Below are positions 1 to 64,000 of a stretch of DNA of 64,000 nucleotides, piece by piece; positions within the stretch are counted from its first letter, which is position 1, and every line of letters begins with the position of its first letter. A program made the position numbers and the translations under genes. A model generated the notes under the pieces. The model did no database searches and was not told the origin of the DNA. It saw only the letters and a list, made by a program, of their open reading frames with translations. Source of the stretch: a virus (Duplodnaviria; Heunggongvirae; Uroviricota; Caudoviricetes); IMG/VR virus record IMGVR_UViG_3300017963_000216, positions 33,863-97,862 of that record, one strand, 5' to 3'.

Positions 1-101
1 CTTATGTACTCTTTGTCAATGTCGGTAACCATAGCGATGCTGGAAAGCATGCAGTCGAACTGACTTTCTCCCAGCACCAGTTGCATGTCGAATGGTTTCA
101 T
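1..101 (-). CDS. hypothetical protein, partial (C-terminus beyond window start)
   Basis: Minus-strand ATG at ~101 reads MKPFDMQLVLGESQFDCMLSSIAMVTDIDKEYI... with no stop before the window edge. Its ATG overlaps the stop of the upstream micro-ORF (ATGA). Confidence 0.3.
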   Translation of the reverse strand, partial: MKPFDMQLVLGESQFDCMLSSIAMVTDIDKEYI

Positions 102-196
102 TTGTTGCGCTCCGCGTACAATGCCATGATGACGAACCCACAGAAGATGATCAGACAGAACAGTCGAGCTGTTGCGGCGAGGGCATGTGGATTCAT
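98..196 (-). CDS. hypothetical 32-aa hydrophobic micro-protein
   Basis: MNPHALAATARLFCLIIFCGFVIMALYAERNK. ATGA-coupled to both neighbours; single predicted TM segment. Confidence 0.2.
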   Translation of the reverse strand: MNPHALAATARLFCLIIFCGFVIMALYAERNK

Positions 197-792
197 TCTG
201 GCATGCTCACATTCATCATGTGCAGAGAGTTGATGGTGCTCTTGAACTCTCGGTCGTCGATCATGGTGGCAGAGTTCCACGGGCGGGGGACGAGCACTCC
301 CATACCACCAGCTTCGTAAAAGTCCAGACAATTCTTGTCGCGGTCGTCGACCAGAATACGGTCGGGCCCGGCCAGAAGGTGCTTACTGGTGCCGATGAAC
401 AGGTGCTTCGGGTTGAAGCCGGGGAGCATGTTCTTCACCCAGATAGACTTTCCCGCCGCCGCTTCAGGTGTAAGCCCGCTGGTGCAGACAAAGATGTTAT
501 CCACACCGAAGCCCCACCTCAACTTGTTCCAGAAGCTCAAGGCTCCTGGCCAATAGTCGAGGTTGGCCCAGAAGTCGATCAAGTCGAAGTGTTGCCAGAA
601 CTGTTTGTCGCTCATCGGACGCAGGTAACTTGTTTTCTTCGCCAGGATGTTGCGTGCTTTCACGATGTTCCATCCAGCCCGCACAGGATATTCAGAGTTC
701 TGGTAGCCGATGACTCCGGTCTTGTGCATGGCTGCTGTTACGAAGTCCACCATAACGCCGTCAAGGTCCAGAATGAGTTTCTTAATTCGCAT
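193..792 (-). CDS. HAD-superfamily hydrolase, 5'(3')-deoxyribonucleotidase-like
   Basis: MRIKKLILDLDGVMVDF matches HAD motif I (DxDGV). Start trimmed to the internal ATG at 792, which sits right after the upstream stop. Confidence 0.6.
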   Translation of the reverse strand: MRIKKLILDLDGVMVDFVTAAMHKTGVIGYQNSEYPVRAGWNIVKARNILAKKTSYLRPMSDKQFWQHFDLIDFWANLDYWPGALSFWNKLRWGFGVDNIFVCTSGLTPEAAAGKSIWVKNMLPGFNPKHLFIGTSKHLLAGPDRILVDDRDKNCLDFYEAGGMGVLVPRPWNSATMIDDREFKSTINSLHMMNVSMPE

Positions 793-1270
793 AGTCGTCA
801 AACAGCTCCTGCATAATAATGTCAACATTGTAGTCATTGTACTTGGGCTTCCAGTAGTCTTCCCAGTTTGGCGGGGCGAACAGCTTGTTGTACTCTTCGT
901 CCGACCACCCGACGATGATCCAGATGCCCACACCATGGTCTCGCCACAGAGGCCACTTGACGATCTGTGCTTTAGTGAATTCGTATTTCCCTGCGTGCTT
1001 CAGGTCCACCCACCGGGTGCCGTGGACGGGGTGCATGCAATAGATGTCCGGGATGCCCATCTGTAGCTGGTTCCCAATCATCCGCTCCACACGCCAGCCG
1101 CGCATCTCCAGGTACTTGATGAACTTGGCCTGGATCTTGTGCTCGGGGCCGTGCTTGCTCTTGAACTTCTTAGGTTCCACGCGGAGTGTCTCCGTCGATG
1201 ACTTGGTTGAGCAGTCGCAGGTCGCGGGTGAGGCGATCACGCTTACGCAAAGCGACTGCAAGAGGTTCAC
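782..1270 (-). CDS. VRR-NUC domain nuclease (PD-(D/E)xK-like)
   Basis: KIQAKFIKYLEMRGWRVERM...GIPDIYCMHPVHGTRWVDLKHAGKYEFTKAQI matches the VRR-NUC signature (E..Q, PD, (D/E)xK). The true start is probably downstream of 1270. Confidence 0.5.
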   Translation of the reverse strand: MNLLQSLCVSVIASPATCDCSTKSSTETLRVEPKKFKSKHGPEHKIQAKFIKYLEMRGWRVERMIGNQLQMGIPDIYCMHPVHGTRWVDLKHAGKYEFTKAQIVKWPLWRDHGVGIWIIVGWSDEEYNKLFAPPNWEDYWKPKYNDYNVDIIMQELFDDYAN

Positions 1271-1394
1271 GTCCGTGTACCAGTACGACCCGCATGGCCT
1301 CGTAGAGTTGGTCCGACTCGATCATGCGCCCTTGCATGACAAGCCGCAGCTTGTGGTCGAACACGTCCAGTGCTTGCTCGTAGGTCATTGTCAT
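1170..1394 (-). CDS. hypothetical protein
   Basis: 74-aa ORF; its start overlaps the stop of the upstream small ORF (ATGA). Confidence 0.4.
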   Translation of the reverse strand: MTMTYEQALDVFDHKLRLVMQGRMIESDQLYEAMRVVLVHGREPLAVALRKRDRLTRDLRLLNQVIDGDTPRGT

Positions 1395-1537
1395 ATCGTG
1401 TCCACCTTGATTACGGGGCCGTCGTCGCCGGGTATGATCGTGAACTCTTCCTGCACGCCGTTGACGAGCAAGGTGACCGACCGGGCGTCACTGTACTCGG
1501 ACAGAACCTGTTCCATTTCCCAAATCTCTACGCTCAT
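1391..1537 (-). CDS. hypothetical small protein (48 aa)
   Basis: MSVEIWEMEQVLSEYSDARSVTLLVNGVQEEFTIIPGDDGPVIKVDTI. Not in the ORF track because it is under 60 aa; fills the gap in the operon. Confidence 0.25.
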   Translation of the reverse strand: MSVEIWEMEQVLSEYSDARSVTLLVNGVQEEFTIIPGDDGPVIKVDTI

Positions 1538-1549
1538 GAGGGGTCCTTT

Positions 1550-1936
1550 CTAACGTGGGGCGGCCAGGAACCAATCCTTAGCCATCTTGTATATCATGTA
1601 CTTGTGGGCGTGCCTCAGGTCTTTGCCGGTCGGCACGCTCCGGTATGCTGCGCCATAGAGGCACATCAGCCGCCCATCCTCGGCAACGTAGCTCAGGTAC
1701 GGGCGACCGCTACGGGTGTAGCAGGTGGCTGTCAGGCTCGTGTGCACGCACAGCTTGGCCACCGGTTCGCCTTCCTCGTAGTTGAAGAAGATGAACTGAC
1801 GAAGCGACTGGTACTCTTCTCCGTTCTGGCTGGAGACGAGCCACACATCGTTCTGTACAATCAGGTCGAACTCACGCACCTCCACCACGTCTGGGTTGAC
1901 GTCGGCGAGGCAAACTAGGAGTATGAAGGTCGTCAT
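1550..1936 (-). CDS. hypothetical protein with N-terminal hydrophobic/signal-like segment
   Basis: Internal start MTTFILLVCLADVN at 1936 is ATGA-coupled to the stop of the Cys-rich ORF. The upstream part of the track ORF is Arg-rich out-of-frame-like sequence. Confidence 0.45.
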   Translation of the reverse strand: MTTFILLVCLADVNPDVVEVREFDLIVQNDVWLVSSQNGEEYQSLRQFIFFNYEEGEPVAKLCVHTSLTATCYTRSGRPYLSYVAEDGRLMCLYGAAYRSVPTGKDLRHAHKYMIYKMAKDWFLAAPR

Positions 1937-2190
1937 TCTTTGTGCCTTAGCTGGTCGCACCAGCAGTAGTCGCAGATGATCGTGCCGTCTACGACGTTCT
2001 CGTTCCCAGGGCAGCCACCACGGGTGCCGCCACAGACTTCGCAGCCGCACTCAAGGTCGATCAGAAGCCTCAGCTCCTCGAAATCGTCATGAGTCAGCAA
2101 GCCCAACGACGTCATCTGGTACACCATGATGCTGGCTTGCGGCGGCTTGGCACAGGCCACCTGCTCAATGGCGGTCAAGTAATCGTTCAC
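1933..2190 (-). CDS. Cys-rich small protein (candidate RiPP precursor or small metal-binding protein)
   Basis: GTG start at 2190 overlaps the radical SAM stop (GTGA) and is preceded by GAGGAA. The acidic N-half (DDFEELRLLIDLE) is followed by CGCEVCGGTRGGCPGNENVVDGTIICDYCWC. Confidence 0.45.
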   Translation of the reverse strand: MNDYLTAIEQVACAKPPQASIMVYQMTSLGLLTHDDFEELRLLIDLECGCEVCGGTRGGCPGNENVVDGTIICDYCWCDQLRHKE

Positions 2191-3173
2191 TTGCGTTTCC
2201 TCGCGAAGCAATCAACACACTTGTTGTTGTGCTGCACACATACGTCCAGGCAGTTCTTTCGGCAGATCGGGTCCGCGTGTGTGTTGTGCCTGACCATCCA
2301 CCTGACTCGATCTTTGCGCATGTCAGGGCCAACCTCACCAATCGGCTCGCCCTGCTCCCGCATGTAGATCACGCAAGGGAAGTGGTACTTGCCACAGACG
2401 ACCGAGTCGTCGACAACGATGGAGCAGGTGGACGTGTCCGTTTGCTTGATGCCACGAACCGCCTTACCCGCCAGCAGGTTCGCCACACGGTAAGCGAGGA
2501 TCGGGTGCTTGTCCAGGGTGTGCTGCGGGATCGCCTCCACGCCCTCGATCATGTTGCCTTCCTGTGCTGCCGGGATGATCCGGATGTCAGCCACACCAAG
2601 CTCAGACGCCGTCGCCACGATACCTGCGAGGTCGTCCTTGTTGTCGTCGGTCAGGACGACACCCACGGTGACGTAGGTCAGCTCGGACAGTTGGCGGATG
2701 TTCTCGGTGATCCGTTCGTACTTGCGGATGCGGGACTCGTTAGTGCCAGACATCGTCTCGCAGTCCTCAGCACAGCACGCGTCGAACGAGATGCTAAAGT
2801 CGTTGACACCAGCGTCGATCAGGGATCGGTAGCGGTCGTACGGGAACGAGCCGTTGGTGCTTATAGCAATCCGCTCCACACCCTGAGCCTTCGCACGACA
2901 GCAGAGCTGGTGCAGGTGAGGGTAGAGCAGCGGCTCGCCGCCAGAGAAGCGGATGTTCTTCAGGCCCTGTGCGCACCACTGGTCCAGCACTTCGATAGCA
3001 CGGGTGACCGGCATATCGCCTTGGCAGTCGTCACGCAGGCCACGGCAGTACGGGCACTTGAAGTTGCAACGCTCGGTCAGGATCATCTCGCAACGCCACA
3101 TTGGGCTTTTGATGCTGAGGCTCTCCGTTCGAGAGTCTTCCAGGGTGTAGAAGCCGATGTCTTCGAGTTTCAT
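2187..3173 (-). CDS. radical SAM enzyme (MoaA/PqqE-like core with extra C-terminal Cys cluster, SPASM/twitch-like)
   Basis: CNFKCPYC (CxxxCxxC), NIRFSGGEPLL, AISTNG and a C-terminal CRKNCLDVCVQHNNKCVDC cluster. Start set at the internal ATG (MKLEDIG) at 3173, adjacent to the upstream stop. Confidence 0.75.
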   Translation of the reverse strand: MKLEDIGFYTLEDSRTESLSIKSPMWRCEMILTERCNFKCPYCRGLRDDCQGDMPVTRAIEVLDQWCAQGLKNIRFSGGEPLLYPHLHQLCCRAKAQGVERIAISTNGSFPYDRYRSLIDAGVNDFSISFDACCAEDCETMSGTNESRIRKYERITENIRQLSELTYVTVGVVLTDDNKDDLAGIVATASELGVADIRIIPAAQEGNMIEGVEAIPQHTLDKHPILAYRVANLLAGKAVRGIKQTDTSTCSIVVDDSVVCGKYHFPCVIYMREQGEPIGEVGPDMRKDRVRWMVRHNTHADPICRKNCLDVCVQHNNKCVDCFARKRK

Positions 3174-3430
3174 GTCTTTGTAATTCCCAGGCTGTCGGTG
3201 ATTGTTTTCCAGAGCGGACGTCGCAGCCGCTGTTGCAGCAGGGCTTCCTCTTCCATCATGTCCCAGATCTCTTCGAGCGTGTTGGCTGATTGGAACCAGC
3301 TGTCGCAAGCAGGGCCGTTGACGTAGATGCGTGACTTGAACTCCTCACCGTTTTTGAGCCGCGACATCGCCGTCACGTGGCTAGTGTTGACGATGAAGAA
3401 CCCAGTAATTGTCTTCAGTTTGATCATCAT
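3170..3430 (-). CDS. hypothetical protein
   Basis: 86-aa ORF, tightly packed in the operon. Confidence 0.45.
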   Translation of the reverse strand: MMIKLKTITGFFIVNTSHVTAMSRLKNGEEFKSRIYVNGPACDSWFQSANTLEEIWDMMEEEALLQQRLRRPLWKTITDSLGITKT

Positions 3431-3657
3431 CAGTTGCTCTCCCGGATGAAGTGTTTCAGTTCGTCAGTGACGTCGATGATCCTGTCGGCCCAGTGCAGGG
3501 CGCGGTCGACGTCGTTGTCGAACAACGCCTCTCGCAGTTCGTCGATAAGGCTGTCGTGAGTGATCGTGCTCACACCAAGACGGTAGAACAGATCGGTTAC
3601 GTTCTTTGAAGGTGTCCCAATCCGGCACGTCCTCAACCAATTCTTTGATGGGCTCAT
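3430..3657 (-). CDS. hypothetical protein
   Basis: ORF with the start overlapping the upstream stop (TGATG); acidic C-terminal half. Confidence 0.4.
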   Translation of the reverse strand: MSPSKNWLRTCRIGTPSKNVTDLFYRLGVSTITHDSLIDELREALFDNDVDRALHWADRIIDVTDELKHFIRESN

Positions 3658-3875
3658 CAGCACTTACTCCTGTACTTCTCCGTGATGCGTTCGAGTTCCT
3701 CGAAGAACTCTGACTTCGCGTCGCTCCTTCGGTCACTAGACTCTGTCCAGTCCCTGACCACGTTGTGCTTGGCTTCCTTCGTTTCACGCAGTTCCTGTGC
3801 GTTTACTATGGCAAGCACCGTCGCGACGAATGCCCACGCCGAAACCACTACAGCTATTAGTGTTGGTACCGTCAT
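3657..3875 (-). CDS. small membrane protein (N-terminal TM, charged C-terminus)
   Basis: MTVPTLIAVVVSAWAFVATVLAIVNA followed by a KE-rich tail. Confidence 0.45.
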   Translation of the reverse strand: MTVPTLIAVVVSAWAFVATVLAIVNAQELRETKEAKHNVVRDWTESSDRRSDAKSEFFEELERITEKYRSKC

Positions 3876-4228
3876 TTGACTCCCAGGGTTTTGTACTTCG
3901 TCTGGTCGACGTAGGGGTTGATGATCAGCTGGTAGTAGCCGCCGTAGTACCGAGTGGGTGCATAGCTGGAGCTGGAGCTACGGTACGCTCCCGACCGGTA
4001 GGACTTCTTAGGTCCATCAAAGATCGGGTTGTGCGGCGGCACGTTGGACCCGGTAAGTCCGCGTGTTACTGTAGGCCTTGGAGTCAAGTCCACATAGTAG
4101 CTGACAATCGGCCCAGAACGGATCTGCGAGTAGCGAGTCGATGTATACCTGCGAGTCTGAGCGGAAGTCTCCGCACAGACTACGGCAAGCACGATGGTAC
4201 AGGCGACGAAGATGCTTAGCCATTTCAT
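3872..4228 (-). CDS. secreted Tyr/Ser/Arg-rich low-complexity protein
   Basis: Signal-peptide-like MKWLSIFVACTIVLAVVCAETSAQ; Y/S/R-rich mature region; ATGA coupling at both ends. Confidence 0.5.
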   Translation of the reverse strand: MKWLSIFVACTIVLAVVCAETSAQTRRYTSTRYSQIRSGPIVSYYVDLTPRPTVTRGLTGSNVPPHNPIFDGPKKSYRSGAYRSSSSSYAPTRYYGGYYQLIINPYVDQTKYKTLGVK

Positions 4229-4434
4229 TCACTCACCTCCACGACGCCGCTGACGTCGATGGGCTTCAACACGTTCGCCACCTGGGCGAGGGTGTTGACG
4301 AGTTCTTCGGTGGCACACTTCAGGATGGCTTGGTAGCCCATCTCTGTGCGCTGCGTGGCGAGAGCTACGAGCTGACCACGAGTAAGCGTGCTCAGGTGCT
4401 TCCGCGTCTTCTTCAGTTTCTTCGCGTCCGACAT
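4225..4434 (-). CDS. hypothetical protein
   Basis: 69-aa ORF, first gene downstream of the predicted promoter at 4482-4509; GGAGA RBS. Confidence 0.45.
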   Translation of the reverse strand: MSDAKKLKKTRKHLSTLTRGQLVALATQRTEMGYQAILKCATEELVNTLAQVANVLKPIDVSGVVEVSE

Positions 4435-4481
4435 GACGGTCTCCAGAAAGGGTTAGTGAATCAGTTGTTTTGTCTACTTAA

Positions 4482-4509
4482 AGCTTACCGCGCGGAACTC
4501 AGTTGTCAA
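4482..4509 (-). promoter_or_regulatory. sigma70-like promoter (TTGACA-N16-TAAGCT) with conserved TTAAGTAG start-region box
   Basis: Minus-strand read: TTGACAactgagttccgcgcggTAAGCTttaagtagacaaaac. The same architecture recurs at 8558-8585 and 15063-15091. Confidence 0.35.
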
Positions 4510-4643
4510 ATAGAATTGACCAAATAAATCAGAGCGGACACTGCGACGGTGGCGGCAGCCACGCACAGCACCGAAGCACAGATGCCGACAATGAGGCACA
4601 GAGTGTTGAATGCTCGGTCGTTGTTGGATTGGCGGCTGCACAT
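4506..4643 (-). CDS. possible small membrane protein
   Basis: Internal ATG gives MCSRQSNNDRAFNTLCLIVGICASVLCVAAATVAVSALIYLVNSI; weak call that overlaps the promoter region. Confidence 0.2.
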   Translation of the reverse strand: MCSRQSNNDRAFNTLCLIVGICASVLCVAAATVAVSALIYLVNSI

Positions 4644-4719
4644 TTCTCTTGTCTCCGTTTCAAATGGCGGTAACGTGGGGTGGATGAACCTCGGTGGGTC
4701 GGTGCCTTCTGGGTAGAAT

Positions 4720-5148
4720 CTACCGTGCATCGGGGTTCTCCTCGGCTCGCTGCTTAAATCGTTCGAGACGTTCCAGCTCTGCTGGCTGATAGAGCAGGTT
4801 GGTGATCCTGGCCTGCTGGTAGCTGACCGGGACGAAGCTCAGCTCTCCGAGGCCGTGAGTGCCCTGAGGACGCCACTGGAGCCTGATGCCTTCATCACCA
4901 CGGGCGTTCACCTCCAAGGTCACCCCTTGGTGGGAGATCACAACCCGGTCGTCAGGCACGTAGCTCTTCACGCCAGCAACATAGTCCTCCACCCACACCT
5001 TGGTAGGTGTCTGGGTGTCGAGGAAGCGGTCGAGCCGTCGCCGGGTGTTCCGTACGTCACGCTCCAAGTCGTTGATGTGGTCCTGTGCCCACACCGGCAG
5101 TTTGGATACCCGCTCGTCGAGTGTCAGCTTCTTAAATGACTTCTTCAT
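4720..5148 (-). CDS. hypothetical protein
   Basis: 142-aa ORF. Confidence 0.5.
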   Translation of the reverse strand: MKKSFKKLTLDERVSKLPVWAQDHINDLERDVRNTRRRLDRFLDTQTPTKVWVEDYVAGVKSYVPDDRVVISHQGVTLEVNARGDEGIRLQWRPQGTHGLGELSFVPVSYQQARITNLLYQPAELERLERFKQRAEENPDAR

Positions 5149-5444
5149 TTGTAATCCCTCGGCGGCTCTTTGCCATACTTGGCCTCGAAGTCCCGCTTCT
5201 GCTGGCGGATGTCAGCGTCCCTCTGCTCGCACCTAGCAGCATGCAGAAGCAGGTCGACCTTGAACAGGTTCAACGTGGTCTGCGGTGCTCGGGCACGGTG
5301 TGGGCCCTCTGTGAAGAACTGGCCGTCCAGTCCCTCGAAGAGGGCGTGGGCAACCCCTTGCGGGATCGAGTTGTCGCACGTGTCCTTAACGACGAACGAG
5401 ATGCGAGTACCTGCCGAGTCCGGGTCGTATTCCATGTAGATCAT
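5145..5444 (-). CDS. hypothetical protein
   Basis: 99-aa ORF, ATGA-coupled. Confidence 0.5.
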   Translation of the reverse strand: MIYMEYDPDSAGTRISFVVKDTCDNSIPQGVAHALFEGLDGQFFTEGPHRARAPQTTLNLFKVDLLLHAARCEQRDADIRQQKRDFEAKYGKEPPRDYK

Positions 5445-5818
5445 TTGACCGCGCCCTTCGCCATCTCGATGACTTGCAGCACGGCGTAGTAGTCCGGGCA
5501 GCTGGAGATGCTGATGATGCTGGACAGATTGATGCCGACGATGATCAAGGATATGATCGCGAGAGCGGAAGGGACGACGGCGGCGACCAGCATGAAGCCT
5601 TCCATGTCGCGGTCCATCATGTAGTCGTCGTCATGCTTGCAGTCTTTGTACCAGCACCGAATGGCCCAGACACTGGCCGGGATGGTCACGAGCAAGCCTA
5701 AGAGACCGAAGAGTAACCCCACCCACTTGTCGATGAGTAAGGCACGCACAGCTTGTTCGGACACGACTGGCAAGCCAGCCTTCACGGTCTCGATGAGTTC
5801 AAATACTTGTTCTTCCAC
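5441..5818 (-). CDS. membrane protein (2 predicted TM segments)
   Basis: GTG start at 5818 preceded by GGAGAGA. The longer track ORF runs through the tRNA-His gene and so is not real coding upstream of 5818. Confidence 0.45.
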   Translation of the reverse strand: MEEQVFELIETVKAGLPVVSEQAVRALLIDKWVGLLFGLLGLLVTIPASVWAIRCWYKDCKHDDDYMMDRDMEGFMLVAAVVPSALAIISLIIVGINLSSIISISSCPDYYAVLQVIEMAKGAVK

Positions 5819-5846
5819 GATTCTCTCCAGGGTTAAGGGTGTTTGG

Positions 5847-5920
5847 GGTGGCCGGTGGAACTCGCATCCACAACCTTCGGAATCACAATCCGACGCTCTA
5901 ACTAATTGAGCTACGACCAC
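5847..5920 (-). tRNA. tRNA-His (anticodon GTG)
   Basis: Hand-folded: acceptor GTGGTCG/CGGCCAC, D arm GCTC-AATTAGTTA-GAGC, anticodon loop TTGTGAT, T arm GTGGA-TGCGAGT-TCCAC. Confidence 0.65.
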
Positions 5921-5922
5921 AG

Positions 5923-5995
5923 TACCCCGTGCGAGACTCGAACTCGCAACCTCCACCTTGAAAGGGTGGCGACATGGCCATTAGTCTAACGGGGC
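5923..5995 (-). tRNA. tRNA-Glu (anticodon TTC)
   Basis: Hand-folded: acceptor GCCCCGT/ACGGGGT (G1-U72), anticodon stem CCACC/GGTGG with loop CTTTCAA, T arm GCGAG-TTCGAGT-CTCGC. Confidence 0.6.
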
Positions 5996-6238
5996 ATACC
6001 CGTTCGCCTCGCTGGGCCGGGGTGAGGGTATTGGTCTACCACTTCGCCGCCCAAGCCCAGACGAGACTGCACCAACCAGAGGACCACGGGTCTAGAGTCC
6101 TCGGTGCATTTCAGTAAGTGATCGGCCAAGGAATTGCACCCCATGCCGTGGGCTCGCGCGAGCCCGCTTCCCCGCTAGTTACCCCTGGCAGGGGTTGGCA
6201 GCTTGTGTACTGCAAGCCGCGAGGAGAACCGATCAAGT
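5996..6238 (-). ncRNA. unassigned GC-rich structured segment between tRNAs
   Basis: Contains a D-loop-like AGTGGTAGA, perfect palindromes GGGCTCGCGCGAGCCC and GAGGAC..GTCCTC, and a GCTTG-CAGTACA-CAAGC hairpin. No canonical cloverleaf could be folded by hand. Confidence 0.2.
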
Positions 6239-6305
6239 TGCGGATGAAGGGATTGAACCTTCGAGTCCAGGCTTATGAGGCCCGGCTGAGCACCAGCCCA
6301 TCCGC
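6239..6305 (-). tRNA. tRNA-Met-like (anticodon CAT) with shortened D arm
   Basis: Acceptor GCGGATG/CATCCGC, anticodon stem CGGGC/GCCTG with loop CTCATAA, T arm GAAGG-TTCAATC-CCTTC. The D region is only about 13 nt. Confidence 0.4.
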
Positions 6306-6311
6306 AAGCGT

Positions 6312-6578
6312 TTAATATTCGTGCTGTTCGAGGGCCTCATGCATATCGTCGAGGACTTGGATGCGGCGAGCGTTCGCCACAGACAGCTCTAACTTGAGTC
6401 GTTCGCACTCTTTGTCGGACCTCATGCGCTCCTTCTTAGCTTCGTCCTTGAGGGCCGCTGCCTTGCGCCACCCTTGTAGGGCTCTCTCCAGCTCTCGGTT
6501 CATGTCACTATGGGCCCATGACAATAGCAGCAGTATGACGGTGGCTGCCAACGCCCAGCCCAGTATCAGATCGATCAT
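6312..6578 (-). CDS. membrane-anchored coiled-coil protein
   Basis: N-terminal TM (MIDLILGWALAATVILLLLSWA) followed by a charged helical region. Confidence 0.5.
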   Translation of the reverse strand: MIDLILGWALAATVILLLLSWAHSDMNRELERALQGWRKAAALKDEAKKERMRSDKECERLKLELSVANARRIQVLDDMHEALEQHEY

Positions 6579-6739
6579 TCGGCCAGCCGTTTCCTTTCTT
6601 TCTTCGCTCCGACGCCTTTCCCAAGGCGGAAGTCAAGAGCCTCAAGCTGCTCTTTGTTTGAGCGTTTCGCACGCTCCGTTGCGTTCTCTTCCATGAGGGC
6701 TTTCTTCTCTTCCTGTCTCTCGTGCCATTTACTTCGCAT
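6575..6739 (-). CDS. small basic protein (54 aa)
   Basis: Internal ATG at 6739 with GGAGA RBS: MRSKWHERQEEKKALMEENATERAKRSNKEQLEALDFRLGKGVGAKKERKRLAE. Confidence 0.4.
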   Translation of the reverse strand: MRSKWHERQEEKKALMEENATERAKRSNKEQLEALDFRLGKGVGAKKERKRLAE

Positions 6740-6762
6740 GACAGTCTCCAAGTGGTTAAGGG

Positions 6763-7005
6763 TTAAAGGGCGATATGGCCTTCCATAATGTCGTCGAACG
6801 TGGTCCGGATCAACATGATCTCGGTGATACCCAGCTTGTTGTCTCGGCAGATCTTGAGCACAGGTCCGCCGTAGATCAGGCAGTAGATCAGGGACTTGCA
6901 CGCGGCCCGAGGCAGGCTAGTATGGCTGGCGAGGCAGTCCCACACCAACGGGCCGATGTCGTTCCCTTCGTTCTTCGTCTTCTCTTCGCTCAGTACGTCA
7001 AGCAT
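6763..7005 (-). CDS. hypothetical protein
   Basis: 80-aa ORF with GGAGGTGA RBS. Confidence 0.45.
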   Translation of the reverse strand: MLDVLSEEKTKNEGNDIGPLVWDCLASHTSLPRAACKSLIYCLIYGGPVLKICRDNKLGITEIMLIRTTFDDIMEGHIAL

Positions 7006-7079
7006 CAGATGTTGTCACCTCCAGTTAGCCACGCCACCAGCAGCACGGCGATTATCAACAGTGGTAAAAGTAAGTTCAT
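7005..7079 (-). CDS. 24-aa hydrophobic micro-protein
   Basis: MNLLLPLLIIAVLLVAWLTGGDNI with GGAGAAG RBS; TGATG coupling to the downstream gene. Confidence 0.2.
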   Translation of the reverse strand: MNLLLPLLIIAVLLVAWLTGGDNI

Positions 7080-7095
7080 CGTCTTCTCCGTTGTG

Positions 7096-7189
7096 AAATC
7101 CCAGCTGCGGGGCTTGCAACCTACCCAATGGGGATCGAACCCTTCAGTTACAAGCAAGGACGTCACACCTGGACGTCCCAGAGTCCCCG
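7096..7189 (-). ncRNA. tRNA-like structured element (non-canonical)
   Basis: T-arm-like AAGGG-TTCGATC-CCCAT plus a 9-bp long-range pairing GCTGCGGGG/CCCCGCAGC and an internal GGACGTC-CAGGTGT-GACGTCC hairpin. No canonical D arm. Confidence 0.3.
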
Positions 7190-7237
7190 CAGCCAGGGTG
7201 GTGTTTCAATTGCAAAGATCTTGGAGGTCCTCAGCAC

Positions 7238-7400
7238 CCTCACAATACTGATTCGCCCTGGTGAGGGCCAAAACCGGGCCGCTGCCCGCCTCCTCACTTT
7301 GCTTCCTTCTGTTTCAATAGCGGAGGGTCGAGGTCCACAGCTTCCTCACAAAACTGCTTCGCCTTAGTGAGGTCAAAACCGGACTGTTGCCCGCCTCTTT
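7238..7400. repeat. two ~60-bp imperfect direct repeats, each with a CCTCAC...GTGAGG hairpin and CAAAACCGG...TGCCCGCCTC box
   Basis: Unit A 7238-7300 and unit B 7344-7400 share CTCACAAnACTGnTTCGCC...GTGAGGnCAAAACCGG.....TGCCCGCCTC. Confidence 0.4.
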
Positions 7401-7420
7401 CTCCGCACTCTCTTTCAAGC

Positions 7421-7489
7421 ATGCCTGGAGGGACTCGAACCCCCGACCACCGGTGGCACCGGCACTCTACCAACTGAGCTACAAACATG
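7421..7489 (-). tRNA. tRNA-like gene with truncated/palindromic anticodon arm (possible pseudo-tRNA)
   Basis: Good acceptor ATGTTTG/CAGGCAT, D arm GCTC-AGTTGGTA-GAGT and T arm GGGGG-TTCGAGT-CCCTC. The anticodon region is replaced by the palindrome CCGGTG-C-CACCGG; total 69 nt. Confidence 0.35.
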
Positions 7490-7550
7490 TCATTGGTGTG
7501 CTTCGCACCACGTCCCGGTAGAGAGGTGCTCGCGTCTAGAATTCACCAAG

Positions 7551-7623
7551 CTCCGGGAACTGGGCTCGAACCAGTGACCTACAGATTAACAATCTGCCGC
7601 GCTACCAACTGCGCCATCCCGGA
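7551..7623 (-). tRNA. tRNA-Asn (anticodon GTT)
   Basis: Hand-folded: acceptor TCCGGGA/TCCCGGA, D arm GCGC-AGTTGGTA-GCGC, anticodon stem GCAGA/TCTGT with loop TTGTTAA, T arm ACTGG-TTCGAGC-CCAGT. Confidence 0.7.
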
Positions 7624-7625
7624 AT

Positions 7626-7703
7626 ACTGTGGACCTGTCGGATTTGAACCAGCGACCTCCCCAAGTGGGGCGCTCTCAACATACTGAGCTAAGCGTCCAC
7701 AGT
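7626..7703 (-). tRNA. tRNA-like gene with aberrant anticodon arm
   Basis: Acceptor TGTGGAC/GTCCACA, D arm GCTC-AGTATGTTGA-GAGC, T-loop TTCAAAT. The anticodon region is a short hairpin CCCCA-CT-TGGGG. Confidence 0.3.
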
Positions 7704-7902
7704 GTTGACTTGCTAGGCTGTGTTGTTTATCGTATGAGGTAAATCATTTATCTCAATTTCACCACTACTGAGCACCTAGCTCGTCGTCCTCTGATGGGGC
7801 CATTACAGCCCCTGAAACATTGGTCTGTCCTCCTGGTTGGTTGTCTGCCACAGCCGTTCGGTCGGTGGCCTTGTTCTTCTGTTTACGTTAAAGGTATACT
7901 CA

Positions 7903-7931
7903 ATCTTATCACACAAATGTTGCCTTGTCAA
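7903..7931 (-). promoter_or_regulatory. sigma70-like promoter (TTGACA-N17-TAAGAT) directed into the tRNA array
   Basis: Minus-strand read: TTGACAaggcaacatttgtgtgaTAAGAT, just downstream of the 7957 gene stop and upstream of the tRNA cluster. Confidence 0.4.
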
Positions 7932-7956
7932 ATTAAATCTTCATAAGCTTCCCTCC

Positions 7957-8235
7957 TCAAAGGACTCGGATAGGGTTTTCTTCGGACGGCGGGTCGAAGC
8001 CGTTCTCTACACACCACGCGACGTAGTCAGGGTCTGGGTCGCCCAGGGTGTATTCGCTGCCGCTGTTGGTCGTCACTACTCGGCCCTCTACAGAGACGAT
8101 GCGCGACGTCGTGATGAACTTCCCGTCCTCGAACAGCGGGCTCCCGCTGACGACTCCCGAGATGCACCGGATCTGACACTCCGGAGGAGTGTAAGGGCCG
8201 CTGAGGTTGGACACTGCCCATTGTTCAAGTTTCAT
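7957..8235 (-). CDS. hypothetical protein
   Basis: 92-aa ORF. Confidence 0.5.
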   Translation of the reverse strand: MKLEQWAVSNLSGPYTPPECQIRCISGVVSGSPLFEDGKFITTSRIVSVEGRVVTTNSGSEYTLGDPDPDYVAWCVENGFDPPSEENPIRVL

Positions 8236-8245
8236 GGCTCACCTT

Positions 8246-8521
8246 TCAAACCGTTTTCAGATTCTTTCTGATTGCTTTGACTTCTGCCAGGACGCGAGCC
8301 GTTCGCCGCCGTTGATTATCCAGCAGCTCTTCCAGGGTCTCCAACTGGCGAGCGGCCCACTTGAGGCTTACACTGCCAGAACCAGCCCGCTCCGAGTTGC
8401 GCTCGTCGGCCAAGATGACTCGTGCGTTGACGTGAGCCGCTTGTGCGGTGATGTCAGCGTGGTTGTCCGACAGCAGGTCCATCAGGGCCTTTAGGTTTCG
8501 CATGTTTGATTCGTTCGGCAT
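8246..8521 (-). CDS. hypothetical protein
   Basis: Start set at the internal ATG (MPNESN, 8521) with AGGAAACAGAC RBS, because the longer start at 8569 would lie inside the predicted promoter. Confidence 0.45.
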   Translation of the reverse strand: MPNESNMRNLKALMDLLSDNHADITAQAAHVNARVILADERNSERAGSGSVSLKWAARQLETLEELLDNQRRRTARVLAEVKAIRKNLKTV

Positions 8522-8557
8522 GTCTGTTTCCTTGTTTGTGATGTTTTGTCTACCTAA

Positions 8558-8585
8558 ATCATACACCACCCCAGACCGGTGTCAA
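8558..8585 (-). promoter_or_regulatory. sigma70-like promoter (TTGACA-N16-TATGAT) with TTAGGTAGACAAAAC box
   Basis: Minus-strand read: TTGACAccggtctggggtggtgTATGATttaggtagacaaaac. Confidence 0.35.
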
Positions 8586-8884
8586 ATCAATTCCAGGAAA
8601 ACTTCCTGGATTTCGGTCAGGTACATGGGAAGCCCGTTGTGCACGTAACCCTCTGAGAGGCTCTCAGGGCCCACGTAACGCCATTGGGAGAGTGTGTATG
8701 AGTATCCGTCCGGATGGTAATCGCAGACCATGTCGACGCCATCCATGAACCCCTCGATGCGGGCCTGGATTGAGGTAGACACCCGAAACTGAGAACAGGT
8801 GAAGTCGTCCATCTCCAGCCCGCCATTCACGTACAGGCCCATCCGCCCGCGATCCCCTTCAACTACTACGATGTCGAACTTCAT
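8582..8884 (-). CDS. hypothetical protein
   Basis: 100-aa ORF. Confidence 0.5.
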   Translation of the reverse strand: MKFDIVVVEGDRGRMGLYVNGGLEMDDFTCSQFRVSTSIQARIEGFMDGVDMVCDYHPDGYSYTLSQWRYVGPESLSEGYVHNGLPMYLTEIQEVFLELI

Positions 8885-9174
8885 GGCTTCTCCATCCCTT
8901 CAATAGGCAGATCAAGGATGTCGTGAGGCATCCAGTTGATGTTGTAAGTCTCCGGGTGGTCGCTCGGCAGCGTCCAGTTCTCCACCTTCACCTCGTGGTA
9001 GTTGGACAGGGCGTCCACGTACCCGTCGATGTACGCACTGATGCTGTCGTGGTATTCATCGCCTCCAGCTATCAGGATTCCGAAAGGGCCGTACAACCCA
9101 GTGCACCCATCGCCATCTGGGTTGATGCGAACTCTGACAAGCAGCATCTTTGGCAGCATGTCCTTTTGGCTCAT
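8881..9174 (-). CDS. hypothetical protein
   Basis: 97-aa ORF, ATGA-coupled to the DNA polymerase gene. Confidence 0.5.
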   Translation of the reverse strand: MSQKDMLPKMLLVRVRINPDGDGCTGLYGPFGILIAGGDEYHDSISAYIDGYVDALSNYHEVKVENWTLPSDHPETYNINWMPHDILDLPIEGMEKP

Positions 9175-11741
9175 ATCATGTTCTCCAAGCTGCTAAGGTC
9201 TAGGCAGGGGTCAGGCACTTCGTCCAACGCCTCCAGTTCTTCGATCCCCATCGGGGCCACGTACTCTTCGTCGTCGAACACTTCCTTGATGCCGTGCGGG
9301 CCGATGGAGATGACCGCTTCCTTCGCGCCCTTCTTCCCTGCCCAGTTCTCCATGCTCTTGACCCAGTCCATGCCGATCAGCGGCACCCGGTCGCGGTATG
9401 ACTCGACCACCCGCAAGGTGACATCGGTCACCTCGTCGACGTAGTCCGGGTCGGTCACGCTGAGCACCTCATCGTGGATGTTGATCGGAGCCACCCGCCA
9501 GGGGTTCACACCGCTGGGCTGGATGTCCCAGATCTGTCGCTGCAAGTCCTTCGTGATCATAGCTCCAGGTGACTGGATGAGGTGGTTGTTAGCCGCCCGG
9601 ATATTCGCTGCCTGTATCTGGAAAGCTGCTCCATATAACGCCGATGACACTGCTCCCGCTGGCGTTTGTTCTCGGTCTCTTCGGACGACCTTAAAGTCAA
9701 GTCGTCTCCAGGCTTTGGGAACGTCGTGGGCGAGGTCGAAGATGGCCTTAGCAATCTTATTCTCGATAGGGAAGTAGCGTCGGAATCCGAGGAACGTTTC
9801 GACATACTCAGCAGGCACCTTATACGTGATCTTGCCTGTACCAACCTCGCCGTGCTGCTCCAGAGCTGCGAAGTCTTCGGCAACTTTGTCACGTGCTGCT
9901 TTGATGCCTGGGTACTTGTTCTGGAAGTTGTCGAATGCGGTCTCGGCGACCTTCTTAGGAATCGACAGCTTTTTATTGATGGTGTTTGCGTCGCCGCCGT
10001 ACAATGTTGCAAACACAGCCTGCTTGCCACGAGTGTACATATCGACATCGCCACCGTCCTTATATCCTTTCGATGCCTTGATCTCTTCCTCAGTCTTGTT
10101 CGGATAGATCTCCACCGCCATCATGGTGTGGATAGACTTGCCAGCCAGCAGGTCAGCCCGTAGCTTGGCGTCCTGGAACACAGCGTCTGCCAAGGTCACC
10201 TCGAAGCCGTCGAAGTCACCACCGCACAGAACCATGCCTCCCCACTTCAGCGGGAAGCTCGACCGAACTTCGTCAGACCCTTTAATGCCTTGCGCGTTGA
10301 GACCTTCCCCGCCCGCCATACGGGATGACAAGGTTCCAATAACTTTGAACGCGGCGTGGAACCGTCCGGCTTGCAGCAGCTTTGTGTACAGTTCGACTTC
10401 TTTCGCTGCGGCCTTAATGTGCAGGATCTCGTCGGCCCGCTTGGACGCTGGGGTTGGTCCAGCCGGGAGGAAGCCCGCTTCAGAACACCGAATGCAGCCG
10501 TCGCCAAAACATTTAATGCACAGCTCACCGCCCAGCTCAGGGTCACAATCATCAGGATCAACAATGTATTCGTCACGTATCTTCTCCAGGTTCGCCTTCT
10601 TCGTGCTCTTGTCGATCAAGGTTGCCTCGGTCTCGTCCATCACTTCGCGGATGTACTCTTTGACCTTGGAAGGCTTGTTGATGTTTACCGGGGATGCCTC
10701 AAGCACTTGGCGGGATTTTGCAAGTAGTCTGGCGATCTCTGTGGCGTCGATGGTGAAACCATGCCAACGAACAGAGGCGACCATGCATGCAAGCACTGAG
10801 TCATTGTCTCCTGCTTCTGGGAAGCCGAAGTATTCGTCGAGCAACCGTGTGTAGACAACGTCGTCTCGTGCGTAGCGTCTAGCCTCTTCATTATCTCTCC
10901 AGTGTTTAATGTCAATATGAATGAGCGCGGGCCATGCGTAGCCCTTCAGTTTACGCTGCTTATCCCATACTTTCCAATCCACCTCAGGCTTGCTGATTCC
11001 CAAGGCGAACGGAGCGTACCCGATCTCTGCCAGCTTGTGCGGGCGGATTGGGTAGACATCCTTGAACGAGTGGAACTCAGGGTCCAGACCGAGGCAGTGC
11101 TCGGCCAGATACTTCAGCCCTCTCGCAGGTTTGAACTTCAGTGTAACATCGACGAAGTCCGGATCGATCTCATCTTCCTTGCCCTTCTTAATCCTGTCGT
11201 ACACGCCCCACTTCGGAGCGTTGGGGTTGGCTCTCTTAGCGAACAAGATGCCGTCCAGCTCAATACGCTTCTCCAGCTCCTGAGCCAGCTTCGACCCGAG
11301 CTGTCTCGGGACCTTCGTCACACGCACGTCGTGCCGCGACATGAGCGTCTGGAACTTGCCCTTGCGGCTGTGCAGCATCAGGCAGATGACGTTGTCAGGC
11401 TTGTAGCAGTCGCCGTCTCGGGCGTCCTTCTCTGCCTGCGCCAGGACATCCACGTGGATGTTCTTCGGCACAGCGTCAGGACCTACACGCTCAGCCAGCA
11501 GCTTCCACATCGTGTACACCTTGCACATGTGGAACGTGTCGTAGTTGGCGTTGAAGAAGCACAGGGTCTTACCCTTCTCTACGAACTTCTCCAGCAGCTC
11601 AATGGTGTCACGCACCGGCACATCCCAGAGGTTGTGCAGGTGAACATCCCCATCCTCGTAAGCCCACTGGATGAGGGTGATGAGACCTTGAAAGCCAACC
11701 GTCTCAGAATCTATATAGTATGTGTTAGGTCTGAATCTCAT
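9171..11741 (-). CDS. DNA polymerase, family A (Pol I-like) with N-terminal 3'-5' proofreading exonuclease
   Basis: Exo I YIDSETVGF near the N-terminus; motif A GGDFDGFEVTLA; motif B RGKQAVFATLYGG; motif C NIHDEVL. Start trimmed to MRFRPNTYYIDSETVGF (11741) just past the HNH gene stop. Confidence 0.8.
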   Translation of the reverse strand: MRFRPNTYYIDSETVGFQGLITLIQWAYEDGDVHLHNLWDVPVRDTIELLEKFVEKGKTLCFFNANYDTFHMCKVYTMWKLLAERVGPDAVPKNIHVDVLAQAEKDARDGDCYKPDNVICLMLHSRKGKFQTLMSRHDVRVTKVPRQLGSKLAQELEKRIELDGILFAKRANPNAPKWGVYDRIKKGKEDEIDPDFVDVTLKFKPARGLKYLAEHCLGLDPEFHSFKDVYPIRPHKLAEIGYAPFALGISKPEVDWKVWDKQRKLKGYAWPALIHIDIKHWRDNEEARRYARDDVVYTRLLDEYFGFPEAGDNDSVLACMVASVRWHGFTIDATEIARLLAKSRQVLEASPVNINKPSKVKEYIREVMDETEATLIDKSTKKANLEKIRDEYIVDPDDCDPELGGELCIKCFGDGCIRCSEAGFLPAGPTPASKRADEILHIKAAAKEVELYTKLLQAGRFHAAFKVIGTLSSRMAGGEGLNAQGIKGSDEVRSSFPLKWGGMVLCGGDFDGFEVTLADAVFQDAKLRADLLAGKSIHTMMAVEIYPNKTEEEIKASKGYKDGGDVDMYTRGKQAVFATLYGGDANTINKKLSIPKKVAETAFDNFQNKYPGIKAARDKVAEDFAALEQHGEVGTGKITYKVPAEYVETFLGFRRYFPIENKIAKAIFDLAHDVPKAWRRLDFKVVRRDREQTPAGAVSSALYGAAFQIQAANIRAANNHLIQSPGAMITKDLQRQIWDIQPSGVNPWRVAPINIHDEVLSVTDPDYVDEVTDVTLRVVESYRDRVPLIGMDWVKSMENWAGKKGAKEAVISIGPHGIKEVFDDEEYVAPMGIEELEALDEVPDPCLDLSSLENMI

Positions 11742-12234
11742 AAGTCCAGCTATACCCTCCTGCTGTGTTTCGTTGTCCGGTGCAAGCTTTGCAAATGTTA
11801 CTGTGGTATGTACCGCTCTCCTCAGCCGCAACACTGATGTTTATGAAGCGAACACCGTCACTCCTGATTACTGGTGACCCTCCATGGGTTCCATCTCTTC
11901 GTTGATCTAACGCGTTCTGCTGTCGGGTGCCATAGCTGAGATTGTCAACAGAGTTGTCGCCTAAACCTGCTGGCCCGTGCCGAACCTCGTGACCTTCTGG
12001 GCGACGGCCTAGGAACGCCTCTGCCACCAGCTTGTGAACGTTGAAGGTTCTTCCAGATAGCCCAACTTGGTGATACCCGAAATTGTTGAAGAAGTGTTTC
12101 AGCACCCGGCCCTTCAACTGGCAGGTTCCGTGCGTCGGATGCTTGGCTTCCCTAGGCAACGAGCGGACACGCCCAAGGTCAGACACTTGGTATGCACCTT
12201 CGTAGCCTTCTATGTCTTTCCACTTCTCGCTCAC
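11725..12234 (-). CDS. HNH homing-endonuclease-like protein (NUMOD4-like N-terminus)
   Basis: WKDIEGYEGAYQVSDLGRVRSL (NUMOD4-like) and HKLVAEAFLGRRPEGHEVRHGPAGLGDNSVDNLSYGTRQQN (HNH). GTG start overlaps the stop of the upstream small ORF. Confidence 0.7.
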   Translation of the reverse strand: MSEKWKDIEGYEGAYQVSDLGRVRSLPREAKHPTHGTCQLKGRVLKHFFNNFGYHQVGLSGRTFNVHKLVAEAFLGRRPEGHEVRHGPAGLGDNSVDNLSYGTRQQNALDQRRDGTHGGSPVIRSDGVRFINISVAAEESGTYHSNICKACTGQRNTAGGYSWTYEIQT

Positions 12235-12407
12235 AGGCCAGGGTCCTCTTCCATTTCTGCTTTGAAGTCTTCAAGGGCTTGCACGGCTGCCCAGTACGCT
12301 GGCTTTATCTCGTCCTCGTGACGCCACCCCTCGGCGGCGATGAACCTGTCGAGGGCTGAGTGGGCGTCACGGACGGCAGCCAGGAGTTTGATTGCGCTCG
12401 GTTTCAT
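12231..12407 (-). CDS. hypothetical small protein (58 aa)
   Basis: GGAGGACGT-ATG RBS, ATGA-coupled to the upstream gene: MKPSAIKLLAAVRDAHSALDRFIAAEGWRHEDEIKPAYWAAVQALEDFKAEMEEDPGL. Below the ORF-track cutoff. Confidence 0.35.
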   Translation of the reverse strand: MKPSAIKLLAAVRDAHSALDRFIAAEGWRHEDEIKPAYWAAVQALEDFKAEMEEDPGL

Positions 12408-12661
12408 ACGTCCTCCACAATGTCTTTGATCTCGACGAGCCGAGCCATAATGGCCGAGTTGCGCAGCCTCAGCTCATCGATTGCCTTCTGCGAAGACTTG
12501 CTGTTGTCCTTGCAGAGGAACTGCAAGCGGGTGACTTCGGCCAGTTGATCCCGCCACTTCTTCGCATACTCGTCACGTTCGTTGGAGACCACGATGATTG
12601 CGAAGAAGAGCATGCCACATAAACAGGCCACCAAAATGAAACTTGCTAGTGCACTTGCCAT
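12404..12661 (-). CDS. membrane-anchored coiled-coil protein
   Basis: N-terminal TM (MASALASFILVACLCGMLFFAIIVV) followed by a helical charged region. Confidence 0.45.
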   Translation of the reverse strand: MASALASFILVACLCGMLFFAIIVVSNERDEYAKKWRDQLAEVTRLQFLCKDNSKSSQKAIDELRLRNSAIMARLVEIKDIVEDV

Positions 12662-13470
12662 TATTTCCCCGCTTTCTTAAAGAACTTCTTCGTCCGGCCA
12701 CGGTTGTGATAGCTGGCTCCGCTGAAGACGTAGTCGATTGGAAGGTCAGGGTTGATCTCATCAGGCACCGGTAGCTCATCCGGGATGATCTCATCAGGCA
12801 CAGGGCCGCCACCCTCGTAGTCGTACAGCTTGAGGATGTTGTTCACTCGGTTGTTCTGGTACTTGATGAACGCTTCCAGGTCTTCCAGCTGGGCGTAGTC
12901 TGGGTCGTAATACTTGACGGCTTTCAGGAGCACCTCGGAGAAGTAGATGAATTCCTTCGCCTTCGTGTACCTGTAAGGGTCCTCGGTGCCCGCCATCGTG
13001 TGATACAGAACGCTCATGGCAAACGCGTTGCCCTCGTCCAGGATGTAGAGTGGCTCGCGGTTCCAGTAACGCTGTTGCTCGACGAGGTACAACTTCCAGG
13101 TCTCAGTCCGCCGCGTCTTGTGCACCATCGCAGCCACCTGCTTCAAGGTGACGTCTGGCTCGACGAAGATCACGTAGTGATTGTTCAGCAGGTAGATGGC
13201 GTTGTCGTTCGCCTTGGTCTTGCAACGGATGTCGCTGCTGACTTGGTGGCAGAGTTCATGAACCCAGTTCCCTGGGTCCTTCTCGTTCCGCATCGGGTGT
13301 CCCGCCCTGGCGTGACACTCCAAGTCGTTGATGATCATCCCGTAGCCTTCGTTCTTCACACACCTCTGCTCCGGGTACGTCTGGAACGGCTGGGCCTTCA
13401 GTTGGCTGCCGATCAATAGCGCGGTCGTAATAAGAGCGACCACGATAGCTATACGAATTCGTTTCCACAT
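12661..13470 (-). CDS. secreted protein with HExxH motif (putative zinc metallopeptidase-like)
   Basis: Internal start MWKRIRIAIVVALITTALLIGSQLKAQ is a Sec-type signal; NWVHELCHQ contains HELCH. C-terminal PDE-rich repeats IIPDELPVPDEINPDLPIDY. Confidence 0.5.
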   Translation of the reverse strand: MWKRIRIAIVVALITTALLIGSQLKAQPFQTYPEQRCVKNEGYGMIINDLECHARAGHPMRNEKDPGNWVHELCHQVSSDIRCKTKANDNAIYLLNNHYVIFVEPDVTLKQVAAMVHKTRRTETWKLYLVEQQRYWNREPLYILDEGNAFAMSVLYHTMAGTEDPYRYTKAKEFIYFSEVLLKAVKYYDPDYAQLEDLEAFIKYQNNRVNNILKLYDYEGGGPVPDEIIPDELPVPDEINPDLPIDYVFSGASYHNRGRTKKFFKKAGK

Positions 13471-13472
13471 GG

Positions 13473-13742
13473 TTAGTCCTTTGTAAATGGTTTGCCGACA
13501 GTGATGAAACGCAAGTGCTCGCGAGGCATGAAAGCGTCCTCGATCCAGTAACCGCCCAAGGCGTTGTCGTACAGCTGGGCCACGGTGAGAGCTTTGCTGC
13601 CTCGCCACTCCAACTCCAACCTGCGATCTTCAAAGTAGTTGACGGATGAGTAGATGCGGACGACCGCCAGCGTTGGCGGCGACGCGTAGACTTGGCGGGA
13701 GGCCGCGTCGTTGACCGGCCAGAACGGAGAGTTCTTGTTCAT
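13473..13742 (-). CDS. hypothetical protein
   Basis: 89-aa ORF, ATGA-coupled. Confidence 0.45.
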   Translation of the reverse strand: MNKNSPFWPVNDAASRQVYASPPTLAVVRIYSSVNYFEDRRLELEWRGSKALTVAQLYDNALGGYWIEDAFMPREHLRFITVGKPFTKD

Positions 13743-14116
13743 TGTATGTCCATGTGTCCTTTGATGATCATTCGGAGGTCGTCCAGGTGGCTGTCCTTAG
13801 CCTGCACGATGGCGTCCTTGTTCCGGTCCTCGCCGGATGGTGGTCGGTAGCCCTGCTCCCACAAGCAGTCGAACAGAGCTTGGAAGTGGTTGTTCCCGCC
13901 CTCCCGGTCCTTTACTCGGAAGCTGGGATCTGCGTCGCTCCCTTTGAGGTCTTCGAGGTCGACCCACTCGGTCTGAGCGAGGAACCGCTTAGCAGGCGAA
14001 CCGTAGACGAACTCGTTCTTTATGACGTGCAGCTCGGCGGCTTGCCAGTTGATGTTGTAGCTGAGCCGGAACTGAAGGCCATGCTCAGTCTTCTCGGGGT
14101 GCCAGAGGCTCCACAT
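13739..14116 (-). CDS. hypothetical protein
   Basis: Start trimmed to internal ATG (MWSLWHPEKTEHGL) adjacent to the upstream stop at 14116. Confidence 0.45.
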   Translation of the reverse strand: MWSLWHPEKTEHGLQFRLSYNINWQAAELHVIKNEFVYGSPAKRFLAQTEWVDLEDLKGSDADPSFRVKDREGGNNHFQALFDCLWEQGYRPPSGEDRNKDAIVQAKDSHLDDLRMIIKGHMDIQ

Positions 14117-14529
14117 TAGTCCACCGCCTTCCAGGTCTTTACCTTGACCAGCTTCTCGGTGCACTCCAGGAAGTAGGCGTACGGCTGCCAGTCGATTGAC
14201 TCGGGATCGCCGTGCTTGCCACCGCCGTACCAGTGCGTCCAGCCGATCCACCGACCATCTGTAATCTGGATGCCGACCTCCCTGGCTTCATAGTGACGAT
14301 TGTACGGGGCTTCGAGGCCAGTCTCTACTTCGCCGTACCGGATCTCGCTCGCGATTTCATCTCCGAAGTCTTCGCAGTCGAACCAGACTCGTTCGATTGA
14401 CTCGGCGTCAACCATGGTGTACATATCCACCTGCGTGACACGGAAGCCTTCCTCGCCCTCATAGCGGCGGAAGGTCTCCTCGACGATGTACTTGAGTAGT
14501 TCGATGGGAGCTGTGAGTTTATCGGTCAA
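14116..14529 (-). CDS. hypothetical protein
   Basis: 137-aa acidic ORF. Confidence 0.5.
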   Translation of the reverse strand: MTDKLTAPIELLKYIVEETFRRYEGEEGFRVTQVDMYTMVDAESIERVWFDCEDFGDEIASEIRYGEVETGLEAPYNRHYEAREVGIQITDGRWIGWTHWYGGGKHGDPESIDWQPYAYFLECTEKLVKVKTWKAVD

Positions 14530-14716
14530 GATTGATGTCCCCTATGTTGGCCACGTTGTGGATGACGACCGGCTGCGGGGCGTTGGAGCCTCGATGGTCG
14601 GGCTGCCAGTTCGGGTAGTACCGACTGCCACTCTTGGTGGTGGTGTGCTTCTGCTTCTTCAGGATGGCCTCAATGGAGCGGGGCCAACGGGTTCGGGTGG
14701 GTTGGCCTACGATCAT
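14519..14716 (-). CDS. hypothetical small basic protein
   Basis: 65-aa ORF. Confidence 0.3.
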   Translation of the reverse strand: MIVGQPTRTRWPRSIEAILKKQKHTTTKSGSRYYPNWQPDHRGSNAPQPVVIHNVANIGDINLDR

Positions 14717-15045
14717 GATTTGCGCTCCATGGATACTGATGCATCTTCAGGCGGTTGAGGACGGAGGGTGAGAGGGATCTGCGCCACGAGGCCCAGGATG
14801 TCACCTGAGTCTGACTTCAGGCGCACAGCGTTGTGGTAGACGGCTGCACTGTACGGAGGCTTGAATCCCTCCACAATCATCTTGTTGTTGGTGGTGATCT
14901 GCTCTTCCGTGAGGAAGGACTCTCGGAACGCGAACGAGACGATCTCGTCTTGCTCGTAGCCCGCTGCCTCTGCTGCGGCGTATAGTGCCGCCACGCTGAG
15001 GTTATACGTTTCCTCGGCAAGCTGCTGGGGTGATCTGCTCTTCAT
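14713..15045 (-). CDS. hypothetical protein
   Basis: 110-aa ORF directly downstream of the predicted promoter at 15063-15091 with AGGAGA RBS. Confidence 0.5.
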   Translation of the reverse strand: MKSRSPQQLAEETYNLSVAALYAAAEAAGYEQDEIVSFAFRESFLTEEQITTNNKMIVEGFKPPYSAAVYHNAVRLKSDSGDILGLVAQIPLTLRPQPPEDASVSMERKS

Positions 15046-15062
15046 GTGATTCTCCTACTTAA

Positions 15063-15091
15063 AGCATACCGCACAGACGTGGGCATGTCAA
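15063..15091 (-). promoter_or_regulatory. sigma70-like promoter (TTGACA-N17-TATGCT) with TTAAGTAGGAGA box
   Basis: Minus-strand read: TTGACAtgcccacgtctgtgcggTATGCTttaagtaggagaatcacATG. Confidence 0.35.
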
Positions 15092-15106
15092 ATATTTATT
15101 TCGGAA

Positions 15107-15286
15107 TTACAGGCACGGACCAATCCAGGTGTATGTGCTGTTCAAGCAATCGAGGATGACTTCCATCCAACCTTCGTCGTCGCTGCTGCAAACCACCTCG
15201 TTTTCCTGAAGGTCCATAATGTCGTAAAGGGCGCAGCAGTGGCAGCCGCTCTTGTTCTCTACCACTTTGAATCGGGGTCCGGTCAT
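15107..15286 (-). CDS. Cys-rich small protein (59 aa)
   Basis: MTGPRFKVVENKSGCHCCALYDIMDLQENEVVCSSDDEGWMEVILDCLNSTYTWIGPCL. GGAGTGAA RBS; ATGA-coupled to the Tat-signal protein gene. Confidence 0.3.
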   Translation of the reverse strand: MTGPRFKVVENKSGCHCCALYDIMDLQENEVVCSSDDEGWMEVILDCLNSTYTWIGPCL

Positions 15287-15576
15287 TTCACTCCTCTTTC
15301 TGTTCTGACTCTGTCCATCGCCTTCGCGGCGTGCGGTTCAAAGTCTCGGTGTACAATGTCAGCTATCGCCATGTTCTCTTGGAGTACCTTTAGGCCATCG
15401 CATGCCCAGGACTCAGGTACAAAACAATCTATGCCAGTGGTTCCCACCGCACAGGGGGCGGGGACCGCCGCTACAGAGGGGGTGCTGCCTCCCAACAAAG
15501 GAAGCGGCAACACCATTGCTGGTATTGCCGCTCCAATCACCCTAAGAAACGATCTTCGTTTCATGCTATCGGACAC
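15283..15576 (-). CDS. small exported protein with twin-arginine (Tat) signal peptide
   Basis: MKRRSFLRVIGAAIPAMVLPLPLLGG is an RRxFLR Tat motif plus hydrophobic core. The mature part has 3 Cys. Confidence 0.5.
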   Translation of the reverse strand: MSDSMKRRSFLRVIGAAIPAMVLPLPLLGGSTPSVAAVPAPCAVGTTGIDCFVPESWACDGLKVLQENMAIADIVHRDFEPHAAKAMDRVRTERGVK

Positions 15577-16291
15577 ACCCCACTACTTCGCGGATGGCGT
15601 CGCCAATAGTCTTGTCTTCGTCCCGCTGGATCGAGGAGATGATAATCTCCTGCAAGCCGGGGCTCAGTGAGAATGGGTTGTCACCCAACACGTAGTCGCC
15701 TTCGGCAGGCGTGTCACCCTGAGGCGTAATGGTGCCCAAGGGCGTCACAACGCTGAGGTAAGCCAGGAGGGCTTCACCCTGGCGGTTGCCAGTGCCAACG
15801 CCAGTGGCGGTGACTGCCGGTGCTGCTACGTCCATGTCGACGTTGGCCGTCGTGACGAGCATGTTCAAGTTGGTGACTGAGTCTCCGTTCGCCGTCATGC
15901 TGATGGCTGCCGACGACGCGTTAGCAGTCACACCAACCTTGAGGTCGTCAGCGGTGTACGTCTCGTTCAGAACCTCTCCAGACAGGGCGGTGTCGAGAGC
16001 GGTCTGGACGGCGGCGTTCGCCGAGTTGTAGGCGATGTTGCCTGTGGTGACTTCGACGCCCACCTTCGGGAAGCTGAGTGTGATAGTGAAGTTGCCAGTC
16101 GTGCCTCCGTTGGCAGCGATGGACGCCGAAGCGTCATCAGCGAAGTACGGCGGCGACAAGGTGGGGTCGTTGATCGCTTGAAGGTCAAGCAGCTCTTTGT
16201 ACGCGTGGCGCTGCTGACCTTTCTGGTCAGAGTCTTCGTTGGTGTTGATGGTCGATGCAGCGGTCAGGAAAGTGGCAATAGTACCAGCCAT
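15566..16291 (-). CDS. Ala/Thr/Asn-rich protein with multiple N-X-S/T sequons (structural-like)
   Basis: 241 aa with low-complexity T/A/N/G-rich composition (GNFTIT, NETYT, NASSA). Confidence 0.5.
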   Translation of the reverse strand: MAGTIATFLTAASTINTNEDSDQKGQQRHAYKELLDLQAINDPTLSPPYFADDASASIAANGGTTGNFTITLSFPKVGVEVTTGNIAYNSANAAVQTALDTALSGEVLNETYTADDLKVGVTANASSAAISMTANGDSVTNLNMLVTTANVDMDVAAPAVTATGVGTGNRQGEALLAYLSVVTPLGTITPQGDTPAEGDYVLGDNPFSLSPGLQEIIISSIQRDEDKTIGDAIREVVGCVR

Positions 16292-16355
16292 AAGAATAGG
16301 AACTCCTAAAAGTGTTTACGTCCATGTCGGTTTGGAAACGTCCGCCAAGGACGAG

Positions 16356-16601
16356 TTAGTCAACGAACCCGAACAGGATTCTCACGACGAAAACTGTAAG
16401 GGCAATTTGATACCATGTGAAAGGTAGGAACAATGCTCCGATGAGCCCAATGCCCACCACGATTGCGACGCTGCTCACAACCATCCAGAGTAGCCGGATG
16501 AGGGCGATCAGGATGATCATTGGCGTCGCGTTCAATACGTCGTTTGGACTTGGATCGCTGCGGTGCCTTCCCCGCAACGATCTTAGTGTGTCACGCTTCA
16601 T
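16356..16601 (-). CDS. small membrane protein (2 TM)
   Basis: Internal ATG at 16601 with GGAGG RBS: MKRDTLRSLRG...MIILIALIRLLWMVVSSVAIVVGIGLIGALFLPF. Confidence 0.4.
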   Translation of the reverse strand: MKRDTLRSLRGRHRSDPSPNDVLNATPMIILIALIRLLWMVVSSVAIVVGIGLIGALFLPFTWYQIALTVFVVRILFGFVD

Positions 16602-16609
16602 GTGGCCTC

Positions 16610-17884
16610 CTACAGTGCCGCTGCGATCTCTTCCATCTGGTCGATCTTGTAACGACGCGGTCCAGTCGCTTCGTAGGGACAACGCAGCTTCACAGGAAGC
16701 CGCCACGTGATACCATAGTCCTTGTTGACGCCGTGGATCAACTGGGAAGGTTCAGTGAACCCGCCGAGGGCGTTGAACGCGTAGGCGTCACTTGCAGGCC
16801 ACGCGCCGTTGATGAGCATCTCGCCATTCACCTCGGTCGTCGAACCGGGGCGGTGGAAGTGACCGCAACAGTAGTAGCGAATCGGGGTACAGTTCTGAAC
16901 ACCGTTCAAGGCCATCATTCGGTGACGGCGCTTCTCCAGGCCGTACCACGGAATGCCCAAGCTTGAGCGGATGTCGTCGCCATGGAAGACTTGGAAGCCG
17001 ACGCCGCCAATGTCCAGGTTGCACGAGAACGAGTTGGGAATGTTGAAGGAAACGTTCGGCAAGTCGCGGAGATACATCTCGGCGGTCTTGGCGATCAGGT
17101 AGTCCCAGTTGTCATGCGCGCCATGGTAGTCCTTCTTATTGGACCGGCGACCGTGGTTGCCCGGCACGTAGACGATGTTGACCTGATCAAAGTACGGGGC
17201 GAGGTCGCGGTACATCAGCGAGTGGAGTTGACCGATAGCAAACGCATTCTTAAAAGCGTTGCGGAAATAGGATCGCGATGTATGTCCATGAATCTCGCCG
17301 GACGTGTGGTCGCCGTAGGCCAGCACGGTGAGGCTGGGGAAGGCGAAGCCTTGCAAGGTCTGCTGGGTCCACTTGAGGATCGTGTCAACATACCTCTCGG
17401 CCCGACACATCGAAATGGGGAAGTCATAGGTCTCCAGTCCGCCCGTGTCGTCGGGCGTGACGATCTGGTCGTGGTGACCATCACTGATGTGCATCACGAG
17501 GTGCTCGCGGATGGTGCCCTTGCCGTCCTTCTTGAACTTGGGGCGTGCCGAGGGCAGCGGACGCATCGGCTTGACTCGTTCGTCCATCTCCTCGACCACG
17601 GCTTGGAACAAGCCCTGAGTCTTGGCGGCGGACTTGAGCTGCCGCTTGTACTTGTTGCGTTCGTCTCGGAGATGCTCGTTGTCGGATTGCAGCTTGAAGA
17701 TCTGGGCGTCTTGCTCGGTCATGACTATCTCCGCTTTGACGTCTTTGTGTACTCGGCCACAGGCGATGTCACTGATGACAGACCGGCTGACGCCGTACTT
17801 CGTGCCGATTTCCTTCTGAGTGAGTAGCTTCTCTGAGAGATCCACCTTGATCTCTTTCACGCTCTTTTCATTCAGCTTGGTCAT
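16610..17884 (-). CDS. calcineurin-like metallophosphoesterase (SbcD/Mre11-like motifs) with N-terminal HTH domain
   Basis: Motifs SDGHHD, AYGDHTSGEIHG, VYVPGNHG and CCGHFH; N-terminal LTQKEIGTKYGVSRSVISDI helix-turn-helix and a coiled-coil linker. Confidence 0.7.
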   Translation of the reverse strand: MTKLNEKSVKEIKVDLSEKLLTQKEIGTKYGVSRSVISDIACGRVHKDVKAEIVMTEQDAQIFKLQSDNEHLRDERNKYKRQLKSAAKTQGLFQAVVEEMDERVKPMRPLPSARPKFKKDGKGTIREHLVMHISDGHHDQIVTPDDTGGLETYDFPISMCRAERYVDTILKWTQQTLQGFAFPSLTVLAYGDHTSGEIHGHTSRSYFRNAFKNAFAIGQLHSLMYRDLAPYFDQVNIVYVPGNHGRRSNKKDYHGAHDNWDYLIAKTAEMYLRDLPNVSFNIPNSFSCNLDIGGVGFQVFHGDDIRSSLGIPWYGLEKRRHRMMALNGVQNCTPIRYYCCGHFHRPGSTTEVNGEMLINGAWPASDAYAFNALGGFTEPSQLIHGVNKDYGITWRLPVKLRCPYEATGPRRYKIDQMEEIAAAL

Positions 17885-19772
17885 TTGGTTCTCCGATGAG
17901 TTTCGTTTCAGTAAAAGGGTGATTCTTTAGTGTGTACTCTAAGGCTTCAAGGAAGTAGTTTCCCTTGAGTGTGAACAGTCGTTCCTTCAGGTTCAGGCTT
18001 GCCAAGTGCTCCCGCTGCGCGGCAAGTTTCTCCGGGTCGACGATCAGCTCGGCTGCTCGCTCGACAAAGTCACGAGGCGAGGTCACGTTGTTCTCGCTCA
18101 TGCCAACCTGATCGTTCAGCCACATACCGGCCCGGTTGTAGAACCGAGAGCCGACCATCGTGATGAAAGGCAGCCCCATGTAGAGGCTCTCTATCAGAAC
18201 GTTGTAGCATCCGAACGGGAAGGAGTTCAGGGAGAGGTCGTGCTGCTCCGCGTTCTCCATGTAGTCGTAATACTCCTGTGCGTTGTGCATGATCATGTTC
18301 GGCACGATCTTGCGGGCCTCGTTGACGAAGCTAGGCAACGCAGCGTAGCGGTTGACCCCAGGGCTGGCGAAGAAGTGGAACTCGTGGTCGAGCACTGGCT
18401 CCGATTCGGCTTCCTTCTTCAGGGCGATGACTCGCTGGTTGATAGCACCGACTATCTGCAACAACGTGTTGTTGTATTTGTCGGGGCCCCACACGCAGTT
18501 GATGCGAACGATGCCGTCAGCCTTGTAGTTGTGCTTCCTCTCGTACGTCGGCCACGCGGGCTCTTGTGCGAGACCAGGGATCATGACGCGAGTCTCAGAG
18601 TAGGCCTCTGGGTCGCAGTCCTTCTCGACGTCGCCACCGAAGTGGTAGTCGATTTCGTTGTTGTCGCCGGTCGTGTCAGGGTGACCGTAGCCGACCGCTT
18701 GGATCGGGGCCATGCGACAGTTGCTCAGCCAGATGCTCTCGTCCGACATGCCGATGTCAGGGAAGTATACCATCTGGAAGTCGTTGTCGACCAACGCCTC
18801 AGGCATCTCAATTCCGCCGTCCTGTCGGAAGTAGCACTTGTGCACCGAGTCGAAGTAGTCGGTCACTATCGTGTCTGGGTTGTGCTCTCCGGTCCAGATC
18901 AGGGTCAGCTTGTACTTGTCCTTCCACTGCTCTACCAGCGGGCCAGCGGACTTGTACACTGCGTGGTTGCGGTGCCACCGGTTGGTGATGATCGCGATTG
19001 ACTTCGGGTCTGGGTTGTTGGTGAACGTCCAGTTCAGCTTCTCTTTGATGGCCTTCTTCATGGCCGTGTTCATGATGGCCTTCAGGTTGCGTACATGCTC
19101 AGGGCAATGATAGGTGCTGGAGAAGTACATGCCAGACACGTGGTTCGAGTACGGCTCCCACCGGGAGTCGATGTTCTTGATGTGATTGTACATGTTCGCC
19201 TGAATGACATTGGTAGGCGACGAAATACCGAGCAAGTAGGTTTGGTACCACATCGAAGCCAGTATCGGGCTGACTGCGAACAAGTTGTCCTGAGAGATCT
19301 GGGTCACGCATCGAGGGTTCTGCAACATCAGAACCTTGGCTGCGTTGTCCTTTGTGATGAGCACATTCCGCAGCGGGCCGTCCGTTGTTTCGTAGCCGGT
19401 AAGGGCCACGATGTGCTGGTACAAGTGACCCACCTGGACGAGGCCTTGTGCGTGATTGTCGTTCGGCACAAACTCTTCGTCCATCAAAGCCGTGTTGGTG
19501 ATCTGAACGAATTCATTCAGCACCTTGATGGCCGCAGTGGAGAACTTGGTGAAGTGATGCGACTCGAAGAACAGCAGGTACTTGATGATCAAGTCCCAGA
19601 CCTTGGGGTCGCGAGCGGTGACCGCCTTCAAGCACGCATTGTAATTCAGTGCGGGGATGCCCGTCTCTTTGGTGGGCTCGATGATGAGCTGCTCGGACAC
19701 CGCCTTCTGTCGCAGCGACTTGGTCTTGCGCTTCGCGTCCAGCTGCTTCTGTCGTTTCTTATTCCTGGCCAC
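17868..19772 (-). CDS. GT41-family glycosyltransferase (OGT/HMW1C-like catalytic region, no TPRs)
   Basis: RMAPIQAVGYGHPDTTG...DY aligns with OGT LRPAPIQAMWLGYPGTSG...DY. C-terminal FPFGCYNVLIESLYMGLPFITMVGSRFYNRAGMW aligns with OGT [35 protein letters not shown]. Lys/Arg-rich N-terminus. Confidence 0.65.
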   Translation of the reverse strand: MARNKKRQKQLDAKRKTKSLRQKAVSEQLIIEPTKETGIPALNYNACLKAVTARDPKVWDLIIKYLLFFESHHFTKFSTAAIKVLNEFVQITNTALMDEEFVPNDNHAQGLVQVGHLYQHIVALTGYETTDGPLRNVLITKDNAAKVLMLQNPRCVTQISQDNLFAVSPILASMWYQTYLLGISSPTNVIQANMYNHIKNIDSRWEPYSNHVSGMYFSSTYHCPEHVRNLKAIMNTAMKKAIKEKLNWTFTNNPDPKSIAIITNRWHRNHAVYKSAGPLVEQWKDKYKLTLIWTGEHNPDTIVTDYFDSVHKCYFRQDGGIEMPEALVDNDFQMVYFPDIGMSDESIWLSNCRMAPIQAVGYGHPDTTGDNNEIDYHFGGDVEKDCDPEAYSETRVMIPGLAQEPAWPTYERKHNYKADGIVRINCVWGPDKYNNTLLQIVGAINQRVIALKKEAESEPVLDHEFHFFASPGVNRYAALPSFVNEARKIVPNMIMHNAQEYYDYMENAEQHDLSLNSFPFGCYNVLIESLYMGLPFITMVGSRFYNRAGMWLNDQVGMSENNVTSPRDFVERAAELIVDPEKLAAQREHLASLNLKERLFTLKGNYFLEALEYTLKNHPFTETKLIGEPNDQAE

Positions 19773-20925
19773 GGTCGACCTCCACTAATTTGCCCTGCTC
19801 GAAAGACAGGATGCGGTTGCACGGGATGTTGCGACGCTTGATCTCTTCGGCGATGTCTGCCTTACGCCAAGCAGTCGTTATAACAATTGTGTCTACGTGG
19901 TCGATCAGCAGCTTCTCTGGGGACGTGATCTGGATGCCAGTCCCAGGAACGTACATGCCGACCTTGTTCTCGTCGCTGTCCACCACCAGAGCGTCTTCAG
20001 GAACGCCGAGGTAGTTCAGGAACATCGCCGACTTGCCAGCACCGCCCCAGTAGGCCACGCTGTCCATGTCTTTGAGTTCGGCTCCGATCTTGCAGCAGGT
20101 GAACGACATCTTGTTAAAGCTGTCGCGCAACTTGCAGAAGGTGTCCTCCTCGAACGGTAGGACATGGCCGATGTAAACCAGCACCTCGCCGCCGTAGGAC
20201 CTGTAGCAAGCGTCCGTCTCGAACCCGGCACGTTGCATCAGACTGACCAAGCTGGCCCGTGTGAAGTGCTGCGGGTGCTCGTACGTCCAGTCTGCCAGTC
20301 GTGTGTCGGTCAGGGCGTTCTCGATGCTGGGCACTTCCACAACAACATTGGCGTTCTTGCCGAAGTGTCGACGGGCTTGGGCGATGCCCTCCATGAAACT
20401 CTTCGGGTCCTCCATGTGTTCCAGGAGATGTCGCATAACCACGACCAAGTCGCCAGCGCCATTAGGAAGATGGCGGCTCGGGTCGAAGTAGTTCTTCTCG
20501 ACATGAATGTTCTGATCCTCGCAGCCTCCCTTGTTGGCTGCCGGGTCCACTGCGATCTTGATGAACCCAGGGTCCAGCATGTCGAGGAACTCGCAGTTGC
20601 CAGCCCCAATCTCCAGCACGGTCGGTACGGTTCCATATCGGTAGTTGACGCTTCCGGCCAGCTCTTCCATATGTCGCAGCCACCTGTGGCCATTGTTCCA
20701 CATGCGACAGCCTTCGCCGGAATACTCCACCTCGTGTGTGAAGCTGGTGTTGAAGCAGTGCCCACACTGCTCGCAGATCGAGATCGTGATTGGCAGCCGC
20801 AGCTGACACTCAGAGTCGCCCTTGGTCTTGGTCAGAGCCACTAATGAAAGCGGCTGCCGACCCATATCGATCAAGGGGTACACGTCCACTGTGCCACAAG
20901 CCGGGCAGGCATCTTGAACTTTCAA
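19759..20925 (-). CDS. class I SAM-dependent methyltransferase with N-terminal zinc ribbon (NDP-hexose C-methyltransferase TylCIII/CoxQ-like architecture)
   Basis: CPACG...CEQCGHC zinc ribbon; VLEIGAGNCEFLDML motif I; C-terminal extension. Overlaps the GT41 start by 14 nt (same operon). Confidence 0.6.
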   Translation of the reverse strand: MKVQDACPACGTVDVYPLIDMGRQPLSLVALTKTKGDSECQLRLPITISICEQCGHCFNTSFTHEVEYSGEGCRMWNNGHRWLRHMEELAGSVNYRYGTVPTVLEIGAGNCEFLDMLDPGFIKIAVDPAANKGGCEDQNIHVEKNYFDPSRHLPNGAGDLVVVMRHLLEHMEDPKSFMEGIAQARRHFGKNANVVVEVPSIENALTDTRLADWTYEHPQHFTRASLVSLMQRAGFETDACYRSYGGEVLVYIGHVLPFEEDTFCKLRDSFNKMSFTCCKIGAELKDMDSVAYWGGAGKSAMFLNYLGVPEDALVVDSDENKVGMYVPGTGIQITSPEKLLIDHVDTIVITTAWRKADIAEEIKRRNIPCNRILSFEQGKLVEVDRGQE

Positions 20926-21086
20926 CGCATTTCCCTTTCTTCCTCATCGAGGTCGACCACTAGGACGAGGCTCTCTGAGTTCTCCAATGCTCGGTGGATG
21001 TCGTGACGGACGCCGTTGATCTCGACTTGCACTAGCGAGTCTTGAAAGCAGGTGTCCAAGCTGTCAAGCAGTTCGTGAACTAGCAT
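20922..21086 (-). CDS. hypothetical small acidic protein
   Basis: Internal ATG (MLVHELLDSLDTCF...). The upstream part of the track ORF is Arg-rich junk. Confidence 0.25.
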   Translation of the reverse strand: MLVHELLDSLDTCFQDSLVQVEINGVRHDIHRALENSESLVLVVDLDEEEREMR

Positions 21087-21439
21087 GGTGCTTCCGTTTC
21101 TTTCAGTTCTTCCTGGTACATGGGGCTGACACACACCTCGCCGCGTTCCTTCTTGATGTTGGCCACTGTCGCGCCAACGTAAGGACCTTCGTAGAGGCAC
21201 TCCACCATCGGCACGTCGAAGGCGGCACACACTGCTTTGATGTAGTTGTAGCCAGGGCAGGTGTCGTTCAGCTTGATGTCGAGCACAGCACCTTCCGAGT
21301 CGCAGACAACGCAGACGTCGGCGTCTTCGCCGCGAAGGCCGTACAATATCTCGGTGATCTTCGCAGGTGTCTTCGAGTTGGGAATGCAGCTGTGGTAGTA
21401 GTACATATCGTTGGGCATCAGCAGGACTGCAATGTTCAT
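21080..21439 (-). CDS. hypothetical protein
   Basis: 119-aa ORF, ATGA-coupled to the helicase gene. Confidence 0.45.
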   Translation of the reverse strand: MNIAVLLMPNDMYYYHSCIPNSKTPAKITEILYGLRGEDADVCVVCDSEGAVLDIKLNDTCPGYNYIKAVCAAFDVPMVECLYEGPYVGATVANIKKERGEVCVSPMYQEELKETEAPC

Positions 21440-23397
21440 ACTAGGGATTCCTTCATTTCTGTCAAGGTCATTTCTTCGAGACGACGATTGTCTCGCAACA
21501 CGTCCAACACCTTCTGGTCGGTCCCAAGGTGGAACAGGTCGACGATGGTGGCACCCTTGTTCTCGTCCATGCCTGGACGATGGATGCGGTCTTCGGCCTG
21601 CCGTCGCGACTCCGGTTTGAAGTCGTTACTATAAAACACTTCCATCCTGGCCTCAGTCAGAGTCAAACCCATACCGCCTGACTCTGGGTGCGCGACAAAC
21701 ACGACTCGTTCGTTGTTAAGGTTGCGCCAATAGTTGAGCGGCTTCAGCTTGGTGCTGACTCGCTCACCGTCGTACCTCATGACCTTCCACCCGCGACCGT
21801 CGACCCGCACCACGTTCCATTGCTGGGCATGGCACACGTTGACTATCCGGTCGATTGATCCTCGGAAGCCTGCGAAGACGACAAGACGGCCTTGGTCTTC
21901 GTTCTCTTCCAACAGGTCTCGGATGGCCTGCTCTTTCGGGCACTTCACTTCTTTGGTCTCGCGGACCATTTTGGGGATCTCACCGGACCCCATGCACTTC
22001 TCACACTGCTCAGTACGCAGCTCGTAGTTGATCTCGCCGCGAGCCAATGCAGCAGCTGGGTCGTAACCTTCAGGGAAATCGTGAGTCTCACCGGACTCAT
22101 CAAACCACTGCTGGCACTCGCCTTCGCCTTTGCACACTGGACACGGGATCACGCCGTCTTGCACGTCGCGGTATTGGAAGCCGTCAGACAACTCCCGCAG
22201 CCACGTCATGCCTTGGATGACACTCAGGGCCGACTTGGCCAAGGCCTTGGCGACACGCTTGATGGTGCTGCTCGGCTCCAGGTGAACCTCTCGGTAAACC
22301 TTGTCCGGCAAGTCCAGGACGTCCTTCTTCAACAGCGGAAGAGCCAGACCATCCAGCCGCTCGTACATGTAAGCCACTTCGTTGACACAGGGCACAAATG
22401 TGTGCGCGTTGTCGGAGGCGAAGATGTCGTCGGTCATGTGGATTGGGTTGTCCACTCGGATGACGCTGCCGTCTTCCTGCTCCTCGTCTATCCACATGAA
22501 CTGGCCACAAACCGAGCAGCGTTCCACGTCGTCCTTCCACGCGGTGCGGGTCCAGAACTTTCCTTGGTCGGTGTACTTCTCTTGGTAGATGCCGAGCCGT
22601 TGCTCGAACGCTTTGGCCGATCCTTCCTTCAGGAAGCCAGGGTAGCAGATCTCGCACTGACTCCACCAGTCCAGCGGGGACTTCGGAGCGGGTGTACCAG
22701 ACATCAGGATCACGTAGCCGTCCCACCCGTGCTCTCGGCGGATGGCGTCAGACAGGTGCTGAGCTGCCTTGGTTCGCTTCGACTTCCAGGACTTGAGTCG
22801 GGAAGACTCGTCGAAGATCACACCTTTCGGTGCGGGTCGGCCCGCCTCCCATCGTTCGATCTCAAGAGTGAAGCCACGGTAGGTCATCAGGTTGGGGTTG
22901 GTTCGCAGACCCCACTTCTCGAACTCCAGGTCCACAGCGTTGAGACCAGACCGTGGGGCGACCCACCACCAGTCGTTCACACCAGACCGCTCCATCACTT
23001 CGATGGCTGACAGCGTTTTACCAACGCCCATCTCGGCAGCCAGGATCTTGTAGTGGTACGTCAGGCAGTGGTCGGACATCAAACACTGATGGTCGAACAA
23101 AGGCCGTTCGTAGATGAAGTTCTGTAGCGGCTTGTCCCAGTTAGCGTATGGGTTGCCGCCTTGCATGTAGTCGAGTTGGAAGTTGTTGCGGGTGCAGTCG
23201 GACACCGACCAGATCTTTCTCTTGTCGCCCTCGATGAAGCCGTGCCACTTGCTCCCTGCCATTGCTTTGATCTCGTCCTTCAAGGCATAGTCAGACTTGA
23301 GGAATTCGATCCGGCCATTCTCACGAGACACGGTGGCGGGTGAACGCACCCAGGAGCCACTCTTAGTCTGCTTGAGAAGTTTTAGTTCTTCAATCAT
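21436..23397 (-). CDS. SNF2-family (SF2) helicase/ATPase with inserted Cys-rich zinc-finger region
   Basis: Motif I LAAEMGVGKTLSAI; motif II VIFDESSRLKS; motif III VILMSGTPAPKSPLD; motif VI QAEDRIHRPGMDE; CxxC pairs mid-protein. Confidence 0.75.
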   Translation of the reverse strand: MIEELKLLKQTKSGSWVRSPATVSRENGRIEFLKSDYALKDEIKAMAGSKWHGFIEGDKRKIWSVSDCTRNNFQLDYMQGGNPYANWDKPLQNFIYERPLFDHQCLMSDHCLTYHYKILAAEMGVGKTLSAIEVMERSGVNDWWWVAPRSGLNAVDLEFEKWGLRTNPNLMTYRGFTLEIERWEAGRPAPKGVIFDESSRLKSWKSKRTKAAQHLSDAIRREHGWDGYVILMSGTPAPKSPLDWWSQCEICYPGFLKEGSAKAFEQRLGIYQEKYTDQGKFWTRTAWKDDVERCSVCGQFMWIDEEQEDGSVIRVDNPIHMTDDIFASDNAHTFVPCVNEVAYMYERLDGLALPLLKKDVLDLPDKVYREVHLEPSSTIKRVAKALAKSALSVIQGMTWLRELSDGFQYRDVQDGVIPCPVCKGEGECQQWFDESGETHDFPEGYDPAAALARGEINYELRTEQCEKCMGSGEIPKMVRETKEVKCPKEQAIRDLLEENEDQGRLVVFAGFRGSIDRIVNVCHAQQWNVVRVDGRGWKVMRYDGERVSTKLKPLNYWRNLNNERVVFVAHPESGGMGLTLTEARMEVFYSNDFKPESRRQAEDRIHRPGMDENKGATIVDLFHLGTDQKVLDVLRDNRRLEEMTLTEMKESLV

Positions 23398-23906
23398 TTA
23401 TGTTCCAGTAAGAATGTGTTGTCTGATGTATGCTCTCGTTTGCGAGCTTCAAACATCGGGGCCAACCCCAACTTGTTGAACTCGGCGTAGAGTTGATTAC
23501 AAATCTTCCTGACTTCGCTTGTCACAGTTGACACACAACCTCGTAGGACGGCCATCCGCCATTGAGACATTGAACCCGAAATAAAGGCAACCATTGTACC
23601 CCGCTGCACGGAGTCGACTAACAATGCGGGCATTCCGCATACTTCTAGAAGTTCTGCGAAGTCTCTCTCGTCCGCAGCCACAAGGAAGCCCGCATGGAAA
23701 AGATTCGCGTACGGGGCCAGGGACGAAGCTGTGGGTTTCAGGTTCGGTTCTTTGAGAGCCGCGATACACAACATGTGATGCAGGGGTGGGTCGGCGTTCA
23801 CCGAGTCCGCTGGCTCGCTCAGACTTCTCCCAAGAGCCGCACGCGCAGCGGGTAAGAACTTCTTCAGGTCCAGGTTGCTGAACTGAACTAGTGATACTCC
23901 GCTCAT
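23394..23906 (-). CDS. hypothetical protein
   Basis: 170-aa ORF, ATGA-coupled on both sides. Confidence 0.45.
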   Translation of the reverse strand: MSGVSLVQFSNLDLKKFLPAARAALGRSLSEPADSVNADPPLHHMLCIAALKEPNLKPTASSLAPYANLFHAGFLVAADERDFAELLEVCGMPALLVDSVQRGTMVAFISGSMSQWRMAVLRGCVSTVTSEVRKICNQLYAEFNKLGLAPMFEARKREHTSDNTFLLEHK

Positions 23907-24422
23907 TCATTGTTTCCTTTCCCTTCCACCTCATCCATCTCTGAGCCCCACCACTTTCGGTTGAAGCTGTGCATGGCTTCCATCGGAGTCTCACCGCGTC
24001 CGACTACCAGTCGCTCGCCTGAGGCGTCCCAGCCGTACCCTGCGGTCCATTGCAGGCCGTCATGCCCCAGAACCGGCTTCATTGTCCGGTGAGGGCAGCT
24101 GGCCTCCAGGGCCACATTCCTCGCAATCTCCGCTGTCTCCAGGGCCACTTCCGCCCGCCTCAGGTCCAGCTCCTGAGTACAATTTCGTAGGGTCTGGCAG
24201 GAAGCCATTTGTTGCATGAAATTCGGTGCCAGCTTTAAGGCTGTCGATAGCAGAGAAGAAAGCTGAACCAATTGACGCTGCTGTTCCGTCGGCAATGGGG
24301 AACTGTGCGAAGATGTTGTCTCGGGTGGCGCGGATCGAAATAAACGAGTCTCTGATAACCACTTCACAATTGACATCGTTGTCTACCGCCCATGTAAGTG
24401 TTTCGTTTAGTCTGTCTGTCAT
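23903..24422 (-). pseudogene. hypothetical gene interrupted by a frameshift (two overlapping frames 24422->~24220 and ~24217->23903)
   Basis: Upstream frame starts MTDRLNETLTW with GGAGAT RBS and looks protein-like until ~24220. The downstream frame is protein-like and GC3-rich from ~24217 (MQQMASCQ...AEVALETAEIARNVALEA...). Each frame turns to S/P/G-rich junk where the other is coding. Confidence 0.3.
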
Positions 24423-24507
24423 TGTATCTCCAAAGAACCCAGTAACGGGGCGAGTGGGCACCAATGTGCGAGATGCCGCTCGCCTCGCCCCGCCTGGGAA
24501 TGCTTAG

Positions 24508-25200
24508 TTAGCGTGCGCGACCTTTCGGTGCGTCCGCTTCGGCAACCTTCTCAGCACCCTTCGACGGGTTGTTGAACTTCTCAACTTCCGCGTTCAGGAT
24601 GTCGCCAGCCGGGCAATTGTCCGGGTCGAACGGCTCGGAGCACTTGGTTACGACGGGCACATGCCAGCCATACTCTTTGGTGCTCTTGTAACGGATGCCC
24701 AGGCTAGCAGCACTGGGGACACCCTGGTTGTCAGCCGTCGGAAGGAAGGGTCGCAACTTGCCAGCTTCCATACGACCCGAGGCGTTGCCGAAGAACAGTT
24801 CGTACAACTTGCCTGTCGCACGTTCGAGCACGAGGAAGCTAGGCCCCCACATGCAGCCAGTGTTCTTCGGGGCGGTCTTGATACGTTGGAACTCAGGGTC
24901 CTTTGTATCGTAGACTGCGACGATGGCGTCACGGTCGCTCATGTCGATGGCCTTGGCTCGGACAGCGAAGGGGATGATGTCGATCTGGTCGCCCAGGTCG
25001 ATAATCTCTTCGCCACCAGACTGAGGCACGCCCCAGCGACCGGGGCCGATCTTGCCCGTGTCAACGTACTTGCCTTTGGTGACAAGCTGCAAGCGAGGGA
25101 TAAAGTCGGAACCTTTGCTGACTTCAGCGACTTGGTTCAGGACGTCTTCCTGGACTGCGGGGAGGTTGTTGACTTTGAAAGGCACTAATTCATTACTCAT
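24508..25200 (-). CDS. hypothetical protein
   Basis: 230-aa ORF; no motif recognised. Confidence 0.5.
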   Translation of the reverse strand: MSNELVPFKVNNLPAVQEDVLNQVAEVSKGSDFIPRLQLVTKGKYVDTGKIGPGRWGVPQSGGEEIIDLGDQIDIIPFAVRAKAIDMSDRDAIVAVYDTKDPEFQRIKTAPKNTGCMWGPSFLVLERATGKLYELFFGNASGRMEAGKLRPFLPTADNQGVPSAASLGIRYKSTKEYGWHVPVVTKCSEPFDPDNCPAGDILNAEVEKFNNPSKGAEKVAEADAPKGRAR

Positions 25201-26138
25201 TCGTATGGAACTCCAGTTGGTGAAATATTGGGTACAAGATTCTCAATCATTCTGCGTTTCTGTCGTCTGAACTCAAGGTCTGTTAGTCGGGCATCTTTTT
25301 CCTCCTTCACGCCATCGCGGATGCTTTGTATTGTGACCGGATCAAGACGCATCATCCAGGCCAAGCATGCCATCCAGCCGTCGAGGGCTGTCTCTGCGTT
25401 CCGCGCTTCCAATACTCTGTTGGCAGCCTCTTTGGTGTCTGACTCAATCATCAGTTGCTTCAGGGAGCGTAGGCGAGGCTTGATGCCCTCGTCCCTGTCC
25501 TCAACAGTGCCGTTCAGGATGGCCAGCTCATAATCAAGCCGTGCCTCGCGAACTCTGTCGACAAACTTGCCAGCGGGCATAACCATGGCATCTTCAACGA
25601 ATCGAGCTTGCAGTGGCTCCGGAAGATCACTCAGTGCTACGGCGGCGCACAGCTTAATCTCCCCATTGCTTAGAGGTAGACGTGCTGCGTCGCACAACCG
25701 GTTTAACTTCAAGATCTTCCGGACCCACTGTGGGCTCTTGCAAATAATGGAACACAGGTCGTTGATCGTGTGCCCCGAATCCATTAACTTACGCAGACGC
25801 TTGGCGTAGTCCCACATGTCTGCGTTGATAGGCCTCACGGCCTGTGCCTTCAGCTGGAGGATCTCTATTTCCTTGTCAGTCACCTCTCGGATGTAACAAG
25901 GTATAGTAGAGTGGCCTGCCAGCTTCGCTGCGTGGTACCTGTGGTTGCCTTCGACGACCTGATACCCAACCAGTGTCGGGTGAGGCCGCACGAGGATCGG
26001 TTGCAGGACTCCGTCGCGTTTGATCGAGTCACAGAACTCTTCCCACTGATAAGTCGTACGCTTGACCGCCCGCAACAACATTGTTGGCGGGTAAATCTGA
26101 CTGATCGGGATGTGGGAAAGTTGTTTATCGCTCATGGC
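25197..26138 (-). CDS. ParB/Srx-like N-terminal nuclease domain protein
   Basis: GVLQPILVRP...GYQVVEGNHRYHAAKLAG...IPCYIREV matches the ParB N-terminal domain. Start trimmed to internal ATG (MSDKQLSHIP) at 26138. Confidence 0.65.
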   Translation of the reverse strand, partial: AMSDKQLSHIPISQIYPPTMLLRAVKRTTYQWEEFCDSIKRDGVLQPILVRPHPTLVGYQVVEGNHRYHAAKLAGHSTIPCYIREVTDKEIEILQLKAQAVRPINADMWDYAKRLRKLMDSGHTINDLCSIICKSPQWVRKILKLNRLCDAARLPLSNGEIKLCAAVALSDLPEPLQARFVEDAMVMPAGKFVDRVREARLDYELAILNGTVEDRDEGIKPRLRSLKQLMIESDTKEAANRVLEARNAETALDGWMACLAWMMRLDPVTIQSIRDGVKEEKDARLTDLEFRRQKRRMIENLVPNISPTGVPYE

Positions 26139-26611
26139 TCTATCATTATTGTGTAACAAATGACGAGTCTGCTCCGGCCCTTCTGAGATTATTTTCGTCT
26201 TTTTCCGGCACGATTCGGCACGTTCCGGCAGGGCATATATGATGTCTCGAAATACATTTGCGGATGGCGGACGGAGAAAACAACTACCCCTAGGATCGTC
26301 GGTTTCTGCCAATATCTATGAAAAGCTATGCCGTTTGTTTCGCCCATCCGCCATCCGCAAATCGACGTAAGTCCTTGATACTGCGGCACTTGCTTTGCGG
26401 ATGGGTGCGGATAAAGGGAAATCTTATCTTCGTACTTTTGGGGGGTACACCCCGCCACCAGGGGTTTGTGAATCGGCAGGCGAGGGACGACACCCCCCAA
26501 AAGTACGAAGATAAGCTGCGGATGAAAACCGGCGTTTGCGGATGAGTTGGCGGCGCAAGACGGAATTCCCCACATAATTCGCGGACTTTATGCCGGGATT
26601 GATACACAATA
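26139..26611. promoter_or_regulatory. divergent intergenic region with iterons (>=7 copies GCGGATG/CATCCGC), TTCCGGCA repeats and a 23-bp perfect inverted repeat; candidate origin or partition site
   Basis: IR arms 26423-26445 (cttatcttcgtacttttgggggg) and 26493-26515 (ccccccaaaagtacgaagataag), 47-nt spacer. Flanked by ParB-like and primase/helicase genes. Confidence 0.4.
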
Positions 26612-26647
26612 ATGGTAGACAACTTTCAAGAATCGGACGGAGATACT

Positions 26648-29392
26648 ATGCAAAATCCCAGAATGACAGTCGCGTACAAGACGTACTATGACAATGTGCT
26701 GTCAAAGAACCACAACAATCCCGAGCTTATCGCTCGATGGGGCAACGACCCGGCGCGATTAGAGACCCAGATCCTGTGCTTCAACCACGGACGTCCCATT
26801 GAGGACTCCAAGATGTTCGAGGACAAGGGAGAGGTCTTCGGACCCGCTCGGTGGCCTTACAACGCCAAGACCGAGCCCAATTACAGCAACCCGCCAATCC
26901 AATATATTATAGGCGACCGTATGCAATGCATCGGGAGCACATGGTGGAACTGGAAGGAACGGCACTCTGAGGGGCTTGGCTTTGACTTTGATACCATAGC
27001 CGGGCACGCCGACGGCATCGGGATCTCGGACAAAGAGATGGCCAAGCTGGACAAGATCGATGTGCCGTGGCTGGAAGTCATCCGCTCGACGCGGGGTGGC
27101 GGCAGGCACTTGTACATCTGGTTCCAGGAGCCATACCCAGTAACAATGAATCATGACGAGCACGCTGCGCTCGCACGTTCGTTCATTCCGCTGATCGCCA
27201 AACACACAGGCTTCGACTGCGAAGCGAACGTAGATGTCTGCGGCGGGAACATGTGGTTCCACCACGTGGAAGCAACAAAAGAGAATCGCGGCTACTCGCA
27301 GGTGAAGCCAGCGACACAGATACTGACTGACGCCCACGTCCCTCCGAACTGGAGAGATCATCTTGAAGTTGTCTCGGGCGGCAGGACCAAAGTGAGAGTC
27401 CAAGGATGGACCTCCGATGGAACAGAGACCGAGGGCGACGAACTGGACGAGATGACCCAGGCGCACTCTAAGATTGAACTCGACGAGATCCACCTCCGTA
27501 TACTGGAAGAGCTGGAAGAGACAGGGCACACAGCTCTGTGGGTTCCGGATCACCATCTGTGGCAGGGGCACACGGGCGGGTTGAAAGAAGTGTACGACAA
27601 GTGGGCTGCGAACGACACTCCGATGAAGGGCCTGTTCGACACCAACTCGCACGAGCAGGATCGAGGCAAGCCTAACTGCTTCATGAGGCCCAAGGCGAAC
27701 GGCGGCTGGGATGTGTACCGCTTCGGTGAGGCTGTGGAGTGTGAGCTGTGGGGTAAGCAAGGCAAGTGGACCCACACCACCTACAACTTCCCGGCGACGC
27801 TTCGTCAGATCGCGATGGCGTGTGGAGGCTTTGAAGGTCCGGACCCGAAGCAAGGGTTCATCTTCAGCACAGCCGCAGAGATGGAAGCTGCGTTGGTGAT
27901 GCTGGGGTCAAAGATAACGCTCCCTGTCGCCGCTGTGAAGGACACGTCTCGCACAATGGCGTTGCGTGCACGCGAGTCGGACGGCAAGATCGTGCTGGTC
28001 ATCAGTAAGAAAGGGAAAGATGAGCCAGGGGACTGGCCTCGGTTCGCGAAGACGACGAAGGGGTGGGAGCGGGTCATTGACGACGCGATAGACACCTCCG
28101 ACAAAGAGCAAGAGGACGCGGAGCTGTGGACAGAGCTGGACGACAAGTTCAGGGCGTTGAAGATCGGCGACAAGTTCGACGACTGGGTGCTGAGAGACCA
28201 CAGTGAGAAGTGGACCATCCACCCGCGTGAAAACGTCAAGGCGTACCTGATGTCTCAAGGGATCGCGAAGGTGGACCCTGTGATAGGTGCCGCCGTGTTC
28301 AAAGCATGGCAATTGACGAATGACCCGTTCGCCCCAGAGTATCCCGGAGGCCGCAAGTGGAACAGGAACGCAGCCCAGCTGAAGTATGCCCCTCGCGAGA
28401 TGGGAGAGGACGAAGCTCCCCACCATCCAAACTGGGACCGGGTTATGAACCACTGTGGGACCGACCTGGACGAGTACATACTCGATCTGCCTTGGACCGC
28501 TTCGTGGGGAATCCGCAGAGGTGGCGATTACTTGACTGCTTGGATCGCGTGCATGTTGCGCCAGCCTCAGTGCAAGCTTCCCTACCTTTTCATGTACGGA
28601 CCTCAGAACAGTGGCAAGTCCATATTCCACGAGGCGATCTCGGAGCTTATGACCAAAGGCGTGGTGAAAGCTGACCGGGCACTCACCTCGAAGCAGGGCT
28701 ACAACGGCGAGCTGATGGATGCGGTACTTGCGGTTGTCGACGAAGTGAACATCAGCAAGTCGGGCGGCATGGAGGCGTACGACAAGCTGAAAGAGTGGAC
28801 GACCGGCATGACGGTCAGCATCCACGCCAAGTACAAGCAGGTCCAGGAAGTGGCGAGCACGTTGCACTTTGTGCAGATGGCCAACAACCGCAGCAGCCTG
28901 CCTGTATTCCCAGGAGACACGCGGGTGACCGCGTTCAATGTGCCCAGCTTGGAGGAGGACATTCCGAAGGACGTGTTGCTCGCCTCGCTGCGTAAAGAGG
29001 CTCCGGACTTCATGCGGACTCTGGTCGACCAGACGATGCCGGAAGCCCTCGGGCGTATGAGGCTGCCGGTCATAGAGACTCGTGGCAAGCAAGAGGCCGT
29101 GATCGGCAACATGAATCCCTTGGAGCTGTTCATCCAAGAGAGGTGTCACATGATCAACGGCGGCACCGTGCTGTTGAAGGATTTCAGGGACCGGTTCTGG
29201 AAAGATCTGGATCAGTTCCAGAAAGACGAGTGGTCTTCAAGGGCTATCAAGGACAGGCTGTCAGAGACCTTCCCTATTGCCTTGGACTCCAGAAAGAATG
29301 TCCGTATTGGTAACCTCAGTTTCACAAAGTGTGAGCCCACCGCTAGGTGGTTCGTAGATAACAACAAACTTGTGCAGGAGAGTGCAGAATGA
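26648..29392 (+). CDS. bifunctional primase-polymerase (AEP) / SF3 (D5-like) helicase
   Basis: AEP motifs DFDTIAGHAD and STRGGGRHLYIWF; Walker A GPQNSGKS; Walker B VVDEV. Start set at MQNPRM (26648) with GGAGAT RBS rather than the RBS-less 26612. Confidence 0.8.
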   Translation: MQNPRMTVAYKTYYDNVLSKNHNNPELIARWGNDPARLETQILCFNHGRPIEDSKMFEDKGEVFGPARWPYNAKTEPNYSNPPIQYIIGDRMQCIGSTWWNWKERHSEGLGFDFDTIAGHADGIGISDKEMAKLDKIDVPWLEVIRSTRGGGRHLYIWFQEPYPVTMNHDEHAALARSFIPLIAKHTGFDCEANVDVCGGNMWFHHVEATKENRGYSQVKPATQILTDAHVPPNWRDHLEVVSGGRTKVRVQGWTSDGTETEGDELDEMTQAHSKIELDEIHLRILEELEETGHTALWVPDHHLWQGHTGGLKEVYDKWAANDTPMKGLFDTNSHEQDRGKPNCFMRPKANGGWDVYRFGEAVECELWGKQGKWTHTTYNFPATLRQIAMACGGFEGPDPKQGFIFSTAAEMEAALVMLGSKITLPVAAVKDTSRTMALRARESDGKIVLVISKKGKDEPGDWPRFAKTTKGWERVIDDAIDTSDKEQEDAELWTELDDKFRALKIGDKFDDWVLRDHSEKWTIHPRENVKAYLMSQGIAKVDPVIGAAVFKAWQLTNDPFAPEYPGGRKWNRNAAQLKYAPREMGEDEAPHHPNWDRVMNHCGTDLDEYILDLPWTASWGIRRGGDYLTAWIACMLRQPQCKLPYLFMYGPQNSGKSIFHEAISELMTKGVVKADRALTSKQGYNGELMDAVLAVVDEVNISKSGGMEAYDKLKEWTTGMTVSIHAKYKQVQEVASTLHFVQMANNRSSLPVFPGDTRVTAFNVPSLEEDIPKDVLLASLRKEAPDFMRTLVDQTMPEALGRMRLPVIETRGKQEAVIGNMNPLELFIQERCHMINGGTVLLKDFRDRFWKDLDQFQKDEWSSRAIKDRLSETFPIALDSRKNVRIGNLSFTKCEPTARWFVDNNKLVQESAE

Positions 29393-30576
29393 GTGACGGC
29401 TTCAAAGACAGTGGAAAACGTAGCAGCTTCGAGACAGGCGCGCACCGCGATCTCCAGGATGGCAAAGGGCGTATGGATTTGCTGCCTTTCCAGGCACTGA
29501 TGAAGGTGTCGAAGGTGTTCGAGGAAGGGGCGAAGAAGTATCGCGCGAACAACTGGCGGCGGGGCATTCCGCTGTCGCGGTATGCGGATTCAGGCATGCG
29601 GCACATGTCCAAGTGGATGATGGGCATGCGAGACGAGCCCCATCTGGATATGGCATGCTGGAACTTCCTCTGCCTCATCGAGACTCAGGAGCTGATCAAG
29701 CAAGGGCTGCTTCCGGAAGAGCTGAACGATCTGCCGTACAACCCGCTGTGCATCGAGGACAATCCGCTCGAACTGCCTGAGCTGGATCTGCCGTTGGAAG
29801 GTGTGGAGCTGGATGAAGTGGGGAAGGAAGAGACGTTCACTATGACGGCTTCTCAGTTTGAGGAGCACATGGCTGGCGTCAGGAAGAAGGAAGCGTGCAA
29901 GGACGAGACCGGCGACGCGTTCTACGCGGCCCAGGCAGCTGGCCTGTGCACCGGCAACAGCATCTATGGTTCCATCTTGTCAGAAGAGGATCTGTTGAAA
30001 GCCCGGCAGGACATCGCCAAGGCGCAGGCCGACAAAGAGCAGGCCGAGCTGGACGAGGCGGCGGACATGAGCGACTGCCCTGGCTGCGAAGAGCCGGGCG
30101 GGTGTGATGGTTGCGATGCAGACGCGTGGGGCGGAGAGGTGCCGGTCGTCACACAGAAGGCTGCCCAGATGGGGTTCACTAACAGTGTAGCGCGTCAGAT
30201 GCTGGAATCCCGTTGGGACGACGAGGAGTGGGACGAGGAGGAGTGGGACGAATACGCTGATGCGATATATAATGATGCCGAAGCAGAGGCCTTGGCGATC
30301 AAACAAGAGATCTCAGAGTATGTGCCGCTGGAAACGATGCTTTCTTTCGTCATGGAATATGGCCCGGAAGACACGAGGGTGTTGGCCAAAGGCGCTAAGA
30401 TCTCGGGCATGTCGATGACCAAGTACGTGGACGCCTTGAAAGAGATGGCGAACTTCTACAACACTGCGCTCGGCGAGCCCTGGTCGAAGAACTACGACCA
30501 AGATCTGAAGGACCAGAGCCAGCAGCGGGTGGAGGAGCTGTTCAAACCCGAAGAGGGGCTGGAGGGGAAGAGATGA
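29389..30576 (+). CDS. dATP/dGTP diphosphohydrolase-like N-terminal domain (DUF5664-like) protein with acidic C-terminal extension
   Basis: KDSGKRSSFETGAHRDLQDGKGRMDLLPFQALMKVSKVFEEGAKKYRANNWRRGIPLSRY resembles the phage dNTP pyrophosphohydrolase N-domain. Acidic WDDEEWDEEEWDEYAD tract; ATGA-coupled. Confidence 0.55.
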   Translation: MSDGFKDSGKRSSFETGAHRDLQDGKGRMDLLPFQALMKVSKVFEEGAKKYRANNWRRGIPLSRYADSGMRHMSKWMMGMRDEPHLDMACWNFLCLIETQELIKQGLLPEELNDLPYNPLCIEDNPLELPELDLPLEGVELDEVGKEETFTMTASQFEEHMAGVRKKEACKDETGDAFYAAQAAGLCTGNSIYGSILSEEDLLKARQDIAKAQADKEQAELDEAADMSDCPGCEEPGGCDGCDADAWGGEVPVVTQKAAQMGFTNSVARQMLESRWDDEEWDEEEWDEYADAIYNDAEAEALAIKQEISEYVPLETMLSFVMEYGPEDTRVLAKGAKISGMSMTKYVDALKEMANFYNTALGEPWSKNYDQDLKDQSQQRVEELFKPEEGLEGKR

Positions 30577-31169
30577 AGAACCTGTACGGCAACGTGCTGT
30601 GCGTGGTGGATGTGGAAACCACAGGGGTGGTGTTTGGCTGGAACGAGATTATTCAGATAGCCTGCGTGCCCCTTGACAACCATCTGAAGCCATCGAAAGA
30701 GCACAAGTTCTTTTACATGGACGTCGCTCCGACGTATCCGGAGCGTCAGTCTAAGCAGGCCCGTATGAAGCACGGGCTGGACGCTTACAAGCTGGCGGAA
30801 GAGTGTCTGTCCCAGGAGCAGGCGGCAGACATGCTGGACAAGTGGTTCGTCGGTCTCAACCTGCCGGTTGGCAAGCGGCTCATCCCGCTGGCCCACAACT
30901 TTGCGTTCGAGCGAGGGATGCTCACGCACTGGCTGGGCGTGGACACGTATGACGCCATGTTCCACATCCACCCCAGGGACACGTTCACTTTCGCGACGTC
31001 CCTGAACGATGTGGCCGCGTGGCAGGGTCGGACAGTCCCGTTCCCTCAGGTGAGTCTGTCGAGACTATGCGCGAAGCTGGGTATCCCGCTTGAGAATGCG
31101 CACGATGCGTTGGCTGACTGCCTAGCGACGGCAGAAGTGTATCGCAACCTACTCAGCCTCTTCGGCTAG
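30573..31169 (+). CDS. DnaQ-like (DEDDh) 3'-5' exonuclease
   Basis: Exo I VVDVETTG, Exo II AHNFAFE, Exo III HDALADCLATAEVY. Confidence 0.7.
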   Translation: MKNLYGNVLCVVDVETTGVVFGWNEIIQIACVPLDNHLKPSKEHKFFYMDVAPTYPERQSKQARMKHGLDAYKLAEECLSQEQAADMLDKWFVGLNLPVGKRLIPLAHNFAFERGMLTHWLGVDTYDAMFHIHPRDTFTFATSLNDVAAWQGRTVPFPQVSLSRLCAKLGIPLENAHDALADCLATAEVYRNLLSLFG

Positions 31170-31295
31170 ACGTTTGTTCTTTGCTTCCCTCTGCGCATCT
31201 CGCTTCGCTTTGCGGTGCGAGGTGACGCGGGCTGGACGCTTTACCGTGGCCCTGATCTTGCGGCCTTCTCTGCACTTACGACATCTCTTAGCCAT
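31149..31295 (-). CDS. small highly basic protein (48 aa)
   Basis: GGAGGATAAT-ATG RBS: MAKRCRKCREGRKIRATVKRPARVTSHRKAKRDAQREAKNKRLAEEAE, with a CxxC pair. Confidence 0.4.
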   Translation of the reverse strand: MAKRCRKCREGRKIRATVKRPARVTSHRKAKRDAQREAKNKRLAEEAE

Positions 31296-31310
31296 ATTAT
31301 CCTCCAAGCA

Positions 31311-31344
31311 AAAACCCCAGTGGAGCAATCCACTGGGGTTTTGT
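31311..31344. terminator. bidirectional rho-independent terminator
   Basis: aaaaaCCCCAGTGGagcaatCCACTGGGGtttt: a 9-bp GC-rich stem flanked by A-run and T-run, between the converging plus-strand operon and the minus-strand structural operon. Confidence 0.6.
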
Positions 31345-31388
31345 AATAGGTACCATTGGTCCCCAGGCACCTACTGCTGTGTAATGAG

Positions 31389-31676
31389 TTATGGGACCAG
31401 TCCAACTATCAAAGCGTCCAGCGAGTTGTCCTCGCCGAGACTAAGTCTGACAGCCTCCTGAGACGGGCAGACATATGTCTCCCAGCCGTTGGCCGTGTTG
31501 GACGACACGATCAGCAGACAGTGACTCGGCATTGGAGAGATCGACACCAACGGGTTGCCCGACCACTCCAACAGTGTCACTGCCGACACTAATTGTGACC
31601 CCACCAGCGTGAGGCTCTGCCCTACCATATCTTCTGTAAGTTCCGACTCGACGATCCTTGTATATCCTAACTGCAT
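31389..31676 (-). CDS. hypothetical protein
   Basis: 95-aa ORF, last gene before the terminator. Confidence 0.45.
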   Translation of the reverse strand: MQLGYTRIVESELTEDMVGQSLTLVGSQLVSAVTLLEWSGNPLVSISPMPSHCLLIVSSNTANGWETYVCPSQEAVRLSLGEDNSLDALIVGLVP

Positions 31677-31703
31677 CTGCCCTCTTCCTTCCTTACTACG
31701 ATC

Positions 31704-32273
31704 CTACTGTTGTATGTTGATCACGATACCAGAATGGTTTAACTGACGCACGGTCGAGAAGTCGGCCAGTGCCGCCCGCCCCACATGCACTCCATATTTT
31801 CTTAGTTGCTCGCGAGTCTTCTCCGTGAGTTCCTTCTCCACCTTGCCAGAGATATTCTCCAGCAGCCAATCTAGGTCGTGGCTGGAGATCACTTCTACCA
31901 ACGCCGCTTGCGAGATGTCCGCAGCGGTTTCTTCAGGGCTCCAGTTTCGCTCGCCTATGGCTTTCACAACATCCGAGATGTGATATATTGTGACGCCGCC
32001 CGCGACCACAGTCTCGCCGTCCCGCGTCATCAGTGACTGGGTGGGCGTGTTGATGGTCTGCCGGGCGACGACGATGATTTCGATGGCGGTGATGAGTGGC
32101 CAATACATACGGAAGCCGGGCTTGATCTCTCTAGGCTTTCGCCAGATGCTCCACCGGACGCCGCCCTCCGTGGCTCTCACGATGACCCTCCGTGGGACTA
32201 ATTCCAGCATCGCCTCAAACAAACGGCCCAACCAACCAAATGCAGATTCCATTACCAAAGTCCTTTCGGGCAA
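31704..32273 (-). CDS. SPFH/band-7 (stomatin/prohibitin-like) domain protein
   Basis: QSLMTRDGETVVAGGVTIYHISDVVKAIGE... and a coiled-coil region typical of the SPFH fold. Confidence 0.55.
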   Translation of the reverse strand: MPERTLVMESAFGWLGRLFEAMLELVPRRVIVRATEGGVRWSIWRKPREIKPGFRMYWPLITAIEIIVVARQTINTPTQSLMTRDGETVVAGGVTIYHISDVVKAIGERNWSPEETAADISQAALVEVISSHDLDWLLENISGKVEKELTEKTREQLRKYGVHVGRAALADFSTVRQLNHSGIVINIQQ

Positions 32274-32812
32274 CTCTCTGTCGCCATCCTCAGCTTATTG
32301 AAAACCGCAACGGCTCCGGTCGTGACCTTACAGCCACAGCCTCGGCAACGCTTCTTAGCGGGGTCATACCAGCCACACGGCGTGCAGAGCTTGTCGTGGA
32401 TTTCCTGTACCTCTTCGTCGGTGCGCGTCGGGCGTCCTGCCTTGTTCCACTTGACCAGTGCTTCCTTGTACTGCCACAATTGTAGCGACAACGCAGGATA
32501 CTCGGCCTCAACGGTGTCGGGCACCTCAGCACCTTCCAGCACCGTGCCCTCTTGCAGGTTACGCACTTCAGCTGACAGGTGGGAGACGTCTATCGCCGCT
32601 GCCCGGTCGACAGAAGGCAGCTCTTCAAGCGGCATGGCTTTCACTCCCCGGCAAGGCGGTGTCTTATTGAGAACCGACCGCACAGGGCATAGGGCACATG
32701 TCTCTTCGTTCACTTCACTTCCGTGAACTGAACATTGCTTGTTGATGCAGCGGAGTATGGTGAGTCCTTCGCTCCGCTTAACTACCTTCTGTCGTTTTGA
32801 ACACTCTAACAT
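32252..32812 (-). CDS. Cys-rich zinc-finger-like protein
   Basis: Multiple CxxC pairs: CINKQC, CALCP, CTPCG, CRGCGC. Confidence 0.5.
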   Translation of the reverse strand: MLECSKRQKVVKRSEGLTILRCINKQCSVHGSEVNEETCALCPVRSVLNKTPPCRGVKAMPLEELPSVDRAAAIDVSHLSAEVRNLQEGTVLEGAEVPDTVEAEYPALSLQLWQYKEALVKWNKAGRPTRTDEEVQEIHDKLCTPCGWYDPAKKRCRGCGCKVTTGAVAVFNKLRMATESCPKGLW

Positions 32813-32823
32813 CTTTCCGTCTC

Positions 32824-35800
32824 CTATACCTCGTAGATGGGATCGTTAGGCTCTGCCCCGGTCGTTCCACTTGGTCGCTTGTATTCCGCGATTGGAGTGG
32901 TCCCGTCGTTAGCAGGCTCGGCATCCCCGATGTCTTCGCAGTCGTCGCTATCCTGCTCACCATTGGAGGCCACGATTTGAAGTGCGCGAGTCTCGTTGCA
33001 CTCCCACCAGCCGTTAGATCTCGCACCGTAGTCCTGGTGAGTTCTCGCCTGAAACGCGTGAGCACCACCAGCACTGCCGAACGAGTGGCACACATTCCAG
33101 ATCGGGCCGAAGCACGAGGGGCAACCACCTTTGCAGACACATGGGCCTCCGCAGGTTCCGTCCTTGGTAGCACCACCGAGAGCGGTAGCTTGACCCTGAG
33201 CCGCACTTGTGTGCCAAGTGATGGTTACCTTGTAATTGCAACCGTCGCCAGACCCGCATTCTTTTTCGCCAGTCTCTGCCTTGCTGCTGGTGTTTGCGTT
33301 GCCGACAGGCGAGCCACCAGAGACAGCACTCTCGATGTTCTGACGTGCCGCCGAAGTGGCGATGTCGCGAACGGCGAGGATAGGATCTGGCTCGTTGAAG
33401 TTCACGTAGTCAGACACTTCGCAGAAAGGCACCTGGAGGTAATCGTCCAGGTCGCTCGGGTGCAAGTCGCCGGACGAGATGATCAGCTGATCGTCCCGGT
33501 GCGACCCACCAAGCAGGATGTGACCTTCCGGAGGCTCAACTGTGAAGTTGTAACCGCCACCACCATTGGTGTCCCCTGGGAGGGGCCACACGGCGGTCTG
33601 TGACTTCAGAGCGGGCCACGCCCACTGATACTCTTCGGTCTCACCCACTCGTACTGGCGTCCAGCACGAGAGCTTGACCTTGTTGTCGTCAGGGTCGATT
33701 GTGAGCTTCTCGATGACCACCTTCACGGCGGGACCGAACTGAGCCACATCCAACGTGACACAGTCGCCCACGTCCAGGTCCATGTGCTTAATCGGCAGCT
33801 CGAACTCCACCATCTTCCACGAGCACGCCTTGCGGATCAACCAGAAGGTGGCCGACTTCAGAACGTTGTCGTAGATGTTGTACCAGTGGTAGTCTGTGCT
33901 CAGGATGTTTGTCCCGTATTTGCTGACGTTGTACTTCAGGATGATTTTCTCTTCCACCCTGTCCTGGTCGGTGAGCGTAGCACCAGCCTTCTGCCATACG
34001 CAGTCGTGTGTGGTGTAGATGTCGTTTGTGTCACTGAGCGATTCCACGAACGTTTCGTGTAAGATGTCCGACTCGGTCAGTGTCCGCTCACTCGCAGGCT
34101 CAGTGGACAGGTACTTGATGTACACAACGTTGTTGCGATAGTACACTGCGCACCGGGACTGATACGCGAGGTCGTTAATGATGTCGAATACGTCTGGACG
34201 TTCCAATACGGCTCGATTCGCGGGGTACTTCGCCAGGGCGGCTTTAACCGACGCGAAGCTGGCCGAGTCGATGGTCATGTTGGTGTACTTGCCGATCAAC
34301 CACTCGATGATGTCGCAAGGGTTCGGACCTACGCTGGAAGTGAACGAAACATAGAGCTGCTCGTCCCAGCCATCATCGTACAGTCCGAGGGCTTTGTTCA
34401 GGCCAATCTCAACGACCTGATAGCCTTGGTAGTCAGTTTCATAGACGGTGTAGTAATCAGAGGGCACCTCAGTCAGGTACTTGATGCCATTGCTGGCAGT
34501 TCGGTACGCCGCGACGCCGTCCACCGTGCCTGGGAGCAGGCTGACGATGTACAGGATCTCTGACTCCGACTCCATGTAGACTTCGCTGCCTGAAGGAGCC
34601 CAGAAGAAGTCGTTTGCTCGCAAGGCGTCGTAATATGCCCACGAGTCCTTAGGCCCGCCAACCATCCCTGGGACGGCCACGAATGCGGCTTCGCACGAAT
34701 CAAATGCCTGTTGTTGGTTTTGGTTTGCCCAGAAGCTGGCACCTTGGTTCGCAGGAACCCACGTGGCCTGTTGCAGACCACTACCGGGCGCGCCACCGTG
34801 CGACACCAGCCAGTAACCGCCAGTGTTGGCCGTCTCGTCGCCTATCTGGGCGTAGCCGAGCAACATACCGTAGGTGACTTCCACCGGGACTCGCACGCAA
34901 GGCTGATGAGCCCAAGTGTTGTAGTCTGGGTGGAGCCTGTTTGATATTGCGAACGAGTTGGCGCTGAAGACACCAGTGAAGATGGCTCCGTTCACATAAA
35001 TCTCTACACTCTGGTTTTGCGGGAAGCTGATACCGTTGTAGATGTTCATCGTGGTGTGCTGGTAGGCCAACTGCTGATTCAACATGTCTCGGAGCTGGCA
35101 CAGCTCGCCGAAGCGTCGGTTCACGCACTCAAGGTCAGGACCAAAGGTCTCTTCCTCGGTGGTCGTGTAAACGTTGTTTCCGGATCGCAAGATTGTTTGC
35201 TGGGTGCCGGTGGAAACTGAAGGGCACTGAATCTGCAACGCTTGACAGATTCGCTCGTCGAGTGTGAAGTCGATGATGCCCTCACCGCTCTGAAGAATAC
35301 CTCGGCGTGGCGCGCGTACCTTGACGGCGGGCAGGTGGCAAACCTGACCAAATACGAGCGGCCACGCCTTTCCCAGCGCCTCGTCTGGGATGTTCGGGAA
35401 GTCGCCCTCTTCCATGCTGAACCCAACTTCCACTTCCTCCAACTTGGAAAGGATGTTGAAGCTCATGGTCCGCTGCGACTCGGCCCACTGCATCGGCGTG
35501 ACGATCTCGCCCTGGAACACCAGGATCTTGTCGTCAAGAGGCAGGCCCTTCGGCAGCATGTACACACTGGCGGGACGTTTGTGAATGTCATAGCTGTTGT
35601 ACAGGGATCGCAAGTGGCCGTCGATGTCGTCGAGGGTGACGGAGAGATCTTGCGAGTCTCCGGAACCGGACAACATCATGGAACCGTCGAACCCACCCAT
35701 CTCGACGATGACTGGGCTGACGTTTTCCAGGACGCCTCTTTGGTCAGTGTATCGCAGGACGGTTCCTTCCACCCACTCCACCTCTAAGATGACCATCCAC

Positions 35801-35856
35801 TCGCTACCAAGGCGTTGGTCTAAAACTGCTTGTGCATTTGCCGTTACACTTCTCAT
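32824..35856 (-). CDS. large tail tip / host-specificity (J-like) protein with Gly/Cys-rich C-terminus
   Basis: 1010 aa at the distal end of the tail module; C-terminal GTCGGPCVCKGGCPSCFGP cluster. Confidence 0.55.
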   Translation of the reverse strand: MRSVTANAQAVLDQRLGSEWMVILEVEWVEGTVLRYTDQRGVLENVSPVIVEMGGFDGSMMLSGSGDSQDLSVTLDDIDGHLRSLYNSYDIHKRPASVYMLPKGLPLDDKILVFQGEIVTPMQWAESQRTMSFNILSKLEEVEVGFSMEEGDFPNIPDEALGKAWPLVFGQVCHLPAVKVRAPRRGILQSGEGIIDFTLDERICQALQIQCPSVSTGTQQTILRSGNNVYTTTEEETFGPDLECVNRRFGELCQLRDMLNQQLAYQHTTMNIYNGISFPQNQSVEIYVNGAIFTGVFSANSFAISNRLHPDYNTWAHQPCVRVPVEVTYGMLLGYAQIGDETANTGGYWLVSHGGAPGSGLQQATWVPANQGASFWANQNQQQAFDSCEAAFVAVPGMVGGPKDSWAYYDALRANDFFWAPSGSEVYMESESEILYIVSLLPGTVDGVAAYRTASNGIKYLTEVPSDYYTVYETDYQGYQVVEIGLNKALGLYDDGWDEQLYVSFTSSVGPNPCDIIEWLIGKYTNMTIDSASFASVKAALAKYPANRAVLERPDVFDIINDLAYQSRCAVYYRNNVVYIKYLSTEPASERTLTESDILHETFVESLSDTNDIYTTHDCVWQKAGATLTDQDRVEEKIILKYNVSKYGTNILSTDYHWYNIYDNVLKSATFWLIRKACSWKMVEFELPIKHMDLDVGDCVTLDVAQFGPAVKVVIEKLTIDPDDNKVKLSCWTPVRVGETEEYQWAWPALKSQTAVWPLPGDTNGGGGYNFTVEPPEGHILLGGSHRDDQLIISSGDLHPSDLDDYLQVPFCEVSDYVNFNEPDPILAVRDIATSAARQNIESAVSGGSPVGNANTSSKAETGEKECGSGDGCNYKVTITWHTSAAQGQATALGGATKDGTCGGPCVCKGGCPSCFGPIWNVCHSFGSAGGAHAFQARTHQDYGARSNGWWECNETRALQIVASNGEQDSDDCEDIGDAEPANDGTTPIAEYKRPSGTTGAEPNDPIYEV

Positions 35857-36242
35857 GATTTTTCCTCAAACTCTATAATGATTGTCATGGTCTCGCCACC
35901 GGGCCAGCCGTCACCTGCCCTGCCGGAACCTGCGAACTCAAACGGGTTACTCATAAAGTACCCGATCCATTCGTCGCCATCATGGTCTATGACCTGAATG
36001 GTCTTGCCGATGTATGACGTGATGAACGCCCGCAGCTCTAGAGCCTTATTGCGAGCGATGTTGAATTGCCAGTTGAACTTCCTGCGCCCGTCGCGCGACT
36101 GGACGTATGTGTAAAGCGTGCCGTCCATGGTTCGCATTGTGGACACTGTTCCTGTCAGTGCCTTTGAATCTCCCCACTCGGGGCTGGGCAGCAGGGTGGT
36201 CGTCCGCACTGCCGGGTACGGTGCCTTCAGGATGAAACTCAT
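35853..36242 (-). CDS. minor tail protein
   Basis: 129-aa ORF within the tail module, ATGA-coupled. Confidence 0.45.
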   Translation of the reverse strand: MSFILKAPYPAVRTTTLLPSPEWGDSKALTGTVSTMRTMDGTLYTYVQSRDGRRKFNWQFNIARNKALELRAFITSYIGKTIQVIDHDGDEWIGYFMSNPFEFAGSGRAGDGWPGGETMTIIIEFEEKS

Positions 36243-37630
36243 ACTATAACTCCTACCGCCTCGTCTTCAAGTACCATCTCGTCGCGGAACCACTTCGTGA
36301 CTTCTATGGCAACCTCGTCGGTGAGGTCCATCGCCATTCCGTTACCATCGTCGTTGCCGGGCTGCTCGACGTCGAGCATCTCGCCCTCGAACTCCAGGCT
36401 GATGGTCCACTTGTCTCTGCCGTCCTGAGTGGCGACTTCCTGCGGGTTGGTGACCACACCTTCCCAGAGCCTGCCTTCCCAGTCCGTTAGTCCCACGGCC
36501 TGTCCGAGGGTGCTCTGTAGGAACGTGTGCAGCTCGTCCACCTGGGTCTCGGTCAGACCTACCAGTGTGAGGGCCAGAGTGCGTTGCTGAGGCCAGTCGG
36601 GGTCGGCGTAGACTGAGAGGTGCCCGCCCCGCGTCTCGCGTTGTACGCGGCTGTAGGCGTTCCTGTCGCGGTTGTCCAGCTCAGGGGCTCGGAGCACGAC
36701 TTCGTCGGTCTTCACACCGAGTGGAGGCTGGTACAGGGCGAACCGGTCTGAGATCGAGCCTTGTGGCTCTTGCAGCTCGTTCGGAGGGGCGACCACGTCG
36801 GTAGGGATCGTATTCTCGCCCTGGAACGGCGTGTACTGCTTCCTGCCGCAGGGAGTGTCCTCGAACCACGTCAAGGCGTGCCCGATGCCCAGATCGTGGG
36901 CAACTGCTCGGATGTACAGCCCTTGCAACTCGAAATCGTCGACTATGTTCAGGGTGTTGCTGACCTCGATGTGGTAACCCCACTCAACGGTCTGTGTGAG
37001 GTTCAAAGTGTCCCACACCTTGCCGATGGGCGAGTCGTGCACGAAGTTGATTGTATGGGTCACATGTTGGGTCGGAAGCGGGATGCGGGCGTCGTCAACA
37101 AACCCGATAACGTCGTCAACCCACATGCGGTAAGGCGTGCTGGTCTTGGACGACAGCCCCAGGAAGTGATACACACGTTGAACTGGTAGCGGGCCAGAAT
37201 ACTCGACTGAGTCGGACAGTCCCAAGGTGTGGCTGACGGCCAAGGCCGACAGCGTGGTTACGGACTGCGTCAGGTTCAGGGTGTTGCCAGCAACGTTGCG
37301 GTCGCCGATGTAGTTGAAGTAGATTAGAACATCATTCAGGCTCAGCGTACTGGTGACAGTACCTTCCCGCGTACGACCGCCGAGGGACACGAAGTTGATG
37401 GCTTGCGAGATGCCAACCGGTATATCTCTGGCGGCAGACGCCTCCTGCACGAACGACAGAGTGTTCGAGGGCGTACGGACAAGCAAAGGCTCATACTCAG
37501 CCACCTGGACGAAGGACAGCGTGTTGTTGACAGACTGATCCAGTACGGGCGTGCTACTACCCTGCACACCCAAGACCATGTCGTTGGCCAGGGTGGAGTT
37601 GGCGGTTCCTAGTTGTGATTGCTTTGCCAT
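36239..37630 (-). CDS. minor tail protein with internal NTLxxxQ repeats
   Basis: Repeats NTLSFVQ, NTLSFVQ, NTLNLTQSV, DTLNLTQTV, NTLNIVD; acidic C-terminus. Confidence 0.5.
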   Translation of the reverse strand: MAKQSQLGTANSTLANDMVLGVQGSSTPVLDQSVNNTLSFVQVAEYEPLLVRTPSNTLSFVQEASAARDIPVGISQAINFVSLGGRTREGTVTSTLSLNDVLIYFNYIGDRNVAGNTLNLTQSVTTLSALAVSHTLGLSDSVEYSGPLPVQRVYHFLGLSSKTSTPYRMWVDDVIGFVDDARIPLPTQHVTHTINFVHDSPIGKVWDTLNLTQTVEWGYHIEVSNTLNIVDDFELQGLYIRAVAHDLGIGHALTWFEDTPCGRKQYTPFQGENTIPTDVVAPPNELQEPQGSISDRFALYQPPLGVKTDEVVLRAPELDNRDRNAYSRVQRETRGGHLSVYADPDWPQQRTLALTLVGLTETQVDELHTFLQSTLGQAVGLTDWEGRLWEGVVTNPQEVATQDGRDKWTISLEFEGEMLDVEQPGNDDGNGMAMDLTDEVAIEVTKWFRDEMVLEDEAVGVIV

Positions 37631-37640
37631 AGTGTCCTCG

Positions 37641-38516
37641 TTATGTCACCAACCACGCATCGAGATTAAACAGCTCGCCGTCAGTTTGATGGTTGGAGTA
37701 ATAGAAGCCGATTTGATCCGGCCCGTTCACGTTGAGCCAAGCCCCTTTGCTAAGGGACGACGCCATCTGAAGCCAGTTCTCGCCGTCGATGCTGACGAAA
37801 GGCTGGATGGTGACACCATTGTTCACCCACCTCATCCACGCGCCAGTAGGAAGGATCTCAAGGTCGTGGTCTGCGGCAGAGTTTGCCCAGTTGGTCTCGC
37901 TGTTCCACCGCCACCAGCTGAAGCCCGACCAGAGTCGAGCGGACAGAGTCTCCCACCGGGTGCTGCCTGAGTCACCGAGGATCAGACCGCCGTGCGACCC
38001 AGATACTCCGTTCTCAGAAGTCGGAGGCAGTTTGACCTTGGCAGTGAGAGTCCACGGCTCAGATGGGGCCGAGATGTAAGCGATTCGCATAGAGTGCGAT
38101 GCTGCGTTCTGGGTTTGCAACGTGATGCCGCCCCAGGTGTTCTGTATCAGCGAGGAGGTGCCTTGGTTGGCCCATGAGAAGTTCGCGGTGTTAACCGTGA
38201 GGCTGTTCGGGTTGGCCCCGCAGTTGAACCCTGCATCACACTTGATCTTGTCCATAGCAGTCTTGGTGGCACCGGTTGTGACGGCCACTGCGCTGTCGTG
38301 CGAAGCGCCTGTGCTGCCGTCCACCCCTCGCACCACAGTCACGCTGTTACCTGTGCGGTGAGTGGCCAACATGATCTCGGCGTCACAGAAAAGATTGAAG
38401 TCTCCCTCGGCTGGAAGGGCAGAAGCCCCAAGAACGTCGAGAGTGGTGTTGGTTGCGTTGATGCTGGTGCCGACCGTCAGGCCAGAGATGGCGTTTAGAA
38501 ATCGTGTTCGTCTCAT
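37641..38516 (-). CDS. minor tail / fibre-like protein (paralog of 38513..39409)
   Basis: LPAEGDFNLFCDAEIMLATHRTGNSVTVVRGVDGSTGASH aligns with its neighbour; N-X-S/T rich. Confidence 0.5.
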   Translation of the reverse strand: MRRTRFLNAISGLTVGTSINATNTTLDVLGASALPAEGDFNLFCDAEIMLATHRTGNSVTVVRGVDGSTGASHDSAVAVTTGATKTAMDKIKCDAGFNCGANPNSLTVNTANFSWANQGTSSLIQNTWGGITLQTQNAASHSMRIAYISAPSEPWTLTAKVKLPPTSENGVSGSHGGLILGDSGSTRWETLSARLWSGFSWWRWNSETNWANSAADHDLEILPTGAWMRWVNNGVTIQPFVSIDGENWLQMASSLSKGAWLNVNGPDQIGFYYSNHQTDGELFNLDAWLVT

Positions 38517-39409
38517 TCGACTATCCAGGATTGAATGTGATAAGGCTGCAAGAGTCCGCCGCCATCGCTGTTACACAGGAAGCCGATCTCGTCTGGTCCC
38601 GCACTCGTCATGAAGGTTCCGCGAGCATAATTGGCCGTCTCGAACCAGTTGATGCCGTCAGCGGAACAGCGGAAGTACAGGTTAGTAGTGTCGTCCTCGA
38701 TCTGCATCCAGGTCCGGTCACTGGAGAAGTCCTGGATGGCCTGCTGCGAGTTATAGCTGGTGGGGCTGTTGTAGCGACGTGTCAGGAACGATCCGCCGAT
38801 GCGAGCCTCGATGACACAGAGCTTACCCGTATCTGACTCGCGCACCAGCAGGGACATGTAACTGCTGCTCGCCCCGCCGCCATTGTTGTAGCCAGGGCCG
38901 AACAGGAAGTGGGCGGTCATCGTCCACGCGCCAGATGGTGCGCTTCGTTTGAGAATCCGCATGTTGTCGCCGGACAACGTGTTCGTTGTCATGGTGATAC
39001 CACCCCATGAGTCGTCGATGACCGTGGCGGTGCCCTGGTTGACCCAGGTGAAGTTGGATGATGTGAGTGTGTTGCCGTCCTCGTCGAGGATGCGGTATGG
39101 GTAGCGGTCGCTGTAGCCAGCGGAGGAGTCGTCCATGTACTGGTCGATAGCTCCACCGGTCAGGACGGCCTGGATGGTTGTGAGGTCGGTGTGGGAGGCA
39201 CCAGTGGTTCCGTCCACGCCTCGTTCGACTGTTAGTGTGTTGGTGGTGTTGTCGGACACCAGGACAACCTCGCTGTCGATCAGCAGTCGGTAGTCGCCCT
39301 CAGCCGGGAAGACCGAGCCGTCTGTCACGACGATACTGGTGGTTGTCGCGTTCACGGTCCCGTTGATCGTGGTCTCTGCGTCGTTGACAAATTGTTCTCG
39401 TCTTACCAT
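38513..39409 (-). CDS. minor tail / fibre-like protein (paralog of 37641..38516)
   Basis: FPAEGDYRLLIDSEVVLVSDNTTNTLTVERGVDGTTGASH; tandem duplication with the previous gene. Confidence 0.5.
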   Translation of the reverse strand: MVRREQFVNDAETTINGTVNATTTSIVVTDGSVFPAEGDYRLLIDSEVVLVSDNTTNTLTVERGVDGTTGASHTDLTTIQAVLTGGAIDQYMDDSSAGYSDRYPYRILDEDGNTLTSSNFTWVNQGTATVIDDSWGGITMTTNTLSGDNMRILKRSAPSGAWTMTAHFLFGPGYNNGGGASSSYMSLLVRESDTGKLCVIEARIGGSFLTRRYNSPTSYNSQQAIQDFSSDRTWMQIEDDTTNLYFRCSADGINWFETANYARGTFMTSAGPDEIGFLCNSDGGGLLQPYHIQSWIVE

Positions 39410-39475
39410 GATAATCTCCGAAGGTAAAAGATGGGGAGCACCGAAGTGCTCCCCATTCCCCCTTTAATAACTTGC

Positions 39476-39988
39476 TCAGCCACTCACCGTGTAGGTGACC
39501 TTCAGCGTGTCGCCATTCGACGTCGCAACGACAGCCGAGAAAGCAGCCGTGCTCCACAGCGTGCCCGTGTTGCCAGTCGACTTCACGTTGTTGCTGGAGA
39601 TGAAGATGCCCTTCAGGTTGCCCGTGGCATTGATGCTGAAGTCGGCGGTCGTGGAGTTGCTGATAGCGCGTGTTGCGGCAGCGTCTTCGTCCCACTCGAC
39701 TCGGTTGGACTCGGTGTAGCTGGTGGATTCGGCCCAGCCAGCGTGACTCGACAGAGTGTCGGCGTCCGCGAATGCGGTCCAGCCACTGTTGTCGACAAGA
39801 CCGATGTACCAAGTACCGACCTGCGTGGTGCCGTGGAACTGCGTGTCCAGGATGTGATTGAGACCTTCGTCCACGATACCGTTCGGGAACTCGTACGTGT
39901 CGATAAGGTTGTCTTCGACGTCCCTGTGCTCGACCACGAAACGGCCCTTGAGTTTTGCGATCTGTGATTGCTTCATTGTAATCTCCAA
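39476..39988 (-). CDS. minor tail protein
   Basis: 170-aa ORF immediately downstream of the tape measure gene. Confidence 0.45.
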   Translation of the reverse strand: MEITMKQSQIAKLKGRFVVEHRDVEDNLIDTYEFPNGIVDEGLNHILDTQFHGTTQVGTWYIGLVDNSGWTAFADADTLSSHAGWAESTSYTESNRVEWDEDAAATRAISNSTTADFSINATGNLKGIFISSNNVKSTGNTGTLWSTAAFSAVVATSNGDTLKVTYTVSG

Positions 39989-39994
39989 AGGGGG

Positions 39995-42900
39995 TTAAGA
40001 AAGTTTTAGTGTCCCACGCTTGATCTCTCGACGAAGCGCGTTGCCGATCTCGCGAACCGTTTGTTGCGAAGAATCGCCACCATTTACCGAGACATTAACA
40101 TCACCTACGTTGGTGACTGGGCCTCCCTGTTCTCGGTAAACAGGCTTGGACCCTTGGTTCATTGCATTCAACTCAGAGAAGAAACGACTTGAGTTGCGTG
40201 CGTTTATCACTGTCTCTTTCTTCGACAGCATAGTAGGGATGGTGTCCTGGCCACGTGCCGGGCCGCCGTCCTTGAAGTATCGCATAGGAGCCCCGGTAAA
40301 GACCTGGGCTGTGTCGCCACTACCAGCTGCGGCTCGGGCCACTGCGGCTCGTTCCGCTTCGTCTGCCAGCTTGGCGACGGCGTTCGTCAAAGTGATGACA
40401 CCTCCGACTTGTGCAGCAGCCGTGCTGCCGAGGGAGCCTAGCTGAGTGTTTGCGGCACCGCCTGCCGCTGCAACTTCGCCTGTCTTCTCTTTGACCGTCT
40501 CTACTTTAGTTGCGGTTTCTCCTGTCTTCGAGTTTATCTGGTCTTGGTTTCCAAGGAACCTCTGCTGGAACTCGATGGAGGCTTTTCGGGCCTTTGAATC
40601 CAGCCCCTCTGCTTCCTTCTTTGCTTCGTTTGTTTTCTCCTGTCCAATAAACAATCTCCTTAACGCTTCGCCTCCAGCGTTGAACTCGGCCTGTGAGATC
40701 GCACCACTCTTGAGAGCGTCGGACAGCGTCTTGGCTGCCTCGTCTCGCTCTGCCTTGGTGATCTCAAGGTTAGCCTTTCGTCTGGCGTTCATTTCGACCA
40801 GAGTATCAGCGATTTTGTAATACTCAGGTGCGGTCTTCCGGATGTTGGCGAACTCTTCCTCGGCCAGTTGCTTTCCTATTTGTCGAAGCGTAACGACTTG
40901 AGATGCCGGATCAGAAGCCTTGTTTATAGCCGCCCCTAATGCGGTGCCCAAAGACTTGATGATTCCCACTTCCTTCTCGCTCACATCTGCGGCTTGAAGG
41001 CGAAGGCCAAGATAGGTCCGCAACCCATTGGCTGCCAACTCGTTCTGGACGCCTGCTTGCTTGAGACCTTTATTTACTTTCGTAGCGGTATCTGTTTGCG
41101 TCTTCTCGACCTGCTGGGCCAGTTCTAGTGCGCGTTGAAGGAACTCTACGCTACTTTCCCCAGGCTGCTTCGTGGCTCCGAAGTCAGCTCCCAGTTCCTC
41201 AAATTGAGGGGTGCCCAACACATTGACTCGGATGTCGTATGTGTCTCGCAGCAGCTCCTGCTGAATGGCGGTGTGGTCAATGATAACGTCGGCGATCTTA
41301 GGCTTCAAGTCTTCAGAGATCAGCTTGTTGAAGGCGTCCATACCCTCGGAAGAGCCCTTGACGATTCCCTCTGCTATACTCTTCTCCATGTCCGTGAACT
41401 TCATGCCCTGGATGTTGGCTTCGACCTTTTCGATCTCTTCCAGCAGTCCAGTCTTGATCTCCGCGTCGTCAGTGGCGGCGAACCGCTCGGCGATGTCATC
41501 CAGATACTCAAGATTGGTCTTCAGCCTCGCTTTGCGGGCATCCAGCTTCGCGTTCAGTTCGGTCGCCTTCTCGACGTTCTGCTTGGAGAAACCGACCTGC
41601 TGCTTCACTGCTTGTACGCGGATATTCTCGATGGAACGCAACTTGCCCAAGGCGCTCAGTTCGTCCTGGTAATGCCCTTGCTTCTTCGCGAACGACAACT
41701 GATCGTTACGGAGGGTTTCCTCCTGATCAGCCAGTCGCATGGCTTGGGCTTTATCCTCATCGGTCCTTATGCCCTTTTGTAGCAGCTGCGTCAACTTGGC
41801 ATGAATCTTCGTCGCCCGAGCATTCATTACCTGCTTGATCTGATTTGCACCACGAGCGTTTTCAATGTCCCTCTTGTATCGCTTCGCAGAGGCGTTCTCT
41901 TCCAGGCTGGCGAGTTCCTTCGATGCTCTGCCTGCAAGCCCTTGCGAGCCCTTCACGAACTTTTCCAAGCCCTTGTTGGCGTCGTCGAACGAAGATAAAA
42001 CCCCACCAGTGAACGACTCGAATACGGCCCCTACCGCGTCAGTTTCGATCTGGGCGAGATCATCATACTTGTTGAGTTTCTGCTGTATCCCAGCCAAGAA
42101 GCTGCGGACTTCGGTCTCGCGCTCGGCGTTACCTTCTTTGTCTTTTGTTAAGACCTTGTCCTGCGCCTCTGCGATCTTCTTATAAGCTTCCTCCTGCTTT
42201 TCTGCGTTGGAGGCGATGACGGCAGAGCCTTCGTTCCACGAGTCTCTTATTTCTCTCGCACCGTCAGAGATGACGCCAATCCAATGCTCGAAAGCGGTGG
42301 CACCGTCCAACAAGACTGGCTGGATCACTTCTCCGATTCTCAGGAGGGCGTTCCAGATCTCTGTGAACTTGATGGTCAGCTGCTGGGCGTCGGTCTTGAC
42401 GAAGGCTTCCCATGCCTTAGTCATGGCATCTGTCTCTTCGGTGATCTCTTCCAAAGTAGAGATGAGATCTTTGCCTTCGTTGGTCATAGTACCCATGACA
42501 CCAACGATGGCGCGGACGCGACGGAAATACTTCGCCATTTCGGTGGAGTTGCCGCCAGTCTCTTTGGACATCTTCTGCAACAGCCCGTGCAGACCGCCGA
42601 ACGCCTTGATGGCGGCGGGACCGTCAGCGACGCCCCACTTACGGAACAACGCGGTCATGTCGTCGGTCGGCTTGATGATCTTCTGCATGATGGCACGCAA
42701 CTGCGTGACTGCGGTGTCTGCCCGCACACCTTGTCGAGTCATCGTTGCGATTGCGGCTGCGGCTTCTTCCCACTTCACGCCCATCTCGGCGGTCAACGGG
42801 GTTACGCGACCGAGGATGTTGGCGATGTCGGCCATTCGCAAACGACCCAATTCAACGGTCTTGAACAAGCTGGCAGATACACGGTCAGCCTCAGATGCGG

Positions 42901-43468
42901 CCAAGCCATAACTGTTCATGACGGATGACAAAGCGTCCACAGCGTCTGAGGTGGCAGAGTGCGTGACGATGGCCAGCTTCTCGGCGGTCTCCAGGAAGCT
43001 AATGGCGTCAGCGGCGTCGACGACTTGGTTCGACAACACTTGGTACAGACCTTCAGCCACGTCCTGGGCACTCTTACCCAGGGCATCCGACAGACGAAGC
43101 ACCGAAGCGGAGATCTCGTCGTTGGTCATGTGAAGGTCGCCGCCGATGGTCTGGATTTCGGCGATGGACAGTCGGAACTCGATTGATTCTTTTGTGGCCT
43201 GCTTGATAGCACTGGTGACGGCCATGAAAGAACGGACGAGCAGCTGCCCAGCGACAAAGCTGCCGATCAGCTTCAGCGAGCTGCCGAGACCGTCGGCGTT
43301 CTTCTTAGCGTTGGCCATCTGCTTGGAGAACGCGTTAGTGTTCTGCTTCGCAGTGTTGTTGAAGCCTTGCATGGCTGTGTTGGCGTTGTTGGTGGCGGCA
43401 GCCAGCTTGTTCAGGGTGGCGATAGCGCCAGAGGCCTCGAAGCCAAGTTTCTGGGTGATTGTCGGCAT
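39995..43468 (-). CDS. tail tape measure protein
   Basis: 1157 aa, Ala/Lys/Glu-rich extended helical composition; lies between the chaperone-like genes and minor tail genes. Confidence 0.8.
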   Translation of the reverse strand: MPTITQKLGFEASGAIATLNKLAAATNNANTAMQGFNNTAKQNTNAFSKQMANAKKNADGLGSSLKLIGSFVAGQLLVRSFMAVTSAIKQATKESIEFRLSIAEIQTIGGDLHMTNDEISASVLRLSDALGKSAQDVAEGLYQVLSNQVVDAADAISFLETAEKLAIVTHSATSDAVDALSSVMNSYGLAASEADRVSASLFKTVELGRLRMADIANILGRVTPLTAEMGVKWEEAAAAIATMTRQGVRADTAVTQLRAIMQKIIKPTDDMTALFRKWGVADGPAAIKAFGGLHGLLQKMSKETGGNSTEMAKYFRRVRAIVGVMGTMTNEGKDLISTLEEITEETDAMTKAWEAFVKTDAQQLTIKFTEIWNALLRIGEVIQPVLLDGATAFEHWIGVISDGAREIRDSWNEGSAVIASNAEKQEEAYKKIAEAQDKVLTKDKEGNAERETEVRSFLAGIQQKLNKYDDLAQIETDAVGAVFESFTGGVLSSFDDANKGLEKFVKGSQGLAGRASKELASLEENASAKRYKRDIENARGANQIKQVMNARATKIHAKLTQLLQKGIRTDEDKAQAMRLADQEETLRNDQLSFAKKQGHYQDELSALGKLRSIENIRVQAVKQQVGFSKQNVEKATELNAKLDARKARLKTNLEYLDDIAERFAATDDAEIKTGLLEEIEKVEANIQGMKFTDMEKSIAEGIVKGSSEGMDAFNKLISEDLKPKIADVIIDHTAIQQELLRDTYDIRVNVLGTPQFEELGADFGATKQPGESSVEFLQRALELAQQVEKTQTDTATKVNKGLKQAGVQNELAANGLRTYLGLRLQAADVSEKEVGIIKSLGTALGAAINKASDPASQVVTLRQIGKQLAEEEFANIRKTAPEYYKIADTLVEMNARRKANLEITKAERDEAAKTLSDALKSGAISQAEFNAGGEALRRLFIGQEKTNEAKKEAEGLDSKARKASIEFQQRFLGNQDQINSKTGETATKVETVKEKTGEVAAAGGAANTQLGSLGSTAAAQVGGVITLTNAVAKLADEAERAAVARAAAGSGDTAQVFTGAPMRYFKDGGPARGQDTIPTMLSKKETVINARNSSRFFSELNAMNQGSKPVYREQGGPVTNVGDVNVSVNGGDSSQQTVREIGNALRREIKRGTLKLS

Positions 43469-43989
43469 TACTTCATCCTCTTTATTGTCATGTACTTGTA
43501 GGGGTTTGGCAACCGTATCTTACTGGCCAACGCGCTCCAGTATGCGGCACCTCGGGCCCCGAAGAAGTACGGGGTGTTCGTCACTTTCGTGCTGTATGGT
43601 TGTGGGTAAGGTCCAGGAGAAGGAGCATTAAACTCGTTGTAGACCAGATGACCAAGAGAGGTCGTGTGCTTGAACCCGGCGTAGTAGGTGTTCTTATCCT
43701 CGATGACACCACTACCGACGGCAGAGGCCAGTCCTTCGGACACTCTGCTTTTGTTTCCACCGCGAGGCCCCATAGGGACCGTGGTTCCGAGTTCTGATGC
43801 CAGCTTGGAGAACGTGGCGCGAGAAGCACCACTCCAGGTCGGGATTCCGACAGAGTAGATGACAAAGTTTATCCACTTCTGGCCGAGCTTCATATTGGCT
43901 CTGCGTATCTGCACCCAGATGAGATTACGCATTCTATCCACATCGAATTGCATGTGGTATAGCTCAGGTCTCCATTTCAGCTTTGCCAT
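43468..43989 (-). CDS. hypothetical tail-module protein
   Basis: 173-aa ORF upstream of the tape measure gene; no motif recognised. Confidence 0.4.
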   Translation of the reverse strand: MAKLKWRPELYHMQFDVDRMRNLIWVQIRRANMKLGQKWINFVIYSVGIPTWSGASRATFSKLASELGTTVPMGPRGGNKSRVSEGLASAVGSGVIEDKNTYYAGFKHTTSLGHLVYNEFNAPSPGPYPQPYSTKVTNTPYFFGARGAAYWSALASKIRLPNPYKYMTIKRMK

Positions 43990-44186
43990 TTAGACACCAT
44001 ACTTAAAACGTTCGTGCTCGGCGGTCTGATGATACCCAACAAGGTCTGCCTGCTGGATGACACCCAAAGTGTCCCAGCAGGGGAGGGTGGGATGATCGAA
44101 CCCTGGGGGCAGGACTCCGAACCTCTCGCACGCTCCCCATATTGTGTACTCAGACGTTCTATGTGACGGCCAGAGTATCTTGCGAG

Positions 44187-44639
44187 CTACTCCCCCTGAC
44201 CACGTAGAAAACGCTCTCGTGCCTCACGCAGCTTGTCCTCGTCCAGCGAGTTGGCTACCAGGGCGGCGTTGACGATGCGGTTGGTCTCGACTTCCGACAG
44301 GCCTGCGTCCTGCAACTCGTCGACCCAGTTGGTCCACGTGTTGTGGTCATTCAGGTCGACCGTTTCCCATTCGATGTCACTCGGCTCGATGGAGCGGAGG
44401 ACCATATAGGCGAAGTTCTTCTCGCCGCGACTTGCGACTTGTGCTCGGTAGTCCTCATCCTTGTAGTTGGGCTTGAAGCCATCCTTCGTGCGGACGCCAG
44501 GGGCGGTCGGCTCGGGACAGATCTTCTCGAAGTCTTTGTTGATGCACACTGCCTGCGCGCGGATGACCAAGTCACCGTCGAGTCTCGGCAGAACTAGGAT
44601 TTCCATGTTACGTGTGATTTCACGTCCACCAATCTTCAT
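44187..44639 (-). CDS. tail assembly chaperone-like protein
   Basis: 150 aa with acidic C-terminus, between the major tail and tape measure genes. Confidence 0.4.
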   Translation of the reverse strand: MKIGGREITRNMEILVLPRLDGDLVIRAQAVCINKDFEKICPEPTAPGVRTKDGFKPNYKDEDYRAQVASRGEKNFAYMVLRSIEPSDIEWETVDLNDHNTWTNWVDELQDAGLSEVETNRIVNAALVANSLDEDKLREARERFLRGQGE

Positions 44640-44725
44640 GTTTTGTCTCCAGATGTGTAAGGCGAGGAAAGAGGTGCTAACCTCCGGGTGGGAGCGACCC
44701 CACCCGGAGCAGGTTAGCTAGTTGC

Positions 44726-45481
44726 TCAACACTCGGTGTCGGTCGAGCGGGTTACGGTCGGCTGGCTCACATTGCAACGCCCGGAGACGGCAATGGTGGC
44801 TTCGCCCATGTCGTAGTCCAGCGACTCATAACGGAAGTCGGTGAACAGAACGTCTTCGTCTTCGTCCGTGCCACAGGGGACACAGTGCTTGGCGAGGATG
44901 TCGATGCAGTACGGCTCGCAGAGGTCAGCCGATGTGGAAACCCACTCGCTGGCATAACCTTCACGCTTCAGAGCGTCTACCGGCGTGATGTCGACGCCGC
45001 TCGAAGACTTGATGTAGTCGTACACAAACTCAAGACTCATCTCGACTGGTTGCTCGTCGCCTTCCTTGACGGTGTCGAGGTTACCACGGTCTCGAAGGTA
45101 CTCGTATTCCTTGGTTTCCGACCAAGTCAAGTTGCCTTCACCGATCTTGATTTCAAGACGTTGGTAGATGAACGTGACAGCACCTTCAGCGTTGCCGCTG
45201 TTGTACGTGCCCGGACCCATCGCGGGGCTGATTGTAACACAGGTCGTCGGGCCAGCAGCAGCGGGCTCACGAGCCGTGACGGTATGAACCGTATTAGCGG
45301 TTTCGCCACCGACATACAGTCGCGCGCCAACGGGAACGAGGTTAGTCGTGTCCGTGTTCAGCACAACGGTTTCGATGTTGATGGTGGTGGCAGCGTTCGC
45401 CGAGTTGGCGGACAGATTGGCGGTCCCAGCGAGACCGTCTTGGACGTAAATGGTTACGTCACGCATTTCGATACGTGCCAT
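44726..45481 (-). CDS. major tail protein
   Basis: 251 aa; position and composition (RLEIKIGEGNLTWSETKEYEYLRDRGNLDTVKEGDEQPVEMSLEF) typical of siphovirus tail tube proteins. Confidence 0.55.
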   Translation of the reverse strand: MARIEMRDVTIYVQDGLAGTANLSANSANAATTINIETVVLNTDTTNLVPVGARLYVGGETANTVHTVTAREPAAAGPTTCVTISPAMGPGTYNSGNAEGAVTFIYQRLEIKIGEGNLTWSETKEYEYLRDRGNLDTVKEGDEQPVEMSLEFVYDYIKSSSGVDITPVDALKREGYASEWVSTSADLCEPYCIDILAKHCVPCGTDEDEDVLFTDFRYESLDYDMGEATIAVSGRCNVSQPTVTRSTDTEC

Positions 45482-45500
45482 TTGGTTATCTCCTAAGAGG

Positions 45501-45983
45501 TTAGTTTGACAGAGTCATTCCGTAGACGGCGTCCACTTCAGACTGACGTACTCGGATGTCCTTGTTGACTTGTCCGAAGTGATACACTCGAACCGCTTCG
45601 TTTCGATCCTTCTTGATGATCAAGCAGCCAACTAGGCTACCGTCATCTTGAGGGTTGCTCCCTTTCTTATAGATGGGCACTTGACCCAGCATCTCGTTAG
45701 CAAACACCCCGCTCCACTGAATCAGGTCGAAGGCGTCCGCACCGCCAATGTCCATTTGCTTCGTGAAGAGAAAGTTTATGATAACGTCGATGTTGTAGTA
45801 TCCGTTGCTCACCTCTTTGATGGTGGGGCCTGTTACTCGAAGTTCGACGTGGTCCGCCCGCATGTCCTCGACGGATCGTTCGTCAATCCCCTCGACAAAA
45901 TACGGTAATGAAATCCCATTGGCTGTGCTCACAAAGTGAGAAGCAATAGATTGAAAGATCCACCGCGCGAGGTTTTCATCCAT
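45501..45983 (-). CDS. tail terminator / neck protein-like
   Basis: Call based on position between the major tail protein and head-tail joining genes. Confidence 0.35.
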   Translation of the reverse strand: MDENLARWIFQSIASHFVSTANGISLPYFVEGIDERSVEDMRADHVELRVTGPTIKEVSNGYYNIDVIINFLFTKQMDIGGADAFDLIQWSGVFANEMLGQVPIYKKGSNPQDDGSLVGCLIIKKDRNEAVRVYHFGQVNKDIRVRQSEVDAVYGMTLSN

Positions 45984-45998
45984 TTGCTGTGCCTCCGG

Positions 45999-46508
45999 TT
46001 AAGCAATCGTGGCCGAAGCCGATTGTGTTAGTGAAAGTAAGTATCCGTTCCCTTTGGCGTACAGGTCCTGCCTCGGGGTAGTCCCCTCGATGACCTTGCC
46101 AACTACGATCCATCCTGTTTTGTATTCAAACTCGTCGACGGTGATGATGTCGAACCGCTTGCCGTCGTACACGATCCAGTCGTCGTTATCGAAGTTGAAT
46201 GTCGCAGGGACGTCCGTCCGGTCGATGATGAACGCCCGTTTGCTCGTGTCGTACGTTCCTCCCTGGACCACCTTCTTATTGGAAGAGATCATGGAGATCG
46301 TCTGTGTGATCTCGCGGGCGACTCGCGATGGCAGGACCACAGCCCGGTTGATGAACGTCGATTCGTGAGTGTAAGTCTTCACCCCTGAGTCGTAGTCCGT
46401 CGAGGCCGTTCCCAACTTGTAGACGGTGATTGGACCACCATACTCTTTCTTCATCTGGCGAATCGTTCGCCGGATGAAGGTGATCAAGTTGTAGTTTGGT
46501 CTAACCAT
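45999..46508 (-). CDS. head-tail joining / neck protein-like
   Basis: Call based on position in the morphogenesis operon. Confidence 0.35.
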   Translation of the reverse strand: MVRPNYNLITFIRRTIRQMKKEYGGPITVYKLGTASTDYDSGVKTYTHESTFINRAVVLPSRVAREITQTISMISSNKKVVQGGTYDTSKRAFIIDRTDVPATFNFDNDDWIVYDGKRFDIITVDEFEYKTGWIVVGKVIEGTTPRQDLYAKGNGYLLSLTQSASATIA

Positions 46509-46758
46509 CTTGTCGGCCCTTGCAGTTTATCATAAGGTTGTTCATGATGCGAAGTTGTTCAGTGTTGGTGGCGATGACCGAGGATGACTCTTTCACCAGC
46601 CCGGTCAACACATCCGTGTTGAAGTCTTCCAGATGTTTCACTCGGCTGACTAGTGAGTCTTCGCGTTTCCAGTCTCGCCAGATGAAGAAGAGAACGATGC
46701 CGATCAACGGCCCGAAATCCTTGAACATGTCGAATACGGCATGGGTGTCCATCATCAC
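46501..46758 (-). CDS. hypothetical protein
   Basis: 85-aa ORF with a hydrophobic segment (GPLIGIVLFFIW). Confidence 0.4.
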   Translation of the reverse strand: MMMDTHAVFDMFKDFGPLIGIVLFFIWRDWKREDSLVSRVKHLEDFNTDVLTGLVKESSSVIATNTEQLRIMNNLMINCKGRQDG

Positions 46759-46762
46759 ATCC

Positions 46763-47047
46763 TTATTCCAAGTCGGCCCCTGCCGAGATTAGTGCGTCGA
46801 GGCGAACTTGTTCCGCCTCCAGGTATTTGGCTTTCGCCACGGCGTCCGCCTTGATCGTTTTCAACACTCTCACCGCCCATTGGATGAACAAACCGCAACG
46901 TATCTCTGTGCTCTGCGGATTGTCAGGGTCAGGTTCGAGGTTCTTCTCATCGACGACCGCGTTGATGAAGGTCAAGGCAGTGGCTGGCGCAATTACCCTG
47001 CCAGCGAGGTTGTCAATTACGGCCTGTGCTCTCGTGGTATTCGACAT
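46763..47047 (-). CDS. head-tail connector-like small protein
   Basis: 94-aa ORF; call based on position. Confidence 0.35.
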   Translation of the reverse strand: MSNTTRAQAVIDNLAGRVIAPATALTFINAVVDEKNLEPDPDNPQSTEIRCGLFIQWAVRVLKTIKADAVAKAKYLEAEQVRLDALISAGADLE

Positions 47048-49683
47048 TATGTTAAGGTCCCCGTGGCGTCACGCCACCCACCCGCTGTCGCGAAGTTGGG
47101 AGCGTTGTCGTCAGTGTTAAAGATCATTGATCCGACAGGAAGCGAGGCGGCGGAGGGGCGTGTTGAGTCCGAGAAGTTACCCGGAGCGATGCTGCCCTCA
47201 AAGTAGTTCCTGTCCTCGCCAGAACTGTAGATTCCGATGCGATTGGCTATGGTCCCGGCACCAGCCGGGGACTGCAACCTGAGAGCTATGCCGGAGGTGA
47301 TGGCGGAGTTGGCCGACAAGTTCGTGACTGACAGGTTCAGCCCTTCAACCTGGAGGATGGTAGACGCGGCGTTGGCGGTTGGAATTCCGGCCTCTACTGT
47401 GAACGCCGTTATGTAGTTCGTGTTGCCTGTAGAGGTGTCGCCCAGGTAGGCGTAGAACCTTGCGGCACCTAAGGTGCCGGTGTTGGTGATGCCAGATGCC
47501 GGGGTGTCGTACGCGAACACCGACATGCCATAAGTGTAGTAACCACCGTTCACAGTGGAGGAGTGCTGGCTCGCGAGCAGCATGGCCCCTTGGCTGTTGT
47601 TGGTGATGGTGGAGGTGAAGTTGCCAGAGTAATCGTTGGTTGCGTAACCAGTCAGGCCCTCGTTCGCCAGTATGGCATCACCTGTGATGTTGCCAGTGGT
47701 GAGTATGTGATCGTCGTCAAAGTTGACGGTGCCCGTCAAGCTGTTAATGTTGGTGGTCTGCATCGTGATGAGCGCTGAGACATAATCAGCGTTGATGGTG
47801 CTGGCGTCCAGCACATCGCAGTACCAAGTTGAACTATAACCAATCAGGTTCATCGTCGAAAGATTGATGTTCCCAGTGGAGCTGTTGATCGTGTTGACCG
47901 TCAACCCAGGCATGGTTACGTTGCCAGTGAAGTCTCGCGTGCCATCGGCCAGCGAGTATTGGGTGTGGTCGTCGTCGCTCAGTCCGGACAGGGCACCGTG
48001 ATCGCTCGCAGATGAAGCGCCTGACCCTGAATCAATATCGAAGCGGTAATCGTCGATCTGCTCAATCGAATAGTAAGGGGAAGCGGCATTTCGCTTCATA
48101 ATGACCTTGGCGATGCACTTATGCTCTGCCGTTGGCAGGTTGGCAAGATCAAGGTCGCCGAGAGTGTTGTTGTCTTCGGCTTCTTGAAGCGTTCCACCGT
48201 CAGCCTGACCAGGGATCAGGTAGACAGGGTGACGACGGTCAGAGGAAGCGAATACCCAGTAGGCGAAGTATTTGTTCACGCCTACATCTGTCAGATTCCA
48301 ATCGGTCCCGTTCCAGGTGTTGACCTGCGGGATGTTCGCGGCGATGATCGTCGGAGTGGTGGCTGTGTTCGTTGACAGCCAGTTTCCGCTCGAACCGGTG
48401 CGATACAGAGTCCATGTGTCGAGTGGGGTCAGTTCCTGCTGCCACCACGGCGGCGGCGGGTTCACTGGTCCCGCGCCATCGTAAATCAAAACCTCGATGT
48501 CTTCGTCGTAGATCTCGCCTTCAGCAACATTCAGCACAAGGTTGTCAGGAGTGCTGACGCCAAGACCTGCTGCCCATCGCGTGCCGAAGTTCTCGTGGAG
48601 ATACTCGTGCAGCTTCGGGGAGAAGTGATGCCCGTGGAACTCGATCGCGCGGGTAATCATGTCCGCCTGCGCGACGCTCCAGTAGCCAGCCGCCACTGTG
48701 ACTTCGTTGCGGGTGGCGGGGTAGTTCGGATGAATGTCCCACGCAGTGTCGCTGAACACCAGGGTGTCAGAAGAGTCCAGTATGAGATACTTCGGACCCT
48801 CGGTGTTGTTGAGCGTGGCTGACTTGCTGGTGTTCGCAGAGAAGGTGTGTCTAACACCTTCGATCCAGTAATCAGTGTCAGCCGAAGCGGTGAGTGTGGC
48901 TGTGTAGTTCGCCGTGTTGATACTGAGGTTGAGGTTGTCCCATGCGCTCTCATCCCAGCCCGTCTTGAGGTGGGAGTATTGAGGAACAGGATCAGTGCCA
49001 TCGCCCGCAACCCAGTTGTTGTTCGTCGCGTTGTATGTGGCGATAGACCCTTCTACGACGTTGGTCGTGTCAACGTCGGACAGGGCGGCAAGCCACGGGT
49101 TGATCGTGATGTCTATGAGCATCGTGCCGTCAACTTTGGCGTCGATGACTTTGGCGACATACACCTTGAAGTTGGGCCAGCTTGGAGCGGGGCGTGTAAC
49201 GCCTCCGGTTGCACCAAGGTAAAGCTGATCGCCGTCGTTGTATGTGGACAGATCGACACCACGCACCAGACCACCAACATTCACGTAACCGTTGCTGTTG
49301 TGGTCGATGTTCTCGGTGGCGAAACCCATGACTGCCATTGTAGCAATGCTGTTGGCAGAGGCGAGCGAGATAAGCGGTTTGCCGCCCGACGCGCCAGAGA
49401 TTCTTACCGGGTCGCCGTTGTTGATCGTGTTGCCAGTGATGTTGCGGCAGCGGACCAGTTGCTCTTGACCGATTTGCAGGTTGACGTTCCCGCCCGGCAT
49501 GCCGACTTCCAGCGTGCCATCGTCACTGTTCCATTGCAAGCGGCCTTCAGCCGAACCATCGACGAAGGTTGTGTCGAACTGAATCCAGTCGACACCGTCT
49601 ACGTGCGCGACGGCCAACCCATCAGGGTCGTCCAACTGCTGGACGAGGGTGCTGTACTGCCAGAGAGGTTTGTATGTTGCCAT
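47047..49683 (-). CDS. large fibre-like protein densely populated with N-X-S/T sequons (head fibre or decoration candidate)
   Basis: 878 aa with Asn/Thr/Ser/Gly-rich repetitive composition, located in the head module between capsid and connector genes. Confidence 0.55.
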   Translation of the reverse strand: MATYKPLWQYSTLVQQLDDPDGLAVAHVDGVDWIQFDTTFVDGSAEGRLQWNSDDGTLEVGMPGGNVNLQIGQEQLVRCRNITGNTINNGDPVRISGASGGKPLISLASANSIATMAVMGFATENIDHNSNGYVNVGGLVRGVDLSTYNDGDQLYLGATGGVTRPAPSWPNFKVYVAKVIDAKVDGTMLIDITINPWLAALSDVDTTNVVEGSIATYNATNNNWVAGDGTDPVPQYSHLKTGWDESAWDNLNLSINTANYTATLTASADTDYWIEGVRHTFSANTSKSATLNNTEGPKYLILDSSDTLVFSDTAWDIHPNYPATRNEVTVAAGYWSVAQADMITRAIEFHGHHFSPKLHEYLHENFGTRWAAGLGVSTPDNLVLNVAEGEIYDEDIEVLIYDGAGPVNPPPPWWQQELTPLDTWTLYRTGSSGNWLSTNTATTPTIIAANIPQVNTWNGTDWNLTDVGVNKYFAYWVFASSDRRHPVYLIPGQADGGTLQEAEDNNTLGDLDLANLPTAEHKCIAKVIMKRNAASPYYSIEQIDDYRFDIDSGSGASSASDHGALSGLSDDDHTQYSLADGTRDFTGNVTMPGLTVNTINSSTGNINLSTMNLIGYSSTWYCDVLDASTINADYVSALITMQTTNINSLTGTVNFDDDHILTTGNITGDAILANEGLTGYATNDYSGNFTSTITNNSQGAMLLASQHSSTVNGGYYTYGMSVFAYDTPASGITNTGTLGAARFYAYLGDTSTGNTNYITAFTVEAGIPTANAASTILQVEGLNLSVTNLSANSAITSGIALRLQSPAGAGTIANRIGIYSSGEDRNYFEGSIAPGNFSDSTRPSAASLPVGSMIFNTDDNAPNFATAGGWRDATGTLT

Positions 49684-50393
49684 CAGATAATAACCCCGTC
49701 ACTGATCTCGATGTCCATTTTGGTCTGTGTGATTGCTCGCCCGACTCTGATCGCCATATGACCTTCTGTGGTGACTGCTGTGGTGGTCAATGTCCCGTCG
49801 GTGCCTCCGAGCACGTAAATCGCGCCAGGGGTCAATAAGGTGTTACCTGTCACTAAGGTCCAGTCGGCTTGATTGACGCTGCCTTCGGTGGCGACTAAGA
49901 TGGACTGGTTGACGTCGGCGTCGGTCATCGCGAGGCCAATAGGCAGTCCGAATACCGGGACGCCGTTGATGTTGGCGGTGGCCAGAGCCACTGTGGTGGA
50001 GGTGTCAGGAAAGACAGGCTGGCCGATGTTGATCGTCTCGGACGCCTTGGTCGTCTCTACGCCAGTGGGCGCTCGGTATCCGCATAAGCAGGCGTGGGCT
50101 GTGTCTGAGAAGGTGACGACGTCTTCGACGCCTCTTTGACGCGTCATATTGATCGCCACAGAGTCCACCAGAGCCATTGTAACGGACCCTGGGTCTGAGG
50201 CGTGATTCGTGTGGGGTGTAGCCACAGAGTCCAGGAGGAGCGAATCTGAGGCCTCCTGGCCGAAGTCTCGGTTAAGGTCGACGCTGTCGCCGATCCCGAG
50301 CCATGAATTGGCGTCCAGACGCTTCTCCAGCAGGCCTACACCGCTGGCGTTCAGCGGGACCATAACTGGGTTGCGTGCGGACATCTTGTTCAT
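49683..50393 (-). CDS. hypothetical head-module protein
   Basis: 236-aa ORF. Confidence 0.45.
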   Translation of the reverse strand: MNKMSARNPVMVPLNASGVGLLEKRLDANSWLGIGDSVDLNRDFGQEASDSLLLDSVATPHTNHASDPGSVTMALVDSVAINMTRQRGVEDVVTFSDTAHACLCGYRAPTGVETTKASETINIGQPVFPDTSTTVALATANINGVPVFGLPIGLAMTDADVNQSILVATEGSVNQADWTLVTGNTLLTPGAIYVLGGTDGTLTTTAVTTEGHMAIRVGRAITQTKMDIEISDGVII

Positions 50394-50761
50394 TTGTACA
50401 CCAGGATATTGACTTCGGCGGAAGCGGCTTCTTCGATGATTCGTAGGGACGAGAGGTTTCCTGTGTAGAAAATGGTCTCGCCAGCGTGGATTCGGCGTCC
50501 GGTAGTCGTCGTTGGGTCGGTACCGTCGTCGCGAATTCTGATGTTTTGGTCTAGGGCTTGGATTACGGCAACTCTGCCGCCGCCGATGCTGATCCCCTGG
50601 GCTGTAGCCGGGGTCAACTGAACGTATCCAGCGGGCTCGATTGTGCCGTCGGCAAAGAAGCGGTCAGCGTATGCCATGAGTGTCTCCAGAGTGGAAAAGA
50701 AAACCTGGGAGGGCGGTTTACAAGACACACCCTCCCAGGTGTTATAGAAACGCCGAGTCAC
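50390..50761 (-). CDS. hypothetical head-module protein
   Basis: 123-aa ORF immediately downstream of the capsid gene. Confidence 0.45.
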   Translation of the reverse strand: MTRRFYNTWEGVSCKPPSQVFFSTLETLMAYADRFFADGTIEPAGYVQLTPATAQGISIGGGRVAVIQALDQNIRIRDDGTDPTTTTGRRIHAGETIFYTGNLSSLRIIEEAASAEVNILVYK

Positions 50762-50798
50762 CTCAGCGTAGGCTCTGGGATACTATCCCAGAGGTTGC

Positions 50799-52184
50799 TC
50801 ACGCATACAGAACACAACCGAGGTTGGTATCCAGCGTCGCCACGCCACACAGCATGTCGAGGGTCACGATGGTACCCTGGCTGGAGATGTCGTACTGCAT
50901 CGCAACTCGCATGGCGAGGTTGTTGAAGCTACCAACGGCAGCTTGCACGCCCAGGCTGTTGCTAGGCAACGCCAGAGGACGGCTAACCAGAGCCAAAGCG
51001 TCACGGTGGAACGCGAAGCACATCGAGCCACTCGGGCCTGGGAAGGCCAAGTCCGCAGCGGTGACGGCGGCGGTGAGGGGCTTGTCGAGCCAAACGATGA
51101 CACTCGTAGTCGACACAGCGTCAACTTCGATGATCGTGTACTCGTGACGGTCGCCACCATTGGTCGTACCGAAAGCCATCATCTGGCCAACGAGCGGCAG
51201 CTTGTTAGCTGCGATGGTGTTGAGCGTAATGCCCTTGTCGTAGCCAGCGGCGTACGTCGCGCCAACCACTGCGGGTTCCCAAGCATAGCCAACCGCATTC
51301 GCGGAGACGGCATACTTGTAAGCATCGTTCAGCGTGATACCAGTCGTGGTACCAGTCAGAGCCTTCACTTCGTGAGGCTGACCTTCGCCGGTGAACCATA
51401 CGAACGAACCGACTGTCACTGCCGAGGAGGCGGTGACCGCTTTGTTGCCCGTGTCGCCAGCGCTAGCGCCAGCAGCATGGTTCAGGGTCAGAGTGTCGCC
51501 GTCCAACAGAGGACGATGGTTGACATTCTGGTCCATGTAAGTGTCGAAGCCGAGGACGCGACCGAGTCGTGCTTCCTCAAGAGCCGTACCATTGTCGCCA
51601 CGCGTGTTGGCTTGGATGAACAGTTCGGTCTTCAACATTTCGGTCTCAGCCTGAGGGCTCACGACCAAATTACGACCCGTCGGATACGCATTGTTGACGT
51701 TCATGACTTCACGGGTTTCCAAGATCCAATCCTTGGCGTTCGAGCTGGACATTTCATCCAGACGGCCAGTGGCGTTGGCGTTGAAGCGATGGACCTGACC
51801 ACACAGGATGCGGTCTACCGTGCGAGCCATTTGCATCGCGGCGGGTTCCATGTAGTAAGAGATCAATTCCTTGAAGGACAAGGAAGCCTCTTCGTCCTTG
51901 ATCGTGAAGGTCACGTAGACGTGTTGGTTGAGCGGGACCTGCACGTTGGTGCTGATCGCGTCCTGGTTGACAACGCTGTCCGACTGAGCCTTACGCTTGG
52001 TCGAGAACTCGCTGGGTCGACGGGTGTTGACCACGTCACCATAGCTGGCGACCAACGGGCTGAAATCACGGTGGACCAAGTTGGCCATCACCATGTTCTC
52101 TTCGAGGATTGCCAGGGATTCTTGGGCCCACAGTTCGGGGATCAAGGCGTCGTTGTCGTTAGCGAAACAGAGGTACAAGTTCAT
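50799..52184 (-). CDS. major capsid protein
   Basis: 461 aa with an N-terminus ELWAQESLAILEENMVMANLVHRDF typical of phage major capsid proteins; sits downstream of the scaffold gene. Confidence 0.7.
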   Translation of the reverse strand: MNLYLCFANDNDALIPELWAQESLAILEENMVMANLVHRDFSPLVASYGDVVNTRRPSEFSTKRKAQSDSVVNQDAISTNVQVPLNQHVYVTFTIKDEEASLSFKELISYYMEPAAMQMARTVDRILCGQVHRFNANATGRLDEMSSSNAKDWILETREVMNVNNAYPTGRNLVVSPQAETEMLKTELFIQANTRGDNGTALEEARLGRVLGFDTYMDQNVNHRPLLDGDTLTLNHAAGASAGDTGNKAVTASSAVTVGSFVWFTGEGQPHEVKALTGTTTGITLNDAYKYAVSANAVGYAWEPAVVGATYAAGYDKGITLNTIAANKLPLVGQMMAFGTTNGGDRHEYTIIEVDAVSTTSVIVWLDKPLTAAVTAADLAFPGPSGSMCFAFHRDALALVSRPLALPSNSLGVQAAVGSFNNLAMRVAMQYDISSQGTIVTLDMLCGVATLDTNLGCVLYA

Positions 52185-52339
52185 TAGTGAACTCCCTTAT
52201 GGAAAATGAGTAAGTTTGTTGGAATTACTCCCAGGTAAATCAAGCCTCACGTCCCTGGTACTCGTGAAGCGAACCCGGTCTTCCCGGTAGGTCTGCTACT
52301 TGAAGGCGCGGACAATCAAGCCAGACAGCTAAACGCTAA

Positions 52340-53149
52340 TCAGTTCTGTTGTGCCATTCGGTCCTTGATCGCTTGGCGATTCTTTCGGTACTCGGCGGCA
52401 CTCATATTGGTGAAGTCGACTTCGCCAGCATTGCTGACACTGGCTTGGCCTGAGCCTACGCCACTGACTACATTGCTTCGGAACAAGTTGCCATGGATCT
52501 TCGGCAGCTCCTGCATACGCTTCACAGCGTCGGCGGGGGTGCGAAGAGTGATGACAGGCTCGCCCGTCTTCTCGTCGATGTCTTGGAAGTCGACCATCGG
52601 GGTCAATGTCCCGTCGATGTCCTTCAACTGGGTCATCGGCTGGAGGATCGTCACAACTTGCAGCGGGTTGTACGCATCGGCACTGGAGGCTGCGTCAGTC
52701 AGAGATCGCGAGACGGTCTCTTTCTTAAACAGGTTTTCCCAGTGGTCGGCTCGCGCTGTGGCGGTCTTCAGCTCGTTCTGGTATTTCTCTTCGGCGGCCT
52801 TTCGCTCGAACTCAGCTTGCTGGTCTTTCGTGCGGTTGGCTTTCTGAACGTCTTCCAGTCGCTGTTGCAGACTGTCGCGTTCGTCTTTGGTGAGGTTCTG
52901 GTTCGTCAGCAGGTCTTTGTAGCTGCCTTCGAGAGCGACATAACGTTCTTGATGCTTGCGCTTGTCTTCCGCAAGGATCTTGTTTATGTCGGCCTGTGAG
53001 AATTTCTTCTCGTCGCCAGCGGGCGTCACGGGATTCGTGCCGGTCACCACAGGAGCTTCAGGAGCTGCGGGAGTTACTGGGTCCGCTGGAGTCACGTCAC
53101 CTTCGCCGTCAAAACACAAGATGTTCACGTGATTGAAAAGAGTCTTCAT
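52340..53149 (-). CDS. scaffolding protein
   Basis: 269 aa with charged coiled-coil composition, between the portal-side genes and the capsid gene. Confidence 0.55.
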   Translation of the reverse strand: MKTLFNHVNILCFDGEGDVTPADPVTPAAPEAPVVTGTNPVTPAGDEKKFSQADINKILAEDKRKHQERYVALEGSYKDLLTNQNLTKDERDSLQQRLEDVQKANRTKDQQAEFERKAAEEKYQNELKTATARADHWENLFKKETVSRSLTDAASSADAYNPLQVVTILQPMTQLKDIDGTLTPMVDFQDIDEKTGEPVITLRTPADAVKRMQELPKIHGNLFRSNVVSGVGSGQASVSNAGEVDFTNMSAAEYRKNRQAIKDRMAQQN

Positions 53150-53166
53150 AAATTCCTAACCTTTCG

Positions 53167-53703
53167 TTAGTCGGCCCTACTGAGTTTGATGAGCTTGCTG
53201 TCCACGAGGCGGGGCTTCAACCATCGCCATACGCGTGCAGTAGGAATACCATAGCCAAGGTATTCTACGCTTTGGCTTCCGTCGGCGTAGGTAGTCCGCA
53301 CGGAAGAGTAACCCTGTCTGATAATGTTCAGGCGCTCCATGGCGTCTTCAGGGTCGAAACCTTCGATAAGGGCAAATGCGATTTCGTAGCAAGCCCATTC
53401 GATTTCTTGTGGCACCGAAGTGTCGGCACCTCGGGGAAATTCCAGTGGCTGAGCCACGTTCGCGGTGTTCTTCGCCGCCCTCGTTGGAGGGTCGACAAGG
53501 AGCTTGCAGAACGGGTCAGTCTGGTCGTACATGATCAACCACACGGAGTGCTTTACTCCCCGGTAGTTCAGCGAGTCGATTAGCTGAGTGGCCTGCGTCA
53601 ACGCCTTCGGGCGGTCGACTGGGTTAGAGTCGGCCCATGACTCCGAGTGGAGCATGTTGTCGAAGTATTCGTTCGCGCCTGTTAGCGTTCCGTAGTATGC
53701 CAT
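53167..53703 (-). CDS. hypothetical head protein
   Basis: 178-aa ORF between the portal and scaffold genes. Confidence 0.45.
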   Translation of the reverse strand: MAYYGTLTGANEYFDNMLHSESWADSNPVDRPKALTQATQLIDSLNYRGVKHSVWLIMYDQTDPFCKLLVDPPTRAAKNTANVAQPLEFPRGADTSVPQEIEWACYEIAFALIEGFDPEDAMERLNIIRQGYSSVRTTYADGSQSVEYLGYGIPTARVWRWLKPRLVDSKLIKLSRAD

Positions 53704-53706
53704 CGG

Positions 53707-55539
53707 TTATCGGTCCTCTTTGTTCAGGTCTTTGCCATCACCACGAGTCTTGTCAGTCTTCTTGGCCTCGGTGGTGGTGTCGTTTGCCTCGTCTCGTTCG
53801 GTCTTGCCAGAAGTCTTATCAGGGTCGACGTCGGGTAGTCCGCGTGCAGCCGCGTTGTCCACCGAGTCAGCCCTGATCTTCTCCTGGGCTTCCATGATGC
53901 GGGTCGCGCGATCAATGTGATCCTCGCGAGCCTTCTTATATTCGTCGTCGTCGAAGCCTGTGGCCTCGGAGCCGGTCTCTTCGCCGCATAGGCCAGCTTC
54001 CACCAACCGGATGATGGTCTCTGGATCGGATGTAGTGTAGCCCGCTTCGTCGATCTCTTTGAAGATCGTGTCGATGGTGTCGGTGGGCACCCTGCCAGCC
54101 AGCAGAGCGGTCACGATGGTCTTCGACAGTTCTTTCTTCACGGTCGTTCCAGGAACGGCGTACATGAGTTCCGACAGAGCTGTGGCTTCCTTGACCCGGT
54201 CTTCGTCGTTCTTCAGGCTGTAACGGTCAGGGTACTTGATGGTGGCGATCTGCCGCTTGTCGTAGTCCTTGCTCTCGTACGCTGCCCAATGCTCGGCGAT
54301 CTGCCTCTCGGCACTTTCCATGACCAAGCCGATGTAAGAAAGACCAGCTTCTAGGCCCTGGTCCGACAGCTTCATGGCTTCTGCTGATATTGCCCGCTGG
54401 CCCATCTTGTTCTGCACAGCGAGGTTTACCAACTTCCGAATATCGTCCTCAATCTTCTCCTGAAGCTTTATGGACGCCAAAAGCGGTTCTGAACTAGGGT
54501 GAATGAAGCTGGGTGCTTCTGCCTTTAAGTCATAAGTACGACCGTGAGTCACGCCTGAGCGTTCCTGCGTACCGGCCTCACTGTTGTCGGATGTTTCGGT
54601 GGACCCGTCGTCGTTGACGTGTCGCTTCAAGTGACCGCCAACCGCCCGCGCGTCGATCTGCTCGATGTAGAACGGGAAGTTTGCTTTGAGTGCGTAGGAG
54701 ACATCGCTAGAACCGAGGTTCAAGAGTGCTGATTGATGCTTGTAGACGTCCTTCAGCAGGCTCCCTCTGATGTTGAGCATGGTGAACGGGATACGAGTCA
54801 GTTCCAGCGGGATGATGCCATCGCCGCCCTTGATTTCGTTGCCTTGCAGGTCGAGCAGATTGTCTTCTTCGTCCATCAGCTTCATCTTGACTTGTCGGTC
54901 GACAGGGTCGATCCAGATGAAGCGGTACCGCGTGTATCCGCCGCTGGGCAGGTAAGCACCGTGGGCGAAGCCTTGGTTGTAGTCTACGCCACGGTCTCGC
55001 AGCAGAACGGCGGTGAAATCGCCGGGCTCTTCCGGTTTGGCCACTGCCCAGGACAGAATGTCTTCCACTCGGTACATGTAGCAGTAAGGTCGTGCGTTTC
55101 CCTCGTCCGCCATCGTGCGGAGTCCGGACAGTTGAGGCATGTCAGTGTAGACACCGGAGCGACCCATGACCAACAGTTCGGTCAAGACGTCGATGCCGAG
55201 GAAGCTCTGCATCGAGCTGCCTTTGTTGTCCACGCCGCCAATCTCGCCAGCGGTGGCTCGCATGTAGTTGTCGCTGCCACCGCGACGGGTCACGTCACGG
55301 AGCCGCTGGAAAATACTGTTTCGGACGTCATTGACAGCCGCTTTGGCGTACGACGGGATAGGAGTGATGTCGCGACGGTTGTAGAAGTCCTTCTTCGACT
55401 CGCTGTCGTGCTGCTTCAGGTTCTTACGAACAAACCGAGGGCCACCATTGTAAGTGTCACGCCAATCAAACCAGTACAGCTCGTCTTCCAAGTATTCGGG
55501 ATGGCGGATGGAGGTGAGAAATTTGCTGTCGCGTGTCAT
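53707..55539 (-). CDS. portal protein
   Basis: 610 aa with acidic C-terminal tail, immediately downstream of the terminase/HNH genes. Confidence 0.65.
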   Translation of the reverse strand: MTRDSKFLTSIRHPEYLEDELYWFDWRDTYNGGPRFVRKNLKQHDSESKKDFYNRRDITPIPSYAKAAVNDVRNSIFQRLRDVTRRGGSDNYMRATAGEIGGVDNKGSSMQSFLGIDVLTELLVMGRSGVYTDMPQLSGLRTMADEGNARPYCYMYRVEDILSWAVAKPEEPGDFTAVLLRDRGVDYNQGFAHGAYLPSGGYTRYRFIWIDPVDRQVKMKLMDEEDNLLDLQGNEIKGGDGIIPLELTRIPFTMLNIRGSLLKDVYKHQSALLNLGSSDVSYALKANFPFYIEQIDARAVGGHLKRHVNDDGSTETSDNSEAGTQERSGVTHGRTYDLKAEAPSFIHPSSEPLLASIKLQEKIEDDIRKLVNLAVQNKMGQRAISAEAMKLSDQGLEAGLSYIGLVMESAERQIAEHWAAYESKDYDKRQIATIKYPDRYSLKNDEDRVKEATALSELMYAVPGTTVKKELSKTIVTALLAGRVPTDTIDTIFKEIDEAGYTTSDPETIIRLVEAGLCGEETGSEATGFDDDEYKKAREDHIDRATRIMEAQEKIRADSVDNAAARGLPDVDPDKTSGKTERDEANDTTTEAKKTDKTRGDGKDLNKEDR

Positions 55540-56000
55540 CAGTTTTCCTCTAAGTATTTGAGAGCGGCTCGCAGAGCAGCAGGGTCATCGTCTACCATGC
55601 CTAACATTGTGTTGCAACGGTTGCACAAAATACCACGCACATGTCCATCCTTATGACAGTGATCTACGTGAAACTGAGCCCACCTTCCTTTTGGCTTTTC
55701 CGAGCCGCATATCTTGCACTTTCCGCCTTGAGAGGCGAGAAGAAGGGAGTAGTCTTCTAAGGACATCCCGTAAGCCCTTTGCAGTCTGCAATTCCTTCCA
55801 GCCTGTGAGCTGCTGTGTTCCTGTGCTCTTTTACAGTTGCAAACTTTACATCTGCTGCACAGCCCCTTGCGACCGTCCTTCGCTTTGTGAAACTCAGTGG
55901 TGGGTTTTATCTCGTCGCACCCGGAGCAGACTTTTGTGCCTGCTGTTTCCAGCAACTTCAGCTTGTTGAGTTGTTCTCTTCGTGCCTTAGTTGCCGCCAT
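55539..56000 (-). CDS. HNH endonuclease, endonuclease VII-like
   Basis: HVDHCHKDGHVRGILCNRCN plus upstream CxxC pairs, inserted between the terminase large subunit and portal genes. Confidence 0.65.
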   Translation of the reverse strand: MAATKARREQLNKLKLLETAGTKVCSGCDEIKPTTEFHKAKDGRKGLCSRCKVCNCKRAQEHSSSQAGRNCRLQRAYGMSLEDYSLLLASQGGKCKICGSEKPKGRWAQFHVDHCHKDGHVRGILCNRCNTMLGMVDDDPAALRAALKYLEEN

Positions 56001-57662
56001 TTATAATACCTTCTCGTCAATGTCGCCGCCAGAAACGATATTGGCCGCCAGTGGCAGGGCTATCTCCGCATAATTGAATGCATGAGCAAAGTGATCGGGC
56101 CCGTTGTTCAAATAGACCGCCTTGCTGTTTCCTAACTCGTCCTTCTCGTACGTTCGCACGAGGGCCTTCAGATGATCCTTGAACTCCAACGAGGTGTCGG
56201 CAGGGATGGTTACTCTGTCTGAGTGGAACCGCCCCATCGAGGCGTCCAGCCAGTTCGTGCGATCCACGGTCACGAGAGCGGCTCCGCTGTCTTCTTCAGC
56301 TATCTGAAGCTCTTTGCCGGTCACACCTCGCCGGTATCGGCATAGGTAGACGTAGCCTGGGAACCGTCGGGCGAACCGCCGCGCGTCGTTGATCTGCGGG
56401 TCCGCGTCGATCACGCACGCCTTGACTTGCCACTCCCGCATCAGCGGGTCGAGGTGCTTGAAGTCGTCGCCCGGCAGCTTGCCTTCCCACAGGATCTTGG
56501 CCTCGGCGGTGGCGTTGACGTCGTAATAGCCGTGCAGCTCGTATTCGACCACAACCACGTGATTCTGCTTACCTTGGTCGACACCCATCACGATGCACTT
56601 GTCGGTGCCGATCTGAGGTCGCTGGTTAGCCTTAAAATAGTTGCGCACTGCCGTCTGGATCTCGTCTTCGGTGATCTGCCCGCCATCCGGGATGTACGGC
56701 AGCCCCAGCTTCGAGTTCCAGAACTCGACCATGGCCGCTTCGTCGCCGATGCCTCGAAAGTGCGCCAGTGCCAGTTCGGCGGGCGTCACAGTGTACGAGT
56801 ACATCTGGTTGACGTAGAAGCTGCGGTGGTCCTCTTCTACTTGTACAGTGTTCTCCCAGAAGGCCTTCTTCAGGAAGTCAGGCTTCTCTTCGTGGTCGAT
56901 TCGCCCTTTGCACTCCTTGCACTTCAGGTGGGATCGCTTCACGTCGGGGTCGGTGATCGTCTCGCCGCAGATCTCCAAGCACTCAGGGAAGATGAACTCG
57001 GTTCGCCTTCCACACCGAGGGCACTTGAAGTAGAAGTGCTCTTGGGTGCCTTGCAGGAACAGCTTGTGGATGCCGAACTGCGGGATCGTCGGGGTGCTCA
57101 GCGAGTGGACGGTCTTGTGGAGCTGACCGGACAGCCGCTCCAGGGCGAGCCAGATGGCTCTCTGATCCATTTCGTCCGCTTCGTCCAGCACCAGCACGGA
57201 TACCGGAATCGACTTCAGGTTGCTGTCGCCGCGCGAGCCTCTGATATAGAGGTTCACGCCGCCAGCTTGCTTGAGGCCGACCGTGTTTGTGTCTGTAAAT
57301 AAGTCCTTCAGGTAAGGGCTGTTCATCAGTGCGGTGCTGAACCGCGACTTGCTGAAGTCACTAGCGTTCAATGCGGTGGGCAGGACGTAAAGTACGTCCC
57401 GCTTGAGCACATCGACTGTGAAGAAGGCGAGGTTGATTGCTACCTCTGTGAGCCCCAACTGGGCTGCCTTCATCGTGCTGTTGTAACTCGCTTGCGAGTC
57501 GTGGATGTCTCGGCACCAAGGGTGGTACTTGAAGCTGTAAGGACCGGGGAAAGGTTCACCCATGATTCTGCGGTGCTCCACCCAGCGGCTGCAAGACGTC
57601 AGTGTGCGAGACACCAGTCCTGAGTTGAGTGCTTCACCAAAAGCATCGAGTAAACCTCCCAT
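56001..57662 (-). CDS. terminase large subunit
   Basis: 553 aa; Walker B VLVLDEADEM; C-terminal RNaseH-like nuclease region with acidic residues (VIDADPQ). Confidence 0.75.
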   Translation of the reverse strand: MGGLLDAFGEALNSGLVSRTLTSCSRWVEHRRIMGEPFPGPYSFKYHPWCRDIHDSQASYNSTMKAAQLGLTEVAINLAFFTVDVLKRDVLYVLPTALNASDFSKSRFSTALMNSPYLKDLFTDTNTVGLKQAGGVNLYIRGSRGDSNLKSIPVSVLVLDEADEMDQRAIWLALERLSGQLHKTVHSLSTPTIPQFGIHKLFLQGTQEHFYFKCPRCGRRTEFIFPECLEICGETITDPDVKRSHLKCKECKGRIDHEEKPDFLKKAFWENTVQVEEDHRSFYVNQMYSYTVTPAELALAHFRGIGDEAAMVEFWNSKLGLPYIPDGGQITEDEIQTAVRNYFKANQRPQIGTDKCIVMGVDQGKQNHVVVVEYELHGYYDVNATAEAKILWEGKLPGDDFKHLDPLMREWQVKACVIDADPQINDARRFARRFPGYVYLCRYRRGVTGKELQIAEEDSGAALVTVDRTNWLDASMGRFHSDRVTIPADTSLEFKDHLKALVRTYEKDELGNSKAVYLNNGPDHFAHAFNYAEIALPLAANIVSGGDIDEKVL

Positions 57663-57670
57663 AACATCCT

Positions 57671-58117
57671 CTACAGTTCGAGTTCCTTGCCCATGTCGGC
57701 GGGCTTGCCCATATCGGCGGGCTTGTCTTCCACCTTGGCTGGCTTCGCTGGCTTCGCTGCTTTAGCCTTCTTCGCCTTGTCTGCCTTCGCCTTGGCTTCT
57801 CCACGCTCCTTAGCGTCACGCACTCGTCGCTCGGCGTCCTTCTTCTGCCGTTCCTTCAGCTCCGCTTCCTGCTTCTCCAGGTCGACCTTCTTCATGTGGT
57901 CTTCGACTTCCAGGAGGCCCCACTGCTTCGACCAGATCTTGCCCTGGCACAACACTTCGTAGTTGCCCCGGCCACGGTCTTTGATCGGCTCGATGATGGC
58001 TTCACAGACGTCGTCGTCGACTTCCAGCTCGCCACGGGTGCAGAGGACAACTACGTTGTCGCCCGGTCGGGTCGTGAGTCGCAGTGTGACGCGAGGCCAT
58101 GGATTAGGAATCTTCAT
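57671..58117 (-). CDS. terminase small subunit-like protein with Lys-rich repetitive C-terminus
   Basis: Internal ATG (MKIPNPW) with GGAG RBS; C-terminal KAKADKAKKAKAAKPAKPAKVEDKPADMGKPADMGK. Confidence 0.4.
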   Translation of the reverse strand: MKIPNPWPRVTLRLTTRPGDNVVVLCTRGELEVDDDVCEAIIEPIKDRGRGNYEVLCQGKIWSKQWGLLEVEDHMKKVDLEKQEAELKERQKKDAERRVRDAKERGEAKAKADKAKKAKAAKPAKPAKVEDKPADMGKPADMGKELEL

Positions 58118-58439
58118 ATTTGTTGGGCTCCAGTAAGAGTAGCGGGGCGATTGTGATGATGAACTCAAGGATGGCTGGCCAGTTGGCCTTGAACCAATCC
58201 CAAAGGTTGGCGAAGATGTCTCGGAAGCCCAAACTCATCAGCCGATCAGGGCCTTCGTACGGGTTGAGACGAGCTTCTTTGATCTTGGCCTCTAACTGGC
58301 GAACACCCTCTTCGGTGCCGACAACGTCCAACACCTTCGCGTAGTCGCGGTAGTGCAGGTTACCAGAGTCCAGCTCTTTGCGAGCCCTCCGCATCGTTCG
58401 GCGTTGAAGCTTTCTGAGTCGTCTCGGCAGTCGTTTCAT
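58104..58439 (-). CDS. hypothetical protein with C-terminal TM
   Basis: Arg-rich N-terminus, C-terminal WPAILEFIITIAPLLLL. Confidence 0.4.
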   Translation of the reverse strand: MKRLPRRLRKLQRRTMRRARKELDSGNLHYRDYAKVLDVVGTEEGVRQLEAKIKEARLNPYEGPDRLMSLGFRDIFANLWDWFKANWPAILEFIITIAPLLLLEPNKYEDS

Positions 58440-58726
58440 TCTTCTTCTCCGGTGGATTCGTCAAGTTCTCGGTATACCTTCAGGATGATGAGCATCCACA
58501 GGTTTGAGCAGGCGATTGTAGCCAAGTAGGCGGTCATTCCGTGGTACAGCACTGGAGCGGCCAGCCAGAAGCCCAGGCAGATTGGACAGTAAAGTAGGTC
58601 GAAGTTCAGGAACTCTCGGACAGGGTGGAACAGCTTACTCTCGCTGAACAAACAAGACAGGACGGCTACGCCCATACCCCACATCATGTATACGCCTAGG
58701 ATGTCTATCATGTCAAGAATGTCCAA
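58436..58726 (-). CDS. small membrane protein (3 TM; holin-like candidate)
   Basis: 96 aa with three hydrophobic segments and a charged C-terminus. Confidence 0.4.
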   Translation of the reverse strand: MDILDMIDILGVYMMWGMGVAVLSCLFSESKLFHPVREFLNFDLLYCPICLGFWLAAPVLYHGMTAYLATIACSNLWMLIILKVYRELDESTGEEE

Positions 58727-59886
58727 CCCTTAGCGATCAGATTGTTCTTGGCTGTTATTGCGGCAGCGCTTCTGTTTACATCATCAGCATAAGCCGCCAA
58801 CCTCAAATCTATTGCTTTGGTTGGTCCACTCTGTGAACCAGACGCATCTATGTTGATATATATCTGGTCTATGACAGTGGCATCTTTGAGTGAGGACATC
58901 TGTCTTCCAGCAAAGTAATCAAAGTTGACCCACTCTGGGTGTACCACTATATCTGTGCAATACCAACTAGATACAGGCGTGAGCCGTTCCATGCTTACCC
59001 ACTCTGGGTACGTGGGAATTGTGTGGATTCTATACGCGCCAATTGAAAATGCTTTCAAATTGACCCACGTTGGGCTTGTTGTTAATTCGTACTCTGGTAC
59101 AGTCGGGTTACCACCAGCTTGTAAGTCTATATTTTCCACCTTGGGCAATTCGTAACCAATGTCTATATGTTCCCACTGGCTATACCCAGCCTTTAGTTCA
59201 AGCAACTCAGGCAGATCACAAAGTGTGAGAGTTTGGCCACTTATTTCCCTGTTGTAAGATACATCTATATTCTGTAACTTCGTCCAAGTCGCTGGGATTG
59301 TGATGTGCTCCATTCTGGAGTACGAACATATGAAATCGGTTAGGTTTGGCCAATCTCTGAGGACGAAACCACCCGCTATTGTTGAAAGTGAACCAGCGAT
59401 TGATAGGTATTCCATACTCGGCCAGTCAAAGGACGGTATGTTCACGTCAGAACCAGAAACATCGAGCCGCCACAGATTAGGCCAGTCTTGCAAACCAGTA
59501 AACTCTGTAAAAGGGTAGTTGCTGAACAGACGAATATCCTCAAAGTTTGACCACTTTGAAGAATTCTTCATGGTGACGGACGTCACACTGTCAGAAACAC
59601 AATACAGAAGGGTCTGGTTACCAACCGGTACTTTACAAGTGGCCGTGCCACCTAGGGCTGAAGACCAAGTTATAGTGATGCTTCCTGATGTGGACGAGGT
59701 TCTGACGTCTGTTACACCAGTTGCGGCATCTGTGCATTTCCACTCCAACGCCTGTTGGTTACTATCATCCCGCAGTGTTATAGCCACATTGGACTGTGTG
59801 TTTGTAATCGTGATTGTGTTAGGCTTACTTCCGGCTTTGGAAAAGCGTCGCCCTCGGTCTATCATGTCGGCTCGTCTCATATCCAA
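58708..59886 (-). CDS. leucine-rich-repeat-like protein (paralog A)
   Basis: W-x-x-L ~22-aa repeats. Conserved N-terminus MRRADMIDRGRR and C-terminus DVNRSAAAITAKNNLIAKGW shared with paralog B. Confidence 0.55.
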   Translation of the reverse strand: MDMRRADMIDRGRRFSKAGSKPNTITITNTQSNVAITLRDDSNQQALEWKCTDAATGVTDVRTSSTSGSITITWSSALGGTATCKVPVGNQTLLYCVSDSVTSVTMKNSSKWSNFEDIRLFSNYPFTEFTGLQDWPNLWRLDVSGSDVNIPSFDWPSMEYLSIAGSLSTIAGGFVLRDWPNLTDFICSYSRMEHITIPATWTKLQNIDVSYNREISGQTLTLCDLPELLELKAGYSQWEHIDIGYELPKVENIDLQAGGNPTVPEYELTTSPTWVNLKAFSIGAYRIHTIPTYPEWVSMERLTPVSSWYCTDIVVHPEWVNFDYFAGRQMSSLKDATVIDQIYINIDASGSQSGPTKAIDLRLAAYADDVNRSAAAITAKNNLIAKGWTFLT

Positions 59887-59898
59887 TCCTGCTCCAAG

Positions 59899-60978
59899 CT
59901 ACGTGCTTACTATGACCCAGCCCCTAGTGACGAGATTGGTCTTGGCGGTTGCTGCGGCGGCACTGCGGTCCACGTCTGCGCTGCCGGGGTTGTCCTGATA
60001 CCAGAAGGTGCCCGTGGCTTTACCGGCGTCGTCGAGAGCGATCAGCAAAGCGTCAATCGTAGTTGCATCCAAGTTATTATCGTGGCAGTAGCAAGTGTTC
60101 AACGCAACCATTGTGTCGTGCAGGTTAAACGAAGTCAGATTGCACGCATGAACATAGAGTATGTACAACTTCGTCCAGGTGTCGTGAGTCTCAAGGCTAG
60201 TCATGCCAAGGTTATTGTTGATAGCCAAGTCATAAATCTCAGTCCACTCTGGATGTGTCTCCAAGCTGGTTATGCCAGTGCTGTTGACATACAGTCGCTT
60301 CAGGTTCGTCCATGTGTTGTATGTGTCAACTGCTGTCAGGGTTGAGTTGACATACAGGTCGAGTCGTTCAAGGCTTGTCCATCCTGGGTGAGTCTCGAAC
60401 GAAATCAGCTTATTGTTGTTGGCACGCAGCGTGACGAGGCTTGACCAAGTATTGTGCGTTGTAACCGTCTGCAAACCGCCACCCAGTTGACTGAATAAAT
60501 ACACCTCACGTAAATTCACCCAGGAACTATGCCCAACAAAATCAGTCAAGTAATTGACGTGCACCCAGATCAGGTCCAGGTTCACCCATGTGTCGAATGT
60601 GTCTATCTCGGTGAGTTCATTCGAGGATATTCGCAGGTCTGCAAGGTTAGTATACTTTCCTTGCCACACGATGTTTGTCAGTTTCTCGCCGGACGCTTCG
60701 AGGTTAACCAGGATCTTATCCAGCTTGACTTTTACATAGTTGTCTGGCGCATTGTCAGGACTGAAGGTGTGGTTTATACCTGTCCCGACATAGGTATCGC
60801 CATCGCTGAACTTCCAGGTTATCGCTCCAGGCGGGTCAGTGACGGTTGAAGATACTATGTCGCTACCAGAAGTGTATAAAGCGAACTTGCCGAACTTACC
60901 ACCGGCTGGTGCGAGGCGTCTGCCTCTGTCGACCATGTCTGCACGTCGCATCATTCGTCGTCCCACTCGGGCTGCCAT
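59899..60978 (-). CDS. leucine-rich-repeat-like protein (paralog B)
   Basis: Seven ~22-aa repeats WTxLxxLxVxxNxLTSLETH; conserved termini with paralog A. Confidence 0.55.
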   Translation of the reverse strand: MAARVGRRMMRRADMVDRGRRLAPAGGKFGKFALYTSGSDIVSSTVTDPPGAITWKFSDGDTYVGTGINHTFSPDNAPDNYVKVKLDKILVNLEASGEKLTNIVWQGKYTNLADLRISSNELTEIDTFDTWVNLDLIWVHVNYLTDFVGHSSWVNLREVYLFSQLGGGLQTVTTHNTWSSLVTLRANNNKLISFETHPGWTSLERLDLYVNSTLTAVDTYNTWTNLKRLYVNSTGITSLETHPEWTEIYDLAINNNLGMTSLETHDTWTKLYILYVHACNLTSFNLHDTMVALNTCYCHDNNLDATTIDALLIALDDAGKATGTFWYQDNPGSADVDRSAAAATAKTNLVTRGWVIVST

Positions 60979-61238
60979 GTCTCTGGAAGCATCATGTCTT
61001 TGACTCGCTTCACATTCTCAGAGTCGCCTTTGGTCTTGCCATCGGTGAACAACCCCTCGAAGGTCTTCGACCGTACCAGCTCGTACATGTCATTGTTGTA
61101 CGTCATATCGGCGGTGGCGTTATCTTCGTCGTCGCCGTCGAGGATCAGGTGCAGAGTGTTGTCACTCCGTTTGAACAAGGCACAGTATTTACTGTTGGGC
61201 TTGTCGGAGACCTTGACCTTCTTAATGTCCGCGCTCAT
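60951..61238 (-). CDS. hypothetical acidic protein
   Basis: 95-aa ORF. Confidence 0.45.
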   Translation of the reverse strand: MSADIKKVKVSDKPNSKYCALFKRSDNTLHLILDGDDEDNATADMTYNNDMYELVRSKTFEGLFTDGKTKGDSENVKRVKDMMLPETWQPEWDDE

Positions 61239-61543
61239 AGCATGATCCAGTGTATGACGTCGTTGGCGGTTGCGTTGTTAGCGTAAACAGCGCAAGGGTT
61301 TTCAACGGGCAGGAACAGTTGGTCGCCAGCTTCCATCGGGAAGCCGCAGCCAGCCGCTGTGATCACGTTGCCAGCACCAATGTTGCCGACGTAGATAGTG
61401 CCACCGTTGTCGATGCCAGCTCGGAGCTGGATGCCCTTCAGCGGCTTGACGGTCGACCCACACACTTGAGCGGGGACGTTGGCGGTTGTTAGGTTGGTGG
61501 TGCCGTGGACCAGTACGTCGGACACGTCTTTCTCAATGTGCAT
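61235..61543 (-). CDS. hypothetical protein
   Basis: 102-aa ORF, ATGA-coupled. Confidence 0.45.
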   Translation of the reverse strand: MHIEKDVSDVLVHGTTNLTTANVPAQVCGSTVKPLKGIQLRAGIDNGGTIYVGNIGAGNVITAAGCGFPMEAGDQLFLPVENPCAVYANNATANDVIHWIML

Positions 61544-61545
61544 GT

Positions 61546-62001
61546 TCAGCCTTTCAGTGCCATTCTGTTGTCAACGTACTTGACGATGTCTTCCGCACGC
61601 CAGTAGGTCTTCTGTTGGAGGTAAGTGCCCTTGTAGTAGATCCGGATGGTCGGTACCTTCTTCACGTCCTTGGGCGGCTTGTCAGTGTCATAGTCCTTGA
61701 CAGTGACTGTGAAGCCCGCTTTCACCAGAGCCGGTAGCTCGGTGGCTTTGTATCTTCGACAGGGTCCGCACCAGCTTGCGGTCCAGACTTCGACGATGTA
61801 GCAGGATCGGTCGGTTCGGGGCGTCTGCTCAGGTCCAGCCAGTCGTTGATGATCGCGTACAGCTGGTCCAGCTTCGACCACGACACTCCCTGTATCAAGG
61901 TGGCGCGTAGCAGACGCTTCAGTCGTAACCAGAGCTGAGTGAGCGACAAATAGCGCGAGACAGATGTAAATCGCGGCAAAGCCATTGAGTAACCTCTTCA
62001 T
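61546..62001 (-). CDS. secreted thioredoxin-like protein
   Basis: Signal peptide MKRLLNGFAAIYICLALFVAHSALV; WCGPC thioredoxin active-site motif. Confidence 0.6.
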   Translation of the reverse strand: MKRLLNGFAAIYICLALFVAHSALVTTEASATRHLDTGSVVVEAGPAVRDHQRLAGPEQTPRTDRSCYIVEVWTASWCGPCRRYKATELPALVKAGFTVTVKDYDTDKPPKDVKKVPTIRIYYKGTYLQQKTYWRAEDIVKYVDNRMALKG

Positions 62002-62008
62002 GGTGACC

Positions 62009-63010
62009 TCAAAATAGGATGTACGGAGGGATGTTCAATTTCGGGTATCCGACATACGCGGACAACGCGAACGAGTCGCCTTGCCGCAACATGTAGTCGA
62101 CGGTCTTGGCATCGATCCAGAACGACCCAGCGGGCTGTTCTAGTCGCGTAGGGCCTTCGATCCATCCATAACCCCAGGAGTTGATGCATAACGCACCTGG
62201 GCGGCGGTATTTGTCGTCGTAACCACCAAACATCATGCAGTGCATCCAAGGCTTCCGCTTTCGCGTCAAAAAGCCCTCAGAGTCTCTGCGGCAGACTTTA
62301 CCGTTTCCGAAGCCAACGTTCGAGCAAACCACAACAGGGTGCCCGTTGGCGATGCAGTCGCGGAGGTCGGAGTAAGATCGGCAAATGGCGACCTTCTTAA
62401 CCGGGTGAAGCTTCGTCAGAGGCTCTAAAGCGTCTGGGCAACCCGTTCGGCCATACTCGACCGATTTCTGCGCGTCGTAAGTCGTGAAGTCGTACCCGCC
62501 TGGGTACTCTTGCCTCAAAAGTATACCGTAGCGTGAAATCCACTCTGCACCCCAGTGACCGGTGCTTCCGCCGCCGCGTCCGGTGTAACCACCGATTTCA
62601 ACGCGGGAACCGCCGTAGATGGGCTCTGTGGCGGCTTTGCCCTTCCACATCTCGGGCTTTCGCTCCAGAACGATCTGGATGGCCGACACGAAGTCGACTC
62701 CGAGTGCGAATCCTTGCGAGACACAGTCAGGGGCCTTCTGGTTGTGCGGGACGAGCTTCTGGCCCATCACGCGTTCCAAGGCCTTCCAGAGCAGGACAGT
62801 CTTGCCTTTGCCGCTGCCCTTGATCGATTCGTTCAGGTTGGTGACGTAGGGGTTCTTATGACGACGTATGAAATCTTTGAGAGACGTTTCGTTCGGTGTC
62901 CACCCGAACTGACTGTTGGAGGGCGTGAACAAGCCAGCCGAAGCTGCCTTGGGAAGTAGCAAACCACTCGCGGTGGCTGCCATGCCTTTCAGTGCGTCTC
63001 GTCGGTCCAT
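62009..63010 (-). CDS. Tat-exported papain-like (C1-type) cysteine peptidase
   Basis: Twin-arginine signal MDRRDALKGMAATASGLLLPKAASA; Q..C in NQKAPDCVSQG; His region GHPVVVCSNVGFG; C-terminal CINSWGYGW (the NSWG motif). Confidence 0.55.
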   Translation of the reverse strand: MDRRDALKGMAATASGLLLPKAASAGLFTPSNSQFGWTPNETSLKDFIRRHKNPYVTNLNESIKGSGKGKTVLLWKALERVMGQKLVPHNQKAPDCVSQGFALGVDFVSAIQIVLERKPEMWKGKAATEPIYGGSRVEIGGYTGRGGGSTGHWGAEWISRYGILLRQEYPGGYDFTTYDAQKSVEYGRTGCPDALEPLTKLHPVKKVAICRSYSDLRDCIANGHPVVVCSNVGFGNGKVCRRDSEGFLTRKRKPWMHCMMFGGYDDKYRRPGALCINSWGYGWIEGPTRLEQPAGSFWIDAKTVDYMLRQGDSFALSAYVGYPKLNIPPYILF

Positions 63011-63014
63011 GTCG

Positions 63015-63671
63015 TTACCCTTTCCTTAGCCCCTCTGCGATTTCTAGCCACACCACAGCGTGTTGCTCCGGGGTGGTCAGTTGCCTAGTGGCACAAGCCT
63101 TGCCGATCTTTTCCAGGAGCGGCTTCCAATTATCCATGTCGTCGCCGACGATGGCGCGGTTCGCCTCGGCGGTGGCGGTTATCCAGTCTTTTGGTTCGGG
63201 GAGGTTCGCCATGTCGGCGGCGATCTTCTCGAAGCTGCGTGCAAGGGCCTCCACTTGGCCGCTGTCGAGCTTCATTGAGTCCATCCAGTACGGAATCCAC
63301 TCTGCGAGAGACTCGGTCTCAGGCTGCGTGGGAGGCCCTACGATGCGTATCACGTGGGTGACGATGTCCAGCGTTCCGTCCAAGGCACAGCCGACGATGA
63401 ATCGGTACTGCCCTGGTGCTCTCGCCGAAAACATTGCCCTGCGCCCGGAGTCAATCACCTCGAAGTCAACAGAGTCCGGGACCAATATCCACTGAAAGGA
63501 TTCAGCGGTGGACTCGGAAACATCTAAGCGGACCAGCTCACCGACTCTTGCTTTAGATGGGGCGTCAAGGACTATCTTCGCGCAACTGTCGTTAGCGGGG
63601 ACAGTCGCCTCTTGGGCCAGCGTGGGCATGGTCATGCAGAGAGTGAGGACGATAGAGGCGAAGAGTTTCAT
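63015..63671 (-). CDS. secreted hypothetical protein
   Basis: Internal start MKLFASIVLTLCMTMPTLAQE is a Sec-type signal; the upstream part of the track ORF is Arg/Pro-rich junk. Confidence 0.5.
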   Translation of the reverse strand: MKLFASIVLTLCMTMPTLAQEATVPANDSCAKIVLDAPSKARVGELVRLDVSESTAESFQWILVPDSVDFEVIDSGRRAMFSARAPGQYRFIVGCALDGTLDIVTHVIRIVGPPTQPETESLAEWIPYWMDSMKLDSGQVEALARSFEKIAADMANLPEPKDWITATAEANRAIVGDDMDNWKPLLEKIGKACATRQLTTPEQHAVVWLEIAEGLRKG

Positions 63672-63874
63672 TCGTAAAGCCTTATTACGTGGTTGTCTTG
63701 TGCCAAGAGGTTTGCCAGCCTCTCGAAGGTCGCCCTTTGGGCGTTGCGCTTTGTTTTGTATTCGGAGAGCGTCTGTTTCTCCAGGACTCGCCCGCACTCG
63801 CAGATGAGGACGTACGGAGGATCATGGTCAGTGATCCCCACGTGGTCTCGGGCACAGTCGCAGAAGATTCTCAT
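63668..63874 (-). CDS. small zinc-ribbon protein
   Basis: CDC...CEC Cys pairs; ATGA-coupled. Confidence 0.45.
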   Translation of the reverse strand: MRIFCDCARDHVGITDHDPPYVLICECGRVLEKQTLSEYKTKRNAQRATFERLANLLAQDNHVIRLYE

Positions 63875-64000
63875 TAGTACGCTTCGACCGGTCGGTCGGT
63901 TCCTTCTTCCTTGTCAGCCATGTAGCTGATCTCTTCGATCAGGTTTAGCAGTCGCGTGGCGATGCAGAACTCTTCGGCGTCGATGTACTTGTGAGCCAGG
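63874..64000 (-). CDS. hypothetical protein, partial (N-terminus beyond window end)
   Basis: Open frame ...LAHKYIDAEEFCIATRLLNLIEEISYMADKEEGTDRPVEAY ending at TAA, which overlaps the next ATG. Confidence 0.35.
   Translation of the reverse strand, partial: LAHKYIDAEEFCIATRLLNLIEEISYMADKEEGTDRPVEAY

Follow-up and report, generated by a model that had tools for sequence, protein, structure and literature searches.

On the minus strand of an uncultivated virus of the Caudoviricetes, a gene for a glycosyltransferase (GT) of family GT41 overlaps a gene for a sugar-type methyltransferase (MT), which raises the question of which sugar is handled by this pair and to what it is attached. The window analyzed here comprises 64,000 nt (positions 33,863 to 97,862 of IMG/VR record IMGVR_UViG_3300017963_000216) and all coordinates refer to it. 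In an earlier note, positions 16610-20925 were described as a glycosylation operon next to virion proteins saturated with N-X-S/T sequons, the Asn residues of which were proposed as the target.

Gene organization of the locus

The predicted open reading frames were confirmed on the minus strand. The MT gene (19759..20925, minus strand, 388 aa) is the upstream member of the cassette and encodes a protein of the NDP-hexose 3-C-methyltransferase type (TylC3/TcaB9/KijD1-like), followed by the GT gene (17868..19772, minus strand, 634 aa), which encodes an HMW1C-like GT41 protein composed of a basic N-terminal helix, an all-alpha domain and a GT-B catalytic domain. The 14-nt overlap of the two genes (19759-19772) was confirmed as well and probably couples their translation. 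The rest of the proposed operon does not belong to the glycosylation pair: the gene at 16610..17884 (minus strand, 424 aa) encodes an exonuclease with an HTH and an SbcD/Mre11-like metallophosphoesterase (phrog_284 "exonuclease", 1.8e-38; the Pfam matches to Metallophos_2 and HTH are weak). Its overlap with the GT gene measures 17 nt. As a conserved core gene of replication/recombination, it is found in relatives that have the cassette as well as in those that lack it.

On the other side, a 653-aa SNF2-family helicase (21436..23397, minus strand; Pfam SNF2-rel_dom and Helicase_C; phrog_62, 8e-57) forms the conserved upstream border of a variable accessory island in the replication module. The cassette is located in this island, between helicase and exonuclease, and not next to the virion proteins, since the virion module extends from approximately 31.7 to 55.5 kb and the nearest structural gene is about 12 kb away. 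Overlaps of 4-17 nt run through the genes for the helicase, p119, p54, MT, GT and the exonuclease. The final gene of this same-strand string, p241 (15566..16291, minus strand, 241 aa), encodes a protein rich in Thr, Asn and Ala that has a decoration fold of the virion-surface type. Directly 3′ of p241 there is a terminator-like hairpin (15501..15534, minus strand) with a 15-bp stem containing 8 GC pairs, which probably ends the transcription unit holding the cassette. It is the strongest hairpin within 14.5-26.7 kb, terminator-like sites overall being no more numerous than in shuffled sequences.

Joint occurrence and distribution of the two genes

Searching phage loci with the GT gave 20, and the MT gene is located directly upstream of the GT gene in each of them. 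Among 40 loci anchored on the exonuclease, 25 contain both genes, 14 contain neither and none contains only one, with one locus being uninformative. Gain and loss affect both genes jointly and occur among close relatives. The functional pairing proposed earlier is strengthened by the joint presence or absence in the 39 informative loci.

The indexed search yielded 224 homologs at E ≤ 1e-3, spread over many uncultivated phages of the environment. The carriers of the cassette are uncultivated, siphovirus-like phages of one lineage, about 70-120 kb in size. Since a megablast search of the locus against GenBank phages gave no match and TerL shares no more than 26% identity with that of any cultured phage, there is no annotated relative. 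Identities range from 29 to 64% for the GT and from 30 to 43% for the MT, compared to 48-81% for the exonuclease and 43-68% for the helicase, i.e., the cassette genes diverge faster than their flanking genes.

A scan of 185,579 species genomes for cellular or prophage homologs resulted in two distant MAG matches only. On a bacterial MAG contig, a GT41 gene (29% identity) is located about 800 bp from an MT gene of the same type (33%); a SecDF-like gene is also present and the context is probably cellular. The closest cellular members of the GT subfamily are fusions to Methyltransf_23, Sulfotransfer_4, GT4 or GT14 domains, or tandem GT41 copies. Orthology between the methyltransferase fused to cellular GT41 and the phage MT was considered and rejected, the similarity being that of class I enzymes in general.

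Identity and fold of the glycosyltransferase

The motifs CRMAPIQAVGYGHPDTTG..IDY and FPFGCYNVLIESLYMGLPFITMVGSRFYNRAGMW are present in the 634-aa translation, and the lack of TPRs and the K/R-rich N-terminus could be confirmed. The GT41 assignment was borne out and specified as HMW1C-like by phmmer against the PDB, by a family profile and by an AF2 model. With phmmer, HMW1C-like NGTs were matched at E~2e-20 (residues 147-616), SPINDLY at 5e-9 and XcOGT at 1e-6, and the family profile reached E = 1e-40 for ApNGT and 1e-8 for OGT. The AF2 model (pLDDT 90.9) matches the fold of ApNGT/AaNGT over the full length, as the top 10 Foldseek hits all are ApNGT/AaNGT (E 1e-28, TM 0.72-0.77, approximately 630 columns) and the match takes in the all-alpha domain preceding GT-B. 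Of the profile checks that had been suggested, the one with Pfam Glyco_transf_41 (PF13844) gave no match for the GT at E ≤ 0.1, but the PDB, NCBIfam, profile and fold searches did place it in GT41; relatives of the GT have faint or above-threshold matches to the Pfam family. No match to the GT was found in PHROGs, and PADLOC returned nothing for GT or MT. For NCBIfam NF049992 ("NGTferase"), the GT scored 84.2 bits where the equivalog cut-off is 1000, which makes it a homolog but not an equivalog.

The GT residues K432, N524, E528, G363-H364, H267/H270 and Y221 do not vary among 43 homologs and correspond in the alignment to K441, N521, D525, G370-H371, H274/H277 and Y222 of ApNGT, the roles of which have been described (PMC10466321, PMC10507012). 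The catalytic and nucleotide-sugar site is intact, with the catalytic Lys kept. Ala469 of the GT aligns with Q469 of ApNGT and is replaced by Pro, Gly or Thr elsewhere in the GT family; a small residue at this position would fit a bulkier donor sugar. Strongly conserved residues are found in the all-alpha domain. In 42 of the 43 homologs, 7-14 of the 35 N-terminal residues are Lys or Arg, and this basic helix is conserved in the GT family and absent from ApNGT.

The methyltransferase and the sugar donor

The class proposed for the MT, consisting of a Zn-ribbon, a SAM domain and the C-terminal domain of C-methyltransferases, is corroborated by Pfam (Methyltransf_23, 2e-13; Methyltransf_14, 7e-11; Methyltransf_13, 8e-5) and by the match to TylC3 (PDB 4rv9), which was found with 1e-15 for the single sequence and with 1.6e-27 over the full length for the profile (alignment 3-355 to 11-382). 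TcaB9 and KijD1 were matched with 2e-20 and 9e-19, respectively. Invariant in 24 homologs are the four Zn-binding Cys (C7, C10, C51, and C54), the GxG motif, H170 and E216-H217. The latter three residues align with H181 and E224-H225 of TcaB9, which we take to be, together with Tyr222, the catalytic residues of that enzyme. TcaB9 Y222 aligns to a variable position of the MT, and the invariant Tyr215 is found one residue later.

No gene of the 74-kb contig has a Pfam match to a dehydratase, epimerase or reductase. Because the phage lacks an enzyme that makes NDP-4-keto sugars, the substrate of the MT would have to be derived from the host.

Sequons and acceptor-reading positions

Sequons were counted per protein and per module and compared with composition-preserving shuffles and control motifs. 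For the virion module, 62 N-x-S/T sequons were observed and 64.0 ± 7.1 are expected from the composition (z -0.27). The 878-aa fibre-like protein contains 18 (13.7 ± 3.2 expected, p = 0.13), the two minor-tail paralogs 4 and 3 (3.9 and 4.8 expected), the 166-aa protein 2 (2.7 expected) and the 241-aa protein 3 (3.0 expected). The sequon density of the virion proteins is twofold higher (0.81 vs. 0.41 per 100 aa), which is explained entirely by their N/S/T-rich composition. The virion proteins are therefore not saturated with sequons; counts at the compositional expectation are what the earlier note itself had named as speaking against its proposal. HMW1A/B-like adhesin genes are absent from the 74-kb contig.

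In solved NGT-peptide complexes, the Ser/Thr at +2 is read by R177 and D215 of AaNGT and by 215-DVYM-218 of ApNGT (PMC10507012, PMC10466321). Among the 43 aligned close family members of the GT, no Arg or Asp is found at these sequon-reading positions: the D215 column contains Gly (22), Ser (11), Cys (6), Val (2), Asn (1) and Pro (1), and the R177 column (GT position 181 in the profile alignment) contains 37 Leu and other non-basic residues, but never Arg. The H214 column is occupied by Ser or Thr. With small or hydrophobic residues in place of the +2-reading Asp/Arg pair, the canonical N-X-S/T would not be the acceptor motif. It has to be considered that D215G/A/S mutants of ApNGT keep a reduced activity on N-x-T (PMC10466321).

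Asn in virion sequons as the target, as proposed earlier, has thus lost both of its supports. It would imply that the GT41 protein N-glycosylates canonical N-X-S/T sites in fibre, tail and capsid proteins of the same phage, in the way HMW1C modifies adhesins. This is consistent with the HMW1C-like fold and the conserved catalytic site, with the absolute number of sequons in the 878-aa protein, with the residual activity of the ApNGT mutants, and with p241, which combines a decoration fold and a place in the same gene string with a conserved GN67-F-T69 sequon. With sequon counts at expectation, with two residues that are essential to sequon reading in AaNGT replaced in 43 of 43 sequences, and with the structural module about 12 kb from the cassette, we nevertheless consider it quite unlikely.

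From the shared gene string and the decoration fold, p241 is a candidate acceptor and a new, indirect lead for virion glycosylation, which may proceed at a relaxed or different motif. Its family is limited to closer relatives and the spread of the cassette is broader. A relationship of p241 to other virion proteins as a common domain was considered and dismissed, as no sequence relationship was found.

The reversed motif [ST]-x-N is strongly enriched in the virion proteins (z 5.4), with part of the excess supplied by TGNxT fibre repeats. Of the control phages, lambda showed no enrichment and the Thermus phage Cumys little. Among relatives, the enrichment does not extend beyond the closest sub-clade and is absent from the more distant GT-positive phages L102, L109, and L122. 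In view of these findings, [ST]-x-N was rejected as an alternative acceptor motif.

Proposed function and possible acceptors

We give about an even chance to a two-gene accessory cassette in which a host-supplied sugar is C-methylated by the MT and moved by the GT41 protein onto a protein at a non-canonical motif. The MT would convert a host-supplied NDP-4-keto-6-deoxyhexose into a C-methyl-branched sugar, or, less likely, methylate the sugar after its transfer, and the soluble GT41 protein would transfer the sugar to a protein side chain in the cytoplasm. As acceptors, phage surface proteins such as p241 and the 878-aa fibre-like protein would rank ahead of a protein of the host or a phage protein without a structural role. 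That the MT and a GT41 protein without a sequon-reading head together place a methyl-branched sugar on either a phage surface protein or a host protein, in the latter case for takeover of the host or against its defence, and at a motif other than the canonical one, is put forward tentatively, with slightly less than even confidence.

The neighbourhood points in another direction. In relatives, the same island contains genes for an RNA ligase, RlaP, Ro60, Mom, a peptidase and homing endonucleases, and this other cargo suggests a role in anti-defence rather than in virion maturation. In the replication phase, the pair could accordingly glycosylate a protein of the host, or a phage protein that is not structural, by a logic likened to that of phage ADP-ribosyltransferases or bacterial effector glycosyltransferases. 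Such a host-takeover or anti-defence function fits a variable helicase-exonuclease island with RNA-repair and anti-restriction cargo, the gain and loss of the cassette among close relatives and the faster divergence of GT and MT, and the strongly conserved residues of the all-alpha domain suggest a conserved acceptor. The argument is one of neighbourhood only, the proteins have no PADLOC or PHROG annotation, and the literature searched contains no description of a comparable phage protein glycosyltransferase; we regard this explanation as unlikely on balance.

The setting also touches on nucleic acids as acceptors. In this case, the GT41 protein would glycosylate phage DNA or RNA and the MT would tailor the sugar or the base, giving protection from restriction like that by the T4 glucosyltransferases. 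The cassette belongs to a run of overlapping replication-module genes that includes a helicase and an exonuclease, a Mom-family gene is located directly upstream of the MT gene in the relative L001, and the phage encodes further oddities of nucleotide metabolism (a dGTP_diPhyd_N protein, NT5C, and a radical SAM protein). Nucleic-acid binding would also fit the K/R-rich N-terminus, which is conserved in the GT family and missing in ApNGT; phage members further off do not have this tail. To our knowledge, all characterised GT41 enzymes act on proteins. Furthermore, the Pfam matches of the 74-kb contig include no hydroxymethyl-pyrimidine synthase or TET/JBP gene (no match on record for Thymidylat_synt or TET_JBP), and the pair also occurs in the probably cellular MAG. 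A glycoconjugate acceptor is favoured over DNA because the cellular relatives are fused to methyltransferase, sulfotransferase and other GT domains, and the fusions to sulfotransferase, GT4 and GT14 fit the building of glycans, not the modification of DNA. Glycosylation of nucleic acids is therefore held to be very improbable.

For transfer of a methyl-branched sugar to protein, our preferred reading, no precedent of a phage glycosylation system combining GT41 with a sugar C-methyltransferase was found in the literature searched, in which GT41 of viromes appears as CAZy counts only, with no functional description. If the acceptor is a phage surface protein, the cassette would represent a GT41-based route of virion glycosylation, which that literature does not describe for phages. 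Soluble NGTs are prized for sequon-directed glycoengineering, and new specificities for acceptor and donor could come from this large, naturally diverged viral clade, in which the acceptor head is altered and the donor-gating position Q469 is taken by a small residue.

Comparison with known glycosylation systems

The closest known enzymes are HMW1C, ApNGT and AaNGT (PDB 3Q3E, 8J30, 8P0Q), which share with the phage GT the all-alpha and GT-B architecture without TPRs, the soluble and cytoplasmic nature, the catalytic Lys, the equivalents of N521 and D525, and the GHP and H..H motifs. The phage protein differs from them by an identity of only about 18-19% and a score of 84 bits in place of the 1000-bit equivalog cut-off, by Gly/Ser/Cys, Leu/Met/Ile and Ser/Thr in place of D215, R177 and H214, by Ala/Pro/Gly/Thr at the Q469 position and by the additional K/R-rich N-terminal helix. 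In addition, there is no two-partner-secretion adhesin nearby, and its partner is a C-methyltransferase.

The MT resembles TylC3, TcaB9 and KijD1 (PDB 4RV9, 3NDI, 5T64) in the order of Zn-ribbon, class I SAM domain and C-terminal domain of the nucleotide-binding type, and aligns with them end to end. The sequence similarity is remote, however, accompanying genes for a dehydratase, an aminotransferase or a ketoreductase are missing, and the partner is a GT41 protein and not an antibiotic GT1.

A link between GT41 and methyltransferases is also known from enterobacterial flagellin glycosylation islands, where the GT41 enzymes mostly are fused to SAM-MT domains (PMC4875605). In these fusions and in the cellular fusions P0219 and P0239, GT41 is likewise functionally linked to a SAM methyltransferase in a context of protein glycosylation. 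They carry a simple class I MT (hhalign probability 56% to the phage MT), whereas the phage MT is a separate protein of the three-domain sugar C-methyltransferase type.

Virus-encoded glycosylation of virions occurs in cluster F1 and other mycobacteriophages, with the GT genes located in the structural operon, and the enzymes of these actinophages are of the GT2 type, as stated in the earlier note. The capsid of chlorovirus PBCV-1 is N-glycosylated at non-canonical sites with Asn-linked glucose and methylated sugars by members of various GT families. The cassette resembles both in being virus-encoded cytoplasmic glycosylation machinery that possibly decorates the virion surface. It differs in the GT family, which is GT41 in neither case, and from the actinophage systems by lying in the replication module, with about 12 kb separating it from the nearest structural gene. 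Virion glycosylation of actinophages is mentioned in PMC11256854.

With the T4-type DNA glucosyltransferases (GT63, GT72), the phage GT has in common that it is a phage-encoded GT-B enzyme among genes of DNA metabolism. There is no fold relationship beyond GT-B and no hydroxymethylase partner; the best fold matches of the phage GT are protein glycosyltransferases, and its GT41 relatives act on proteins.

Identification of the glycosyltransferase and the methyltransferase

The adjacent genes 17868-19772 (−) and 19759-20925 (−), whose positions were correct in the earlier note, encode a GT41 glycosyltransferase (GT, 634 aa) of the HMW1C-like branch and a sugar C-methyltransferase (MT, 388 aa) and represent a real, previously undescribed phage cassette. 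No functional description of phage GT41 enzymes was found in the literature searched. The GT had no match in Pfam and PHROG, whereas every other test placed it in the HMW1C-like branch, so the proposed GT41 assignment was borne out. A phmmer search against the PDB resulted in E-values of about 2e-20 for the bacterial N-glycosyltransferases AaNGT and ApNGT across residues 147-616, 5e-9 for SPINDLY and 1e-6 for XcOGT. The NCBIfam model 'NGTferase' matched with 8e-24, yet with 84 bits against an equivalog cut-off of 1000 bits, and the GT family profile (43 sequences) detected ApNGT at 1e-40. The AlphaFold model (pLDDT 90.9, pTM 0.88) matched ApNGT and AaNGT over the full length (TM 0.72-0.77), including the N-terminal all-alpha domain that stands in for TPRs in HMW1C-type enzymes; the TM for SPY and OGT was about 0.5.

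The MT consists of a Zn-ribbon, a SAM domain and a C-methyltransferase C-terminal domain. Its alignment with TylC3, the 3-C-methyltransferase for D-mycarose, covers both proteins from end to end (E-value 1e-15 for the single sequence, 1.6e-27 for a profile), by which the suggested NDP-hexose C-methyltransferase layout could be confirmed. TcaB9 and KijD1, two further NDP-hexose 3-C-methyltransferases, can also be aligned end to end; the PDB matches that follow, with E-values no better than 1e-9, are to generic SAM domains. The four Zn cysteines, the GxG loop, H170 and E216-H217 do not vary within the MT family, and neither do three C-terminal motifs, WGGAGK, DSD and PGTG. H170 and E216-H217 align with H181 and E224-H225 of TcaB9, which we take to be catalytic.

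Active site of the glycosyltransferase

The 43 aligned GT family sequences were mapped onto ApNGT. The invariant residues K432, N524 and E528 correspond to K441, N521 and D525, which contact UDP in ApNGT (PMC10466321), and G363-H364, H267/H270 and Y221, also invariant, correspond to G370-H371, H274/H277 and Y222. The +2 Ser/Thr of the sequon is read by R177, D215 (an Ala mutant of either is inactive) and H214 in AaNGT and likewise by the 215-DVYM-218 motif in ApNGT, according to complexes and mutagenesis (PMC10507012, PMC10466321). The equivalents of these residues were kept in none of the 43 sequences: the D215 column contains Gly (22), Ser (11), Cys (6), Val (2), Asn (1) and Pro (1), the R177 column Leu and other non-basic residues, and the H214 column Ser/Thr. 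Since, in addition, D215G/A/S mutants of ApNGT are slower and relaxed in sequon specificity (PMC10466321), the GT would be expected to use an acceptor motif that is non-canonical or relaxed.

The position of ApNGT Q469 is occupied by Ala, Pro, Gly or Thr, and such a small residue would widen the donor pocket by analogy with the Q469A variant in 8J30. At the N-terminus, 42 of 43 homologs have a K/R-rich helix, with 7-14 K+R among the first 35 residues; it has no counterpart in ApNGT and is missing in more distant phage GT members.

Sequons and reversed motifs in virion proteins

The earlier note had described virion proteins saturated with N-x-S/T sequons as possible targets of the GT. For all 104 called proteins of the contig, sequon numbers were compared with composition-preserving shuffles. 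The virion module (31704-55539) contains 62 sequons compared to 64.0±7.1 expected (z −0.27), the non-virion proteins 59 compared to 64.2±7.3, and none of the proteins named in the note departs from expectation. The twofold higher sequon density of virion proteins is purely compositional, a result that the note itself had named as refuting its model. As the sequon readers of the GT are replaced as well, sequon-based glycosylation of the virion is quite improbable.

Unlike the canonical sequon, its reversed form [ST]-x-N occurs in marked excess in the virion module (102 observed, 64±7 expected, z 5.4), most commonly as TAN, TGN, TIN and TLN. The excess is mainly located in the 878-aa (z 6.1), 251-aa, 298-aa, 166-aa and 463-aa proteins and the major capsid protein, with spots of note at 47047-49683, 44726-45481 and 38513-39409. 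No enrichment was found in lambda and little in the Thermus phage Cumys. Among the relatives it is strong in the closest sub-clade only (z 2.4-7.4) and is missing in GT-positive phages at greater distance, i.e., it does not track GT presence. TGNxT fibre repeats account for part of the excess, and the enrichment was treated as lineage-specific or structural.

The same bias (8 compared to 2.8, z 3.65) occurs outside the virion module in p241, a Thr/Asn/Ala-rich protein of 241 aa (15566-16291, −) encoded two genes downstream of the GT. For this protein 85 homologs were found, and its model (pLDDT 90.7) resembles virion-surface decoration domains of Bxb1 capsid, tail-tube and tail-tip proteins, Patience gp22 and FliD/flagellin outer domains. 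Judged by this predicted fold, p241 is probably a decoration protein, the gene of which lies next to the cassette and away from the structural module. Its family is confined to closer GT-positive relatives, plus one weak match in a GT-negative phage, so that the link to the cassette as a lead to a virion target is suggestive only.

Nature of the acceptor

An exhaustive profile search with the GT family revealed 593 clusters at E<=1e-30. Among the best matches are multidomain proteins in which the HMW1C-like module is fused to Methyltransf_23 (P0219, P0239), Sulfotransfer_4 (P0301), a GT4 domain (P0243), a GT14 core-2/I-branching domain (P0281) or extra GT41 copies (P0206, P0207, P0208). Such domain combinations serve to assemble and modify a glycan on a glycoconjugate, and they echo the GT41-MT fusions known from flagellin glycosylation islands (PMC4875605). 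The fused methyltransferases of the cellular proteins show generic relatedness only to the phage MT.

The fusions to glycan-tailoring domains count against DNA as the ancestral acceptor, as does the fact that no hydroxymethylase or TET-type gene is on record in the contig; a nucleic acid target is very unlikely. The acceptor is probably a protein of some kind, with a host or non-structural protein as a less likely case. Most likely, a methyl-tailored sugar would be attached to a protein in the cytoplasm, and the modified site would be non-canonical.

Gene order and co-inheritance

The cassette belongs to a string of replication-module genes with 4-17 nt overlaps all along: the SNF2-family helicase (21436-23397, −), p119, p54, MT, GT and the exonuclease. 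The latter gene (16610-17884, −), which lies within the interval given for the glycosylation operon in the earlier note, encodes an HTH and SbcD/Mre11-like exonuclease (phrog_284, 1.8e-38) and not a glycosylation protein. The same-strand string continues via p81 and p241 as far as a terminator-like hairpin (15534-15501), which is the strongest in the region.

In all 20 phage loci that were identified by way of the GT (36-64% GT identity), the MT lies directly upstream of it. In 40 related loci anchored on the exonuclease, both genes were found in 25, neither in 14 and a single gene in none, while one locus was too short to judge. The cassette thus consists of two accessory genes that are inherited jointly within a variable island. 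In the 14 loci with neither gene, the helicase is usually within about 1.5 kb of the exonuclease. GT (29-64% identity across relatives) and MT (30-43%) evolve faster than the flanking exonuclease (48-81%) and helicase (43-68%). Among 185,579 reference species genomes, only two GT homologs were found, both distant; one of them belongs to a Deltaproteobacteria MAG, where it has a SecDF-like gene nearby and is again paired with the same MT type.

Further island cargo in relatives includes a second GT41 paralog, shorter or longer, which adjoins the first in some phages (L044 5092-6732; L048 4993-6588; L049 4285-5880; L051 2927-5047). Two of these copies were scanned and matched Pfam Glyco_transf_41 (1e-13 to 2e-9), with a weak HMW1C_N match in L044. 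The second paralog suggests two transfer steps or two acceptors. In the relatives, RNA-repair and anti-restriction genes also accumulate in the island, between helicase and exonuclease (L032 3811-4848; L044 6729-7799; L049 5877-7988; L046 884-1798; L043 3833-5437; L001 8196-8807): an RNA ligase with a PHA02142 OB domain, one copy of which contains a LAGLIDADG intein that interrupts it, as well as RlaP, Ro60/TROVE and Mom. A trypsin-like peptidase and an AP2-domain protein (PF00847) are additional cargo.

Features of the phage contig

Most of a metagenomic phage contig of 73.9 kb (JGI 3300017971, Ga0180438_10000529) lies within the window. A siphovirus-like structural module with TerL (56001-57662, −), portal (53707-55539, −), major capsid protein (50799-52184, −) and tape measure (39995-43468, −) was identified, as well as a cluster of five tRNAs (His, Glu, Met, Gly, Asn; 5844-7623, −). 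There is no cultured relative, with at most 26% TerL identity to any GenBank phage, and megablast of the cassette locus gave no match.

Beyond window position 1, the contig (L007 17205-17369 and 19723-20429) encodes an Acb2/Tad1-hairpin protein of the anti-CBASS/Thoeris sponge family and a Stf0-like sulfotransferase (PF09037), the latter being notable because a cellular GT relative carries a fused sulfotransferase domain. A 328-aa radical SAM protein with CxxxCxxC is encoded in the early region (2187-3173, −); its best NCBIfam matches are MoaA, viperin-like and SPASM families, all far under the cut-offs. Opposite in strand to most genes are a 395-aa protein with a dATP/dGTP diphosphohydrolase N-terminal domain (PF18909; 29389-30576, +) and, directly after it, an RNase_T-type exonuclease (30573-31169, +), which together with an NT5C deoxyribonucleotidase (193-792) hint at odd nucleotide-pool handling. 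Tandem paralog pairs are located at 37641-39409 (291/298 aa, 35% identity), 58708-60954 (390/351 aa, 25%) and, just past the window end, 64537-65402 in window numbering (125/133 aa, 38%). A 463-aa protein (36239-37630) has a segment in common with a 142-aa DUF7239 protein (4720-5148; E 7e-4), and the gene for the family A DNA polymerase (9171-11741) is overlapped at its start by a NUMOD4/HNH homing-endonuclease gene (11725-12234, −).

Follow-up and report, generated by a model that had tools for sequence, protein, structure and literature searches.

Twin-arginine-signal cysteine peptidase, secreted partner and thioredoxin as a position-fixed module, possibly for lysis, in phages of Planctomycetota

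What use would a phage have for a cysteine peptidase, a thioredoxin and a third protein that all bear export signals? The question is raised by three adjacent genes, namely A, B and C, which lie on the minus strand and are spaced by 2-7 nt in the stretch of DNA analysed here (64,000 nucleotides in full, hereafter the window; Table 1). The three open reading frames had already been delineated in the initial annotation and are all present. They were interpreted there as a Sec-secreted thioredoxin, a Tat-exported papain-like peptidase and a further secreted protein, which would form a single functional cluster and, together with other exported proteins, an accessory secretome of unusual phage cargo.

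Regarding the genomic context, the conservation of this cluster in related phages is strongly borne out. The gene order C-B-amph/Trx-...-TerL, in which Trx stands for the thioredoxin, amph for a gene overlapping it and TerL for the large terminase, is fixed in about 80 uncultured viral contigs as well as in Planctomycetota prophages, and the order of the trio is kept across about 80 diverged loci sharing 40-100% identity. TerL is found 0.7-4.7 kb downstream of B (82 loci), C is found at 75 of the 85 loci, and an open reading frame with a Trx fold lies at most 1 kb downstream of B at 82 loci (80/85 in the count of the trio), two loci, i.e., L054 and L056, being wholly devoid of it. In minimal loci, C, B, amph, Trx and one tail-anchored protein precede TerL, and nothing else. 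Upstream of C, a 68-aa gene overlaps it through an ATGA, and the spacing between C and B in relatives is usually an overlap or 4 nt. The module runs in the same orientation as the terminase and structural genes, which directly follow it, with portal genes also adjoining, and the capsid protein is P22-coat-like in the Pfam scan of the window. The trio is a core module, position-fixed beside the terminase, instead of the unusual cargo it had been taken for. Planctomycetota account for 33 of the 36 genome matches, prophage copies of the module reside in two Planctomycetota contigs (L087 and L112), and the carrier is an uncultured siphovirus-like phage lineage infecting this phylum. B and C have zero homologues in deposited phages (50,697) or plasmids, and among the papers listed by a literature search, judged from titles and the openings of abstracts, there was no earlier account of the module or of Tat-dependent endolysins.

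Table 1. Position in the window of the genes and protein features discussed in the text
Feature	Position (nt)	Strand	Length	Description	Basis
Gene C	63015..63671	-	218 aa	Secreted partner	Sec-type signal, fold, synteny
Gene B	62009..63010	-	333 aa	Papain (C1-like)-fold cysteine peptidase with Tat signal	Motifs, conservation, AF2 model
B, twin-arginine signal	62936-63010	-		Residues 1-25	Motif and conservation
B, catalytic residues	62723-62725 (C96); 62240-62242 (H257); 62180-62182 (N277)	-		Q91, C96, H257, N277	
Gene A	61546..62001	-	151 aa	N-terminally anchored Trx-fold protein (predicted)	Pfam Thioredoxin, topology, synteny
amph	61722..61985	-	87 aa	Overlapping gene	Inside the 5' half of the Trx gene, another frame
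mem96	58436..58711	-	91 aa	Candidate membrane protein; about 3 hydrophobic segments, CPIC motif, acidic C-terminus	
g111	58104..58439	-	111 aa	C-tail-anchored; basic N-terminal domain, single C-terminal hydrophobic helix	
TerL	56001..57662	-		Large terminase, GpA type; positional anchor, outside the module	Pfam GpA_ATPase, PHROG terminase

The protein encoded by gene B begins with MDRRDALKGMAATASGLLLPKAASA and its signal is laid out as MDRRDALK-GMAATASGLLLP-KAASA/G, which combines a Tat-type motif with a moderately hydrophobic stretch and an AxA cleavage site. Both R3 and R4 are invariant (31 homologues aligned), and of about 71 distinct complete N-termini from viruses, 63 display the RR motif together with the hydrophobic region. 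The Tat signal formerly ascribed to the peptidase is upheld by this conservation but not by the Pfam TAT_signal profile, for which the score of 15.2 bits is below the cut-off of 22.7; signal calls for A, B and C were made by hand, considering motif, hydrophobicity, charge and conservation.

As for the enzyme itself, an alignment of 31 sequences shows no variation at Q91, C96, H257 and S278-W279-G280, and a conservation of at least 90% at N277. Among the papain landmarks previously pointed out, Q91, C96 and N277-SWG are real, whereas GHPVVVCSNVGFG does not contain the catalytic His, this residue being located within PWMHCMMFGGYDD. The only invariant cysteines are C96 and C229, the disulfide cysteines of C1A peptidases not being kept, and about 55 aa at the N-terminus form a conserved extension. 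Profile libraries, namely Pfam, NCBIfam and PHROGs, gave no useful family match for B or C. For B, there was no match to Pfam Peptidase_C1 (PF00112) at E<=1 and nothing in NCBIfam at E<=1, and Pfam at E<=1 gave only TAT_signal and a weak match to Peptidase_C39_2 (E=0.002; 19.1 bits, below the gathering score of 24), no I29 propeptide being found. A sequence-profile search of the PDB returned a marginal match to cathepsin K (E=0.08), the H..NSWG block of B aligning with H162/N182 of this enzyme. The AF2 model (pLDDT 87) presents a two-domain papain fold, for which the best Foldseek match is xylellain (3ois; E=7e-10), followed by cathepsins S, K, L, B and papain; 240 PDB matches were obtained at E<=1e-3, and the best 50 of these 240 are all C1-family structures. 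Silicatein, a C1 homologue that is not a peptidase, figures among these best 50. The lack of a Peptidase_C1 match is formally one of the grounds for refutation named in the initial annotation, but the fold and the catalytic residues rescue the assignment as a C1-type peptidase.

An exhaustive profile search among 1.84 billion proteins delineated a family counting 1,791 representatives at the 50% identity level, and the family profile stays within them, canonical C1 proteins not being reached. Judging from the model, B belongs to a compact family of its own whose fold is of the C1 type; this would constitute a new clan-CA peptidase family recognised by no profile library. Two different inteins occur in relatives of B, one at C96 and the other after NSWG, and intein-bearing representatives were numerous in the exhaustive search; two inteins at the catalytic motifs therefore argue for an indispensable enzyme, not a moron. 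The signal is missing from some relatives of B and from all copies in Isosphaeraceae, and because the latter lie on the chromosomes within a conserved housekeeping neighbourhood, the family would also have a non-phage and probably cytoplasmic role.

The product of gene C starts with MKLFASIVLTLCMTMPTLAQ/E, and the Sec-type signal noticed at first sight (about residues 1-20) is conserved family-wide. The remainder comprises (i) a PKD/Ig-like beta-sandwich (about residues 31-111), which matches PKD domains in structure comparison, and (ii) a four-helix C-terminal domain (about residues 122-217), for which structure comparison returned no match. Where host chromosomes carry homologues of B without a signal, the helical domain is the only part of C found with them.

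The product of gene A begins with MKR followed by LLNGFAAIYICLALFVA, residues 4-24 forming a hydrophobic anchor or signal, and a non-conserved linker lies between this segment and the Trx domain. The latter displays WCGPC at residues 77-81 (C78-C81; nt 61759-61770) and a cis-Pro in VPT, and scores 26.0 bits against Pfam Thioredoxin (PF00085), above the gathering score of 23.5, in agreement with what had been recognised by eye; the matches to NCBIfam DsbE, TlpA and StoA are weak and far below the family cut-offs, no equivalog cut-off being reached. Across 73 distinct relatives, conservation reaches 100% for the CxxC and likewise for the cis-Pro, and of the 46 distinct long forms, 40 have flanking charges that indicate an N-in/C-out topology. 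From the Sec-secreted thioredoxin of the initial annotation, the predicted export of a Trx fold is retained but free secretion is less so: from its sequence, A is more likely signal-anchored (CcmG/TlpA-like) than freely secreted, and many relatives are short and signal-free, i.e., 86-107 aa at about 19 split-form loci. Because these short forms carry no signal, a redox role of Trx in the periplasm would not be universal unless the short form is co-exported. An electron donor, e.g., CcdA/DsbD, was not seen when the window was scanned with Pfam and PHROGs. The CxxC open reading frames of about 88 aa in minimal loci, which had been considered as homologues of mem96, were rejected as such, the iterative search identifying them as short thioredoxins.

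The source annotation carries no call for amph, which was also missed in the initial annotation. The core of the encoded protein is a cationic amphipathic segment (LWLRLKRLLR...) and its C-terminus is PPSYRLW. Homologues are found directly after B in 78 loci; amph is a stand-alone gene in split loci, and it is embedded in the long Trx open reading frame in 47 distinct loci, where the frame offset is always +2. Over the stretch of overlap, which sums to about 4,100 codons, the Trx frame is free of stops whereas the third frame contains 254, and a plausible Shine-Dalgarno sequence, AGAGG, is present upstream of amph. The possibility that amph is the N-terminal part of the long Trx, i.e., a gene fusion, was rejected, since the two proteins are read from the same DNA in different frames. 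The pair amounts to a clean and statistically strong case of conserved overlapping genes, in which the thioredoxin would have acquired its membrane anchor through the overprinting of a neighbouring gene.

Between B and TerL, homologues of mem96 occur in 40 loci and those of g111 in 79 of 82 loci, the latter being the last gene before TerL in minimal loci. From their sequence features, mem96 may be a holin, while g111 may be either holin-like or related to packaging; neither these two proteins nor amph match a holin or spanin family in family profile searches, and no lipoprotein spanin was noticed. Among the 69 proteins of the window, Pfam and PHROGs detected no classical endolysin or other known muralytic family, and nothing was found when the window was queried with T7 lysozyme. 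A match to phrog_2252, described as 'endolysin; inhibits RNA polymerase' (E=4e-23; 29389-30576), was rejected, as it corresponds to the N-domain of a dGTP-diphosphohydrolase and not to an amidase.

Considering these elements together, we propose that the trio and amph form an envelope-acting module, most likely for lysis, of Planctomycetota phages, a reading to which a probability of roughly 0.45 can be given. Of the roles suggested in the initial annotation, lysis or cell-wall attack is thus far the best supported. The module would most likely substitute for a classical endolysin against a protein-rich host envelope. In such a scheme, B would fold in the cytoplasm, where some relatives would also splice out their inteins, and would then be exported folded by Tat, which would probably shield the catalytic Cys and other thiols from oxidation during export and permit intein splicing beforehand. 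C would be exported by Sec and act as a periplasmic partner, regulator or targeting subunit of B, while Trx, tethered by its N-terminal anchor to the periplasmic side of the cytoplasmic membrane, would keep the peptidase thiol reduced and/or reduce disulfide-linked substrates. Membrane-active and timing functions would be provided by amph and the small membrane proteins, and it is B, rather than a muralytic enzyme, that would degrade envelope proteins. To our knowledge, C1-type peptidases are not known as endolysins. Further points against lysis by this module are the lack of a clear holin or spanin, the signal-free short thioredoxins, the two loci devoid of Trx, the chromosomal homologues of B in Isosphaeraceae, the hand-made signal calls, the peptidoglycan of several planctomycetes and the possibility that a divergent muralytic enzyme evaded the profile searches.

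As regards the barrier to be overcome, the class Planctomycetia combines a cysteine-rich protein wall that withstands SDS with a peptidoglycan that is dispensable or absent. The resistance of the planctomycete protein wall to SDS has been described (PMC3422733). The YTV proteins of the wall, which are rich in cysteine, are confined to Planctomycetales and the peptidoglycan genes show the converse pattern (PMC8567305, PMC12673574); the peptidoglycan synthesis genes are mostly non-essential in Planctopirus (PMC10632474), and several planctomycetes do have peptidoglycan (PMC4432640). A more specific proposal, in which B, Trx, C and amph would dismantle the cysteine-rich, disulfide-stabilised wall specific to Planctomycetia by combining proteolysis and disulfide reduction in place of peptidoglycan hydrolysis, with docking through a tail motif, is regarded as doubtful. 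The motif concerned, a C-terminal (D/N)-Y-x-(I/L)-(W/Y/F), is common to B and either Trx or the small protein and could be a docking signal assembling a complex; in the other proteins of the window it is not enriched (2 found versus 5.6 expected). If true, lysis centred on a protein wall would be seen here for the first time, and B would be the first Tat-dependent lysis enzyme. The envelope of Planctomycetota has long been debated; the module would point to an envelope component holding planctomycete cells together, which is testable via the substrate of the protease, and the enzymes could serve as lysis tools for planctomycete cells that are hard to break.

The same gene content lends itself to other explanations. 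An exported protease could trim receptors or entry factors at the host surface or in the periplasm, i.e., superinfection exclusion or receptor destruction, either protecting the infected or lysogenic cell or stopping the progeny from re-adsorbing to debris. While the export signals, the PKD/Ig domain of C, typical of binding modules, and the known prophage copies are all in line with this, exclusion genes are usually variable morons, whereas the present genes occupy a fixed and co-oriented position by the packaging and structural genes and are nearly universal in the lineage; moreover, inteins at the catalytic motifs favour an essential function in the lytic cycle, and such a role appears improbable. 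The obligate coupling of C and B, with their overlapping or closely spaced reading frames, together with the retention of only the helical domain of C alongside signal-less B, rather evokes a protease-inhibitor pair of the toxin-antidote type, where C would inhibit or chaperone B in the course of host takeover or abortive infection. Ig-fold proteins are indeed among the known inhibitors of C1 peptidases, but the beta-sandwich of C finds its matches among PKD domains, and chagasin is not among the structural matches listed for C; chagasin sequence motifs were not seen in the C sequence or in the A2 alignment, and neither the characteristic fold nor the active-site-binding loop motifs of chagasin/ICP or staphostatin were found in C. 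An inhibitory C could in any case set the timing of lysis in the scheme proposed above and would hence be no true alternative; as an explanation in its own right, the chances of an inhibitor pair are slim.

An accessory or nutritional moron, akin to the phage cargo of the initial annotation, in which a protease and an oxidoreductase would benefit the lysogen, e.g., by digesting proteins taken up into the periplasm, without being needed by the phage, is consistent with the export signals of the gene products and with the enlarged periplasm of planctomycetes (PMC3422733). The order of the trio maintained over so many diverged loci, the presence of inteins and the persistence of the amph overlap nonetheless make it very improbable. 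Finally, a virion morphogenesis protease, where B would remain in the cytoplasm to process proteins of the capsid or tail and its RR would not direct export, would suit the adjoining terminase and portal genes as well as the signal-free copies in Isosphaeraceae and some other relatives, but is extremely improbable considering that RR, hydrophobic region and AxA are kept in 63 distinct viral sequences, that C, its obligate partner, bears a Sec signal, that the long Trx has an N-in/C-out anchor, and that the capsid is P22-coat-like, a type of coat whose assembly relies on a scaffold and involves no maturation protease.

Compared with known systems, each component of the module appears familiar in part. 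B and xylellain (3ois) have in common the papain fold with its two lobes (target-normalised TM-score, 0.70), and in both a short extension at the N-terminus takes the place of a long I29 propeptide. Along with other C1A peptidases, such as xylellain and Lpg2622 of Legionella, it has the Gln-Cys-His-Asn site and NSWG, but it differs by its Tat signal, its phage origin, its obligate partner gene and the lack of a match to PF00112. A resembles CcmG/DsbE, TlpA, ResA and StoA in its N-terminal anchor and predicted periplasm-facing Trx domain with CxxC and cis-Pro; in contrast to these proteins, the CxxC dipeptide varies freely among its relatives (GP, RY, YP, SA, PA, and others), the linker is overprinted on another gene, signal-free short forms exist and no link to cytochrome maturation was found for A. 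Respective to C, the operons of staphopain-staphostatin and chagasin/ICP likewise tightly couple a small partner gene to a papain-fold peptidase, staphostatin inhibiting staphopain and chagasin inhibiting papain-type enzymes. The chagasin/ICP-type inhibitors further display an Ig-like beta-sandwich, as C does, but that of C is PKD-like and the part of C that is universally kept is the helical domain.

As to the lysis reading, the nearest parallel is offered by the endolysins exported through a Sec signal, including the SAR endolysins such as Lyz of phage P1. The catalytic Cys of P1 Lyz is caged by a disulfide and released by thiol-disulfide isomerisation. B would likewise be placed in the periplasm prior to lysis and depend on a catalytic Cys whose redox state matters; unlike these exported endolysins, which are Sec-exported muramidases, B has a protease fold, a predicted Tat export and a separate Trx gene. 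Two further systems are instructive, namely V-CATH of baculoviruses (C1A) and PeiW/PeiP (C71), the pseudomurein endoisopeptidases of methanogen phages. B has no sequence relationship with either, the family assignments (C71 for PeiW/PeiP, C1-like for B) setting it apart from PeiW/PeiP; V-CATH acts on animal tissue, and neither V-CATH nor PeiW/PeiP has the Tat export or the Trx partner of B. What they have in common with the role proposed here for B is the deployment of a clan-CA cysteine peptidase, in place of a glycosidase or amidase, against a non-standard host barrier at release.

The stretch under study corresponds, in reverse complement, to positions 4358-68357 of a 73.9-kb metagenomic contig (JGI 3300017971, Ga0180438_10000529), which is a siphovirus-like phage genome encoding a GpA-type large terminase (TerL), a portal, a P22-type coat protein and a tape measure, as well as a DNA polymerase of family A, ParB and a DUF5906 primase. 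The three clustered ORFs with export-type N-termini described in the initial annotation were confirmed in their coordinates, strand and signal motifs (see table). Co-directional and separated by gaps of 4 and 7 nt, they are, in the direction of transcription, C (secreted partner), B (papain-fold peptidase) and A (thioredoxin fold), followed by two small ORFs, two leucine-rich-repeat (LRR) proteins, a 91-aa membrane protein, a 111-aa tail-anchored protein, a 148-aa protein, TerL and the portal. The module lies immediately upstream of TerL and shares its orientation with TerL and the packaging and structural genes. The LRR proteins, located between module and terminase, are paralogous with a common N-terminal motif RRADM(I/V)DRGRR and, since only 7 loci have them, look like lineage-specific cargo.

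Features of the exported-enzyme module and of other genes considered in the window
Feature	Position or loci	Strand	Description
C	63015-63671	-	218-aa ORF
B	62009-63010	-	333-aa ORF
A	61546-62001	-	151-aa ORF
amph	61722-61985	-	87 aa, ends PPSYRLW; inside 61546-62001; uncalled in source annotation
C-terminal tail on B	62009-62023	-	..PPYILF
C-terminal tail on amph	61725-61745	-	..PPSYRLW
LRR protein	58708-59880	-	
LRR protein	59899-60954	-	
HExxH protein	12661-13470	-	269 aa, N-terminal signal, VHELCH motif
Tat-like ORF	15283-15576	-	97 aa, starts MSDSMKRRSFLRVIGAAIPAMVL
Diphosphohydrolase	29389-30576	+	395 aa, N-terminal dATP/dGTP diphosphohydrolase domain
Split loci	L029, L035, L036, L038, L039, L043-L049, L052, L057-L061, L065, L067, L079, L086		amph stand-alone, thioredoxin short

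Considering B, its assignment as a papain-like peptidase holds for the catalytic residues and the modelled fold but not for the Pfam profile: no Peptidase_C1 match was obtained, only a sub-threshold one to Peptidase_C39_2. In an alignment of 31 homologues (48-78% identity), Q91, D95-C96, H257 and S278-W279-G280 are invariant, N277 is conserved in at least 90%, and the H...NSWG block aligns with cathepsin K in both HMM and profile-profile comparisons. The AlphaFold2 model (pLDDT 87) matches C1A structures, in the first instance xylellain (E=7e-10, target-normalised TM-score 0.70), then cathepsins S, K, L and B, papain, cruzain and Legionella Lpg2622. Since a profile search run exhaustively over 1.84 billion representatives retrieved only 1,791 proteins, sequence and model together indicate a compact, separate family, with a predicted C1-type fold and mechanism yet outside C1 by profile.

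The N-terminus of B (MDRRDALK-GMAATASGLLLP-KAASA↓G) contains every part of a twin-arginine signal, as initially proposed; the RR pair is invariant in the alignment, and RR motif and h-region are present in 63 of the ~71 distinct complete viral N-termini, although the Pfam TAT_signal score falls under the cut-off. In different relatives, B is interrupted by two unrelated LAGLIDADG inteins, one directly preceding the catalytic Cys (IGD↓C...HN↓CV; L063, L073, L075/L080, L079), the other directly following NSWG (NSWG↓C...GN↓SDW; L016, L023, L055). Among the best 150 family representatives, about one-fifth measure 600-1,200 aa and give split matches, and some representatives (816-1,207 aa) seem to contain both inteins. 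Inteins are retained where constraint is greatest, in genes that cannot be lost; that two unrelated ones occupy the catalytic motifs of B thus argues for a core and indispensable role of this enzyme. All intein-bearing copies keep the RR signal, which fits export after cytoplasmic folding and splicing, as export of folded proteins is allowed by the Tat pathway and not by Sec. Regarding the other exported proteins first reported, the HExxH protein retains its signal and motif but has no family match, while the second ORF does start with a Tat-like sequence but the source annotation calls an opposite-strand ORF at this position.

The thioredoxin assignment of A is borne out by Pfam (26.0 bits for a gathering score of 23.5), the WCGPC motif and a VPT cis-Pro loop; NCBIfam gives weak matches, all far under cut-offs, to thioredoxin and to DsbE, TlpA and StoA, which are membrane-anchored periplasmic reductases. 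Among 73 distinct relatives, CxxC and Pro are both 100% conserved and the dipeptide inside CxxC varies freely. The N-terminus (MKR, LLNGFAAIYICLALFVA, then HSALVTTEASA) is by its sequence a signal or signal anchor. In 46 distinct long thioredoxins, the N-terminal flank is the more positive one in 40 (mean +1.5 vs. -0.8 for the C-terminal flank), a bias that predicts an N-in/C-out topology with the thioredoxin domain in the periplasm. In split loci, the thioredoxin is short (86-107 aa), its CxxC falls near residue 10 and it lacks a signal, so that it would act in the cytoplasm or be co-exported; the peptidase keeps its Tat signal in most of them, L058-L061 having instead a Sec-like hydrophobic N-terminus. 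In L054 and L056, a 60-aa two-helix membrane protein takes the place of the thioredoxin.

Immediately 3' of B, 78 loci encode amph, a family of small cationic proteins with the pattern M..LW(R/L)R..(R/V)(W/L)LR..L...W......ND(Y/W).. followed by a Pro-rich stretch. In split loci, amph is stand-alone and the short thioredoxin comes next, whereas in 47 distinct long loci it lies inside the 5' half of the thioredoxin ORF at a constant frame offset. In the overlap of long loci, the thioredoxin frame has 0 stops in ~4,100 codons and the third frame 254, while stops abound in both alternative frames of split loci (112 and 130 over 1,527 codons). Both frames of long loci are thus kept open, amph and thioredoxin forming a conserved overlapping gene pair. 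The thioredoxin linker is unconserved because the other frame dictates its sequence, and the membrane anchor of the thioredoxin seems to have arisen through upstream extension of its reading frame across the neighbouring gene.

The confident model of C (pLDDT 90), the Sec-type signal of which is conserved, comprises a PKD/Ig-like sandwich best matching clostridial collagenase PKD domains, then a four-helix domain for which the structural search gave no informative match. Another trait of the module is a C-terminal tail, (D/N/E)-Y-x-(I/L/V/F/M)-(W/F/Y)-COOH, common to B (44/78) and, in many loci, the thioredoxin (27/76; e.g., L017, L020, L029, L047), and absent from C (0/68). In the clade of the window, it is borne by amph and not by the thioredoxin. 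Of 75 such tails in all 4,048 ORFs of the loci, 71 belong to B or the thioredoxin; borne by two or three non-homologous module proteins and essentially absent from other ORFs, the tail may, as the obvious guess, be a docking or sorting signal.

Conservation in related phages, a check proposed at the outset, was assessed in 85 viral and 36 genome loci fetched with B homologues, the ORFs of which were searched iteratively. Upstream of B and on the same strand, a C-like ORF lies in 75 of the 85 viral loci; in most of these it is contiguous with B, and in about ten it stands 0.25-1.6 kb away. In the other 10 loci, B is at or near a contig end. A thioredoxin-fold CxxC ORF occurs within 1 kb downstream on the same strand in 82 loci (80 viral), and TerL 0.7-4.7 kb downstream in 82. 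The shortest loci have before TerL only C, B, an ~80-aa protein, a short thioredoxin and a ~99-aa tail-anchored protein. More significant than the unusual cargo first supposed, the module defines its lineage, keeps a fixed position and centres on a papain-fold family not recognised before. Searches of PLSDB plasmids and of 50,697 deposited phage genomes returned nothing resembling B or C, and TerL is only ~25% identical to any deposited phage. Genome matches are almost all from Planctomycetota (Isosphaeraceae, Pirellulaceae, Planctomycetaceae, Kolteria) and two long bacterial contigs (L087, L112) contain the full phage-type arrangement, which identifies Planctomycetota as the host phylum. Isosphaeraceae chromosomes (L091-L101, L113, L115, L116, L118, L121; e.g., L095, 9510-11622) encode a signal-less B homologue flanked upstream by a membrane-anchored protein that shares just the helical domain with C, and downstream by a small membrane protein, in a non-phage neighbourhood (gnd-HAD...Ser/Thr kinase) conserved in 12-13 genomes. 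The arrangement resembles a host version of the pair transmitted by vertical descent; peptidase and helical partner therefore either predate the phage module or passed between host and phage in one direction or the other.

With respect to function, no muralytic enzyme was recognised by Pfam or PHROGs in the 69 proteins scanned from the window. The one apparent endolysin match (phrog_2252, "endolysin; inhibits RNA polymerase") was a false lead, its label being misleading for what is the N-terminal dATP/dGTP diphosphohydrolase domain of 29389-30576. Together with nucleotidase and radical SAM genes at 193-3308, this gene hints at modified-nucleotide metabolism. Envelopes of the host group contain an SDS-resistant protein wall (PMC3422733), cysteine-rich YTV wall proteins being restricted to Planctomycetales and peptidoglycan genes distributed conversely (PMC8567305, PMC12673574). 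Most peptidoglycan synthesis genes are dispensable in Planctopirus (PMC10632474), and peptidoglycan is detectable in several planctomycete species (PMC4432640). Because a protease and a disulfide reductase, both periplasmic, are the expected need against such a wall, we rank envelope lysis first, at slightly under even odds (about 45%). The initial interpretation of the cluster, in which lysis already figured, appears largely right, its function being what we infer. Tat export would move a folded, thiol-dependent and sometimes intein-containing B, the thioredoxin would serve to protect the catalytic thiol, to reduce substrates or to do both, and C would act as partner or regulator. Less probable alternatives are receptor destruction or superinfection exclusion and a protease-inhibitor pair with another target, while an accessory benefit to the lysogen or a morphogenetic protease fits poorly with the conservation, signals and inteins. 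As for envelope lysis, putative small membrane-active proteins accompany the module, and its position upstream of the terminase resembles the placement of the lambda lysis cassette with respect to cos and the terminase genes.
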